A stretch of 50,311 bases of DNA from Candidatus Latescibacterota bacterium. GTDB taxonomy: Bacteria; Latescibacterota; UBA2968; GCA-2709665. Shown here piece by piece: positions 1 to 50,311 of this stretch. Both the position numbers and the translations under genes were made by a program. The DNA lies in NCBI GenBank assembly GCA_963662665.2, contig CAXXJS010000026.1, positions 1 through 50,311 of the forward strand. The letters are read 5' to 3'. The number at the start of each line of letters is the position of its first letter. Position 1 is the stretch's first letter. Below the pieces are notes generated by a model. The model was not told the origin of the DNA, ran no database searches, and saw only the letters and a program-made list of their open reading frames with translations.

Positions 1-1373
1 TAGTTCTTCCAGGTTCGTTTTGGTGGCGCAACCGCGTCGATGTGACGTTCTTCGCCAGGATAGATTTTGGCCAGGTATTTGTTGAATTTCTTCGCGTATG
101 GCGCCAGCAGGTTGTTTTCATAGTTATTGGTCGACCAGTTCGGGTTGATAAAAGTACCGTGCGAGAAACTGGCGATCTGGTCCGTTTCACTCGAAAGGTC
201 AAATCCTACAAACAGGCGGAAGTCGATCTTCTGTTCGTCAGGAATCAACTCACGGAAGTGGTCGCTTTCCCTGGAATGCCTGAAAAGGAAGTCGTTGACG
301 CCGGCCAGGCCCTGGAAGTGGGAACCTGTCACCAGAAACTTGATCGTGTAACGTGGCAGCCGCGGCAATTGAGAGGAAGACTCCAGCCACGAATTGTCTT
401 TCAACGCCGCCGCAACTTCAAGAAGGGCGGCAAGCCCGGTGGCATTCTCCGCACCCGGGGCCAACGCCGGCACAACGGAAATGGCGTCGTAGAACGAACT
501 CAGGACAACCATTTCGTCCTTCCACTTCCGTTCTTCACGCTCCGTGACAAATTCGTCGGAGCCGGGAAGGGTGGCGTATATGTTCCACGTGGGGACCTTT
601 TCCCAGTCCATTCTGGACGTCATTCTCACAAGGGCGGCGTTGGACGCCGCGAGTGCGGCGAGACGGTCCGCGTCGACTTTCTCCACCCAGTACCTGGGCA
701 CGTCCACCGGTACCTGCAGGAGTTTCTCCTGGGCCTGTCCTCTGCTCACGCCTCCCTTGTCATAGAAGATGATGGCCTGTGCGCCAAGCATGCGCGGGTT
801 GAGATAGTTCTGACCGCAATCGAATTCCATCAACGCGATGCTTTTCGCCACCGGTTTCGAATTCAGCGCCTTGAAGGACCCATCCCCCGCGTCGATCAAC
901 GCGCCGGTAACGCCGCCGTCCGGCAGTGACGGCGTTTGGACGTGATTGGGCCAAAGACCATACAGCCGGATCGTGTCTCCGGTTTCCAGGACCTCCAGGG
1001 AAGCTCCCTTGTCGATCGGCACGGTAACGTGGTGTTCCTCAACCGTGATATCATTGAGACCCAGCGCCTCGAAACGGTGTTTGACGTATTCGAAGGCCTT
1101 CCTGTGCCCGGGGTACCCCGGTACTCGGGATCCCATCGCGGCCAGAGCGGATATGGTTTCCTGGAGACTCGCCTCCGAGACCTGATTGGCGAATTCCTTC
1201 ATGCGTTCATCTCTCAGGGAGGGTTTCTCCACACGCAACTGCGGAACGCTGGGCTTGATATTGAAAACACGAATAAAAAAGTCGGTTACCTGCCCCGGGT
1301 TGAACACGGTAACCGACGAAAGCATAAAAATCGCGATCAGCCACAGAATCGCGCCGCCGAGTTTACGCAGCAT
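1..1373 (-). CDS. Membrane-anchored protein with a PA-like plus M28 peptidase-fold ectodomain (nicalin/nicastrin-like); runs off the window edge, probably the N-terminus of a large M28-FtsX permease fusion
   Basis: Missing from the ORF track because it is open at the edge. Hand translation from ATG 1373 (AGGAG at 1380-1384) is open to base 1: MLRKLGGAILWLIAIFMLSS (TM/signal), GSRVPGYPGHRKA, WNIYATLPG, VVLSSFYDAISVVPALAPGAENATGLAALLE, FLVTGSHFQGLAG, FVGFDLSS. The FtsX C-terminus is inferred, not seen. Confidence 0.85.
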   Translation of the reverse strand, partial: MLRKLGGAILWLIAIFMLSSVTVFNPGQVTDFFIRVFNIKPSVPQLRVEKPSLRDERMKEFANQVSEASLQETISALAAMGSRVPGYPGHRKAFEYVKHRFEALGLNDITVEEHHVTVPIDKGASLEVLETGDTIRLYGLWPNHVQTPSLPDGGVTGALIDAGDGSFKALNSKPVAKSIALMEFDCGQNYLNPRMLGAQAIIFYDKGGVSRGQAQEKLLQVPVDVPRYWVEKVDADRLAALAASNAALVRMTSRMDWEKVPTWNIYATLPGSDEFVTEREERKWKDEMVVLSSFYDAISVVPALAPGAENATGLAALLEVAAALKDNSWLESSSQLPRLPRYTIKFLVTGSHFQGLAGVNDFLFRHSRESDHFRELIPDEQKIDFRLFVGFDLSSETDQIASFSHGTFINPNWSTNNYENNLLAPYAKKFNKYLAKIYPGEERHIDAVAPPKRTWKN

Positions 1374-1594
1374 CGTTAACTCCTGAATCTAGTGTAACTC
1401 AATTTTCGTTTCGGCCGCCTTGACCCATTCGGCGCTTGTAGTCAGCAAAGTACACGACAACTGCCGCGGTGACGCCAGGTCGGCATTCCGACGCGTCGGC
1501 TCGATCACAGCCAGAACGAGCATAAAACGCAATGCGAACGGGCGCCGACGGTCAGGTTCGAAATCCTGGCCGTCCCGGGGTACAACAAAATTTG

Positions 1595-1623
1595 GATATA
1601 ATAAATAAGGAAACTGTTGTCAA
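1595..1623 (-). promoter_or_regulatory. Putative sigma70 promoter for the M28-like gene
   Basis: Minus strand TTGACA-17 nt-TATATC in an AT-rich divergent intergenic region. Confidence 0.45.
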
Positions 1624-1809
1624 GGCATTTTCCATTGCTCTAATCATCTGATTTTTCTGGCCTTCGCGGCTCCTGCCATCGGTATCCGCAGACCCGAAAC
1701 AAGAAAAACGCTTGCGCCCGAACCCGCTTTTTTTATATTGGTGATCCGTTTTAACGGCCGGTTAAACAGGCTTACTGATCCTACTCTCTCCCGAAAGGAG
1801 ATGTACCTT

Positions 1810-2670
1810 ATGACACGGTACCCTCCCCGCATCTTGCACCTGATCACAATTACAGTTGCCGCACTCGGGCTTTCTTCCTGCGGTGGGCCCGAAAAAAAAA
1901 TTGAGCAAAAGCTCGCGGCGAACGTCCTCTTTTTTGCCAATTTCGACGACAGATCCCGTTTCGAGGCGCTTACGAAGAAGAAGGGCACGGTCGCTGCGAT
2001 GGAGACGAGCAGCCCGCCCCGGCATGAGTTTACCGGCGGAAAAGAGGACGGTTTCGTTTCGTTCGCAAACGGCGCGACCTATCTCAGCTATCAGGCCAAA
2101 GACAATTTCCCGTACGGTGCCGGTAACCCATGGTCCGGCGGGGTCTCTTTCTGGTTGAGTGTAGATCCCAACGGCGACTTCAAGGAGAAATTTCCCGAGC
2201 CCTTCTCTATAGGGAAGAAGTGGGACGACGCGGTCATCTTCGTAGACTTCGCAAAGAGCCGGAAGGATCGTCCTCCAAGCGCGCTGCGCTTCGGGGTTTA
2301 TCCCGACAAATCGCAGAAAGTCGAGGAAGGACTGGTCAAACAGTGGACGATCCGTTATGAGAAACTCAACTGGAAATCCGATCAATGGCACCACATTGTC
2401 GTTACATGGTCAAATATCAACAGCGGCAACGCCGATGCCGAATACGCACTATTCATTGACGGCGAGGAAATTGGCCGGAAGAAGAATATTAAACGTGACA
2501 TTTCCTGGAACATGGAAGACATGTCCATCCGATTCAATAATTATAAGACCGCCTATTCCGGAAAGATCGATGAAATCGCCATCTTCAATACCATGCTCGA
2601 TCCGGCCGACGTCATCTATCTCTACAAGCCCAAGCGACCGTTGAATATTCTCCTGAAGAAGGACAGATAG
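1810..2670 (+). CDS. LamG/concanavalin A-like jellyroll lipoprotein
   Basis: Lipobox LSSC; LamG hallmarks GVSFW, DQWHHIVVTW, LFIDG, YSGKIDEIAIFNTML; AAGGAG at 1795-1800 favours ATG 1810 over the track start 1738. Confidence 0.85.
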   Translation: MTRYPPRILHLITITVAALGLSSCGGPEKKIEQKLAANVLFFANFDDRSRFEALTKKKGTVAAMETSSPPRHEFTGGKEDGFVSFANGATYLSYQAKDNFPYGAGNPWSGGVSFWLSVDPNGDFKEKFPEPFSIGKKWDDAVIFVDFAKSRKDRPPSALRFGVYPDKSQKVEEGLVKQWTIRYEKLNWKSDQWHHIVVTWSNINSGNADAEYALFIDGEEIGRKKNIKRDISWNMEDMSIRFNNYKTAYSGKIDEIAIFNTMLDPADVIYLYKPKRPLNILLKKDR

Positions 2671-2915
2671 GCGCTAGCCGGCGATCCGATTCCCCGGTTC
2701 GATACCGCAGTATGGCCGATCCGTCAGCGGCGACAGGGCCTAGTCTGCCGCACGCCAATACCGGATTCCTCCACCAGGTCCCGTTGAATTATGCCACGTC
2801 GGCATCGTAAATGCGGGCGCTCACCCCGGCTATGAAATCTTCGTTCGGCCTCGGCGGGGTTGATTCGACGTCGGGTGTCAATTAACGTCCCCGAAAAATG
2901 ACGAATCAAGGTTAG

Positions 2916-3075
2916 CAGCCCGTTGAAAAAGTCCATCCGGACTGCGGCCGGCTCTCGTGGCCGAAATACTTCGTTGCGCTCACTCCTCGAATCCCCCGAT
3001 TTGACTCGGTCGCGCGCCTTGTTTTCGGTCACGATGGCTCGGCCTCGCCTGCAGAGCGACTTTATCAACGGACTG
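2916..3075. mobile_element. 160-bp non-autonomous MITE (IS5/IS1182-like ends) with TTAG target duplication
   Basis: TIRs cagcccgttgaaaaagtc and revcomp cagtccgttgataaagtc (16/18); TTAG at 2912-2915 and 3076-3079; internal inverted repeat tcgtggccgaaa/tttcggtcacga. Confidence 0.8.
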
Positions 3076-3095
3076 TTAGACGTTCGACCCCCGGA

Positions 3096-4271
3096 GTGCC
3101 AGTGTTATCCAGTCTGATCTTTCTTGTTACTCTTGGCATGGGTTGGTTGGGAAGCCCCGTCCGCGGTGCTGAAAGCGTGGGAAATGAAGCTGAACTGGCT
3201 CATTTTCGGCGCCTGGTCAACGTCCGCCCGGAAGACATCCAGGCGAATGTTCACTACCAGGACCTGATGCTCGAGTCTGACAGGCGCCTGGAGTTGCTTG
3301 CGGAATATCAAAGGCGCCTGCAGGCCAGACCCGGGTCGGCCGTCGGTCTCTACCTGTATGGGCGTCTGCTGACCCGTCCGGATGAGCGCCTTGTCTATCT
3401 GAAACGGTCGATACGAGCCGACCCCGAAATCTTTCAGGCGAGGGTCGACCTGGGCAGAACCTACTACCACAAAGGAAATTATGACTCAGCCCTGGCGCAA
3501 TATAAAGCCGCTCTGGAACGCAGACCCGGGTCGGCATTTGTGCGAAATCTGATGGGTCTGGCCTATTACCATAAAGGATACGCCGATCAGGCTATTGCTG
3601 AATACAGGCGGGCGGTCAAGCTCAACGACAAGTACACGGACGCCTACCTTAATCTGGGCCTTACTTATATATATACTGGGAAGACGGACAAGGCCGTTGA
3701 AATCTATGAACGGGCGCTCCGGTTCCAGTCCGAGGCCGCGGATCGGCGATATATTTACAGAAATCTGGGCATGGCGTATGCGCAGGAAGGGAATCTCGGC
3801 AAAGCGCGGACCGCATACCTGAAGGCCCTGGAGATCGATCCCGGTTACGGCGAAGCGTATGTCAGCCTGGGTAACCTTGCATTCAACCGTGGGGATTTCA
3901 AAGGCGCCGTCAATACTTATGGTCAAGCGATTGCCGCGGGGGCCGACGACGCTTCGGTCTATCTTAAATTGGGTGTGTCGTACTTCAACATTCGCAATTA
4001 CGACAACGCCATCAGGAATCTGCAAAACGCGGTAAAGGTCGACTCCCTTCAGACAGACGCCTACTATTACCTGGGTCTGGCCTGCTTTCGAGACGGTCGC
4101 CACGAAAGCGCCCGGGAGGCGCTTGAAACTTACGTGCGCAAGGAGAAACGCATTTCGAAAAACTCCGTCGTGTTCGATGCAAAACAGCTTCTCGACGACC
4201 TGAATCGCCTCAGGATAAGATCATCCATTCCGGGTGCCCAGAAAAAGAAACAGGATCCCATTGGCGAATAG
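3096..4271 (+). CDS. Secreted/periplasmic tetratricopeptide-repeat protein
   Basis: Signal peptide and about 8 TPR units (LGRTYYHKGNYDSALAQYKAAL, AYLNLGLTY, AYVSLGNLAF); start may be GTG 3102. Confidence 0.9.
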   Translation: MPVLSSLIFLVTLGMGWLGSPVRGAESVGNEAELAHFRRLVNVRPEDIQANVHYQDLMLESDRRLELLAEYQRRLQARPGSAVGLYLYGRLLTRPDERLVYLKRSIRADPEIFQARVDLGRTYYHKGNYDSALAQYKAALERRPGSAFVRNLMGLAYYHKGYADQAIAEYRRAVKLNDKYTDAYLNLGLTYIYTGKTDKAVEIYERALRFQSEAADRRYIYRNLGMAYAQEGNLGKARTAYLKALEIDPGYGEAYVSLGNLAFNRGDFKGAVNTYGQAIAAGADDASVYLKLGVSYFNIRNYDNAIRNLQNAVKVDSLQTDAYYYLGLACFRDGRHESAREALETYVRKEKRISKNSVVFDAKQLLDDLNRLRIRSSIPGAQKKKQDPIGE

Positions 4272-4457
4272 CCCGCTTACCATTCCGCTCTTAAAGATCT
4301 CACCTACCGTCTCAAACTCTCCGAAAAACGCGACGATCAGGGTCGACAGAACCAATGGCGTCACCGGCGTCCAGCGTCCGGGAACGCCAAACCATCGAAA
4401 CAGCAACGCCCCCAGAACCGAAAGCGCAGCCACACCCAGCTGGTTTTCAAAACCCAT
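4221..4457 (-). CDS. Small membrane protein, holin-like (78 aa)
   Basis: Strong RBS ACAGGAGGAATCC before ATG; 2-3 hydrophobic segments; G-V-P-x-R-W-x-P and G-x3-GL-x-A-x-G pattern reminiscent of small phage holins; overlaps the TPR gene 3' end by 51 bp. Confidence 0.7.
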   Translation of the reverse strand: MGFENQLGVAALSVLGALLFRWFGVPGRWTPVTPLVLSTLIVAFFGEFETVGEIFKSGMVSGLFANGILFLFLGTRNG

Positions 4458-4931
4458 GGATTCCTCCTGTAGACTCTGGCAATCCCGACAACCTGCAATG
4501 GGTACGGTTATCTTTAGTACATATGGAATATTTACCAGTGAATTAGCGACTTGGACAACTGACGGACTTCCACGTCGGAGCCTCGATTTGACACACGAAT
4601 CTTTGCCGGTCCCGATCCATCGCGCCGGCGCCGTTTATGGTCAAATGGCGGAGTGCCCGCAATATACCGCCTGCGCACGGGGTACGCAACCGCAAAGGGT
4701 GGATTGCCGAATTGGAGGAACCCGCATCAACCGGTCTGATGACACGGATTAAACTTGACGTGATTCGTCTTTGGCCCTCGACTTCGTTCGCCCGGTACCA
4801 CACCCTGCCGTTCTCGGCAATTCAGGTCGATGTTATTCTCGCCGGACGAGGGGTGACTTCCATCCCTGAAATGACCTTCAAACGGTGAATCCACTTACCG
4901 TCTGCAGCGGCGAAATTTCTAGAGAAATCGC

Positions 4932-4960
4932 TTGACTTTGATGAACTTAAGATGTATCTT
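4932..4960 (+). promoter_or_regulatory. Sigma70 promoter of the DUF4398/L,D-transpeptidase operon
   Basis: TTGACT-17 nt-TATCTT, 100 bp upstream of ATG 5060. Confidence 0.65.
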
Positions 4961-5059
4961 GTTGCTGTATCAGTGCATTAACTGTTTGCTGTTCCGGAAA
5001 TGGTTATTTCTGTTTGACTTGCCGCCAACATTAGAGGTCTTATCAACCAAGGAGGGGAG

Positions 5060-5662
5060 ATGCGATCTGTCCTGAAAATCGGCCTTGTTCTCTGTTTTGC
5101 CGCGGCTTTTGTTGCATGCGAACAACCTCCCGAAGAGGAAATCAAAGCCGCTGAAGGCGCCCTCAGCAAGGCCAAGGCCGCAGAGGCCGACGTCTACGCC
5201 GAGGAGATTTTCCGTTCGGCCACGAATACCCTTAAGGATGCCAAAGACAAAGTAGAACAAGGCGAATACACGGAGGCCAGAGCCGCTGCGATCGAGGCTG
5301 AGGAACGCGCGAACCAGTCCGTGTCCCAGGCGGAAACAAACAAGGCCAAAACACGCGACGACGCTCAGGCAATCATCGATTCGGCGTCTCCCAGCCTGGC
5401 GGAAGCCAGGGAAGCTCTCAGCGCTGCGCCCCGTGGCAAGGGTGCCGATGAAGATCTTGATCAACTCGATGCCGACCTTGGCGAGGCCGAAGCGTCGCTG
5501 AATAGTGCCAAGGGCAGCATCGAAAACGGCATGTTCAAAGATGCTCTGGCTCAGGCCCAGGCCGCGGAAGGAAAACTGGGCGGGGTGCAGGACGCCGTCA
5601 ATACCGCAATGCAGAAAATCGAAGATTGGAAAGAGGAAAACAAAGCCTGGTATCTGCGTTAG
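5060..5662 (+). CDS. Alanine-rich coiled-coil lipoprotein, DUF4398-like
   Basis: RBS AAGGAGG; lipobox FVAC; PEEEIKAAEGALSKAKAAEADVYA..F..A pattern; helical Ala-rich sequence. Confidence 0.85.
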   Translation: MRSVLKIGLVLCFAAAFVACEQPPEEEIKAAEGALSKAKAAEADVYAEEIFRSATNTLKDAKDKVEQGEYTEARAAAIEAEERANQSVSQAETNKAKTRDDAQAIIDSASPSLAEAREALSAAPRGKGADEDLDQLDADLGEAEASLNSAKGSIENGMFKDALAQAQAAEGKLGGVQDAVNTAMQKIEDWKEENKAWYLR

Positions 5663-5697
5663 CTCTTCGCAGTTTTGTTATATTCCATATCTTAATT

Positions 5698-5745
5698 AAA
5701 ACTGGAAAACCGAGAAGCCTGCGCTCTTCTCGGTTTTCCAGTTTT
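5698..5745 (+). terminator. Perfect 20-bp stem-loop (terminator or mRNA stabiliser)
   Basis: aaaactggaaaaccgagaag-cctgcgct-cttctcggttttccagtttt. Confidence 0.8.
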
Positions 5746-5758
5746 AGGTACGGATTGC

Positions 5759-6385
5759 ATGCGCCGGTTTACCTTTATTCTGTTCCTGCCTCTGGTGGCC
5801 GCAGCGGCGTGCCAGACGCGTCCACCGGAGGTCAAGAACCGGAGTTTCGAGCCGAAGGCCGCCTCTGCTCCTTCTTCCGCCGCAAGACATCTTGCCCTGG
5901 ATATAGAAAGGTTGGAGGCAGACCTTGATGATTTACTGGATCAAGAGCCGCATATTGTAATCGACACGGTCCATAACCGCCTGCAGGTCTGGCACCGAAA
6001 CCGTCTGTTGGAGGAGGCGGTCTGCGCGACCGGAAGCGGAAAGATTCTCTTGAGCGGCAAGCGGAAAATGTGGCGGTTCAACACACCCAAAGGGCGATTC
6101 GAAATCCGGCGAAAGGTGGTGAATCCAATATGGAAGAAGCCGGAATGGGCCTTTGTGGAGGCAGGCATGGAGGCGCCGGTTCTTCCGTGGGATTTCTCAC
6201 GCCTGGATCCGGTCACGCTGGGTGCATACGCTCTGGAGTTGGGCGACGGTTACGAAATCCACGGCAACCTCTACCCGAATCTCATCGGACGAAACATAAC
6301 GCATGGGTGCATTCGCCTGAACGACGCGGACCTGGAGGCCACATTCGCCCGGGCGCAGACAGGAAGCCGCGTCTACATCTATTGA
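5759..6385 (+). CDS. L,D-transpeptidase (YkuD family) lipoprotein
   Basis: Lipobox AAAC; TPKGRFEI, NPIW, catalytic YEIHG...THGCIRL. Confidence 0.92.
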   Translation: MRRFTFILFLPLVAAAACQTRPPEVKNRSFEPKAASAPSSAARHLALDIERLEADLDDLLDQEPHIVIDTVHNRLQVWHRNRLLEEAVCATGSGKILLSGKRKMWRFNTPKGRFEIRRKVVNPIWKKPEWAFVEAGMEAPVLPWDFSRLDPVTLGAYALELGDGYEIHGNLYPNLIGRNITHGCIRLNDADLEATFARAQTGSRVYIY

Positions 6386-6963
6386 TTCTTCCCCTTGCCA
6401 TCACCGTCGCGTTGTCAATGCCGTCTCCCGCGGCGAGTGCGCCGGACGAACCTGACTCGCTCGAGCAAGTTCTCCTTAACAGAAAACATGCCCTGGAACT
6501 CGAACTCTGCTTTGCGAGAAAGAATCCCAACGCCTACTATCTCATAATCGACCTGCCTATACGCAAGGTTTATCTCAAAGCCGGCGCCCACATTTTAAGA
6601 TCCTGCGCAGTCCAGAAAACCCGGCTTACAGGAGCATTGGGACGCTCGCCTTCGAAACTCCAGCTGATCGCCCGGCTCGCCCCGGTCAGCACCGAACCCG
6701 GCAATGCAGGACTCAGACTTCGAGGCCGCCGTTTACCGCTCGATTTCAGCGGTCGGCTGATTGAGGGTCCCCGCGGTCGTTCCAGGCTGTATTTTTCTCC
6801 TGCCCTGCTCATCCAGCCGCACGGATTTCCCGTACCCGCCAGGACCGGCGCCATCGTCCTGGATTCGTCCGACATAAAAGCACTGGATTCCGCGCTCCAC
6901 CCGGGAAGCACCGCAATACTCATCCCAACAACCGAATTCATACCCGACGAGTCTTTCCCGTGA
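6382..6963 (+). CDS. Secreted protein resembling a degenerate L,D-transpeptidase
   Basis: TTG start overlapping the upstream TGA (TTGA); signal peptide; YYLIIDLPIRKVYLK like the YkuD first strands; C-terminal TGAIVLDSSDIKAL..L.PGS aligns with HGCIRLNDADLEA but has no His/Cys. Confidence 0.7.
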   Translation: MILPLAITVALSMPSPAASAPDEPDSLEQVLLNRKHALELELCFARKNPNAYYLIIDLPIRKVYLKAGAHILRSCAVQKTRLTGALGRSPSKLQLIARLAPVSTEPGNAGLRLRGRRLPLDFSGRLIEGPRGRSRLYFSPALLIQPHGFPVPARTGAIVLDSSDIKALDSALHPGSTAILIPTTEFIPDESFP

Positions 6964-7907
6964 AGCAGTTTCTCCTCGCGATTCTCACGCTGGTACTATC
7001 GCGGCCCTTACCGGTTCCGGCGCAAACCGATTCCCGTTATTCTGAAGACCCTCTGCTGCTCGGCGCGGGCGCAAGATCTCTAGGGATGGGAAGCGCTTTT
7101 GTGGCCATCAGCGACGATGCCACCGCGATCTACTGGAATCCGGCGGGCCTTCAGCGGCTGCGCCAAAATGAATTGCAGATTCAGCATGCAGAGCAGTTCG
7201 GCGGAACGGTCAATCATGACGTCTTCACCTTGTGCGGTCCGTCTCCGCTGGGTGGCTTCGGGGTCGGTCTCACGCGCCTGGGTGTTGACGGTGTCAAGAT
7301 AACTACCCTCGAAAACCCGGCGCTTTCGCCGGGTCCGGATAACCGTCCCGTCGTATCCCGTGTCGCCGGTACAACGGAATACCACCTTCACCTTGCCTTT
7401 GGCCGCGGCCTGACGTCGAACCTGTTCGCGGGAACGGGGGTGAAGCTCGTATCCCGCAGGCTCGGTGTTGGTACGGGTTCGGGATTTGGAATTGATTTTG
7501 GCATGCTCTATTTGCCCCGGCCGGACCTGACGGGGGGACTGATGGTTCGCAACCTCATTCCCATAAAGATCACCTTCGACACAGGTACTTCGGACCGCGT
7601 TCCACCCGTCATTGTCCTTGGTGTTGCTCTGGCACGACCGGTTGCGGCGGTTCACGGACTGATCACGTGTAGCGGAAGTGTCAGCGTCGGTGAGGAAGAA
7701 TCCGCGGAGGAAGATTTACAGGGTGTTCGTGTTGGCGTAGAATACCTTTACCGGAACATGCTGGCATTTCGTCTGGGTGCAAGGGGAAGTCACTTTACCG
7801 CAGGCGCGGGCATCCGACTCCGCGGACGCGTTGCATTCGACCTCGCCTTTCTGGAACACGGCGATCTGGATAACACCTACCGCATCTCGGGTTCGCTGTA
7901 TTTCTGA
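6960..7907 (+). CDS. PorV/PorQ (UPF0164) family outer-membrane beta-barrel
   Basis: GAGARSLGMGSAFVAISDDATAIYWNPAGL signature; C-terminal YRISGSLYF. Confidence 0.88.
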   Translation: MKQFLLAILTLVLSRPLPVPAQTDSRYSEDPLLLGAGARSLGMGSAFVAISDDATAIYWNPAGLQRLRQNELQIQHAEQFGGTVNHDVFTLCGPSPLGGFGVGLTRLGVDGVKITTLENPALSPGPDNRPVVSRVAGTTEYHLHLAFGRGLTSNLFAGTGVKLVSRRLGVGTGSGFGIDFGMLYLPRPDLTGGLMVRNLIPIKITFDTGTSDRVPPVIVLGVALARPVAAVHGLITCSGSVSVGEEESAEEDLQGVRVGVEYLYRNMLAFRLGARGSHFTAGAGIRLRGRVAFDLAFLEHGDLDNTYRISGSLYF

Positions 7908-7923
7908 ATCCAGGATAAATTCA

Positions 7924-8814
7924 ATGCGAAGCGCCACCAATTTCAGATCCGGATTCATCGCCATCGCCGGAAGAGCCAACGTGGGAAAATCCACGCTCTT
8001 TAATCTTCTCGTCGGCGAACGCCTGTCCATTGTCACCGCCAAACCCCAGACCACCCGGCATCGGGTATTGGGCATCCTGACGTCGCGTGCGTCTCAGATG
8101 ATCTTTCTTGATACGCCCGGATTGCTTCAACCCGGCTGCGGCCTGCACGAGCGTATGTGCGATCAGATAAGGCGGTCCATCAGCGACGCCGATGTATTTC
8201 TCGGTGTGATCGACGCCGCGGACTTCAAAGGCACCTTCGACCAGGAAATACGTGAAGTGCTGCGCCGGGTCAGGAGCCCGCGCATCGTCGCGGTTAACAA
8301 ATCCGACCTGGTCTCCACTGCCCAGGCACAGCGATGCGTCGATACCGTCAGGAAGGAAGCCGTGGTTCAGGAGGTCCTCCCGATTTCCGCCCATACCGGT
8401 GACAATGTCGAACAGCTACATGCCGCGCTTGAACAGGCACTGCCCTTGGGTCCCGAATACTATCCCGAGGACATGCTCACCGAGCACCCGGAGCGGTTTT
8501 TTGTGGGAGAACTCATCCGGGAGGAAGTTTTCCTGCAACTCCGGCAGGAACTACCCTACGCCACGGCGGTCAAATTGGAGGCGTTTCGCGAAGGCAGCCC
8601 CAGGACCTATATCCGGGCGAGTCTTGTCGTCGAGCGAAATTCGCAGAAAGGTATCGTCATCGGCGGAAATGGCAAAACGCTCAAATCCATCGGCAGAATT
8701 GCACGGGGTAAGATAGAGGCCTTCCTGAACACCCCGGTTTATTTGGACCTGCGAGTGAAAGTTCACCAGAATTGGCGGAAGAAAGAACGGGCCCTGCGCG
8801 GATTCGGATACTGA
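7924..8814 (+). CDS. era: GTPase Era
   Basis: G1 GRANVGKST, G2 KPQTTR, G3 DTPG, G4 NKSD, KH region QELPY...SQKGIVIG; start at ATG 7924 (MRSATNFRSGF). Confidence 0.97.
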   Translation: MRSATNFRSGFIAIAGRANVGKSTLFNLLVGERLSIVTAKPQTTRHRVLGILTSRASQMIFLDTPGLLQPGCGLHERMCDQIRRSISDADVFLGVIDAADFKGTFDQEIREVLRRVRSPRIVAVNKSDLVSTAQAQRCVDTVRKEAVVQEVLPISAHTGDNVEQLHAALEQALPLGPEYYPEDMLTEHPERFFVGELIREEVFLQLRQELPYATAVKLEAFREGSPRTYIRASLVVERNSQKGIVIGGNGKTLKSIGRIARGKIEAFLNTPVYLDLRVKVHQNWRKKERALRGFGY

Positions 8815-8838
8815 ACGTCGATTCCAACGAGAGCCATT

Positions 8839-9873
8839 TTGCCTCAATCAATAAAGACACTGCTCAAATCCGGCATCGGCGTCGCGCTTGCCGCAGGATT
8901 TCTTTGGTTGGCATTTCAGGGCGTCGAGGCAGCCCAACTGTGGTCTGCCTTAAGACAAGCCAGGGTTTCCTGGCTTGTCTTAAGTGTTTTCCTGCTCTTT
9001 CTGTCGATTCTTCCTCGCGCGTGGCGTTGGCAGATCCTTTTGAAACCCATCAGTGATCGGATTTCTTTCCGGAGAGCAAGCCATGCCATCCTTGTGGGTT
9101 ATGCGGCCACCAACGTCATTTCCCGCGCCGGAGAGATCGCGCGCGGTGTCGCGCTACAAAAGGACGAGCGCCTTCCGCTGAGCGGTATTCTCGCCACCGT
9201 TCTGGTTGAACGTGCGATCGACATGCTGGCTCTCCTCACCTTCCTCGGGGGTGTTCTTCATTTTTCCAGAGATAAAATCGTCAACGCGTTCCCTTGGATG
9301 GAGGGGGTAGCGCTGCTCGCACTGTTCGCCACCGTGGGCTTTCTCCTTCTTTTCGCGCTTCTTTCCGTCTATGGTGACCGCGCATTGAATCTCATGCGTC
9401 TGCCTGTCCGGTGGATCTCCCAATCGATGGCGGACCGGCTGATTGGAATTCTCCGGTCTCTATTTCAGGGACTGGGCGGCGTTCACGCGACGTCGGGTTA
9501 TATCGGCATCCTTGTGTCCAGTATCCTTCTCAACCTGACTTACATTCTGACGTCATATGCCACATTCTTCGCGTTCGGCTTTCCTTCGCGGTACGACCTC
9601 GGTTTTTTCGACGCAGTCGTAGTCCTGGTTATATCGACCATCGGCGTGATTATCCCCACTCCGGGGGGAACCGGCGCCTACCATTATTTTTGCAGCCAGA
9701 CCCTCAATGCAGTATACAATGTACCGCTTACGGATGCCCTTGCCTACGCGACGGTGATGCATGGTCTCGCATTCGCTACCTACCTGATCGCGGGCGGTCC
9801 GGGGTTGATCCGGCTTCTGCTTGCGCGTCGTCTGAGGACAGTAGATGCCAGCGGCGTCCCGACAGAAAAGTAA
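8839..9873 (+). CDS. Lysylphosphatidylglycerol synthase TM-domain (UPF0104, flippase-like) protein
   Basis: RAWRWQILL, RAGEIAR, ERAID, PTPGGTGAYH motifs; multiple TM helices. Confidence 0.9.
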   Translation: MPQSIKTLLKSGIGVALAAGFLWLAFQGVEAAQLWSALRQARVSWLVLSVFLLFLSILPRAWRWQILLKPISDRISFRRASHAILVGYAATNVISRAGEIARGVALQKDERLPLSGILATVLVERAIDMLALLTFLGGVLHFSRDKIVNAFPWMEGVALLALFATVGFLLLFALLSVYGDRALNLMRLPVRWISQSMADRLIGILRSLFQGLGGVHATSGYIGILVSSILLNLTYILTSYATFFAFGFPSRYDLGFFDAVVVLVISTIGVIIPTPGGTGAYHYFCSQTLNAVYNVPLTDALAYATVMHGLAFATYLIAGGPGLIRLLLARRLRTVDASGVPTEK

Positions 9874-9927
9874 AAAGGCGCGAAGTTTCGTTCGCGCCCC
9901 GTCGGAGCCAGCCATTTCGCTTCGCAA

Positions 9928-10236
9928 TCAGGATTGCAGCCGATTGGACGTTTCCATTGCCGCCTCCGCTTCGTCGATAAGGCCCTTCTGCTGGTACAGC
10001 CTCGAAAGACTTGTATGTGCAAGCGGCTCTTCCGGGGCGATTCGAATCGCTTCCCGCGCGTGTAGAATCGCTTCATCGACTTTGCCCTGCCTGTCCAGCA
10101 CCTGCGCCAGACCCAGATGCCCCATGTAAAACCCGGAATCGGCTTCCAGCGCCTTCTGAAACATCTCGAAAGCACCTTCCAGGCTACCCGCGGAAATCTG
10201 CTTCAATCCCTCCCGATAGTGGTCTATGGCCGTCAT
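9928..10236 (-). CDS. Small TPR protein
   Basis: About 3 TPR motifs (FQKALEADSGF..GHLGLAQ, AREAIRIAPEEPLAHTSLS); GGGAG RBS. Confidence 0.85.
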   Translation of the reverse strand: MTAIDHYREGLKQISAGSLEGAFEMFQKALEADSGFYMGHLGLAQVLDRQGKVDEAILHAREAIRIAPEEPLAHTSLSRLYQQKGLIDEAEAAMETSNRLQS

Positions 10237-10276
10237 CTGCGTTCACTCCCGATATCCTGAGTTCAGCTGCCGTGTA

Positions 10277-10301
10277 CTAGTGTTCTGGGACAGAACACTA
10301 G
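10277..10301. repeat. 25-bp palindrome built from IS630 terminal sequence, abutting the IS end
   Basis: ctagtgttctg-gga-cagaacactag; 10285-10301 is identical to 11446-11462. Confidence 0.8.
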
Positions 10302-11386
10302 TGTCTTGTCCCATGAATTAGTTCAAAAAGTCTAGTAATCTTGTCAAGGATCGATTCTGCGGTGGCGGTCCAGACGAACGGTTGTGAGTTGGTGTTGTAA
10401 TGGTTAGTGAAATCCTGAATGTTGGCGATGAGGTCTTTCACCTTCTTGAAGGTCCCGCGTCGGATGGCTTTCTGGGTAATGATACCGAACCAGATCTCGA
10501 CTTGGTTGAGCCAAGACGCGTAGGTCGGTGTGTAGTGAACGTGATATCGGGGCCTGGCTGCGATCCAGCGTTTGATTTTTTCGTGTTTGTGCGTGGCGTA
10601 GTTGTCGACGACGAGATGAATGTCAAGGTCCTTCGGGACGTTTTGGTCGATATATTTGAGGAATTGCAGGAATTCCTGGTGTCGATGTCGGGGTTTGCAT
10701 TGGGCCAGCACCTTGCCGGAAGCGACCTCTAGTGCGGCGAACAAGGTCGTGGTGCCGTGCCGGATATAATTGTGGGTCACCCCTTCCACATAGCCCAACC
10801 CCAAAGGCAATATCGGCTGCGTTCGTTCCAATGCCTGGATCTGGCTCTTTTCGTCAACGCATAATACCATCGCGTTGTCGGGAGGGTTCAGATACAGGCC
10901 GACAATGTCACGTACCTTCTCGACAAAGAACGGATCATTGGACAGCTTGAAGTGTTTTTGCCGGTGCGGCTGTAGACCAAACGCTTTCCACACGCGCTGA
11001 ACCGTAGACTTGGACAGTTGCGTCTGGGCCGCCAGAGAGCGGCAGGTCCAATGGGTGGCTCCCGACGGCTTGTCTTTGAGCGTTGTATAAATCAGCGCGG
11101 CGATGCGCTCATCGCTGATCGACCGGGGCCCCCCGGGGCGCAATTCATCATAAAGCCCCATCAGACCTTGTTCTAAAAACCGACGGCGCCACTTCCCGAC
11201 TGTGGCTCCCGACAGACCAAGCTGTCGTCCAATCTGCTGATTCGACAGCCCTTGATCACTCATCAGAACGATCTTCGCCCGACGTACATGACTGTGCGAC
11301 ATGCTTCTTGAACGGGAAATCGTTTCCAATTGTGCCCGAACCTCATCCCCAATACTCAGTGGCGCTAACGGACGTCCCCTGGCCAT
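10298..11386 (-). CDS. IS630-family transposase
   Basis: N-terminal HTH; DDE motifs CVDEKSQIQAL, VVDNYATHK, SWLNQVEIWF; YIRHGTTTLFAAL. Confidence 0.97.
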   Translation of the reverse strand: MARGRPLAPLSIGDEVRAQLETISRSRSMSHSHVRRAKIVLMSDQGLSNQQIGRQLGLSGATVGKWRRRFLEQGLMGLYDELRPGGPRSISDERIAALIYTTLKDKPSGATHWTCRSLAAQTQLSKSTVQRVWKAFGLQPHRQKHFKLSNDPFFVEKVRDIVGLYLNPPDNAMVLCVDEKSQIQALERTQPILPLGLGYVEGVTHNYIRHGTTTLFAALEVASGKVLAQCKPRHRHQEFLQFLKYIDQNVPKDLDIHLVVDNYATHKHEKIKRWIAARPRYHVHYTPTYASWLNQVEIWFGIITQKAIRRGTFKKVKDLIANIQDFTNHYNTNSQPFVWTATAESILDKITRLFELIHGTRH

Positions 11387-11462
11387 AGATTCCTCCTTTC
11401 GCTATAAGAAATCTATGGCAAATAAACTATTTTTGCAAGTTATTCCTGGGACAGAACACTAG
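10298..11462 (-). mobile_element. IS630-family insertion sequence
   Basis: TIRs ctagtgtcttgtcccatgaat and revcomp ctagtgttctgtcccaggaat; inserted at a CTAG (TA) site. Confidence 0.93.
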
Positions 11463-14400
11463 AAATGCCCAGTCATATCAATTGAGAAATACTGGTGGGG
11501 ATGGTAGGTTTGCGCAAAATCCGTGGGCCATGCCAGATCGTACCGGAACAGGAAGTAGCCCATATTCACGCGCACCCCCAATCCGTACCCCGCGGCCATT
11601 TGCGGTTCATCCAATCCGTGCCTGGATTGCCCGTCACGGAAGTGCTGCGGCACGTTGAGCTCGAAGCCGCCGTCGCGCGCGACCCAGCCGTGTCGCCACC
11701 TGGCCCTGTCAAAAGCGCCGCCGACGTCCAGGAACAATTCTCCCTGAACGTTCTGGAAGAAGAGCGGAAGCGGCCAGCCCATCGCCAGTTCCCGGATGAG
11801 GGGGAAACGGAACGCCGCATTGGCCAAAACGTACGAATCGCCAGCCAGTTCGAACAATTCCACGCCCCGCAACGGCCAGACAAAACTGGAGAAGAATATC
11901 CGATCCTGGTTCACGTTCGCAAACGTTGAAAAATTAGGATTCACGGGATTGTTGACGCCGCCTACGAAATAGACTCTCTTGTTAGGACCGAAGCTCGTGC
12001 CGCCTGAGAGTCGAAAGGCAAACGTATATTCGCCAAGCGCGAGCATATACTGACGCAGATCCACATTGACGGCGCCAAAACGCATTCCTGCCCAGCTTCC
12101 TTCAAGGCCAAGGCGCATCCGGCGTCCGTCCACCGCCCCGAAACCGCTCATCAGCGAATTGTCGCCCACCAGCGACAGGTGGGAAACGGCAGCGCCTCGG
12201 GAATCGACTTCAGTGCCTGAAAGCCCGCGCAGGCTGCTGCCGGTGAAGCCACGCCGCACCCACCGGTTATCGTATCGCTCCCGTTCCAGTCGTTCGCGGG
12301 AAATTCTTATTACCCGTGTGCCCAGTTCCATCCTGCTGAATCGGCTGAAGGGCCGGATCAGGCTTGCTTCGGCGCCGAAGTAGCGATCGGCATTCAACTG
12401 ACCGCTGTCGAAGAAGAACAGACGCGTATGGATGGCGCTCAGATAGAAGTTGGTCTGATGTTTAAGGTTCTGGTATCCGAGGAAGAGGTCGCTGTCTTTC
12501 AGGGAGAAGCTCAGTCCTGTCTGTATGATGACGCGATGGTCGCCCATCACGTCGGTCAGCGACAACTGCACCAGGCTGCTCACACCGTAGAAGGTGTCGA
12601 AGCCCGCGTTGGCCCCGAAGAATTCCGGTTTGAGTTTCACGTTGTATTTGCTCACGGTGAACTCTTTGTTCCAGTCGCGCAGCGTCAGGTCCCTGTCGCC
12701 GTCCGTCGCCAGCGTGTCGGCGCCGTCGCCGTCGTCGTCATCGCCCCGCGCCTCGGCTGCTGCCAGCGCCATCTGATCCGACATCCACGTCTCCACCTTC
12801 CTGTCCGCCGCCGCCACCACCGCCGTGTCCTGTTCCGCACCGCCGCCGCCGCTGTCGGTTGCAGCGATGGCCTTCACCTCTTCCTGCCTGCGCTCACGCT
12901 GCAGTTCCACGAACGGACGGTCTTCGATGCCCGCCAGACGCTTCGCGTAACGCGTCAGCGGCAGATCCTCCATCCCGCGCTTCTGCTTCAGCGGGTCCTT
13001 CATCACGAAAATGTCGTATCCACCGCGGTGAAACGTGGTGAACGCCACCTTCTTGCCGTCGGCAGACCAGTCGATATACCGCGCCCCCGACAACAGATTC
13101 GTGATCGGATACGCCGGTGAGCCGTCCACGTGCGCGATGTAGATGTTGCCCACGCCCGTCCTGTCCGAGACGAACGCCAGCTTTTGCGAGTCCGGCCCCC
13201 ACGTGGGGTGGCTGTCGTTCGCATCGCTTTCCGCCACGCGGCGGATCCCGCTGCCGTCGGCACGGATCACGAACACGTCATACGTCCCGAATACGAAATC
13301 CTTCGACCCGTCATACGTCAGGTCCGCCGAAGGACGGTCCGAACTGATCGCGAGCCATTCGCCGTCGGGCGACCAGTCCAGGTGCTTCTCGTCATACGGA
13401 TCACGCGTCATGCGGCGCAGTGACTCGTCAAGCACGTTCACCACGTACACGTCCGACCACCCGTCCTTCAATCCCACGATCGCGATCTCCTTGCCGTCCG
13501 GCGACCACGTGGGCTCGAACAATCCGTCCAGATCGAACTTGAAACGCTTCGTCACGCGCTTCTTCCTCACGTCCAGCGTATACAACGTGTTCTTGTTGCG
13601 CGACTTCGCCGCAAACGCGATCTGCTTGCCGTCGGGAGACCACGTGATGCCGGGGCGCAGCACGAACAATCCCTCGAAGTCCGACGAACGCTCACCCTCC
13701 ACCAGCCGCCCCAGATCCTGGCCGTCGATCGCCGACATCAAATAGATGTCGAACGTCCCCTGACGCTCCGTCACGTACGCGATCTTGTCGCCCTGAGGGG
13801 AAAACGATGGCGCAATATTGTAAAAACCACGGCCCGCACCCGCTTCCGTCAACTGCTTCGCCACCTCCTCCGACGGGTGGTGCAGGTTGATCTCGTTCCA
13901 ATACTGACGCTTCAACCACAACTGCCACTTCTCGTCCAGCTCCTCCACACCCTCGCCCACCGACGCCTTCAGCGCCTTGTCCACGGAACGCGCAGACCGG
14001 AACGACGAGATAAACTCCGCCACCTTGTCCTTGCCATACTCCTCCTCGATCATCACGAATACCGACTGCCCGCCCTTATACGCAAACGCACCGCTCAACG
14101 CCATGATTCCGGGCACATATCCAGTGATCGTCGCGTGACGCATGAAATTGTCACCCTCACGGTCCCACCCCTCCTGCGATAAATACTCCGCCACGCCCTC
14201 CGCAATCCACAACGGCGGCAACGTCGCCGCCTGCGTCATCATCGCGCCCAGCCAACCCCCGCCCGTCCACATCTCCAGCGTCACCACGTGCGCCAGCTCG
14301 TGATGAATCACGTGACGGAAATCGCCATACGATCCCGTATACGGAATCACCACGCGACCCTGAGCAAACTCCGTAAACCCGCCCGTGAACTCCGATTGCT

Positions 14401-14704
14401 CCGTCGGCGTGATGTTCGTCACCGAAAAACCGTTGTGCGAGTTGTATATCACGATCGGATATCGGTCCTTCAACGTATACTTCAAATCACGCTCCAAATG
14501 CACCAGCGCCCGCTCAGCCTCCTTCGCCGCAAACTCCGCAGCAGGCTGAGACGCCTTGTCGAAATATACCTTGAAATGCTCCGTCTCCAGATAGTGCCAG
14601 TCGTAATCGTCATACGTTACCTTGTTCTTGCCGAAATACTCCTGACCGACAGCTATACCATAGGTGAACAAGGCTATGCCAAAGAGAAGGGGCCACCTGA
14701 GCAT
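11459..14704 (-). CDS. Omp85/BamA-TamA-family protein with an N-terminal zinc metallopeptidase (MA-like) domain and a PD40/TolB-like beta-propeller
   Basis: AAGGAG before ATG 14704; signal peptide; HELAH and WIAEGVAEY; repeated WSPDG; barrel with PLRG loop and AGYGLGVRV...FRYDLAWP; terminal F. Confidence 0.88.
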   Translation of the reverse strand: MLRWPLLFGIALFTYGIAVGQEYFGKNKVTYDDYDWHYLETEHFKVYFDKASQPAAEFAAKEAERALVHLERDLKYTLKDRYPIVIYNSHNGFSVTNITPTEQSEFTGGFTEFAQGRVVIPYTGSYGDFRHVIHHELAHVVTLEMWTGGGWLGAMMTQAATLPPLWIAEGVAEYLSQEGWDREGDNFMRHATITGYVPGIMALSGAFAYKGGQSVFVMIEEEYGKDKVAEFISSFRSARSVDKALKASVGEGVEELDEKWQLWLKRQYWNEINLHHPSEEVAKQLTEAGAGRGFYNIAPSFSPQGDKIAYVTERQGTFDIYLMSAIDGQDLGRLVEGERSSDFEGLFVLRPGITWSPDGKQIAFAAKSRNKNTLYTLDVRKKRVTKRFKFDLDGLFEPTWSPDGKEIAIVGLKDGWSDVYVVNVLDESLRRMTRDPYDEKHLDWSPDGEWLAISSDRPSADLTYDGSKDFVFGTYDVFVIRADGSGIRRVAESDANDSHPTWGPDSQKLAFVSDRTGVGNIYIAHVDGSPAYPITNLLSGARYIDWSADGKKVAFTTFHRGGYDIFVMKDPLKQKRGMEDLPLTRYAKRLAGIEDRPFVELQRERRQEEVKAIAATDSGGGGAEQDTAVVAAADRKVETWMSDQMALAAAEARGDDDDGDGADTLATDGDRDLTLRDWNKEFTVSKYNVKLKPEFFGANAGFDTFYGVSSLVQLSLTDVMGDHRVIIQTGLSFSLKDSDLFLGYQNLKHQTNFYLSAIHTRLFFFDSGQLNADRYFGAEASLIRPFSRFSRMELGTRVIRISRERLERERYDNRWVRRGFTGSSLRGLSGTEVDSRGAAVSHLSLVGDNSLMSGFGAVDGRRMRLGLEGSWAGMRFGAVNVDLRQYMLALGEYTFAFRLSGGTSFGPNKRVYFVGGVNNPVNPNFSTFANVNQDRIFFSSFVWPLRGVELFELAGDSYVLANAAFRFPLIRELAMGWPLPLFFQNVQGELFLDVGGAFDRARWRHGWVARDGGFELNVPQHFRDGQSRHGLDEPQMAAGYGLGVRVNMGYFLFRYDLAWPTDFAQTYHPHQYFSIDMTGHF

Positions 14705-14924
14705 TTGCAAGCTCCTTAATTTGTCAACATGCCCTTGTGATACCGTATCGCGCGGGAATTTGGATGGAAACATCCGCTTTTTCGTTGGAACCCGTGCCAA
14801 CGCCCGCCGAGTTCGGTACATGCGGCAGTACTATCTGTCTCAAGCGAGGTATTATTGACATCGGCGTCCGGCCCCGGAATACCGGCCTCGGACCGGATGC
14901 GATTTTTCAAAGGGCCGTTAAGTT

Positions 14925-15770
14925 TCAGCCCACAAAGAACGGGTTGTGCTCCAGTTCCTGCGCAACCGACGTGATGGGTCCGTGGCCGGGGAAGACGACG
15001 GTTTTCGAATCTCGGGACAGGACCTTTTCCATGACTGCCGTGATCTGTCCGGCATAGGCCGGGCCCAGCGCACCGCCCATGGATCCCGCAAAAAGCGCGT
15101 CGCCGGAAAAAAACACACCATCGCCTCCGTAACCGATTCCACCCGACGTATGTCCGGGAAGGCTCACCGCGTCGATGGCGATGCGCCCCACGTTTGTACG
15201 CCAGCCGTCGTCCACCAGGTCTGTCACGAGGCCGCTCAAACTTCCAAGAAGCCCGAAGTCGCGTTCGCAACAACACACCCGGGCGCCGGTTGCCTCTGCA
15301 ATTTCAGCCAGCGCGCCCACGTGGTCGACGTGCCCGTGAGTGAGCAGCACGTGGGTCACCTTCAGACGCATTCGCTCCGCCAGCGCGAGAACACGCTTCG
15401 CATGGCCGCCAGCGTCCACAATCGCGCCTTCGCCGGAAGCCTTGCACTTTAACGCATAGGCGTTCACTTCCATACCCACGTCCAGTATCTTTCGTTCAAC
15501 GGACAGTCGTTCGTCGTCGTGGGGCGCGTTTCCCCTTTTCGGCACCCATCCCTTCGCAATCCCGACCAGCTTTTCTCCATCCAGGCCCAACGCGTCGGCC
15601 AGGGCACGAATCCCGCCGTCATCAGGCGTGAGTTCGTAGGCTTCAATCCGTCCGACAGCCTCGGCGGTCAGCCCGGCCGCATCCGCAAGCGCGCTTTCCG
15701 AATGCCCCCGTCCGCGCCTGGCCTTACCGATAATATCTCCGAAAAAATCCTCAAGCGTCGTGTACGCCAC
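14925..15770 (-). CDS. MBL-fold metallo-hydrolase with an N-terminal XRE-like HTH
   Basis: THGHVDH, PGHT, FSGDALF, FPGHG motifs; N-terminal helical HTH-like segment; GTG 15770 after GGGAGG. Confidence 0.9.
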   Translation of the reverse strand: MAYTTLEDFFGDIIGKARRGRGHSESALADAAGLTAEAVGRIEAYELTPDDGGIRALADALGLDGEKLVGIAKGWVPKRGNAPHDDERLSVERKILDVGMEVNAYALKCKASGEGAIVDAGGHAKRVLALAERMRLKVTHVLLTHGHVDHVGALAEIAEATGARVCCCERDFGLLGSLSGLVTDLVDDGWRTNVGRIAIDAVSLPGHTSGGIGYGGDGVFFSGDALFAGSMGGALGPAYAGQITAVMEKVLSRDSKTVVFPGHGPITSVAQELEHNPFFVG

Positions 15771-16013
15771 GTGCCCTCCCCGTTCGCATGTCATCCGTAA
15801 TGGGCATGATCGCTTTCAAGACCATGCCAATATAATTATAATGATAGATATGAACGAGAATGTCAACTGATTTCGGCCCTCCGGCCAGGGACGTATGCCG
15901 CAGCGGCGGCGATGTCACTGTCATTTGTCGTTGCATACCGGGATTCCCTTCCATAAATTTCCGGTGAATCGGATCAGAACTGTAAAAAATCGCGTACGAG
16001 AGCGGACGATTCT

Positions 16014-16721
16014 GTGCACACGGGAAATCTGCAAGTGATTGCCAACCCGAAACAACTCGCCGGCGAACGCGCTGCCGAATTGGTGGACGACGGAATGATC
16101 GTTGGTCTGGGCACCGGTTCGACTGCGTTCTTTGCCATTCAAAGCCTGGGCGAACGCGTTCGGGCGGGCCTTCGAATTCGCGGTATTCCCACGTCCGAAC
16201 AGTCCCGAATTCAGGCGGAACGCGAAAGTATTCCCCTAATCGGCTTCTCCGATACCAACCAGGTCGACCTGACGATCGACGGCGCGGACGAGATCGATCC
16301 CGCCTTCAACCTCATCAAAGGCGGCGGCGGCGCGCTGTTTCGCGAAAAGATCGTGGCCACGGCCAGCCTTCGGGAAATCATCGTTGCAGACGAATCCAAG
16401 CTCATAAATCGCCTGGGCGATTTCCCGCTACCCGTGGAAGTCGTGCCCTTCGGCTGGGAGTTCGTACGGTTTCAGATTGAGGCCCTGGGGTGCCGCGCCA
16501 GTCTCCGTGTAATCAAGAACCGTGCATTCGTTACTGACAACGGCAACCACATCCTGGACTGCGCCTTCGGCGCCATCCACGATCCTCCGGACCTTGAACG
16601 CCGCATCGCGGCGGTTTGCGGCGTCGTCGAATCCGGACTCTTTACCGGCCTTGCCCACCGCGTCGTCATCGGAAAAGCCGACGGCACCCTCGAAGAACGC
16701 GTCAACCCCCGGCTACGGTAA
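16014..16721 (+). CDS. rpiA: Ribose-5-phosphate isomerase A
   Basis: GLGTGST, DGADE, KGGGGALFREK, PVEV, TDNGN. Confidence 0.97.
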   Translation: MHTGNLQVIANPKQLAGERAAELVDDGMIVGLGTGSTAFFAIQSLGERVRAGLRIRGIPTSEQSRIQAERESIPLIGFSDTNQVDLTIDGADEIDPAFNLIKGGGGALFREKIVATASLREIIVADESKLINRLGDFPLPVEVVPFGWEFVRFQIEALGCRASLRVIKNRAFVTDNGNHILDCAFGAIHDPPDLERRIAAVCGVVESGLFTGLAHRVVIGKADGTLEERVNPRLR

Positions 16722-16733
16722 CTGCCGGATTAA

Positions 16734-16908
16734 GGTAAGAGGTGAGCCGTGAGACGGTAGAGGAAAGACCTGAAAGCGGGGAGAGGGTAGAGGTGAGACG
16801 GTAGAAGAGGTCTTTGCCCGATTGGTTCTTCCTTTTATGCCTCCGGCAAGATAATGAAACCGAACGGGCACTCACGTCATCTCCCGTTTCCCGTCTTACG
16901 TCTCACCG
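16734..16908. repeat. Heptamer-periodic purine-rich repeats with a downstream inverted set
   Basis: ggtaaga ggtgagc cgtgaga cggtaga ... gggtaga ggtgaga cggtaga; inverted tctcccg tttcccg tcttacg tctcacc near 16880-16908. Confidence 0.65.
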
Positions 16909-16951
16909 CTTGAGGCCGCACGACGGGAAAGGTATGTAAAAGGGTCACACT

Positions 16952-17854
16952 ATGAGCATTTTCATTGATAACAATACTCGGGTTGTGGTGCAGGCGATTA
17001 CCGGCACGGAGGGCTCGTTTCACACGCGTCAGATGCTGGACTTCGGCACGCGAATAGTCGCTGGGGTTACGCCCGGCAAAGCCGGCGATCGCGTCGAGGG
17101 CGTACCGGTTTTCAACACCGTGTCCGAGGCCGTGGATGCAACCGGGGCCGACGCTTCGATCGTATTTGTGCCGGCGGCGTTTTCGGCGGACGCCATTATG
17201 GAAGCCTCTGATGCCGGTCTCGGCCTTGTCGTGTGCATCAGCGAAGGCATCCCGGTCCTGGACATGGTACGGGTTAAACACTACCTCGGTTCGCGTTCCA
17301 CCCGGCTCATCGGTCCCAACTGTCCGGGAATTATCGCTCCCGGAAAATGTAAAATCGGAATCATGCCCGCCGAAATTCACCGGAGCGGAAACGTCGGTGT
17401 CATTTCCCGCAGCGGAACCCTCACCTACGAAGCCGTCGCACAACTGACCGCCCTGGGTTTCGGTCAATCCACGTGCGTGGGTATCGGGGGAGACCCCATA
17501 ATCGGAACCAGCTTTATAGATTGTCTGGAAGCTTTCGGTGAGGATCCGGAAACCGACTGCGTCGTCATGATCGGCGAGATCGGAGGCGCCGCCGAAGAAC
17601 AGGCCGCCGACTACGTGAAGGGTTCTTTCCGGAAGCCCGTCGTGGGGTTCATCGCCGGCCAGACCGCGCCTCCCGGCAGGCGCATGGGTCACGCCGGCGC
17701 CATTATTTCAGGCGGCAAGGGCACGGCCGAAGAAAAGGTGGCGGCCCTGGCCGCCGCGGGTATTCGGGTCTGCAGCAGCCCGGCCGAAATCGGAGAAACA
17801 GTACTTGAGGTCCTGGGCGACGGAACTGAACCGGCAACGGCCCGGACAGCCTGA
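16952..17854 (+). CDS. sucD: Succinyl-CoA synthetase alpha subunit
   Basis: [33 protein letters not shown], active-site RMGHAGA. Confidence 0.98.
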
Positions 17855-17894
17855 TTCGGCTTCGGTACCGACTTGAGAATGTGTTACAAATGTG

Positions 17895-17923
17895 TTGACA
17901 ATTGAAGAATTGTTAATTATCTT
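17895..17923 (+). promoter_or_regulatory. Sigma70 promoter of the OMP-TBDR-CTD-PorV operon
   Basis: TTGACA-17 nt-TATCTT in an AT-rich stretch; aatgtgtt direct repeats run into the -35. Confidence 0.7.
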
Positions 17924-18051
17924 CTGTCGAATACCCTGCCCTTGTGTTCTTAATTACGAGCCTTTACGTTTCAACGGGCGGCTTATGTTAAATTGCTACC
18001 GCGTAGTTAATTGTTTCAAGTACGACAGGTTTGAAGCAGGAGAGGGTTAAC

Positions 18052-18088
18052 GGGCGCTGACCGATTCAGGACAGGTGTGCCCTTTTTT
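18052..18088 (+). terminator. Terminator-like hairpin inside the 5' leader (possible attenuator)
   Basis: Imperfect stem gggcgctgacc...ggacag(gt)gtgccc followed by T6. Confidence 0.4.
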
Positions 18089-18232
18089 GTGTCTGAGAGG
18101 GGGTGAAGGTTCCGGCAGACTGCGGGTGTTTTTTTAGACGTAGATTCAAAGGTTGCAGTTGTTTCAGCGGCGGATCGCAGAGTTGCATCAGGGTGGTGGG
18201 GAAAAGTCATCTTCCAATGCAAGGAGGTGTAT

Positions 18233-18931
18233 ATGAAGGTGTTCAGGGTTGTTGGCCTGTTGATTCTGGTTTTTGCGGTTTCAACCTGGCCTGCAGTCGC
18301 CCAGGAGGGAAATTGGGGAGTCGGCGTGTTTGCGAATTACAACGTGCCGGTCTTTGGCCTTGGCGACTGGTACGACAACGATTCCAAGTTCGGATTGAAC
18401 GCGGCCTACGTGCCGGCGTCCAACGTTACCGTGGAGATGGAGTTTCACCACGGCAATTTCACCGACGGGAGCCTGCTGACGCGCACGTTCACCTGGACCG
18501 ACGGCAATGCCTACACCAGCCCGAACGCGGCAAGCAATATGAGCCTGAACAGTCTGCTGGTAAACGCGCTCGTCCGGCTGCGGCAGATCGGGAAGCCGTT
18601 CGCCGCCAGCAGTTTCGCTCCTTACGTCGCGGTGGGCGGCGGCTTTTATCGGTATAAGAACGACGTCAGCGGGTTGCTGTGGCCCGGGCAGACGGGTGAT
18701 CTGGTTCTGGAACTGGAACCGTTCACAGACGAGCGGTACGCGCTCGGGATCAACGCCGGACTGGGCGTGGAAGCGTTCGTGATCGAAAACGTGGCCGTGG
18801 ACCTTCGCGCCAGGTATAATATGATGATTGGGGACCTTCGGAGCATGGAAGACTGGGAGATTTCCGAAACTTTCCCCCTTCAGATGCTGGACTTCGGAGC
18901 CGGGGTTAAATTCTATTTCAGCGGGAAATAG
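18233..18931 (+). CDS. Small outer-membrane beta-barrel (OmpA/OmpW-like porin family)
   Basis: RBS AAGGAGG; signal peptide AVA; FAPYVAVGGG, LGINAGLGVE, VDLRARY, FGAGVKFYF strands. Confidence 0.88.
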   Translation: MKVFRVVGLLILVFAVSTWPAVAQEGNWGVGVFANYNVPVFGLGDWYDNDSKFGLNAAYVPASNVTVEMEFHHGNFTDGSLLTRTFTWTDGNAYTSPNAASNMSLNSLLVNALVRLRQIGKPFAASSFAPYVAVGGGFYRYKNDVSGLLWPGQTGDLVLELEPFTDERYALGINAGLGVEAFVIENVAVDLRARYNMMIGDLRSMEDWEISETFPLQMLDFGAGVKFYFSGK

Positions 18932-18962
18932 CCGCGGAATCTTTTCGGAGGAGGATTTTCAG

Positions 18963-21900
18963 ATGAGTAGAAGGATGTTGTTTATCGCTATGCCGGTCGC
19001 GCTTTCTGTGCTTGTGGCTTTCACCGCAGGTGCGTTTGCGGGCACAACCGGCAAACTGACCGGTCGCGTCATGGATGCCGCGTCCGGCGAACCGCTGCCG
19101 GGCGTGAATATCGTCATAGACGGCACGCGCAGAGGCGCACAGACGGATGCGGACGGATATTACCTTATCCTTTCGGTCGATCCCGGCAATATTACGCTCG
19201 TAGCGTCAATGGTCGGCTACAACGCGGTTTCGCAGACGGACGTGGTGATACACGCCGACTTCACCGCGACCGTCGATTTCCAATTGAGAGAAACCGCGCT
19301 GGAAGCCGAGGAGCTTGTGGTCACGGCGGAGCGCCCGCCGGTGGAGCCCGACAAGACCACCAGTCATTACGTAATGAGCGCCGAGCAGTTGGAATCGCTT
19401 CCCATGGCGCGTTCGGTCACCGACCTGGTCGCATTGAATCCGGGCGTGCAACTGACCAACGCCAACGTCATCCGGGGCGGCGATTCGAGAGACGGTATCC
19501 TGATGGTTGACGGCGTGGTCCTGCCGAACAACGACGGCTACGGCCGGCAGTTCACGGGCCCGTCCAAGACCGCGGTACAGGAAATCACCGTGATTTCCGG
19601 CGGGGCAAGCGCGGAATACGGAAACCTGGAATCGGGCGCTGTGTCGATTATCACGAAAGACGGCGGACGTGACTACCGAGGGTGGGGCGATTTCCGCTAT
19701 ACGCCTCCAAGCCAGAAGCACTGGGGCTCCAACCTCTACGAAAGCGCGTATCACCGCGACAGGCTAAAATGGGACGACCGCGAGTGGCGTGCCGAAACGG
19801 TGATCCTGAGCGACGGCGAGGATGGCGTTCCGGGAACACCGGACGACGAGGTGGGTCTGGCGCATAATGCGGTAGACTATACCGAAGTGAAGGGTTCCTA
19901 TATCGAGGGTGGAATTTCGGGGCCGATGGGCGACCAGGCCAGTTTCTTCGCCAGCGCCAGGTGGACCAGGCAGCCCACCGACGTGTTGAACACGTCCGTT
20001 CGCAACGCCACGTTCGACCCGAGCCTTGGCGCCACCAGCCTCATCAGTGTGATGTCAGGCGGGTTTCCCACGCTGGATACGCCGCTGGATTTCCGTGGGA
20101 ACGCCAAGCTGACGTTCCGCCCGGGGGCTGACGCCAAAGTCAGCATCGGGCAGATCTACTCCGTGGCGGAATATTACAATAGAGGAACGAACACCCAGCG
20201 CGACAGGGCGTCCAACGGTCAGAATATCTTTCTGCCCGAGGGGTCCGGCGCGGGCGGACGCAAAGTTTCCGACCGGGTCACCTATGCGTCACTGACCCAT
20301 ACGGTATCTCCAAAGACCTTTTACGAAGCCAGAGTGTCGTTCTACACAACCCTTGAAGATACGCAGGATACCAACTGGCCGAAGGACCAGTTCGGATTCC
20401 CCGTAACGTTATTTGGCGAGAAGGACCTGGACGGCTGGTTCAACGTGAAGCCCAACTACGTCGCGAATTATACCATCGCGGACCGGAGCCGGCTGAACCT
20501 CAAGCTCGATGTGTCCTCGCAGGTCACCAAGGGACACTTTGTAAAAACGGGCGTGGATCTCACCCGGTTCAGCATCTATTACCTGAATTATAACGCGCCC
20601 AATCCCAGCCAGCGGATCGTGGACTTCATCACCCATTCCGGCAATCTGCCGGACGTGAAAGCCCCGATCAACCCCCTTCAGATCGGATTCTATCTGCAGG
20701 ACAAGATGGAGTTCGAAGGGATGGTGTTGAACGCGGGCATCCGTTTCGACGCGCTCTACACCAATCACCGGTTCTACAACGTTTCGCAGCTTCAGACGCC
20801 GCAGAACCGGTGGCTCATCAAGCACGTGGATATGGTCACGGTCGATCCGCAGTGGGCAACCCAGTTCAGCCCACGTTTCGGGATCTCTCATCCCATCACG
20901 CAGCGGTCGGCTTTCCACTTCACGGCCGGAATGTACGCCAAGGTTCCCGATCTGTTTGAGTTCTTCCGCGAACAGTGGCGGGCCAACGGCCCGGACGCCC
21001 ACGTGGCCTGGGATGCGTTCCGGGGTCTGCACGGGCAGGTCCGGATGGCGAACCCCTACGTTTCTCTTACACGTACCCGGGCTTACGAAGCTGGCGCCGA
21101 TTGGAACTTCGTGGCCGACTATACGGCGGGTATGGCGGCATATTACAAGAGCGCAATCGGAAAGGTCAACTCCGGAAGCCGGTACTGGTACGAGCCGCAG
21201 CGGAGTACCTGGGTCTGGGGCCGAAAACCCAGCGGTTTCCAGGACATGAGAGGGTTCGAGTTGCACGTGCGCAAGGGTTTCAGCCATTACTTCTCGTTCA
21301 ACGCGGCCATCAACTTCGGCTGGGCGTCTTCGGCGCGCGTGGGCTCCAACGCCACCATGTTCTACCCGGATTCCTCGTACGTGATGAATCCCGATCAGTA
21401 CCACGACTGGGAATGGAACGGATCCCAGTACGTGCGCAAGGACTTCACGCTCGAAGAGCGGATGGTTCTCGCAACGCGGGTGGCCAGCTGGTGGCGGGGC
21501 AGGGCCAGAGCCATCACCAACAGCTATCAATACGTGGTCTTCGAGTTCATGGATATCCAGAAGGCCTACGACGCGCCCGCCAATATGAACGGCGTCTGGC
21601 AGCCCACCTACGGTGGCGGGCGGTTGTTCAACCCCAAGGGTTCCGACCTGCGCGTCCAGTCGAGTCTTTCGCTTTATCTGGACACGCCCATGGACTTTGG
21701 CCCCGGGTTGCGGCAGTTCCACGCAGTGGGCGGCCTGCGCGCCAATATGGTCTGGCGTATCCAGAGTGGCAGTCCCCTGTGGTACACGCCGCCCGGCAAG
21801 CAGCCGGAGTTGCGCCACAGGCCCATCCGCACGTGGACAGACCTGCAGGTTGAGAAAACGCTCGTGGAGGGCGGGCATCGGAACGCCGTCTTCTACGTGG

Positions 21901-22088
21901 AAGTCTTCAACCTGTTTAATCAGCAGGACAGCCCGGTCGGCGGCTCCTATCCCGATTACGTCCGCTGGGGTCTGAACGTGCCCAGGCCGAATGACCAGGA
22001 CTATCTGGACTACGGGGACTACAACGAGTTGACCCGGTACTACGGAAAGCCGCGTGAGTTGGGGGTTGGTCTGAAAGTCAACTTCTAA
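18963..22088 (+). CDS. TonB-dependent receptor with an N-terminal carboxypeptidase-regulatory-like domain
   Basis: AGTTGKLTGRV...GEPLPGVNI, TonB-box-like EELVVTAERP, plug IRGG..VDG..SAEYGN, YLQDKMEF, FSPRFGISHP, NLFN, C-terminal GLKVNF. Confidence 0.95.
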   Translation: MSRRMLFIAMPVALSVLVAFTAGAFAGTTGKLTGRVMDAASGEPLPGVNIVIDGTRRGAQTDADGYYLILSVDPGNITLVASMVGYNAVSQTDVVIHADFTATVDFQLRETALEAEELVVTAERPPVEPDKTTSHYVMSAEQLESLPMARSVTDLVALNPGVQLTNANVIRGGDSRDGILMVDGVVLPNNDGYGRQFTGPSKTAVQEITVISGGASAEYGNLESGAVSIITKDGGRDYRGWGDFRYTPPSQKHWGSNLYESAYHRDRLKWDDREWRAETVILSDGEDGVPGTPDDEVGLAHNAVDYTEVKGSYIEGGISGPMGDQASFFASARWTRQPTDVLNTSVRNATFDPSLGATSLISVMSGGFPTLDTPLDFRGNAKLTFRPGADAKVSIGQIYSVAEYYNRGTNTQRDRASNGQNIFLPEGSGAGGRKVSDRVTYASLTHTVSPKTFYEARVSFYTTLEDTQDTNWPKDQFGFPVTLFGEKDLDGWFNVKPNYVANYTIADRSRLNLKLDVSSQVTKGHFVKTGVDLTRFSIYYLNYNAPNPSQRIVDFITHSGNLPDVKAPINPLQIGFYLQDKMEFEGMVLNAGIRFDALYTNHRFYNVSQLQTPQNRWLIKHVDMVTVDPQWATQFSPRFGISHPITQRSAFHFTAGMYAKVPDLFEFFREQWRANGPDAHVAWDAFRGLHGQVRMANPYVSLTRTRAYEAGADWNFVADYTAGMAAYYKSAIGKVNSGSRYWYEPQRSTWVWGRKPSGFQDMRGFELHVRKGFSHYFSFNAAINFGWASSARVGSNATMFYPDSSYVMNPDQYHDWEWNGSQYVRKDFTLEERMVLATRVASWWRGRARAITNSYQYVVFEFMDIQKAYDAPANMNGVWQPTYGGGRLFNPKGSDLRVQSSLSLYLDTPMDFGPGLRQFHAVGGLRANMVWRIQSGSPLWYTPPGKQPELRHRPIRTWTDLQVEKTLVEGGHRNAVFYVEVFNLFNQQDSPVGGSYPDYVRWGLNVPRPNDQDYLDYGDYNELTRYYGKPRELGVGLKVNF

Positions 22089-22099
22089 ACGAATTAATG

Positions 22100-22132
22100 T
22101 AACCGGGGGGCTTTTTTTCCGGCCCCCCGTTA
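22100..22132 (+). other. Intra-operon stem-loop
   Basis: taac(c)ggggggc-tttttttccg-gccccccgtta between the TBDR and the CTD-protein gene. Confidence 0.55.
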
Positions 22133-22152
22133 ATCGAAAGGGAGAAGCAAGT

Positions 22153-24540
22153 ATGAGACCAGGCATCAAGCTTGTGGCGCTTGTTTGCGGCTTGCTCCTG
22201 CCGGTGGGCGCCTGGGCCGTAGACCAGAGCGACACACCGAGGCTTTCCACCAGCCGGAGCCACGTCCAGGTCAGTTGGAACGTGGATGGAACCATGGCCG
22301 GGTGGAACCTTGGAAGCGGGCAGACCGGAGAACCGGATATGTTCTGGTATCCCGGCTGGGCCAATATCCCGAGCAGCAACGCCAGTTCAAACTACACCCG
22401 TCGGGGCGGCAACGCCGTTGGATTCGGCACCTGGATCATGGTGGTGGGGCCAGGCGGCGTGGATGCGGCATGGACAGGCCCCAGGGGCAAGAGCGTCGGT
22501 ATCGTACCGATGGTCTACGACCCGTCCAGCGGGCCCGAGGCGGAACTCGGTGCGGCGACGGAGTGGGAGCAGGGACGTTCCGGGTCGTTTTCTCCGGCCA
22601 GCAACTATTGGCCCGACGCGGTCGTGCCCGACGAGATGGACACCAGCGCACCCCCCAGACTCATCCATAACTTCTCGCCCGGGGAATACACGCCGGACGA
22701 TGCGTTTGCGGAAGAGATTCTGGTCACCAGGTGGAACAACAAGTTCGACATCACGATAACCCGGAAGGTGCATAACTGGGCCCATCAGATGTTCGACGAT
22801 TTCGTGATTGTTGAATATACGCTGGAAAACATCGGCAGCGATCGGCATAACGAGGTGTACCTGCCTCTGGTGGCCACGTGGAAAATCAACGAGACGGCCG
22901 ACAATAACACCGGCGGCGGCCGCTGGTGGCGATGGTTGGATGAAGGTCTCGACGACAACTTCCGCTACACGGAAGCCGGAAACTACGTAGACGGCGGTCC
23001 CGGCGGCCCCGCGTTCATCAGCGCGGCAGATGCGCAGGGACTCAAGTTGAGCTATCAGTTCGATGGCGACAGCCCGTTCAAGGCCTGGGAAGATACCGGC
23101 GATCCGTGGATCAAGGACATCGAGACCTCCGATCTGAAGGAGATGGCCTTCCCCGACGGTAAGCTCGCCTCCCATTCATTCGTGGGCCTGGCGCCGATCG
23201 CGTTCGCCGACAACGCGGCCGACCCGAGACATTCGTTCAATATACACGACGCGGGCCAGTACGTACAGCCCGAGGAAGACCAGCCGGTCTACCAGGGCTG
23301 GTGGAACGTACGGACCACGGCCGACTACGACGAGCCCGTCCTCGAGGGGGAGACCCCGGCGGAGGCCTTCGCCAAGTTGACCGCAAACACAGCCCAGGAC
23401 AACCCCACCGACGTGGGCGGCTTCACGAACGCGCAGGTGTACGGTCCCTGGGCGCTCGGCCCCGGCGACAAGGCCAAGGTCGTGGTGGCCTACGTGGCCG
23501 GCTCCGGCGCCGAGTATGCCGGTCCCGGCAAGAGCCCCATAGACATCTGGCAGTGGTCGCTCACTGCCGACAAGGCCAGTTTCCTGTCGGGCGAACAGGC
23601 GATTGTCGAGCACCTGGAACACGCGATTTTCGCCTATCAGAGCGGCTTTGATATTCCGGATTCGCCTCCGGACGTCGACGTCTACGTAAAGAGCGACGAG
23701 AACGCAAAAGTGAAGCTGTTCTGGGCCGCCGAGGCCCAGGGCGCCGTTCATCCGGACTTCGGTGTTGCCGACGTGGCCGGGTTTCGCATTTACCGCGGAC
23801 TGAGGGGTACTCTCACCGCTACCGGTCCGTTTTCGCTGGTTGGCGACATTCCCGTGGGCGGACCCCTTCCCGCCGGTGTTACGTACGACGCCGCCGCAGA
23901 CTGGCCCGTGGCCGCCGCAGAGTCCGACGAAAACAGGGCGGGGTCGCTGGCGATCGAGGCCAGCGAGGGCCGGCGCGCGGATCGTCCAGGAATGTACGGC
24001 TGGTCAGACGCGAGTTCCAACGCCGGATTTTTCTATTACTACAGCGTACGTGCTTATCAGGAACCGCACGACGACTGGGTGAACAACGACGGCACGATGA
24101 CTTTCGAGGATCTCCCGCCCAGGGCGAAGAAGTTTCTGCAGAATGGGCAGGAGGGTCCGTTCTCCAACTTCCTGCAGGTAAACAGCGGGTCGCCGGTGCT
24201 GCCGTTCGTAGCGGCCGCCGACGCGTTGGAACGCGATATCGTTGTGGTGCCGAACCCATACATGGCCAATGGCACGAACGAGTACGGCGGCGGCCTGAAG
24301 ATCAGGTTTGTGAACGTGCCGTCCAACTCGTTCATTTACATTTTCAACACTGCCGGGCAGCTGATTCAGGTACTGCGTCAGAAGGCCAATGCCTCCAGTG
24401 AGACCAGTTGGACCGGCCGTCCCTATTCCACAATCCGGGCGCTTGTGGGTCCGGGAATCTATTTCTATGCCGTGCATGGCGTTGAAGGTTCGGCAGGCGC
24501 CGGAAAGATCAAGACCGGCACGTTTGTGGTGATCCGTTAA
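22153..24540 (+). CDS. Large secreted protein with an FN3-like domain and a T9SS-type C-terminal sorting-like domain
   Basis: Signal peptide; PDSPP..V...VKLFW...AGFRIYR...YYYSVRAY; C-terminal VVPNPY..IRFVNVP..IYIFNTAGQLI..W..GIYFY.V..KTGTFVVIR. Confidence 0.88.
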   Translation: MRPGIKLVALVCGLLLPVGAWAVDQSDTPRLSTSRSHVQVSWNVDGTMAGWNLGSGQTGEPDMFWYPGWANIPSSNASSNYTRRGGNAVGFGTWIMVVGPGGVDAAWTGPRGKSVGIVPMVYDPSSGPEAELGAATEWEQGRSGSFSPASNYWPDAVVPDEMDTSAPPRLIHNFSPGEYTPDDAFAEEILVTRWNNKFDITITRKVHNWAHQMFDDFVIVEYTLENIGSDRHNEVYLPLVATWKINETADNNTGGGRWWRWLDEGLDDNFRYTEAGNYVDGGPGGPAFISAADAQGLKLSYQFDGDSPFKAWEDTGDPWIKDIETSDLKEMAFPDGKLASHSFVGLAPIAFADNAADPRHSFNIHDAGQYVQPEEDQPVYQGWWNVRTTADYDEPVLEGETPAEAFAKLTANTAQDNPTDVGGFTNAQVYGPWALGPGDKAKVVVAYVAGSGAEYAGPGKSPIDIWQWSLTADKASFLSGEQAIVEHLEHAIFAYQSGFDIPDSPPDVDVYVKSDENAKVKLFWAAEAQGAVHPDFGVADVAGFRIYRGLRGTLTATGPFSLVGDIPVGGPLPAGVTYDAAADWPVAAAESDENRAGSLAIEASEGRRADRPGMYGWSDASSNAGFFYYYSVRAYQEPHDDWVNNDGTMTFEDLPPRAKKFLQNGQEGPFSNFLQVNSGSPVLPFVAAADALERDIVVVPNPYMANGTNEYGGGLKIRFVNVPSNSFIYIFNTAGQLIQVLRQKANASSETSWTGRPYSTIRALVGPGIYFYAVHGVEGSAGAGKIKTGTFVVIR

Positions 24541-24570
24541 CGAACCTCGCGACGTTTAAGGAGAATTGCT

Positions 24571-25614
24571 ATGAAAAAAGGATGGATCATCTTGGGATTG
24601 GCCCTCGTGACCGTCGCTCTCCTGTCCGTGGAGCCAACGTGGGCGGTAGAGCAGCCCGCGCCCGGCGCCGGATCGCGCGACGGGGCGTTGATCGATCCGA
24701 AGATGGAGAACGTAGACAAGGCGTGGGGCCTTTGGGTCGAGCGCGTGGGACTCTCCGAGTTCCCGTTCCTCAAGATCGGCCAGGGCGCACGCGCCGAAGC
24801 GATGGGCGGTGCTTATACGGCCATTGCGGACGATATCTCTTCGGCGTTTTGGAACGCCGCGGGCCTGGGGCACGTCGAAAACGTGGGCTATACCCTGAAC
24901 TATACCCGCTGGTTGGCCAATTCTTCACTTGTGTCGGGGGCGCTGGCCTTCAACGCGGGATTCGGGGTTATCGGGTTTACGGTCACCAGCTTCGCGGCTG
25001 AAGAATTCGAAGTCACAACGCCCACGGCCCCCTGGGGCACTGGCACCATGGCGCAGGTGGGCGATATTGCCCTCGGCGCGGTCTTTGCGAAGAAAATGAC
25101 CGACAAATTCATGCTGGGCGGTCAGATTCGCTGGATCCAGGAAGATCTTCACCTGGAAAAGGTGTCCACACTGGACTATAGCATCGGCACCCACTTCTAC
25201 ACAGGGTACCGGAGCAGCAGGATCGCCATGAGTTTTCGGAACCTGGGGCCGAACGTCAAAGCAACGGAGGGCGGTTTCACGGCGGCGATGCCCACCACCT
25301 ACTCCCTCGGCGGAGCGATGGAGATTTTCGGTCAGAAGGGCGATCCCGGATACTTCACGCTCTCGCTCGAGCACGAGTTTGTGACGGACTTCCGTCCGAT
25401 CACCCGCGTGGGCGGGGAACTCTGGCTGGAGAACACGCTGGCGCTTCGTGCGGGTTACCGGACGCATACGGCGCTGGAAAGCTGGAGCGTCGGCGCTGGC
25501 CTGAAGCACGAATTGGCGGGCGGTCAACTGATTACCGTCGATCTCTCGTATCATAACGCGGATCTGGGTATTTTCGATGCTCCGCTGCGACTGTCCCTAG
25601 GCGGGACGTTCTAG
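24571..25614 (+). CDS. PorV/PorQ family outer-membrane beta-barrel
   Basis: FLKIGQGARAEAMGGAYTAIADDISSAFWNAAGL; LALRAGY; C-terminal LRLSLGGTF. Confidence 0.92.
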   Translation: MKKGWIILGLALVTVALLSVEPTWAVEQPAPGAGSRDGALIDPKMENVDKAWGLWVERVGLSEFPFLKIGQGARAEAMGGAYTAIADDISSAFWNAAGLGHVENVGYTLNYTRWLANSSLVSGALAFNAGFGVIGFTVTSFAAEEFEVTTPTAPWGTGTMAQVGDIALGAVFAKKMTDKFMLGGQIRWIQEDLHLEKVSTLDYSIGTHFYTGYRSSRIAMSFRNLGPNVKATEGGFTAAMPTTYSLGGAMEIFGQKGDPGYFTLSLEHEFVTDFRPITRVGGELWLENTLALRAGYRTHTALESWSVGAGLKHELAGGQLITVDLSYHNADLGIFDAPLRLSLGGTF

Positions 25615-25637
25615 GAGCGGAATACTCGGTAAACATC

Positions 25638-25675
25638 AAGGGGGGGCGGTCCGTCGGATCGTCCTCCTTTCTTGT
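25638..25675 (+). terminator. Rho-independent terminator of the TBDR operon
   Basis: aagggggggcggtcc-gtc-ggatcgtcctcctt followed by tcttgtt. Confidence 0.7.
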
Positions 25676-25694
25676 TGTAGGTGAAACAATGAAG

Positions 25695-25765
25695 CACTCA
25701 GCAGTCAGTTTTCAGCAGTCAGCTTGAAGCAAAAATCAGCTCACACGGAGACACAAAGACACAAA
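25695..25765. repeat. Short heptamer and octamer tandem repeats
   Basis: cactcag cagtcag ttttcag cagtcag; cacacgga gacacaaa gacacaaa. Confidence 0.65.
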
Positions 25766-25790
25766 AGGAACCCGGAAACACCCGAAAGGC

Positions 25791-25815
25791 GGGCAACCAC
25801 AAGGGTTGCCCCTAC
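25791..25815 (-). repeat. GTAG-type REP element
   Basis: Revcomp GTAG-gggcaacc-cttgt-ggttgccc: GTAG foot plus a perfect 8-bp palindrome. Confidence 0.8.
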
Positions 25816-26443
25816 GAATACAACCATGGCGCGGTCGTAGGTTCCGCGCTTTATCGTCAAGTATTGTAAATATATCGAACCTCGCGCTGTCCAGTCGCGC
25901 GCTCGATTGTGAGGATGGGGGTTTTTCCACGCAGATCCGTCCAGCACCGAAGCAACGGGGGGTCGTATTCGTACGAAGGTCACAAATCGCCGGTCTACGC
26001 CACTGACGAAATTCGTGGAAAAACCGGCTCCGCGCCGAGCGGCGCCCTTCTTTTTCGCCCGTTTTCTTGGGCGAAGCAAGAAAAAGGGCAGGGGAAAGGG
26101 GGACGTTATGGGGGTGGGGGAGAATTTTTGATAGAAAAGGAAAGTTGACGGGAGAGTTAAAGCCTGAGTCGGCCCGGAACGCAGTTGGGAAGTACCTCAA
26201 GAGGGAAGAGAGGAGACGTGAGAGGACCACATCCGAACCCGCCGATCTCGCATCCTCATCGAAATCCGTTTCTCTTTGATTATTGCGAGAGTCCGTCCCG
26301 CAGGTCTGGATTTTCTGCAACCAATTCCGCCTGCGGGCATCCTAATGGTATCGGTTACTGAACCATAGTTCCACCTGCTGCGCCTCTGTGACGAGCGGCG
26401 CGGTTTGCCATATTGGCGCCATCCTGAAGAGAGGAAGATAACG

Positions 26444-28846
26444 ATGTACCGGATTCGAACACGGACGATGGTGGCCTGGCTTGCGGGACTGACCCTTTTG
26501 CTGACGGTAGGACTGCCTGCTCGTGCCGAAGAAAAGGCGCCGCAGGGGGCCGCGGATTCGACCGCTGTTCCTGCAACCGACCTGGAAGTCCAGCGCGCCG
26601 TACGGGTGTACTGGCCGCAATTGACCGGGGATCCGGCCGGTCACAACACCCGGGTCGGGTACGCGCGGTTGCTGAAGGCGGATTTGTCCGGGGCCAGCGA
26701 GGCGTTCCAGTCGGCCCTTTCGCAGAACGACGGGTTTGCGCCGGCGCACTTCGGTATGGCGCTGGCGTCCTACCGGTCCGGGACGGCGGAGGGAGAAAAG
26801 GGAAGATTCTCCGAGCAGACGATCTACCATGCGTCACGGGCGGCCGTGCTCTCACCGGGGTTTGATTTGACTCACCGGCTTCTGGGGCGGCTTTATTCCG
26901 ACATCGAGGACTACGACACGTCTCTGGACGCCTATGTGCGCTCCCTTTCCGTGGAGCCGACGCGCGACCCTGCCGTGCTTAAAGCCGTGGTAACAACCTA
27001 CATTCGAACGGGTGTGTTTGAGGACTTGCCCTCGGAGACGCTGGATTCTCTGGACGTGACGACGGACGAGGGGTTGTTGTTGCCCGTGCTGGCGCAGGCC
27101 TGTGCGAGCCGGAAAGCACTGGATCTGGCCATGCAGTACTATGGCCGGGGGTTTTCCAGGATGCCGCCTGAGGAACGACAGTTTTATCAGGACGTACACC
27201 TGATTGCATCCAGCGAGGAGCTTCTTGCCTACCGGGCGACCGCGGACGATCCGGCGGCGCGGAGGGAATTTCTGGTAAGATTCTGGTCCGTTAGGGACCC
27301 GGACCTGATGACTGCCGTGAATGAACGCAAGTTGGAACATTATCGCCGGGTGTGGTATTCAAGGACCGGATTTTCGGAAATGGCACACCCTTGGGACCGT
27401 AGGGGTGAGGTCTATATTCGATACGGCACTCCTGATTATCGATCGACTTCGGGCTCGGTGGCGCCGTCGATGCCGGTTGCCGTGGAACGAATCAAGGAGC
27501 GTGTCGCCCACGACATCTACGGTCCCCTGGGCATGGCCGGCGTGGGCCGGGGTCCCGTATACCCGATCCGGCGCATGCACGAGGTGGGTCTGGATTTTCC
27601 CTTTGAGCTACCGCCGGGTACCGACCAGGGTGAGGCTCCGGATCCGCTGGAGGTAGAGTTGGGGGCGCCCGCTCTGGAGGACGAGCCCCTGGCGCCCGCG
27701 GACATGTCGGCGCTGGATGGAGACAACTACGAAGTGACCCTGTCGCCGAACCGCACGCAGGCGGCGGGAGGGGACTTCATGTCGTTCATTAAATGGGAAT
27801 CATGGGTGTATACCGGTGTTGGCGGGGGGATTGAGGTCGTGTTTACTAACGAGTGGGGGGGTGGGAAATTCGACTTTGCACCCGTGCCAGCGGCGGCATT
27901 CGACGACGGCGCTCTGCGGCGGACAAGCAGGATGGTGAAATTCTCGCCGGCGATGGTGGTGAACCGGAGCATCCGGCAGATGCCCGAGCACTATCTGCCG
28001 GGCGGCCGCGAGGCATTTCTGGATTTCTACTACGATCGGGCGACTTTTCGAGGATCCAATGGAAAAACGAGGGTAGAGGTCTACTACGGTATTCCGCCGC
28101 GCAGTCTAAAAGAATCGGAATCGGAGGAACAGCCGGTGGTCCAGATGGGTTGCGCGGTTGCCCTGTACGATACCGAAACCGGACAGACGCTGCACGACAG
28201 CGAAGAACTGGTATTGCGCACGTCGAAGGACCTATATACAGGAAAGGGCACCTTCATTCCGAATCAGCTCGCGCTGGACGTGAGTCCGGGCGCCTACGAT
28301 ATGCGGGTACAGGTCAAAGACCTGATTTCCGGCCATTCGGGCATCTACAAAGAAAGACTCGAAGTTGAGGATTATTCCCTGGATACGTTGAAGCTGAGTG
28401 GGCTGGAATTGGGTTTCAAGGTATCCACGGAGGGTGGCCTGGAGAAATACGACAAAGGTGGTGGCATCTGGGTGATTCCGATGACAACCAAGACCTATCG
28501 GATGAACCAGCACCCGTTTGTATATTACGAAGCATACGGCCTGACGGCGGACACGTTCGGTCAGTGCCGGTTTACGTTGCATTATACGATCCATTCGATG
28601 CCGGAGAAGGGCGGCACGTTCGGACGGCTTTGGTCGGGCGTGGGCGCACTCTTCCGCAGGGGCGAACGCAACCCTGAGGTATCTGTATCCACGGAGCAGG
28701 TCCGGGAGGATACCGATCTGCAGGAGTATTTCGAAATGGATCTCAGTAACGCCAAATCCGGGGTGAACCGGCTGACGGTTCGCATCGTGGACCAGAATGG
28801 CAACGTGGAGGCGGAGAAGGAGGTCCTGTTTAAGTTGGAGCGGTGA
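26444..28846 (+). CDS. TPR plus GWxTD-domain protein
   Basis: Signal peptide; TPR-like helices; FLVRFWSVRDPD...NERKLEHYRRVWY...PWDRRGEVYIRYGTPD; WESWVY; Ig-like C-terminal domains. Confidence 0.9.
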   Translation: MYRIRTRTMVAWLAGLTLLLTVGLPARAEEKAPQGAADSTAVPATDLEVQRAVRVYWPQLTGDPAGHNTRVGYARLLKADLSGASEAFQSALSQNDGFAPAHFGMALASYRSGTAEGEKGRFSEQTIYHASRAAVLSPGFDLTHRLLGRLYSDIEDYDTSLDAYVRSLSVEPTRDPAVLKAVVTTYIRTGVFEDLPSETLDSLDVTTDEGLLLPVLAQACASRKALDLAMQYYGRGFSRMPPEERQFYQDVHLIASSEELLAYRATADDPAARREFLVRFWSVRDPDLMTAVNERKLEHYRRVWYSRTGFSEMAHPWDRRGEVYIRYGTPDYRSTSGSVAPSMPVAVERIKERVAHDIYGPLGMAGVGRGPVYPIRRMHEVGLDFPFELPPGTDQGEAPDPLEVELGAPALEDEPLAPADMSALDGDNYEVTLSPNRTQAAGGDFMSFIKWESWVYTGVGGGIEVVFTNEWGGGKFDFAPVPAAAFDDGALRRTSRMVKFSPAMVVNRSIRQMPEHYLPGGREAFLDFYYDRATFRGSNGKTRVEVYYGIPPRSLKESESEEQPVVQMGCAVALYDTETGQTLHDSEELVLRTSKDLYTGKGTFIPNQLALDVSPGAYDMRVQVKDLISGHSGIYKERLEVEDYSLDTLKLSGLELGFKVSTEGGLEKYDKGGGIWVIPMTTKTYRMNQHPFVYYEAYGLTADTFGQCRFTLHYTIHSMPEKGGTFGRLWSGVGALFRRGERNPEVSVSTEQVREDTDLQEYFEMDLSNAKSGVNRLTVRIVDQNGNVEAEKEVLFKLER

Positions 28847-28897
28847 GCGGCGATAAACTGCCATGCGAACGGGGGATGGTGGGGTGGCGCGTCATGA

Positions 28898-28980
28898 AGG
28901 AATCCAGGAGTCGAGAGTCAGATTCTGTAAGTAAACCCGGTTTTTCTTCCGGATTCTGATTTTTAGCTTCTGGATTCTTC
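28898..28980. repeat. Heptamer-periodic repeats with an inverted partner
   Basis: aggaatcc aggagtc gagagtc agattct ... ttccgga ttctgat ttttagc ttctgga ttc. Confidence 0.5.
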
Positions 28981-28996
28981 TTTTGTTGGAGGGAAA

Positions 28997-30217
28997 ATGG
29001 AGAAACTCGCAATCCATGGAGGCCCGAAGGTACGAACCGGCCCGTTTCCCGAAAGGGCGCCGTTCGGGCAGCGGGAAGAAGAACTGTTGTTAGCAGCCGT
29101 GCGCAGCCAGAATCTATTCGGCAAGAGCGGCCGGTTCGTGAGGGAATTCGAAGAGGCATTCGCCGATTTCTACGGGGTCAGGTACGCGCAGAGTTCCACG
29201 GGCGGCTCGGCTGCCCTCCATCTCGCCGTGGGGGCCGTGAACCCGGAACCCGGCGACGAGATTATCACCGCGCCCGTTACCGATCCGGGCAGCGTGATGC
29301 CGATCCTGCAGCAGAACGCGGTGCCGGTCTTTGCCGACGTGGATCCCAGGACATTGAACATGACGCCGGCCTCTATCGAAGCGGTTATTTCGAACAGGAC
29401 GCGGGCTATTATTCTCGTCCATCTCTTCGGGAGGCCGTGCGACGTGGACGCGGTGGCGGAGATTGCTGATCGCCACGACCTGATTCTGATTGAGGACTGC
29501 AGCCAGGCCCATGCCACCCGATTCAAGGGTCGGTACGTCGGCACATTCGGGCATATGGGGTGTTTCAGCCTCCAGCAGTCCAAGCAAATGACGACAGGCG
29601 ACGGGGGGATGACCGTAACCAATTGTGAGGAGACGTATGTCCGGCTGAAGCTGTTTTCCGATAAGGGCTGGGACTACAAGTACATGGGGGAGAGGGACCA
29701 CGGGTTCCTTGCGCCAACGTATCGCATGACGGAGATGCAGGGAGCGGTTGGTTTGGCGCAGTTGGAGAAGGTGCGGGCCGTTGTCGAACGCCGGATTCAC
29801 CTGGGGCGCCTTTTGTGCGAGTTGATCGCGGATGCGCCGGGAATCGAACCCGTGCCCGAGGAGGCGGACCGCGAGGTGTCCTGGTGGAATTTCATCTTCC
29901 ACGTGACGGGTCACGATCCCGATCGGTTCTGCAAGGCAGTGTCCGCAGAGGGTGTCGCGGTAGGCGCCCACTATATCGGCGACCCGATATTTATGCGTGG
30001 GAACTACCTGACCGAAAAGATCACGTACGGAAACAGTGGGTGTCCATTTACATGCGGCGTAACAGACCGCGAGTACCACTATGGACCCGACACCACCCCC
30101 CAGGCCGTCGCTGGATTGCGGACAGTCGCGGTGCGGGGGATCCATGAACACATGGAGGAGTCGGACGTCCGCGATATCGGGGCTGCAATCAACAAAGTGG
30201 CTGAGAATCTGTCGTAA
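28997..30217 (+). CDS. DegT/DnrJ/EryC1/StrS-family PLP aminotransferase
   Basis: LAIHGG, PVFADVD, VHLFG, IEDCSQAH, FSLQQSKQMTTGDGG. Confidence 0.95.
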   Translation: MEKLAIHGGPKVRTGPFPERAPFGQREEELLLAAVRSQNLFGKSGRFVREFEEAFADFYGVRYAQSSTGGSAALHLAVGAVNPEPGDEIITAPVTDPGSVMPILQQNAVPVFADVDPRTLNMTPASIEAVISNRTRAIILVHLFGRPCDVDAVAEIADRHDLILIEDCSQAHATRFKGRYVGTFGHMGCFSLQQSKQMTTGDGGMTVTNCEETYVRLKLFSDKGWDYKYMGERDHGFLAPTYRMTEMQGAVGLAQLEKVRAVVERRIHLGRLLCELIADAPGIEPVPEEADREVSWWNFIFHVTGHDPDRFCKAVSAEGVAVGAHYIGDPIFMRGNYLTEKITYGNSGCPFTCGVTDREYHYGPDTTPQAVAGLRTVAVRGIHEHMEESDVRDIGAAINKVAENLS

Positions 30218-30225
30218 AGCACCCC

Positions 30226-30250
30226 GTAGGGGCATTCCTTGTACATTCCC
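30226..30250 (+). repeat. Degenerate GTAG-type REP
   Basis: gtaggggcattccttgtacattccc matches the 25791-25815 REP at 19/25. Confidence 0.5.
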
Positions 30251-30311
30251 GCCAACAAGAATTGAAGGAATGGCAGCTATCCGGCCAAACGCTTGCCATT
30301 GGAGGAGTCGG

Positions 30312-31925
30312 ATGTTTGAAGGAAAAGAGGTCCTCGTTCCCCGCGGGGCCGTTGCCGCAGGCCCCCAGGAAGCAGCCCGGGTGGGCGCGCGTATATTGGA
30401 CCAGGGTGGAAACGCGATGGACGCGGCGGCCGCGACCAGTATGGCCTGCTGTATGTTGCAGCCACAGTCCACGGGCGTGATGGGGTACGTAATGTGCGCC
30501 CTGGTGCTGGACGGACGGTCCGGGAAGGTGTGGTCTCTCGATGCGAACTCGATAGCACCCGCGTCGTCGAGCGAGACGATGTACGACGTGATGCCGATGG
30601 GGGAAGGGCCGAAGGGGATCAACGAGAACGAGTATCTCTGTTCCGTTCGCGCCAACGCCAACGTACACGGGCCACTGGCGGTTGGCCCTCCCGGAATGAT
30701 GGCGGGGATGGGTGTATTGTGGGAGCGTTGGGGTCGGTTGAAGTGGTCGGATATCGTGGCGCCGTCGCTCACGTTGCTTGAGAATGGGTTCCCGTTCGGT
30801 TCCACGGCCGCCGCGGTTCGGAATCTTGAGCCGGTAGTCCGGCGGTTCGAGGCAACACAGAAGCATCTGATGCCGGAGGGGCGTGTACCCACGCCGGACG
30901 ACGTCTGGCACAGGCGGGACATGGAGAAATCGTTGACGCGAGCGTGTGAGGCGGGTTGGCGCGACTTCTACGATGGCGAGATCGGACGGAAGATCGCGGA
31001 CCACGTCAGCCTTACGGGGGGTGCACTTACCAGGGAGGATATGGCAAACTACGAGCCGCGGGTGACAGCGCCTTACGAGACCACGTACCGCGACGCGGGC
31101 GTCTACGCGGCGATATTGCCGAACGGCGGGCTCACGGCCCTCCAGGTCCTGAATATGCTGGAATGCTTCCAGCCCGTTCCGGAGACGACGGTGCCGTACT
31201 GGCACCGGCTGGCGGAAGTGTTGAAATTGGCCTGGCGGGACCGGCTAATGTATCTGGGGGATCCGGATCACGTGGACGTTCAGGTCGAACGGTTGTTGAG
31301 CAAAGACTACGCGGCAGGTCGCGTGGAGTCCGTGCGGCAGTTTCCGGAGGTCGTGGATCGGCGGTCCCCGAGGCCCGAAGGAGATTCAACGGCCGGGACG
31401 CTGCATGTTTCTGCGGCGGACGTGGAAGGCAACGTGGCGTCGGTTACGATATCGCAGGGCGGCGCATTCGGGTCGCTGGTCACGGTGCCGGGTACGGGAT
31501 TAATTCTGGGGCACGGGATGTGCCGGCTGGATCCGCGTCCCGGACGCAAGAATTCAGTGGCGCCGGGAAAACGGCCCTTGAACAACACGGCGCCGCTGAT
31601 GATTCGTCTGCCGGACCGCGACGTCGCGATCGGATTGCCGGGGGGCCGCCGGCTCGTGAGTGTGAATGCGCGGATCGCACAGAGAATCGTGGACTTTGGC
31701 GCGACTTCCCGCGAGGCGGTGTCCGGTCCCCGGATGCACGTCCAGATGGAAGAGCCCCTGATGGTGACGAGGTCTCTGGATGAATCCATTCGGGACGGAC
31801 TGCTTGAGATGGGCCACGAGCTGAACGTGGTCGGGGGCGTCGCGGGGGGCGCGCATTGTGCGGAATACTTAAAGCAGGAGGCGAAAGTACGTGCGGGAGG
31901 GAACACGTGGTCGGCTGGTGTTTAA
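30312..31925 (+). CDS. ggt: Gamma-glutamyltransferase family (Ntn hydrolase)
   Basis: GGNAMDAA, VGPPG, FYDGEIG, nucleophile site GTLHVSAADVEGN, APGKRP, GLPGG; GGAGGAG before ATG 30312. Confidence 0.92.
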   Translation: MFEGKEVLVPRGAVAAGPQEAARVGARILDQGGNAMDAAAATSMACCMLQPQSTGVMGYVMCALVLDGRSGKVWSLDANSIAPASSSETMYDVMPMGEGPKGINENEYLCSVRANANVHGPLAVGPPGMMAGMGVLWERWGRLKWSDIVAPSLTLLENGFPFGSTAAAVRNLEPVVRRFEATQKHLMPEGRVPTPDDVWHRRDMEKSLTRACEAGWRDFYDGEIGRKIADHVSLTGGALTREDMANYEPRVTAPYETTYRDAGVYAAILPNGGLTALQVLNMLECFQPVPETTVPYWHRLAEVLKLAWRDRLMYLGDPDHVDVQVERLLSKDYAAGRVESVRQFPEVVDRRSPRPEGDSTAGTLHVSAADVEGNVASVTISQGGAFGSLVTVPGTGLILGHGMCRLDPRPGRKNSVAPGKRPLNNTAPLMIRLPDRDVAIGLPGGRRLVSVNARIAQRIVDFGATSREAVSGPRMHVQMEEPLMVTRSLDESIRDGLLEMGHELNVVGGVAGGAHCAEYLKQEAKVRAGGNTWSAGV

Positions 31926-32041
31926 CCGTGCTGCAATCGGATATGTGGAGAGGATACACTTGCGGACGGCCATTGCAGAGTTAGATACCGATGCAATTTC
32001 GACATTCCAGACCCCGGGCTCGGCAATTGGCGACCGTCTTT

Positions 32042-32070
32042 TTGTGTTTATCCTGTTCGTTTTGTATATT
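32042..32070 (+). promoter_or_regulatory. Possible internal promoter for the transporter gene
   Basis: TTGTGT-17 nt-TATATT in a 260-bp intergenic gap. Confidence 0.3.
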
Positions 32071-32186
32071 GAGGTGTCCGGGTGTTAATCCTCCCGGCCG
32101 GCTGCGGGATTCGCAAATTCCGGTCTCAACGGCGCAGGAGCGATAAGCGATGCATTGGATTGCCCCAAAACGGAAGGAAGTGCATT

Positions 32187-34154
32187 GTGTCTGAAGCTTC
32201 ACCGGTCGTCCTTTCCACGGATTCGACGGCGCAGACTCAAGGGCAGGCGGTGACGCTCCGCAGCGTTCTCCTGGCCGGGGCACTGGCCGTTGGGGTGAAC
32301 GTCGTGGTGAATTACGTGGAGTACGTTGTACACGCGTCGCGAATGACGCTGAGTCATTTTCCGATGGGTACACTGCTGCTCTACCTCCTGCTTGCCCTGG
32401 GTCTGAATCCACTATGCCGATTACTTGCGCGTCAATATGCACTTTCGTCAACGGAACTGCTGGTGGTGCTGGCGGGTGGTTTAGTCGGTGGGGCGATTCC
32501 GTCTGTAGGTCTGACGGGGTATTTCCTGGGAGCAATCGCTGCGCCGTTCTACTTTGCGACACCGGAAAATCAGTGGGGAGAGTTCTTCCATCCCTATATT
32601 CCGCACTGGCTGGCGCCCAGAAACACCAACGGTACGTTGAATCATCTGTTCGAGGGTCTGCCGCCGGGCGATTCCATTCCCTGGAACGTCTGGTTCGTGC
32701 CGGTGGTGTGCTGGATGGGCCTGATTACCGCCCTGTTTTTCGGTTCCGTCTGCCTGGCGGTGATTCTGCGAAAGCAGTGGGTGGAGAGCGAACGCCTGTC
32801 GTTTCCGATCCTGCGTCCTGTCACGGACCTAACGGAACGTGCCGGGTCATTGGAATTCCCCCGGCTCTTCTGGATTGGCTTCGCCGTCGCGTTCGGCATC
32901 CTGGCCTGGAATATGATTAACTATTTCATACCGGGATTTCCCCAGGTTCCCAATATACGCTGGGGACCGTGGATCAAGTTCGAACGGTATTTCCCGGGAT
33001 TGTGGACCAGGATTAATATGTTTACAATCTCATTTTGCTATTTCGCCAATATCGACGTGTTATTCAGCCTCTGGTTCTTCGACCTGCTGTTTATCATCCG
33101 AAGCGGCATCTTGAACCGGTTGGGATACAATGCCAGTTCGTGGGCCCACGCCTCGGGTGATTTTCAGTGGCTGCCGCTGGGCGCCTTTTTTGCGATGGTC
33201 GGCTGGGGGGTGTGGACGTCCCGAGACCACTTAAGGCAAGTTGTCCGGAAAGCGCTGGGGAGAGCATCGCCGCTGGACGATTCCGAGGAAATGATGTCCT
33301 TCCGGACGGCCGTGGTCGGGCTGGTTGTATGTGTCCTTTTTGCGGTGTTCTGGTGGTGGCAGGCCGGAATGAGCCTTGTTCTCGCGTGTGCGTTCATTCT
33401 TGCAACATTCGTGCTCTATCTGGGTGTGTCCCGTATCGTATCCGACGTGGGATTGGTATTCATCAGCATGCCCGTAGGTCCGCAACGCTTTGTCACGTCG
33501 TTGTTCGGATCGCGGAATCTGTCGGGATCCAGTCTGACAACGCTGGGATTCACGAACGGCATTGCGTCCTACGGCAAGGGCCTGTTCATGCCGTCGGTCA
33601 TCCACGGGGCGAAACTGGCGGACACCTGCCCCGGAGACGGGCGGCGGCGGGTACTTGCGGCTTTGCTGGCGGCGTTCGGAGCAGGGTGCGTGTTTTCGAT
33701 TGTGTACACACTGTACCTCGGTTACACCTACGGCGCCTTCAACTTCAACGACTATCCATTCGCCCGCTACAGCAAATCCGGCTTTGCCGGTGTATTGACC
33801 CGGATGAACAACCCGGAGCCGCCCGACCAATTGCAATTGAGCCTGTTCGGCATTGGCGCGGCGGTGATGTCGTTGTTGACGTTCCTGAAGTACCGGTTTC
33901 CGTGGTGGCCCTTCCATCCCGTTGGATTCGCGCTGGCCGGAACGGGGACGTCTGTGCGGTATACCGTGTTTTCAGTCTTTCTGGCCTGGGCCATCAAGTT
34001 TCTCATACTGCGAATTGGCGGCGCGGCGCTTTATCGACGTTACGTGCCGTTTTTCCTGGGCGTGCTCGTGGGCTATTCCGCCGGCGTGGGAGTTTCGTTG
34101 ATCGTGGACATGGTCTGGTTTCCGGGTGGCGGGCATTCAATCCACGGGTATTGA
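32187..34154 (+). CDS. Polytopic membrane protein, DUF6785/DUF6784-type (OPT/YSL-like putative peptide transporter)
   Basis: Many TM segments; ATPENQW, IPHWLAP, IPWNVWFVP, LRKQWVESERLSFP, WWPFHPVG, PFFLG. Confidence 0.82.
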   Translation: MSEASPVVLSTDSTAQTQGQAVTLRSVLLAGALAVGVNVVVNYVEYVVHASRMTLSHFPMGTLLLYLLLALGLNPLCRLLARQYALSSTELLVVLAGGLVGGAIPSVGLTGYFLGAIAAPFYFATPENQWGEFFHPYIPHWLAPRNTNGTLNHLFEGLPPGDSIPWNVWFVPVVCWMGLITALFFGSVCLAVILRKQWVESERLSFPILRPVTDLTERAGSLEFPRLFWIGFAVAFGILAWNMINYFIPGFPQVPNIRWGPWIKFERYFPGLWTRINMFTISFCYFANIDVLFSLWFFDLLFIIRSGILNRLGYNASSWAHASGDFQWLPLGAFFAMVGWGVWTSRDHLRQVVRKALGRASPLDDSEEMMSFRTAVVGLVVCVLFAVFWWWQAGMSLVLACAFILATFVLYLGVSRIVSDVGLVFISMPVGPQRFVTSLFGSRNLSGSSLTTLGFTNGIASYGKGLFMPSVIHGAKLADTCPGDGRRRVLAALLAAFGAGCVFSIVYTLYLGYTYGAFNFNDYPFARYSKSGFAGVLTRMNNPEPPDQLQLSLFGIGAAVMSLLTFLKYRFPWWPFHPVGFALAGTGTSVRYTVFSVFLAWAIKFLILRIGGAALYRRYVPFFLGVLVGYSAGVGVSLIVDMVWFPGGGHSIHGY

Positions 34155-34235
34155 CCCGCGGCGTACGGGCACAACGGGTAGCCCGCATAGTCTGTCGTTC
34201 GACGCAGGTGCGCAGGTTCGTTAGGGAGGTGAATC

Positions 34236-35462
34236 ATGGCAACGATGGGTGAGCGATCGGTTGCACGATCGTGGGAGCTGTTCGACGCGGCGCAGGAGGT
34301 TATCCCACTGGGCACGCAGACCCATTCCAAGGCGCCGCGAGAGGCGCTGCGGGGGGTGGAGCCTTGCTACCTGGTGCGCGGTGACGGTTGCCGGGTATGG
34401 GACGCCGACGGGAACGAATATATAGATTTCAGGAACGGGCTTGGGCCTATAACCCTGGGGTACCGCTTTCCGGCGGTGGATGAGGCCGTCCGGGCGCAAC
34501 TGGAAAGCGGTATCGTGTTCAGTTATCCGCACCCACTGGAAGTCAAGGTCGCTCAAGCGCTGGTGGAGGTGTTACCCTGCGCGGAGCGGGTCCGATTCCT
34601 GAAGACGGGCGGTGAGGCCATGGCGGCTGCGCACCGCCTTTCGAGGGCGTTTACGAAACGGGAGCTCATCCTGACCTGCGGGTATCACGGCTGGGTCAAC
34701 ACGATGGCTCGCGGAGGGGTGCCGGAGGCGACACGCAAGACTTATATCACGATGCCGTGGGGCAACATTGGGCCGTACGCCGAGGCGTTCGAAGCTACAC
34801 CGGGTGAGATTGCGGCCGTAAGCGTGGCGTGCGCTTATGCGGAAGTTGAACAGGGGCGTTCTTTCCTGAGGGAACTGCGGACCTTAACGCGTCGGCACGG
34901 CGCCGTCCTAATTTTCGACGAGATCGTCACGGGGTTCCGGCTGCGGCGCGCGGGCGCACAGGAATATTTCGGGGTGGTTCCAGACCTGGCGGTGTTTGCC
35001 AAGGGACTGTCGAACGGGGTGCCTCTCTCTTGCTTCGCAGGGAATGCGGCGGTGATGGAGACGGTGAAAGATTGCGTAATATCGTCCACCTTCGGAGGGG
35101 ATACGCTCGGGCTGGCCGCGGCACGGGCGGTCCTGGGCGTGTATGAACGGGAGGACGTGATCGGCAGGCTGTGGAAACGCGGCGAACAGCTTCACGAAGG
35201 CTTCAATGCGTACAGTGAAAGGTTGGGCCTGCCGGCACGTTTCGTAGGAGCCTCTCCAGTTGGACAACTGGTGTTCGATCATCCGGACGCCGCCCGGCTG
35301 TTTCTCAGGTTCAACGCGGAAGTGCTGAAGCGGGGGGTCATTGTCTATTCCGTCTGCTATACCAATTTTTCCCACTCGGAAGCCGATATTGACGAGGCCG
35401 TCCGCGCGATGGCGGAGGCCCTGGAAGTGATGTCAAATGAGGGGTTGTTTGAAGGCGGATAA
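34236..35462 (+). CDS. Class III PLP aminotransferase (GSA-aminomutase-like)
   Basis: GCRVWDADGNEYID, FLKTGGEA, GYHGW, FDEIVTGFR, PDLAVFAKG, SSTFGG. Confidence 0.93.
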   Translation: MATMGERSVARSWELFDAAQEVIPLGTQTHSKAPREALRGVEPCYLVRGDGCRVWDADGNEYIDFRNGLGPITLGYRFPAVDEAVRAQLESGIVFSYPHPLEVKVAQALVEVLPCAERVRFLKTGGEAMAAAHRLSRAFTKRELILTCGYHGWVNTMARGGVPEATRKTYITMPWGNIGPYAEAFEATPGEIAAVSVACAYAEVEQGRSFLRELRTLTRRHGAVLIFDEIVTGFRLRRAGAQEYFGVVPDLAVFAKGLSNGVPLSCFAGNAAVMETVKDCVISSTFGGDTLGLAAARAVLGVYEREDVIGRLWKRGEQLHEGFNAYSERLGLPARFVGASPVGQLVFDHPDAARLFLRFNAEVLKRGVIVYSVCYTNFSHSEADIDEAVRAMAEALEVMSNEGLFEGG

Positions 35463-35500
35463 CTTTCTTATCTTATAAAGATGCGTTTGCGCCACACGCG

Positions 35501-38500
35501 GTGATCGACGTACCGGAATTTTCGGTTCTGGAGGAGCGTCTGTTAAGAAATTTCATTGCCATTGCAGCCCTGTTGGGTCTTGGTAACACGGCCTATAGCC
35601 TCCCACATGCGGTCTACTCGCCGGACGGGCAGCGCGCCGTCTGGCTGGTACCCTCCGGTGAGCCGATGGTCCTGCTTACCCAGGTCTGGAAGGGGGGAAC
35701 CGATGGGACGATGCCGACCCGGGTGGGAATTTACCTGGGCCAGCCAGGAGACGCGGGATTTCTGCCCGGAGGTGGACTGATCTATCTGGAGCGGGGGCTC
35801 GATCACGTCGCATTTGGCACGACGCCTTTGGGCAGGCTGACGTCCGACTCACACAGACAGCGTCGCCTGCCCCTGGTCCGCAACCGAATCTGGCGAATTG
35901 AAGCATCCCGGGAGTCTCTCTGGCCATTGCCCGATGGAATGGATCCTGTCAATATGGCGGTTGCGCCGGACGGCCGCCGGCTGGCAGTAACGGACCGCGA
36001 CGGGTTGTGGACCGTCAATGCGTTTGGGCACGCCAGGTTGCTTGTGGCGGGACACGTGCGCGGGCCACTGCAGTGGTCTGCAGCCGGGGATGCCGTGGCC
36101 GCTGTGGTGGCCGGAAAGCCGTCTTTCGTGGGAATGGACGGCGGCGAGGCGCCGGGATGGCGCTCTCTGCGTAAGGCGGAAGGCGCAAGACGGCCGGACC
36201 GGATTACCGAACCCGAAATTGACGCGGCAATGCTCATGGTCCACCAGGCGCTGAACTGGTGGGTGCGGGGACATCACAGTATGCACAGGGGGGAGTACCG
36301 TGGCGCAAGGGATGCCTACAGGGAGTCTGTCAGCGGTTTCAAGGACATACAAAAGGCGTATGCTCCGTTTGGCCTGTCCCGGGGAAGTTGCCAGGGCTAT
36401 ATCGATGCGATTCGAAGTCGCATCAAAAACGACGAGGCCTTGAAGGAAGCGGTCTGCTCGGAACGCCTGCTGGTTGTAGGTGACCTGATTTCAGAGTTTA
36501 ATTCCACGCCAGTCAACGGTTTGACGGCAAGCATGAAAGGGCTGCTGTCATGGGCCTCCGGTGAATTGAAAAGGCGGCAGTTGGATGCGCCAGCGATAAC
36601 GCGCGATATGGGGTTGATACGGCGTCTCTTCCAATGTCCGGCAACCGACGAGCCGCATATGCCTGAAGTCGGATATCATTTCCATCCAAATGTGGAATTC
36701 GGCGGTCCCGTGTTAACCTGCTTCTGGCACCGGGGACGGGTGCAGCATCTAGTCGTAGGTCCGGGCGGATACGCCGCAGAGGCGCGGAATATGGCGCGGG
36801 ACGGAGTGGATTCGCTCTTCAGCCTGGGTGTTGCCCGGCTGGATGGCAATGACGTGAAAGGGTCGATATTTCCGCTCCGTGTTGTTGTACACCAGCGACC
36901 CCGCGACAAAGATGCGCATCTGAAGCTGGGATATGCATTTTTAGAGGACAAATATTACCGTGGCGCAAGATGGGCGTTCAAGAAGGCGGCCACAATGACG
37001 CGTAACGACCCCGAGCCCTATTATGGTCTGGGTCTTGTGCTAATGGAACTCCACAACGAGCGCTACCAGGCCATTTCCTATTTCAGAAAGGCTCTGATCC
37101 GGGATCGGGATTTCGTGGATGCCCGGTACAAGATAGCTCTCGTACGATATATGCTGAACGAGCACGACGTGAAGCCTGAACTGGATCGCGTGTTGAAGAT
37201 AGATCCCGAATACGCCGACGCCTATCTGCTGATGGGCGATTGGTACGCCAATTTTATGGAGGATTACGAGGAAGCCATTGTCTGGTATACCAGGTACCTC
37301 GCGATGCGGCCGGCCGATCAGAGAGTGGGCAGGAGGCTGGGGCACGCGTACCTGAAGGTAAAGGACTACGATCGGATTCTGGATAAGATTCAGGCATTTT
37401 CCCGTGAATATCCCGACGCAATCGAACTCATGCCGATTGTGGCCCAGGCTTGCGCCAAGCGCAGCAAGTACGATATGGCGATGGGCTTTTTCTCAACGTA
37501 CATCTCCCGGTTGGATACGGAGCAGCAGTCTCTCTATTATGACATCGGGCCCATAGCCTCGCCCGAGGAAATGGCCGCATACGAACAGACGACGGGCGAG
37601 GCACGAAAGGCGTTTCTGGAGCTGTTCTGGAGCGTACGCGATCCTGATATAGGCACGCCGGTAAACGAACGGCTCCTGGAACACTACCGTCGAGTCTGGT
37701 ATGCCCATATGCAGTTCTCCAAAGGCAAGGATCCGTGGGACCGGCGCGGTGAGGTGTATATACGGTTTGGAGAGCCGGACCACGTGACCAGTTCGCATAA
37801 CCTGAATGCCAAGCAGAGTCTTCCCGTGCTGCGGGTGAAGGAGCGGCTTGCTACCCAGCTCTACGGAACGCAGGCGATCGGCGCGTCATTTATGGGGCCT
37901 GTGTTTCCCGTTCGCGACTTTTCGCTGCAGCGCGATATTCTGGGCTTTGAGAGCGACGCATCGGATTTCGGTATTGAGGGTGAGCGCGACGCGTTTGCCG
38001 GCGACGATCCGGACGGGGCCGATACGAATCTGCGGCAGATGACGACGTCGGAGGGAAGCCGGGATGGTGGCTCCTCTTCCGATCGGAGCGACCCGGAACG
38101 ACCAAGTGCCGGGGCGACGATTGGCGCGGCCGGAGATATCGGACAGGGTGAACTCGAAAGCATGGCCTTCGGCCCTGTGCCGTCCCGTATCAACACTGAG
38201 ATTTTCGCTGGATCGGGTTTCAACCCGGTACTTGCCGGCGGGGCGGACCTGGGGTCCACGCCGTGGGAATCCTGGATTTATCTGAACATCGACGGGGGCA
38301 TCGAAATTTCGTTTACCGACGAGTTCAACTCCAGGGTTTTTGATTTTGCGCCGGTCCCAAGCGCTCCCGATTTGAATATCGAGCAGATTACGCGGTTTCG
38401 TCGTTATTCGCCAGAGAAGGTCTTCGATATTGCTGTCGCTTTGACCCCGGACTTCTACGCGCCCGAATACGAGCAGGCGCCTTTCGATTTTCACTATACG

Positions 38501-39289
38501 CTGGCGGACTTCAAGGGATCCGATGGAATGAGCGCGCTCGAGATCTACTACGGCATTCCTTGCGCGGCAACAAACTACCTGTCCGAACACAATGTCACAC
38601 AGGTAGCGGTCCGTCGCCAACTGGCGCTGCTCTCGTCCCTCTCGGGCAAGGTCTACCGGAAGACGGCCGAGATATTTCACAAACAGCCGGGCAATCGTAC
38701 TGGCCCTGACGTGGTCGTTCCGGATATCGTCAGGCTGGAAGTGCCGCCAGGTATCTACAGGTTGGAAGTCAAAGCCCGGGATCGGATGACGGGTCGGCTG
38801 GGAATATACCGGCAGCAGGTGGTCGTGGAGTCTTACCACAAAGAGGGTCTTCGTGTGAGCGACCTGGAGCTGGCGTATAGGGTCAGTGAGGCCCCTGACA
38901 ATTCCGGCAAGTTCGGGAAACATGGGTTGAATGTGGTGCCGATGCCCTCCCGAACGTATGGGACGGACCAGAATGTATTTGTCTATTACGAGATCTACAA
39001 CTTGAAAAAGGACGATTTCGGACAGACCCACTACCGGGTGGAATACACGATGGGGCCAAAGGCCGGGGGCGTTCTCTCAAGGATCGCGCAAACGCTCAAG
39101 GGGCGGTACAACAAAAGGGAAGTTGCGGTCGGATATGAACAACTGGGCGTCCAGGAGTCGGAGGTGGCATATACGGAACTGGAACTGGGGGAGGCGCGAT
39201 CGGGGCGCCATTACCTGACCGTGAAAGTCACGGACCTGAACAGTGGCAGGTCCTTTGAGAAAGAAACCACGTTCGTGGTGCAGAGATGA
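35501..39289 (+). CDS. Large multidomain TPR plus GWxTD protein with an N-terminal beta-propeller-like region
   Basis: YSPDG/VAPDG repeats; Cys/His domain; several TPRs; FLELFWSVRDPD...NERLLEHYRRVWY...PWDRRGEVYIRFGEPD; start may be CTG 35540. Confidence 0.9.
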   Translation: MIDVPEFSVLEERLLRNFIAIAALLGLGNTAYSLPHAVYSPDGQRAVWLVPSGEPMVLLTQVWKGGTDGTMPTRVGIYLGQPGDAGFLPGGGLIYLERGLDHVAFGTTPLGRLTSDSHRQRRLPLVRNRIWRIEASRESLWPLPDGMDPVNMAVAPDGRRLAVTDRDGLWTVNAFGHARLLVAGHVRGPLQWSAAGDAVAAVVAGKPSFVGMDGGEAPGWRSLRKAEGARRPDRITEPEIDAAMLMVHQALNWWVRGHHSMHRGEYRGARDAYRESVSGFKDIQKAYAPFGLSRGSCQGYIDAIRSRIKNDEALKEAVCSERLLVVGDLISEFNSTPVNGLTASMKGLLSWASGELKRRQLDAPAITRDMGLIRRLFQCPATDEPHMPEVGYHFHPNVEFGGPVLTCFWHRGRVQHLVVGPGGYAAEARNMARDGVDSLFSLGVARLDGNDVKGSIFPLRVVVHQRPRDKDAHLKLGYAFLEDKYYRGARWAFKKAATMTRNDPEPYYGLGLVLMELHNERYQAISYFRKALIRDRDFVDARYKIALVRYMLNEHDVKPELDRVLKIDPEYADAYLLMGDWYANFMEDYEEAIVWYTRYLAMRPADQRVGRRLGHAYLKVKDYDRILDKIQAFSREYPDAIELMPIVAQACAKRSKYDMAMGFFSTYISRLDTEQQSLYYDIGPIASPEEMAAYEQTTGEARKAFLELFWSVRDPDIGTPVNERLLEHYRRVWYAHMQFSKGKDPWDRRGEVYIRFGEPDHVTSSHNLNAKQSLPVLRVKERLATQLYGTQAIGASFMGPVFPVRDFSLQRDILGFESDASDFGIEGERDAFAGDDPDGADTNLRQMTTSEGSRDGGSSSDRSDPERPSAGATIGAAGDIGQGELESMAFGPVPSRINTEIFAGSGFNPVLAGGADLGSTPWESWIYLNIDGGIEISFTDEFNSRVFDFAPVPSAPDLNIEQITRFRRYSPEKVFDIAVALTPDFYAPEYEQAPFDFHYTLADFKGSDGMSALEIYYGIPCAATNYLSEHNVTQVAVRRQLALLSSLSGKVYRKTAEIFHKQPGNRTGPDVVVPDIVRLEVPPGIYRLEVKARDRMTGRLGIYRQQVVVESYHKEGLRVSDLELAYRVSEAPDNSGKFGKHGLNVVPMPSRTYGTDQNVFVYYEIYNLKKDDFGQTHYRVEYTMGPKAGGVLSRIAQTLKGRYNKREVAVGYEQLGVQESEVAYTELELGEARSGRHYLTVKVTDLNSGRSFEKETTFVVQR

Positions 39290-39447
39290 GACGTTTCGCG
39301 GGCGGGAAATCCTGTCTTCAGCGGAACTGATTTGCCGGTACACGGATTGAACCGACGCGACAATGTACCCTCGGCTTGCCTGGATCTGTTTCTACCGGGA
39401 GGTCGTCTATTGTTCGGAAGAAGACGCCGGTGAAGGAGAATGCGCAC

Positions 39448-40590
39448 ATGGCGCGCCTGTTTCTTGGTGTTGCACTCGCTGCTATCATCGCAATTGCCCC
39501 GGCGCGGGTCCGGGCAGAAAGCGTAACGATCGAAGATGTGGACTTTGACGGTAACGGGACCATCGATCTGACCGATTTTGTTCTGTTTGCACGGGCTTTT
39601 CAGTCGGACGATCCGATTTACGATCTGGATGGCAGCCGCACCGTGGACCTGCCCGACTTCGAAATCTTCGCAACCTTCTTCGGACAGAAAGTCGTCGATG
39701 GGCCCGTGGTGCCGATACTCAAGCATGAACTCCAAGAGGTACCTGCAGGAGAATATTTCATGGGTACCGATCAGGGCGGGCTGCCTCCGGACGGGCCGGA
39801 ACACGTCGTATACCTGGACGCGTTCAGGATTGACAAATACGAAGTGAACAACGTCCAGTATATAGCGTTTCTGAACGACAGGAACCGGAACACCAAAACG
39901 GTCGGCCGCACGGCGCCCTGGCAGACGGACGAAGATATCGCCTACGAGAATGCGGTCAACCGTAACCGGGACTCGGAAGACAATGTGCTATACAATCTGG
40001 ATGCGAGAACGGCGGATATCCGAATATCGATCGATGTGTTGGCCGGACGGGAAGGGGACGATGATGAAGAAAGCGAGGAACTGGGGCGTACGATCAAGGA
40101 TGAGTACGTGTTGAAGGCGTTTTATCTCGCCAACCGGGCCGTGACGAACGTGACCTGGTTTGGCGCCAAAGCCTACTGTGAATGGGCCGGAATGCGCCTC
40201 CCGACGGAAGCAGAATGGGAAAAGGCGGCACGGGGAACGGACAAGCGGCCCTACCCCTGGGGTACCGCGACACCCACCCCTGAACACGCAAATATCGCCG
40301 ATCTCGTAGGTCGAACGGTGGACGTAGGCAGCTACCCTAAGGGGGTCAGCCCCTACGGGGCGCACGATATGTCCGGCAATGCCTTCGAATGGTGTGAGGA
40401 CTGGTTCAACCCCGATTATTATCACGATACGCCAAAAGATAATCCAAAAGGGCCGGAGATCGGACTCAACCGCGTGATGCGGGGCGGATCCTGGAAGTTC
40501 CCCGACCTTGCCGACACGACCACCCGGTGGTTCGATGCACCCTTCGCTACGGATTCGGATCTTGGATTCCGGTGCGCGAGTGATTTCTGA
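39448..40590 (+). CDS. Secreted FGE-sulfatase (SUMF1/EgtB/PvdO)-fold protein with an N-terminal dockerin-like EF-hand pair
   Basis: DFDGNGTIDLTDF and DLDGSRTVDLPDF; RLPTEAEWEKAARG, DMSGNAFEW, RGGSW, LGFRC; AAGGAG before ATG 39448. Confidence 0.92.
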   Translation: MARLFLGVALAAIIAIAPARVRAESVTIEDVDFDGNGTIDLTDFVLFARAFQSDDPIYDLDGSRTVDLPDFEIFATFFGQKVVDGPVVPILKHELQEVPAGEYFMGTDQGGLPPDGPEHVVYLDAFRIDKYEVNNVQYIAFLNDRNRNTKTVGRTAPWQTDEDIAYENAVNRNRDSEDNVLYNLDARTADIRISIDVLAGREGDDDEESEELGRTIKDEYVLKAFYLANRAVTNVTWFGAKAYCEWAGMRLPTEAEWEKAARGTDKRPYPWGTATPTPEHANIADLVGRTVDVGSYPKGVSPYGAHDMSGNAFEWCEDWFNPDYYHDTPKDNPKGPEIGLNRVMRGGSWKFPDLADTTTRWFDAPFATDSDLGFRCASDF

Positions 40591-40688
40591 CGGTGCCGGC
40601 GTCCGGCCGAAAGCAACGCCTGCGACGAGAGGAGGCATCCGGCTTCAACCGTCCGGTCAGACGGGAAAAGGTGTGAGGGGAAGCGCAG

Positions 40689-41924
40689 ATGCGGTTTGGT
40701 AATTGTAGTTTGTGGCGGTTCGGTTTGCGGTTTGCCGTCGCGCTGCTTGCCTGTTTTCCGGCGGCGTGCGCTGACGACAATCCCGTCGATTCCGACGATG
40801 ACGAGGAACCGATTGCACCGCCTTCGCTATGTTCGGATGCGCCGGGGACGATCTGCACCTGGGCGGGAACCGGAGATGCGGGTTGGGACGGCGACGGCAA
40901 CGTGTTGCTGTTGTCGACGTTCTACTGGCCTGTGGATGTGATGGTTACGCACGAGGGCCGGGTTTATGTTCTGGACTGGAACAACCATCGCGTGCGCCGT
41001 GCGGCCATAGGCGATAGCACGCTTGAGACGGCGATCGGCAGCGGATTAATGGGCGATGGATCTTATGCGCAGTCCGAGCGTATCCCGCCGGGGGCGCCAG
41101 GCAGGTCCGTCAACCTAAGTCATCCCACGCATCTCGTCCAGCTTTCAGGCGGGGCTTATCTGCTTACCGCGTGGCGAAACCACAAGCTGCGGATTTTCGA
41201 TCCTGTCAGTGGGAGGGTACGGGTATTCGTGGGAGACACTCCGGGGTTTGCCGGCGACGGAGGCGCCGCGGAGGACGCGATCCTGAACCATCCTTCACAG
41301 ACTGTGCTTGCTCCAGGCAACACGCTCTTTGTCCTGGATCAGCGTAACCTGCGGGTAAGGAAGATCGATGCCAACAGTGTCATTACCACGGTGGCGGGAA
41401 CGGGCACGGCCGGATTCAACGGTGACGGCGGTCCTCCCCGTCTGGCGCAGCTTAACCTCCCGGCGGGCAACAGTCCCCGGCCGGCAGGCGGATTGGCTCT
41501 GGGACCCGACGGCAATCTATATATTTCCGACACGCTCAACCAGCGGATTCGGCGCGTGGATTTCGAAAGGGATGTGATCGAAACCGTTGCGGGAACGGGC
41601 GCCGCGGGATTCAGTGGTGACGGTGGACCTGCCGAACAGGCAATGTTGAACAACCCCCGCGATATTCAATTCGGTCCGGACGGGCGGCTGTACGTTGCCG
41701 ATGAGATGAACCATCGCATCCGGGCGATCGATCTGGCTTCCGGAACGATAGCGACGGTGGCCGGAAACGGACAGCCGGGAATCAGCGGAGACGGAGGTCA
41801 GGCGACGGCGGCCGCATTGAACCGGCCCGCGGGAGTCGCGTTTGATAACGCAAACGGGTACCTCTATATTGCCGATACGTTCAACCATCGTATCCGGCTC
41901 GTTAAGCTTGCGGGCGCTCCCTGA
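40689..41924 (+). CDS. NHL-repeat (teneurin-like) beta-propeller lipoprotein
   Basis: Lipobox PAAC; repeated TVAGTG.AGFSGDGGPA..A.LN.P and LYIADT.NHRIR. Confidence 0.92.
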   Translation: MRFGNCSLWRFGLRFAVALLACFPAACADDNPVDSDDDEEPIAPPSLCSDAPGTICTWAGTGDAGWDGDGNVLLLSTFYWPVDVMVTHEGRVYVLDWNNHRVRRAAIGDSTLETAIGSGLMGDGSYAQSERIPPGAPGRSVNLSHPTHLVQLSGGAYLLTAWRNHKLRIFDPVSGRVRVFVGDTPGFAGDGGAAEDAILNHPSQTVLAPGNTLFVLDQRNLRVRKIDANSVITTVAGTGTAGFNGDGGPPRLAQLNLPAGNSPRPAGGLALGPDGNLYISDTLNQRIRRVDFERDVIETVAGTGAAGFSGDGGPAEQAMLNNPRDIQFGPDGRLYVADEMNHRIRAIDLASGTIATVAGNGQPGISGDGGQATAAALNRPAGVAFDNANGYLYIADTFNHRIRLVKLAGAP

Positions 41925-41987
41925 CACGTTGTTCCATCGTCTATTGAAATTACCGGATCAACGGACCTGAAGGCGCGGAGGTTTGTC

Positions 41988-43454
41988 TTGCCGGACCAGC
42001 CCAATTTTCTGGTGATTTTATCGGACCAGCACAACCGGCGGGTTATGGGTTGTGCCGGGGATCCAATTGTCCGTACGCCCCATCTCGACGCCCTGGCGGA
42101 ACGCGGCGTGCTGTTCGAAAATACCTACTGCGGATCCCCGCTATGCGTGCCGTCGCGAATGACCTTTCTCACGGGTCGGCATTCCTCCGACATCGAGGTG
42201 TGGTCCAATTCCTGTTTTCTCAGGTCGGATATTCCCACCTTCGCGCACGGTCTCGGGTTGACGGGTTATGAGACGGTCCTGGGAGGCAGGATGCACTTTG
42301 TGGGGCCGGATCAGCGGCACGGTTTCGAACGGCGCATCATGGGAGATGTGTCGGGTCCATTGCCGGGTGGCCCGGGCCCCAATCTGGGGCATATTCCAAC
42401 GGGGACGACGGGGCAGGCCCGTCGCTCGGTCGAAGTGTCAGGACCCGGGCGTACGGCCTACCAGGCGTACGACGTGGCGGTGACGGAGGCCTGTCGTGAG
42501 TTTCTTTCGAGCCGTGACAGGATTGGAGCAACTGATCGACCCTTTTGTCTGGTAACGGGGTATGTGCTGCCGCATTGTCCTTTCATTTGTCCCAGAGACT
42601 TATATGAAGAATACTATGATCGGGTGGAGATTCCGGGGGTGCCGGAGGGCTACCTGGATCGGCTGCATCCTGCGGTCCAACTCTGGCGCGAGAAGCGTGG
42701 GGTGAACGGATTGAGCGAAGACGCGGTACGCCGTGCCCGCGCGGCCTACTACGGGCTCATCACCTTTATGGACGGCCTTATCGGACAATTGCTCGAGACG
42801 CTGGCGTCAACGTCATTCGCGGATAACACCGTGGTGATCTATCTCTCGGACCATGGAGAGATGGCCGGCGAACACGGGATGTGGTGGAAGAGCAGTTTTT
42901 ACGAGGGATCCGCGGGAGTGCCCATGATTGCGTCCTTTCCTGGGCGATTCGCAGAAGAACGGCGTGTGGATGCGGTGACAAGCCTGCTTGATGTCGGGCC
43001 GACGTTAATCGATCTTGCCGGCGGGGATCCGCTGCCGGAGGTCGCAGGCCGTAGCCTGAGGCGTTTTCTGGAAGGGGACGGACAGCGTGCGGCCTGGTCG
43101 AATGAAATTTTCTCGGAGAATTACAGCGGCGCCGACGAGCCGCCGGGCAGGATGGTCCGCCAGGGCCCCTGGAAATTGAATTACTATCATGGTTACGATG
43201 AACCGCAGTTGTTCAATCTGGATGAGGATCCGCTCGAATTTGATGACCGGGCGCAGGACCCGGACTGCGCGGAGGTGAGTAAAGCGCTGCTGGCGCGGGT
43301 CCGGGATGGCTGGGACGGGGGGACGATACGGCCCAGACTGCGACGCCGGACGGAGGGGAGGCGCCTTTTGCGGGAGTGGGCCGGTGCCGTGGAACACGAT
43401 CTGGCGGATTTCTGGAGGGCGCCATCGGGTTGTAACGTTTTTCCGGAAGCATGA
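41988..43454 (+). CDS. Cys-type sulfatase (choline-sulfatase-like)
   Basis: PNFLVILSDQH, CVPSRMTFLTG (CxPxR), GRMHF, SDHGEMAGEHG, WKSSFYE. Confidence 0.93.
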   Translation: MPDQPNFLVILSDQHNRRVMGCAGDPIVRTPHLDALAERGVLFENTYCGSPLCVPSRMTFLTGRHSSDIEVWSNSCFLRSDIPTFAHGLGLTGYETVLGGRMHFVGPDQRHGFERRIMGDVSGPLPGGPGPNLGHIPTGTTGQARRSVEVSGPGRTAYQAYDVAVTEACREFLSSRDRIGATDRPFCLVTGYVLPHCPFICPRDLYEEYYDRVEIPGVPEGYLDRLHPAVQLWREKRGVNGLSEDAVRRARAAYYGLITFMDGLIGQLLETLASTSFADNTVVIYLSDHGEMAGEHGMWWKSSFYEGSAGVPMIASFPGRFAEERRVDAVTSLLDVGPTLIDLAGGDPLPEVAGRSLRRFLEGDGQRAAWSNEIFSENYSGADEPPGRMVRQGPWKLNYYHGYDEPQLFNLDEDPLEFDDRAQDPDCAEVSKALLARVRDGWDGGTIRPRLRRRTEGRRLLREWAGAVEHDLADFWRAPSGCNVFPEA

Positions 43455-43614
43455 TGAGCCGCGGTAAATTCGCGCGGAACAGGGAGTCGCACGCGCCGGC
43501 CCTGCTCGGAGGCTGTTTCAATTGTATACAGCGTTCCCGGCCAGGGCGTTTTTTTTCACACAGATGCGTCGTCGCTCTCCCTTGTCCTCCGGCACGGATT
43601 CTGCGAACGGCGCC

Positions 43615-45345
43615 TCAACGTTCCATTACGGGCAGGATGACGTATGAACGCCGTTCAGCGTCGTGGAATACGGTATTGACGGCGGTCTGGCCGGTGGCTT
43701 CCTCGCCGAAGGGACCCCCCGTGTTCAGGTTGCGATCGTACCGGGGGAAATCGCTGCTTGTAATTTCTATCCGCAGCCGGTGCCCAGATTGGAACACCTG
43801 TGCCGTGGCGGACATGTCAATTTCAAACCTGTAGATCTTGCCTGGCGTCAGCAACTCCGCGTGTTGCAAGGAGTTACGGAATCGCGCCCTCAGGATGCCG
43901 TCGCAGACGGGCATGGAACGGCCGTCCGGCCAGACGTCGCAGAGCCTGACCACCCAATCCGTATCGGGCGCCGACGACAGGCCGTGCAGGATGGCTCTGA
44001 CGGGTCCGATGACGGTCAGGTCTCGCTTCAGTTCGCTGGAAGTATAGGTGAGCATTCCGCCTTCAAGGTGCCGATGGTCCACCGGCCCCAGCGTGGGATA
44101 GAAGCGTAGCCCGGGCATGGGGTCGTCTGGATTGTAAGGAAAGCTGTCCGGACGTTCGGCCGCATTTGGCGGATCGAAGGTCAGGCCGCCGTTGTTGAGC
44201 GAGGTTTCGTCTCTTCCGGAACCCTCCCGAAAATACGCAGACCGGAACGTAATGCCCGGCGGCGGCCAATCGTCCAGATCCAGCCACTCGTTCTTGCCCA
44301 TCAGGAAAATGCGTACCGGCGGACCATCCATCATTCCGTTGTCCATTCCCTTCAGCCAGTAATCGTACCATTGCAGACGGTGCGCATTCATGTCGAACAC
44401 CGCCTGAGGGCCGAAGTCGAGGTCCCCGACGACCCGTTTGGCGGCGTTACCGGGCCCGTGGATCCAGGGTCCGATGAGAAGGCGTTGACCTTCTCTGCAT
44501 GCCCGGGTTCGACCGTTTTTTCGGATTCCCTCGAACGACTGCAGCGTACCGTCCAGGAAGACGTCGAACCACGCGCCGAAATGCAGCATGGGTGTGTCGA
44601 TATCGCCGAATTTCGACATGATGTTCGTGGGCCACCAGTAGGGACCGTCTTCGGGGTGGTCCAGGTCCTCGAAGTACCAATCGAGCAGGCCCTCCAGGGG
44701 CGGGAATGACTTCAACGGAAGGTGCTGCGCCCAGTCTTCGTGTTCATCCAATGCAGCTGCAAGCCGGGCCGTTGCGGCCTCCATACCCGGTGGCGCGCTA
44801 TCGTGTTTCAACTGGGCCAGCAGGGTCTGCATCGCCCATTTCTGGAAGGGCAGGGAATAGGCGCCGTAACGGTACCAGAAGCCGCCGTAATAGTCCGCGC
44901 CGCCCTGCCGCACGTAGAGCGCCTTCAGGTGCGGTGGCCGGGTGGGGGCAACCATGTACTGCGAAAAACCCGAATAGGACCCGTCGGCCATGCCCACGCG
45001 GCCATTGGACCATGACTGAGTCCCGGCCCATTCAATGGTATCATTTCCATCGCGGTTGGCGCCCCAGCCGTCGTCCCGGAATGGCCGCCAATCGCCTCCG
45101 GAAGCAAAGGTGCCGCGTACGTTCTGTCCTACGAAAACGTACCCCCGGCTTGCGAAGAATTCGCCATTGGATGTACACCGTCCAATCAGTTCGTAGGCTA
45201 CACGTTCCACGATCACTGGATATCTGCCTTCGGCTTCGGGTCGGTAGACGTCTGCCCTGAGGATGACGCCGTCCCGCATCTTTATGGGTACATTGCGTTC
45301 TACGCGTACGGTGTGCCGAGGTTCGGACAGGCCTGTATCCTGCAT
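43615..45345 (-). CDS. CocE/NonD (Xaa-Pro dipeptidyl-peptidase-like) hydrolase
   Basis: MRDGVILRAD, nucleophile GSYSG, AWFD, IGPWIH, SSDFPRYDRN. Confidence 0.95.
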   Translation of the reverse strand: MQDTGLSEPRHTVRVERNVPIKMRDGVILRADVYRPEAEGRYPVIVERVAYELIGRCTSNGEFFASRGYVFVGQNVRGTFASGGDWRPFRDDGWGANRDGNDTIEWAGTQSWSNGRVGMADGSYSGFSQYMVAPTRPPHLKALYVRQGGADYYGGFWYRYGAYSLPFQKWAMQTLLAQLKHDSAPPGMEAATARLAAALDEHEDWAQHLPLKSFPPLEGLLDWYFEDLDHPEDGPYWWPTNIMSKFGDIDTPMLHFGAWFDVFLDGTLQSFEGIRKNGRTRACREGQRLLIGPWIHGPGNAAKRVVGDLDFGPQAVFDMNAHRLQWYDYWLKGMDNGMMDGPPVRIFLMGKNEWLDLDDWPPPGITFRSAYFREGSGRDETSLNNGGLTFDPPNAAERPDSFPYNPDDPMPGLRFYPTLGPVDHRHLEGGMLTYTSSELKRDLTVIGPVRAILHGLSSAPDTDWVVRLCDVWPDGRSMPVCDGILRARFRNSLQHAELLTPGKIYRFEIDMSATAQVFQSGHRLRIEITSSDFPRYDRNLNTGGPFGEEATGQTAVNTVFHDAERRSYVILPVMER

Positions 45346-45396
45346 GGGTTTCTCCCGTTCCTATGGTTGGCCGTATCCGGTCGGATTTCACCGGAT

Positions 45397-45455
45397 ATAA
45401 TGCCAACTGTTAGAGATGTACGTCAATGGCGTAGCTTCCGGTAACGCCATTGACG
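45397..45455 (-). promoter_or_regulatory. Promoter for the CocE/NonD gene with an overlapping 12-bp inverted repeat
   Basis: Minus strand TTGACG-18 nt-CATTAT preceded by TGn; IR cgtcaatggcgt-N11-acgccattgacg at 45421-45455. Confidence 0.45.
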
Positions 45456-45637
45456 CGTCGGCTTCCGAAATTGCTGGTCTCCACACCGGACCGCATTGCA
45501 TGGAAAGCCTTCTGTATCACACTTCTACCCTGTTTCCCGCCGGCATTCCTGAGTTTGTACCTCCAACCGGCCATCTTCTGACGTAGCGAAGACCTCGATA
45601 CATCTGGACTCGCGGATCCCGATTGTGGAGTTCACCT

Positions 45638-46804
45638 TCACCTCTGTTCCACGAATCGACAGAAACGGTCCATAGCGGGTTCCAATACGGACGGGTCTGA
45701 CGCGCAGCAAAGGCGTACCGATCCTTCCCCGCCTGCGCCGAATGCAACACCCGGAGCAACCGAGACTCTCCTCTGCCCGAGCAGCTCAAGCGCAAACGCG
45801 AAAGAATCGCTCAAGCCCTCTATTCGGGGGAAGAGGTAGAACGCGCCCTCGGGAGGACTGACGGTGATTCCCTCTGTCGAACCCAGCGCATCGTAGCAGA
45901 ACCAGATCCGCTGCCGGTAGGTTTCCACCATCTCACGAATTCCAGATTTTCCCTGCACGAGTGCAATCTCCCCGGCGCGTTGAACCATGGCGGGGGCGTG
46001 CGACACGATAAATTCGTTGAGCTGTGCGGCCCTGTCGACCAGATCCTGGCGAGAAACCACCCATCCCAGGCGCCATCCCGTCATGCAGTAGGTTTTCGAA
46101 AACGACTGTATCACGATAACCGCGTCGTTCCGGTCGCAGATCCGCAGAATGGACGGTGCGACGGGTCCGTTGTAGTAGATGTGCTCGTAAACCTCGTCGG
46201 CAAGAAGCCAGAGGTCGTTGCGACGGCAGAAATCCAGAAGTTTCCGCTGTTCGTCCGTCGAAGCGACCCAGCCGAGCGGGTTGGACGGCGACGAGAAGGC
46301 AAGCAGTTTTGTTCTGTGGCTGAGTGCCGATGCCAGAACGTCGAAGTCGATCGTATCGCGGTCGCCTGCATGGACAAACGGGATCTCGACCGCGCCGCCG
46401 CCGAAAAGGCTTACAATTGCCGCCGCATTGGGCCAATTCGGCGTGAGAATGATGGCTTCGTCACCGGGATCGATCACGCAGCGGATCGAGACGTTGAGGG
46501 CCTGGACGCCCGAAGCGGTAATGAGGATTTCGCCCGGGGCGAGGGTTACGCCGTGGATGTCGGCATATCTTGCAGCAAGGGCTTCCCGGAGGCCGGGCAG
46601 ACCGGCGTTCTCGGTGTAGAAGGTATATCCTTCGGCCAATGCCTGGACGGCCGCGTCTTTGATATAGCGGGGCGTGGGCAGGTCGGATTCGCCAAAGTGT
46701 AATTTGTAGACGCCATCCATGCCGAAGGCGACATCGGCCAGTTCCCGGATACGCGATGGCGCGACGTTGGAGAGGGTAGCGGCTAGAGGGATTGGTTGCG
46801 TCAT
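45638..46804 (-). CDS. Class I/II PLP aminotransferase (aspartate aminotransferase-like)
   Basis: SPSNPLG, DEVY, SFSKTYCMTGWRLG, PEGAFYLF. Confidence 0.95.
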   Translation of the reverse strand: MTQPIPLAATLSNVAPSRIRELADVAFGMDGVYKLHFGESDLPTPRYIKDAAVQALAEGYTFYTENAGLPGLREALAARYADIHGVTLAPGEILITASGVQALNVSIRCVIDPGDEAIILTPNWPNAAAIVSLFGGGAVEIPFVHAGDRDTIDFDVLASALSHRTKLLAFSSPSNPLGWVASTDEQRKLLDFCRRNDLWLLADEVYEHIYYNGPVAPSILRICDRNDAVIVIQSFSKTYCMTGWRLGWVVSRQDLVDRAAQLNEFIVSHAPAMVQRAGEIALVQGKSGIREMVETYRQRIWFCYDALGSTEGITVSPPEGAFYLFPRIEGLSDSFAFALELLGQRRVSVAPGVAFGAGGEGSVRLCCASDPSVLEPAMDRFCRFVEQR

Positions 46805-47089
46805 GTGTCCCGATGGGGTTGGAAAAGATCGGGCTTCCTCTGTGGGGCCAGGTCGCCGTGCGCGTGTTCCCTTGCAATGTCCTCTTGCGAAGGATCGGGG
46901 TTCGCAGTATCATATCTACGCCGCCGTGGCGGGGAGTCCCGCTTCGATCCCCGGTCCCGTTTCTGCGAGGAAGGGGGTGCGACGTACGGCGTCCGAAATC
47001 AGAAACGGCGGTTCGGACATGAAGCCCGGTCGACGGGGTACAAAGATAGGCAATCAGACCGGCGAATTCAATTGCAGGGAGATGAGGGT

Positions 47090-48136
47090 ATGAGGGGCGT
47101 CGTCTATCTCGGCGACAGCGAGGTCGAAGTCATGGATTTCGACCGGCCGGAACCGGGGCGCGGTCAGGTGGTTATCGAAATGAGGGTCGCGGGGTTGTGC
47201 GGGAGCGATCTGCACAAATACCATAGCAGCCGTGAGTGGGCGCGGGAACGGAAGGGCATGATTTCCGGACACGAACCGGCGGGGATCGTAGCCGAGGTGG
47301 GTGCGGACGTGGAAAATGTGGCTGCTGGCGACAGGGTTTCTGTCTATCACACCGTCGGGTGCGGTCATTGTGCGGTCTGTCACTCAGGCACGCCCGTGTT
47401 TTGCTCGGACCAGGGGGCGTTTGGCCGGACCCGCGACGGCGCTCACGCGGATTACATGGTCACGGACGCACGGTACTGCATGCCGTTACCGGACGATTTT
47501 TCGTTTGCCGTTGGAACGCAATTGGCGTGTACGGCAGGGACGGCGTTCTCGGCAGTGAACAAGGTGGCGAAGCGTCATGGCGATCCGCTTGTGGTGTTCG
47601 GATTGGGGCCGGTGGGTCTGACTACGCTATTGATGGGCGAGGCGATGGGATATCGGACGTTCGGCGTGGACATCAGTCCCTACAGGATAGATTTGGCAGA
47701 GCGTATCGGCGGTGGGGTCGTAATAAACGCGAGACAGACAGAGCCGGTCCGGGCGATCAACGATCTGACAGGTGGACTCGGCGCGGCCGGTGTCGTCGAG
47801 TGCTCGGGGAGCGGCGCGGCGCGCACCCAGGCGGCGGCGGTCGCGGGTTTGCACGGGACGGTGGTTTACGTGGGCGCCGGCGCTGAGTCGCTTGAGGTCG
47901 ACTTTTCGGATATCCTTCGAAAGGAGCTTACGCTCAGAGGCAATTCCGTGTATTCGATGGGCGCTTATTTCGATGCCGTCGCGTTCTTGCAGACCCACCG
48001 TGTCCCCCTGAACGATATCGTGACTCATCGCTTTCGCATTGAACAGGCGAGGGAAGCATTTGCAGTCTTCGATAGCGGGCAGACGGGTAAAGTAATTTTC
48101 GAGTGGGAAGACGGAGAAGGGTCGGAAATCCGATAG
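47090..48136 (+). CDS. Zinc-dependent medium-chain dehydrogenase (threonine/sorbitol DH-like)
   Basis: CGSDLH, GHE, CGHCAVC..C, GLGPVG; start ATG 47090 rather than the track start 46796. Confidence 0.93.
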   Translation: MRGVVYLGDSEVEVMDFDRPEPGRGQVVIEMRVAGLCGSDLHKYHSSREWARERKGMISGHEPAGIVAEVGADVENVAAGDRVSVYHTVGCGHCAVCHSGTPVFCSDQGAFGRTRDGAHADYMVTDARYCMPLPDDFSFAVGTQLACTAGTAFSAVNKVAKRHGDPLVVFGLGPVGLTTLLMGEAMGYRTFGVDISPYRIDLAERIGGGVVINARQTEPVRAINDLTGGLGAAGVVECSGSGAARTQAAAVAGLHGTVVYVGAGAESLEVDFSDILRKELTLRGNSVYSMGAYFDAVAFLQTHRVPLNDIVTHRFRIEQAREAFAVFDSGQTGKVIFEWEDGEGSEIR

Positions 48137-48143
48137 AGGAGAA

Positions 48144-49235
48144 ATGGAGGAAAGGAAAATGCCAGAGAGAACACGGGTGGGTATTATCGGATGCGGCGGC
48201 ATGGCCCGGTCCCACGCCAGCCGGATGAGCGAGGTGCTTCACAGGGTGGAGATTGCGGCGGTGGTGGATATCGATCTCGAGCGGGCGCGGGCGGTCGCCG
48301 AACACTTTCCCAATGACCCCGTGGTTGCGGCCGATTATGAGGCGGTCCTGGATCACGTCGACGCCGTTCTGGTCGTGCTTCCGCATCATCTTCACCATCC
48401 GGTAACGGTGGGTTGCCTGGATGCGGGCAAGCACGTACTCGTGGAAAAGCCCATGGCCAACAGCGAGCGGGAATGCCTCGAAATGATCGAAGCCGCTCGA
48501 CGGAACGACAGGGTTCTAATGGTGGCCTACTGTATGCGGTTTCATCCTTTGGTCCTGAAGTTCAAGGAGGTGCTGGATGAAAAGACGTTTGGCGAGGTCT
48601 TCCAGTTATCAATCTGGACCGAGCAGCACACCCGGCGCGAACCGGAGAGTTGGCACTGCAGAGCGGGTACTCTTGGCGGCGGCCAGTTTTTCAGCCACGG
48701 CTGTCACTACGTCGATTTGATGTTGTGGATGCTGGGCAGGCCGGTGAAGGGCGTGCATCTGGGTACCAATCGAGGTACGCCGTGGATGGAGAAAGAGGGA
48801 ACGAGCAACGTGAGCATAGAGTTTGAGGACGGTATCCTTGGATATCACTTCGGTACCTGGGGAGCCCGGGGCACCCGGCTCGGATACTCCTTTCACGCGC
48901 ACTGCGAGAAGGGGATGGTGGAACTGCATCTGCGCACGGGTCGCGTCGTGTACCTGGGTGACGTCGAAAAACACGTTCCGGGCGAGCACGATCCCGGTCA
49001 GCGGGAGATCGTGTTGATGGAGGAAATGCATGCCAAACCCACCGAGGTGGAGATGGCACATTTTGTCGACTGTATCGAGACCGGTCGCAAGCCCTTGACC
49101 GATCCCGTATCCAGCCTTGAAGGACTCAAGGTAATCTGGAAACTGTACGAGGCTGAGGATAGGGACACGGTAGCGGATCTGAGGGGTCTGGGCCTCGGCA
49201 CGATGGATGAAGCCGCCGTTCGCGCAGCCGATTAG
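48144..49235 (+). CDS. Gfo/Idh/MocA-family oxidoreductase
   Basis: GIIGCGG, GKHVLVEKPMA, GGG.FFSHGCHY; start 48144 or 48159. Confidence 0.93.
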   Translation: MEERKMPERTRVGIIGCGGMARSHASRMSEVLHRVEIAAVVDIDLERARAVAEHFPNDPVVAADYEAVLDHVDAVLVVLPHHLHHPVTVGCLDAGKHVLVEKPMANSERECLEMIEAARRNDRVLMVAYCMRFHPLVLKFKEVLDEKTFGEVFQLSIWTEQHTRREPESWHCRAGTLGGGQFFSHGCHYVDLMLWMLGRPVKGVHLGTNRGTPWMEKEGTSNVSIEFEDGILGYHFGTWGARGTRLGYSFHAHCEKGMVELHLRTGRVVYLGDVEKHVPGEHDPGQREIVLMEEMHAKPTEVEMAHFVDCIETGRKPLTDPVSSLEGLKVIWKLYEAEDRDTVADLRGLGLGTMDEAAVRAAD

Positions 49236-49307
49236 CGCGTATGTCCTGAAACGTACGGATATCCCGGCGTAAAACCAGAACATACTTCGACGTTTGGAGG
49301 AATTACA

Positions 49308-50276
49308 ATGGACCGTGTCGTGCTTGGCGAAAGCGGCCTGTCGGTATCCCCGATCGCCGTCGGCACGTGGCAGCTCAGTCCCCGGTTCTGGGGTCCGCAG
49401 TCGAAGGACGATGCGATGGCCGCGATGAAGTTCGCGTTCGATCGCGGAGTCAACTTTTTCGATACGGCGGAGGCCTACGGCGATGGCTATGCCGAGACCG
49501 TGCTTGGCGAGGTTGTGAAAGAACTGCCGAGGGACGAACTCGTGCTGGCGACCAAGGTGTTCAACCATTTCAATTCGGACGGGTCCCGGTATCCGGATCT
49601 TTCACCCGAACACATCCTGGCGCGCTGCGACATATCGCTCGCACGGATGGGCATCGAAACAATCGATCTCTACCTGTTGCATATGTTCGATCCGCTGACG
49701 CCGCTCGCCGATATCGCGGGAACCCTGGAAAGACTTCGAGAACAGGGAAAGATTCGCTGTTACGGACTGAGCAACCATCCCGTCGAACAGTGCCGGTCGC
49801 AGCGCCGCTTCGGCGCGTATAACGTAGTCCAACCGCCGTACAGCCTGATCGAACCGGCGGGAGAGAACGATCTGCTGCCCTGGTGCCAATCTGAGAATGT
49901 CGGGGTGATGATCTATTCCCCGATGCACAAGGGACTGCTGAGCGGGAAGTACACCGGAGAAGAGACGTTTGACGATTTCCGGATGAATCATCCGGATTTT
50001 CAGGGAGACCGGTTCAGAGAATTGTGCGCGAAGGTGCAAAGCCTTAAACCGATTGCGGAACGCAACGACCTCACAATTTATCAGTTGGCGCTGTCCGCCA
50101 CGCTGATGCATCCGGCGATTCACGTGGCCGTCTGCGGAATCAAGACGCCCGATCAGATCGCGGAGGCCGTGGGGGCGGCGGGGAAGTGCTTGTCACGCGA
50201 AGACTATTTCACAGTCCGAAATACGGTGGGGCCGGGCAGCCCGAAAATTCAGGACGCCGGCGGCAGCAGAAAGTGA
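49308..50276 (+). CDS. Aldo/keto reductase
   Basis: FDTAEAYG, ATKV, IDLYLLH, GLSN, QPPYSL, YSPM..GLLSGK. Confidence 0.95.
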   Translation: MDRVVLGESGLSVSPIAVGTWQLSPRFWGPQSKDDAMAAMKFAFDRGVNFFDTAEAYGDGYAETVLGEVVKELPRDELVLATKVFNHFNSDGSRYPDLSPEHILARCDISLARMGIETIDLYLLHMFDPLTPLADIAGTLERLREQGKIRCYGLSNHPVEQCRSQRRFGAYNVVQPPYSLIEPAGENDLLPWCQSENVGVMIYSPMHKGLLSGKYTGEETFDDFRMNHPDFQGDRFRELCAKVQSLKPIAERNDLTIYQLALSATLMHPAIHVAVCGIKTPDQIAEAVGAAGKCLSREDYFTVRNTVGPGSPKIQDAGGSRK

Positions 50277-50311
50277 ACGCCCATTGTCTGGCTGGATGTT
50301 GTCTCAAGGGG

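Follow-up and report, generated by a model that had tools for sequence, protein, structure and literature searches.

A stretch of 50,311 nucleotides from a Candidatus Latescibacterota bacterium, of an uncultured phylum (contig CAXXJS010000026.1; hereafter the window), carries a cassette of four genes for a small outer-membrane beta-barrel, a TonB-dependent transporter, a 795-aa secreted partner (P795) and a PorV/PorQ-family barrel specific to the cassette (PorVL). The cassette is a real, hitherto undescribed variant of known parts. With a probability of about one half, we read it as the outer-membrane core of a Latescibacterota glycan-utilisation locus, in which P795 would be docked through its CTD on its own PorVL and the four-gene module would have been duplicated and inherited as one unit.

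Layout, recurrence and surroundings of the cassette

The four ORFs lie on the forward strand with intergenic gaps of 31, 64 and 30 bp, and a GGAG-type ribosome-binding site was found at every one of the four start codons (Table 1). Together with the domain calls, this agrees with an earlier reading of the same DNA made from sequence only, which had described four co-directional, closely packed genes. That reading also placed them between one promoter and one terminator. In a consensus scan of positions 17700-26500, the promoter-like site at 17895 scored highest (6 such sites were observed against 2.6 +/- 1.8 in shuffles), and its TTGACA is conserved across aligned close orthologues. The hairpin at 25638 was the best terminator-like site of the scan, with a weak T-run (CTTGTTGTAG). 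Both signals thus exist as consensus matches, but a conserved hairpin lies between the promoter-like site and the first gene, so the description is incomplete. This leader hairpin is present in all 12 type-A orthologues with one-sided changes and 0 compensatory pairs. The 28-nt leader box was retained with at most 4 mismatches in 12/12 type-A close orthologues (the window and loci L001-L011) and was absent from L012-L017. The leader had no match in Rfam, and as a whole it was no more stable than shuffles (z +0.88).

Table 1. Features of the window discussed in the text
Feature	Coordinates	Strand	Description
Second PorV-family ORF	6960-7907		NF033709 110.8 bits; 25% identity to PorVL
Sigma-70-like promoter match	17895..17923	+	TTGACA, 17-nt spacer, TATCTT; 10/12 matches; consensus match only
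5' leader	17980..18088	+	28-nt box 17980-18007; terminator-like hairpin with T-run ~18052-18088
Small outer-membrane beta-barrel, 232 aa	18233..18931	+	Signal peptide; PF13505 OMP_b-brl
TonB-dependent transporter, 1041 aa	18963..22088	+	Signal peptide, CarboxypepD_reg-like N-terminal domain, plug, large barrel
P795, 795 aa	22153..24540	+	Signal peptide 1-22; beta-rich ~30-500; FN3-like ~505-640; putative T9SS-type CTD ~695-795
PorVL, cassette-specific PorV/PorQ-family barrel, 347 aa	24571..25614	+	NF033709
Terminator-like hairpin 3' of the fourth gene	25638..25670	+	15 pairs, 8 G-C; consensus match only
TPR + GWxTD-domain protein, 813-aa ORF	26405..28846	+	TIGR04514 50.5 bits (cut-off 28)
DUF6785/DUF6784 polytopic membrane protein	32082..34154	+	DUF6785 390 bits, DUF6784 82 bits
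Second TPR/GWxTD copy	35501-39289

Conservation of synteny was a test set beforehand. The complete four-gene order was found in 48 of 54 related loci, and its recurrence in paralogues of about 30-35% identity indicates that the cassette is beyond chance. Four of the remaining six loci are cut by contig ends, one is without a detectable small barrel and one consists of frameshifted fragments. The transporter gene lies immediately upstream of the P795 gene in all 52 loci with upstream sequence, the PorVL gene immediately downstream of it in 53/54, and the small-barrel gene immediately upstream of the transporter gene in 48/54. All loci but one come from MAGs labelled Latescibacterota, Gemmatimonadota or unassigned.

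The FastTree trees of the four genes are congruent in that each recovers the five deeply diverged cassette types as clades, the support for the type-C clade of PorVL being just 0.55. In a subsampled IQ-TREE run the barrel of locus L040 grouped with that of L033 (77%), and its P795 fell inside type C (100%). The pairwise-identity matrices of the four proteins correlated with Pearson r of at least 0.98 (Spearman 0.41-0.57). Counted as lower bounds, at least four cassettes lie on chromosome OZ244937.1 (L012, L040, L047 and L052) and at least two on each of eight others.

Downstream of the cassette, the likely start of the 813-aa GWxTD ORF is a later Met that precedes a signal peptide; GWxTD/TPR relatives occur within 10 kb of the cassette in 30/54 loci. 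The DUF6785 protein, with about 12-13 hydrophobic segments, is a candidate inner-membrane permease. It has relatives in 34 of the 54 loci, and in type-D cassettes such as L024 they follow the PorV-like gene immediately. Flanking genes further encode GH4, xylose-isomerase-like TIM barrels, GFO/IDH/MocA proteins, an SSF symporter, sulfatases, PcRGLX-like and Rha78A-like proteins, LacI and polysaccharide deacetylase, and the surroundings look like a glycan-utilisation locus.

The cassette proteins and the predicted docking of P795 on PorVL

The small barrel matched PF13505 OMP_b-brl (35.9 bits, cut-off 28.7), and its Atlas look-alikes are OMP_b-brl clusters; the PDB holds no sequence relative of it. 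It may be a structural subunit. The transporter, counted from the MSRRML start within ORF 18828-22088, matched CarbopepD_reg_2 (75.3 bits) and Plug (39.7 bits) and ends in KVNF, its last residue being F. Its barrel region had no Pfam barrel family at E <= 0.1, and the transporter profile found nothing beyond the plugs of transporters such as FepA and Cir and look-alikes of the N-terminal domain. Assignment as a SusC was rejected by sequence, since the SusC/RagA model TIGR04056 scored 55.7 bits (cut-off 368) with the match confined to the N-terminus. A SusD family search found none in 29 window ORFs, 47 flank ORFs (8/9 representative loci) and 44 members of the P795 family. The cassette had been called SusCD-free, and these results show the term to be correct; however, the reading of a SusC that lost its SusD is rejected, since the sequence does not class the transporter as SusC.

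The signal peptide of P795 ends AWA|V. Its sole Cys lies within the hydrophobic core and is not conserved among relatives in the alignment, indicating a Sec signal without a lipobox, as had been claimed. The first ~500 residues of P795 fall into no Pfam family, and many Asp, Tyr and Trp residues are invariant in the family alignment. When an AF2 model (pLDDT 87.5, pTM 0.89) was compared by fold, the N-terminal beta-sandwich portions of GH94, GH116 and GH149 enzymes were matched only weakly and locally (TMq about 0.2), so glycan binding by P795 rests on context. The claim that the partner is neither an ordinary SusD nor an ordinary enzyme survived a profile search, which recognised a SusD or enzyme Pfam family in 0/44 family members at E <= 0.1.

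With the tail of P795 (nucleotides 24235-24537), no T9SS CTD model reached its curated cut-off; CHU_C gave 20.4 bits (cut-off 27, E 0.012) and TIGR04183 gave 16.2 bits (cut-off 23, E 0.0076). At the family level, CHU_C was matched by 15/19 tails and Por_Secre_tail by 9/19 (E <= 0.1), and TIGR04183 by 4/44 family members. The PorZ model was matched by 8/44 members, only at model positions 663-757 of 757 (best E 1.2e-7; best score 30.6 bits, cut-off 260). The top PDB match of a tail-only model was PorZ (5m11; E 1.6e-4, TMq 0.59, 26% identity), with the RemZ CTD in the translocon (8gl8_D) at rank 4 and PorU at rank 10. The tail alignment also contains what we take to be the PNP, GxY and C-terminal K/R motifs. 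Although individual scores are below cut-off, the family-level matches and the modelled fold support the CTD-like nature proposed for the tail, the nearest relative being the CTD of PorZ. A tail profile run over the 54 loci and the window found no other protein with such a tail, bar two weak matches, which lends no support to the tail as a phylum-wide general sorting signal. Pfam results for the 29 window and 47 flank ORFs contained no family recognised as a T9SS core component.

PorVL passed the PorV/PorQ family model NF033709 (157 bits, cut-off 90) and lay below the equivalog cut-offs of both PorV (62.6 bits, 250) and PorQ (63.9 bits, 220). In the PDB it is related only to PorV of Flavobacterium johnsoniae (E 1.2e-4). 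PorVL also matched UPF0164 (E 5.5e-4) and had no match to the FadL family PF03349 at E <= 0.1; precomputed annotation assigns PF03349 to some of its relatives, and in one source a relative bears the name long-subunit fatty acid transport protein. A PorV paralog directly after the partner gene, as the sequence-only reading had it, is thus confirmed by family score and gene order, and the second PorV that it saw at 6960 is real.

A complex of the P795 tail and PorVL was predicted with a score of 0.88 (three runs, 0.86-0.88), compared with 0.00 for the best of three controls. By rough counts, obtained with the analyst's own alignments, that level was attained by 58/80 solved complexes and 2/110 mismatched pairs. 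Runs agreed in at least 80% of contacts, with a partner pLDDT of 71-74. The predicted interface is formed almost entirely by tail residues 697-795 and includes the invariant tail residues P700, N701, P702, Y711, R718, G735, G768 and F791 and the invariant PorVL residues W114, T150, G156 and P241. The proposed pairing of the CTD with the cassette PorV thus passed this check, the prediction pointing to a stable 1:1 pair. Since PorV-CTD complexes have been solved (8gl6, 8gl8 and others), the pair may have passed by resembling them, and the score measures likeness, short of proof; close cousins of the true partner pass as well, and it therefore does not establish specificity for PorVL.

Proposed mechanism and alternative readings

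In the reading that we prefer, P795 would cross the inner membrane by Sec, consistent with its signal peptide and the lack of a lipobox, and would reach the cell surface in a CTD-dependent manner. Its PorZ-like CTD would stay uncleaved and dock on PorVL loops, a retention modelled on PorZ-PorQ and on type B CTD proteins with PorP/SprF. The beta-rich N-terminal region would thereby be tethered on the cell surface, next to the transporter or above it, and would capture the substrate, to judge from gene context probably a glycan from algae or plants that varies with cassette type. Import would be TonB-energised at the transporter and completed across the inner membrane by a nearby DUF6785 or SSF permease.

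A stricter arrangement, in which P795 held by PorVL shuts the extracellular face of the transporter in the way SusD caps SusC, with all four proteins joined in one stable complex that has the small barrel as a subunit, seems unlikely to us. It would account for the invariant position of the transporter gene before P795, the parallel divergence of all four proteins, the failure to find SusD in the window, flank ORFs and P795 family, and the predicted tail-barrel docking. Yet P795, rich in beta structure, does not resemble SusD, nor does the sequence of the transporter resemble SusC, and Bacteroidota loci also encode surface binding proteins other than lids. The sequence-only reading as a whole stands in part, namely in its synteny, its non-SusD, non-enzyme partner, the CTD-like tail and the docking prediction. 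We regard it as improbable that P795, secreted or at the surface, degrades glycans as an enzyme from a new family and is merely shuttled or anchored by the barrel. Such enzymes are frequent among Bacteroidota T9SS cargo, and the unassigned first ~500 residues, their family's invariant Asp, Tyr and Trp and the weak fold resemblance to portions of glycoside phosphorylases and hydrolases would fit; but this resemblance is limited to non-catalytic N-terminal beta-sandwich parts, a catalytic domain or family was found in 0/44 relatives, and it is more typical for a binding partner to be paired so strictly with a transporter.

The chances also appear slim that PorVL is a channel for hydrophobic or amphiphilic substrates and no anchor, and that P795 is an accessory protein, either periplasmic or secreted, with an Ig-like tail that has no more than a likeness to a CTD. 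According to the available part of PMC12578637, the PorV/PorQ barrels are homologous to FadL, and the UPF0164 match, the annotations of some relatives and the sub-cut-off tail scores point the same way. Against this stand the NF033709 score, the lack of a PF03349 match in PorVL itself, PorV as sole PDB relative, PorZ as best fold match of the tail, the docking score against its controls, and a gene context of sugars, not lipids. Finally, the transporter might carry P795 outward for the barrel to hold, making a self-contained surface-display device, which we consider highly improbable. Myxococcus Oar reportedly carries the protease PopC outward, and Oar-type transporters combine a CarboxypepD_reg N-terminal domain with a large barrel, as the cassette transporter does. 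The lack of a recognised T9SS core family among the window and flank ORFs and the near-confinement of the tail to P795 would also agree with such a device. However, nothing positively indicates export, and the nearby inner-membrane permease and sugar-catabolic genes point to import. The known CTD-PorV logic, moreover, requires SprA, as described in the accessible part of PMC10994853.

Comparison with known systems

Barrel-anchored CTD proteins have precedents in what is available of PMC5562754, PMC9143113, PMC12618676, PMC10202324 and PMC10994853. Cognate CTD/barrel pairs already known from the portions of PMC5562754, PMC9143113 and PMC12618676 at hand are PorZ-PorQ, PorU-PorV and type B CTDs with PorP/SprF. 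The idea that the cassette repurposes T9SS parts is therefore less new than the sequence-only reading had it: the PorV/PorQ-family barrel and the CTD-like tail stand, and the novelty was overstated.

The closest parallel is the Porphyromonas gingivalis attachment complex PorZ-PorQ (and PorU-PorV), where a barrel of the PorV/PorQ family tethers at the surface a secreted protein that retains its CTD; PorZ is the one T9SS protein for which CTD retention and a seat on the PorV-like barrel PorQ are known (available parts of PMC5562754 and PMC10202324). The P795 tail is nearest the PorZ CTD by profile and fold, and PorVL passes the family model. Unlike PorZ, P795 has no PorZ body, PorVL is neither a PorV nor a PorQ equivalog, and the pair is multiplied per genome beside a TonB-dependent transporter in a sugar context, rather than being a single housekeeping copy. 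In type B CTD systems of F. johnsoniae and P. gingivalis, a cargo gene is likewise followed by the gene of its own barrel, at once dedicated carrier and surface anchor (PMC9143113 and PMC12618676, as far as available), and CHU_C, the Pfam model of the type B CTD, is the commonest weak match of the tail. The cassette barrel is of the PorV/PorQ and not the PorP/SprF family, however, CHU_C scores are sub-cut-off, and the cassette has no gliding-adhesin link and includes a transporter and a small barrel.

On the F. johnsoniae SprA translocon (PDB 6h3i, 8gl8), a CTD binds the loops of a PorV-family barrel (PMC10994853, in its available part), and both the only PDB relative of PorVL and the fourth-best fold match of the tail come from this system. 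PorV, though, serves and releases all type A cargo, whereas each cassette has its own barrel, predicted to form a stable 1:1 pair. The BamG-BamH pair of the Bacteroidota BAM complex has a surface protein held through the extracellular loops of a FadL/PorV-like barrel with 14 strands, and the pair sits within a larger outer-membrane machine (from the accessible text of PMC12578637). There, BamH is a lipoprotein and belongs to the BAM machine, and the likeness drawn here is one of described architecture.

With SusC/SusD (RagA/RagB), the cassette shares a gene for a TonB-dependent transporter with a CarboxypepD_reg-like N-terminal domain and plug, a surface-partner gene immediately downstream of it, and a locus with glycan enzymes, regulators and inner-membrane permeases. 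It differs in having no SusD and a beta-rich, CTD-bearing, non-lipoprotein partner instead, a transporter that fails the SusC/RagA model, and two extra barrels in the unit. The cassette has the look of a substitute for SusC/SusD, the pair with which Bacteroidota take up sugars.

A four-gene cassette and its inheritance

The window has a G+C content of about 58%, and its nearest relatives at the protein and DNA levels are Latescibacterota metagenome-assembled genomes (MAGs). As the sequence-only reading had described, it carries four co-directional, closely spaced genes (gaps of 31, 64 and 30 bp), encoding a small barrel, a TonB-dependent transporter, the 795-aa secreted protein P795 and PorVL, a PorV/PorQ-family barrel. 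All four have a GGAG-type ribosome-binding site, and each product starts with a signal peptide. The promoter-like and terminator-like sites proposed to bracket them are indeed the best matches, as matches to consensus only. No PDB relative of the small barrel was found by sequence at E <= 5.

Positions of the features discussed (in the window unless a related locus is named)
Feature	Position	Strand	Basis or remark
L,D-transpeptidase-like gene	5759-6385		
Second PorV/PorQ-family barrel	6960-7907	+	NF033709, 110.8 bits
DDE_3 transposase with HTH domains	10298-11386	-	
Peptidase_MA_2 fusion protein, 1120 aa	11459-14821	-	
Leader	17980-18088	+	28-nt box; terminator-like hairpin with T-run
Cassette	18233-25614	+	four genes
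Small barrel, 232 aa	cassette gene 1	+	PF13505, 35.9 bits (cut-off 28.7)
TonB-dependent transporter, 1041 aa	cassette gene 2	+	CarboxypepD_reg-like domain, 75.3 bits; plug, 39.7 bits
P795, 795 aa	22153-24540 (cassette gene 3)	+	no family above cut-off
PorVL, 347 aa	24571-25614 (cassette gene 4)	+	PorV/PorQ family model, 157 bits (cut-off 90)
TPR + GWxTD protein, 813 aa	26405-28846	+	
DUF6785/DUF6784 protein	32082-34154	+	
TPR + GWxTD protein, 1262 aa	35501-39289	+	
FGE-sulfatase-type enzyme, NHL-repeat protein and sulfatase, in a row	39376-43454	+	downstream of cassette
Transporter and P795 pieces	L053:1-3504		frameshifted
Weak tail-profile match	L021:3939-4814		outside P795
Weak tail-profile match	L018:2874-3707		outside P795

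The stretch from the promoter-like site to the first gene holds a leader whose box and hairpin are conserved in 12 of 12 close orthologues, with variable sequence between them. No compensatory changes were seen, the leader as a whole shows no unusual stability, and Rfam returned nothing credible in 17600-26500, the leader included. The leader could be an attenuator, a riboswitch-like leader or a small RNA gene.

We scanned 185,579 species genomes with two peptide patterns taken from the close P795 family (a 17-sequence alignment) and recovered 54 loci, most of them labelled Latescibacterota. Some bear the label Gemmatimonadota or stand as unclassified 'uncultured bacterium' despite an identity of about 91% to Latescibacterota loci. 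The Gemmatimonadota-labelled MAGs account for seven loci (L001, L004, L007, L017, L019, L023 and L051); three of these, L001, L004 and L007, carry the window's cassette type and show this identity of about 91%, indicating that the bin labels are probably at odds with current taxonomy.

The synteny of transporter, CTD protein and PorV that had been anticipated proved to be conserved, with the full order barrel, transporter, P795, PorVL present in 48 of the 54 loci. An ORF search with the window's four proteins identified 47 of them, and L017 was added by tblastn because Ns had masked its ORFs. Four more loci (L013, L014, L026 and L054) are truncated by contig ends, their remaining genes being in the expected order, and L052 has the last three cassette genes, with the small barrel undetectable. 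L053, a contig of a MAG labelled Gammaproteobacteria, lacks a PorV-like gene and holds frameshifted pieces of a transporter and a P795, whose segments are 40-70% identical; a pseudogene, misassembly or mis-binning of the contig could account for it.

At a P795 identity of at least 45%, the cassettes fell into five types with 16, 15, 13, 2 and 2 members, and transporter identity groups had the same sizes. In the test of tree congruence that had been suggested, FastTree recovered every type as a clade for each of the four proteins. Support was at least 0.98 except for PorVL of type C (0.55), and the two-member type E had no support value in two of the four trees. Pairwise-identity matrices of the four proteins were correlated as well (Pearson r >= 0.98; Spearman 0.41-0.57). 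One discordance was found in a 16-sequence IQ-TREE analysis, where the PorVL of L040 grouped with that of L033 (77%) and its P795 fell within type C (100%). Four cassettes reside on a single chromosome (OZ244937.1) and two on each of eight others, numbers that are lower bounds because divergent copies slip past the two peptide patterns. Cumulatively, the conserved order, the parallel divergence and the multiple copies indicate that the cassette is a unit duplicated and inherited whole.

A non-SusC transporter and its P795 partner

The transporter scored 55.7 bits against the SusC/RagA model TIGR04056, far from its cut-off of 368.25, and matched it only over N-terminal residues 31-221. Its plug exceeds the cut-off of PF07715 (23.9 bits), and no barrel family was matched at E <= 0.1. 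As a single sequence it found no PDB match. An 18-sequence transporter profile found only plugs (FepA, Cir and similar) and carboxypeptidase-like N-terminal domains, with no full-length SusC chain and one 85-residue N-terminal domain of a 'SusC homolog' among the PDB matches. Going by these matches, the transporter is not a SusC. A stretch ...VVxAERPP... is conserved ahead of the plug in the 18 relatives, and it is a candidate for the TonB box that, with a plug and a 22-strand barrel, characterises TonB-dependent transporters.

The absence of SusD that had been claimed was confirmed more widely: no SusD family match occurred among the 29 window ORFs, the 47 flank ORFs from 8 of 9 representative loci, or the 44 P795 relatives (E <= 0.1). 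A SusC/SusD pair has a SusD/RagB-family lipoprotein gene beside its transporter, and no such gene was found here. The signal peptide of P795 ends in AWA|V and its sole Cys, located within the hydrophobic core, is unconserved, indicating that P795 is not a lipoprotein; a Sec signal lacking a lipobox was thus read correctly.

P795 shares 90% identity with a 'Candidatus Latescibacteria' protein at NCBI and 90-91% with the proteins of eleven MAG loci. An exhaustive search gave 294 relatives at E <= 1e-3, of which 46 reached E <= 1e-30 and were mostly 740-840 aa long; a word-indexed search with a 44-sequence P795 profile added only three proteins, distant and longer. In the ESM Atlas, residues 24-500 matched unnamed clusters only, most commonly from Bacteroidota, Zixibacteria and Fidelibacterota, which we treat as no more than a lead. 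The AlphaFold2 model, built on a 44-sequence alignment, was confident (pLDDT 87.5, pTM 0.89). In it, a beta-rich region spanning roughly residues 30-500 is accompanied by a long helix, an FN3-like domain (about 505-640) and a seven-strand C-terminal sandwich. PorZ was considered as a fold match for the whole protein and rejected, its rank of 30 and probability of 0.47 not being meaningful; no close fold was found.

The P795 tail and its predicted barrel partner

[quoted passage not shown] It scored 16.2 bits against TIGR04183 (cut-off 23), one of the models of type A CTDs (TIGR04183 / PF18962), and 20.4 bits against CHU_C (cut-off 27). Across the family, at E <= 0.1, CHU_C matched 15 of 19 tails and Por_Secre_tail (PF18962) 9 of 19. 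Among the 44 full-length relatives, CHU_C matched 19, the PorZ model NF052228 matched eight (best E 1.2e-7), and TIGR04183 matched four at relaxed E-values. The PorZ matches were limited to positions 663-757 of 757, the CTD of PorZ. P795 does not belong to PorZ proper, a full-length family with a beta-propeller: the best score was 30.6 bits against a cut-off of 260, and the P795 model contains no propeller. Taken at the level of profile matches, the T9SS CTD signal is consistent across the family despite its sub-cut-off scores.

Modelled alone, the tail forms seven strands (pLDDT 79.8), giving the seven-strand Ig-like sandwich at the extreme C-terminus that characterises T9SS CTDs. Its best PDB match was PorZ (5m11; E 1.6e-4, TMq 0.59, 26% identity), with the translocon-bound CTD of RemZ (8gl8_D, SprA-PorV) at rank 4 and PorU (6za2) at rank 10; the match to CTDs is moderate because generic Ig-like domains make up the rest of the list. 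A tail profile run at E <= 0.01 over the 54 loci and the window (about 1.15 Mb of Latescibacterota DNA) revealed no other bearer except two weak matches. Our literature search found no paper on T9SS in Latescibacteria.

That a PorV paralog follows P795 was right as to family and not as to PorV proper. PorVL matched the PorV/PorQ family model NF033709 over residues 63-345 (profile positions 3-324 of 326) and Pfam PorV PF19572 with 41.3 bits (cut-off 27), but fell short of the PorV equivalog NF033710 (62.6 against 250), the PorQ equivalog NF033711 (63.9 against 220) and the PorV2 model (34.2 against 325). Type B CTD systems combine CHU_C/TIGR04131 with a PorP/SprF neighbour, whereas the neighbouring barrel here is of the PorV/PorQ family. 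The second PorV noted in the window also exists as a family member: its best named match is the PorV2 model, at 96 bits where 325 are required, and its identity with PorVL is 25%. The gene lies 3' of an L,D-transpeptidase-like gene and overlaps the long era ORF with its end. It may be a housekeeping carrier. ORF 6070-6963, tried as this second PorV, had no family and no likeness to PorVL.

The confident tail-barrel interface that had been foreseen was obtained in complex prediction. PorVL residues 25-347 and P795 residues 500-795, each with a 19-row alignment from the same loci, scored 0.88 (runs of 0.88, 0.86 and 0.88), whereas the best of three controls scored 0.00. In the calibration of the method, 58 of 80 solved complexes attained this mark, as did 2 of 110 mismatched pairs; these counts apply only approximately here because we supplied our own alignments. 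The runs agreed in at least 80% of contacts, with a partner pLDDT of 71-74. On P795 the predicted interface is almost entirely tail (697-795, plus 625-626) and includes the invariant residues P700, N701, P702, Y711, R718, G735, G768 and F791; on PorVL it spans eight segments and includes the invariant W114, T150, G156 and P241. This prediction supports binding of the tail by PorVL. Near relatives of a genuine partner pass this test as well, and the pass may reflect likeness because PorV-CTD complexes have already been solved (8gl6, 8gl8 and others; PMC10994853).

Proposed mechanism, surroundings and known systems

A candidate inner-membrane permease of about 12-13 hydrophobic segments, carrying DUF6785 and DUF6784, is encoded within 10 kb of the cassette in 34 of the 54 loci, and in type D directly 3' of PorVL. 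In 30 of the 54, a TPR plus GWxTD protein (about 820 aa) occurs within the same distance; no paper mentioning GWxTD was found. Flanks of representative loci encode GH4, xylose-isomerase-like TIM barrels, GFO/IDH/MocA oxidoreductases, an SSF symporter, sulfatase parts, a PcRGLX-like protein, a protein with a Rha78A-like Ig domain, LacI, polysaccharide deacetylase and FG-GAP/UnbV proteins, and the window itself encodes a sulfatase, an FGE-sulfatase enzyme and sugar oxidoreductases. By gene content, these surroundings have the make-up of a polysaccharide utilisation locus, with enzymes varying by cassette type. The row of sulfatase-related genes downstream of the cassette hints at a sulfated glycan as substrate of the window's type. 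This context agrees with PMC4454575, which inferred that the phylum lives saccharolytically and whose available text mentions TonB-dependent import for vitamin B12 and iron only. Elsewhere in the window, an unusual fusion joins Peptidase_MA_2, PD40/TolB-like propeller repeats and an Omp85-like C-terminal part, and a DDE_3 transposase indicates an insertion sequence.

We propose that P795 would be exported by Sec and reach the surface by a CTD-dependent route, where an uncleaved PorZ-like tail would keep it docked on the barrel encoded next door. Its N-terminal region, for which gene context suggests a binding role, would capture glycan for the adjacent TonB-dependent transporter, and the DUF6785 or SSF permease would finish import. 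To this mechanism as a whole we assign a probability of about 0.5. Its strict form, the original proposal of P795 as a lid on the transporter, is a special case that we consider unlikely. The domains, the signal peptide, the lack of SusD, the conserved unit, the CTD-like fold and the gene context are established and the tail-barrel interface is predicted; the export route, tail retention, surface exposure, substrate binding, cooperation with the transporter and any role of the small barrel are putative.

P795 might be a new enzyme and not a binder. Foldseek against the PDB matched N-terminal beta-sandwich parts of GH94, GH116 and GH149 enzymes and of cyclic glucan synthase, with weak local likeness only (E 7e-7 to 1e-4, TMq about 0.2), and the family profile found nothing in the PDB by sequence at E <= 10. 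Therefore P795 is neither a recognisable enzyme, which makes this reading improbable, nor an ordinary SusD, as the sequence-only reading had held; no family scored above cut-off. PorVL as a FadL-type channel beside an unrelated accessory protein is quite improbable too. In its favour, several relatives carry a precomputed FadL/Toluene_X annotation (PF03349); the window's PorVL, however, has no such match at E <= 0.1, and its PorV/PorQ assignment and predicted tail interface speak against this reading. An Oar-like export role of the transporter is very improbable.

Returning to P795 docked on PorVL, a bolder version would have Latescibacterota build glycan importers that need no surface lipoprotein, the cassette forming one four-protein machine in which P795, plugged for good into its own barrel by the PorZ-like tail, caps the non-SusC transporter and the small barrel is a subunit. 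We regard this version as unlikely. If true, it would be a separate answer to the task that SusD performs in Bacteroidota and might function without the canonical SprA translocon.

To our knowledge, the SusC/SusD pairs of Bacteroidota are nearly the only system in which glycan import driven by TonB has been resolved, and we know of no account of surface polymer capture in related SusD-less phyla. The cassette is a concrete, testable candidate for SusD-free surface capture, linking TonB-dependent uptake with type IX secretion carriers, fields usually kept apart. As at least five diverged types each occur in a different sugar-enzyme context, P795 would mark substrate specialisation, a marker that would serve an abundant, uncultured, polysaccharide-degrading phylum.

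A search of the literature other than subscription journals and supplementary files found no description of the cassette or its parts, and each of the two logics it combines has precedents. With SusC/SusD it has in common a transporter plus a partner that is putatively at the surface, although its transporter is not SusC and the body of P795 belongs to no known family. Retention of a cargo's CTD by a cognate barrel has been described for PorZ-PorQ and PorU-PorV, where PorZ and PorU are reported to be surface-held T9SS proteins via PorQ and PorV respectively (PMC5562754), and the same logic applies to type B CTDs with PorP/SprF (PMC9143113 and PMC12618676). According to a review, the PorZ CTD is kept to bind PorQ, and cognate PorV-like barrels may shield CTDs from cleavage (PMC10202324). 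The cassette would extend this idea, as seen in PorZ-PorQ and SprB-SprF, to nutrient acquisition. Its new element is that both logics are fused in one conserved four-gene unit, which has a PorV/PorQ-family barrel of its own in each cassette plus a small barrel, and which is found in a phylum other than Bacteroidota, each genome having several diverged copies.
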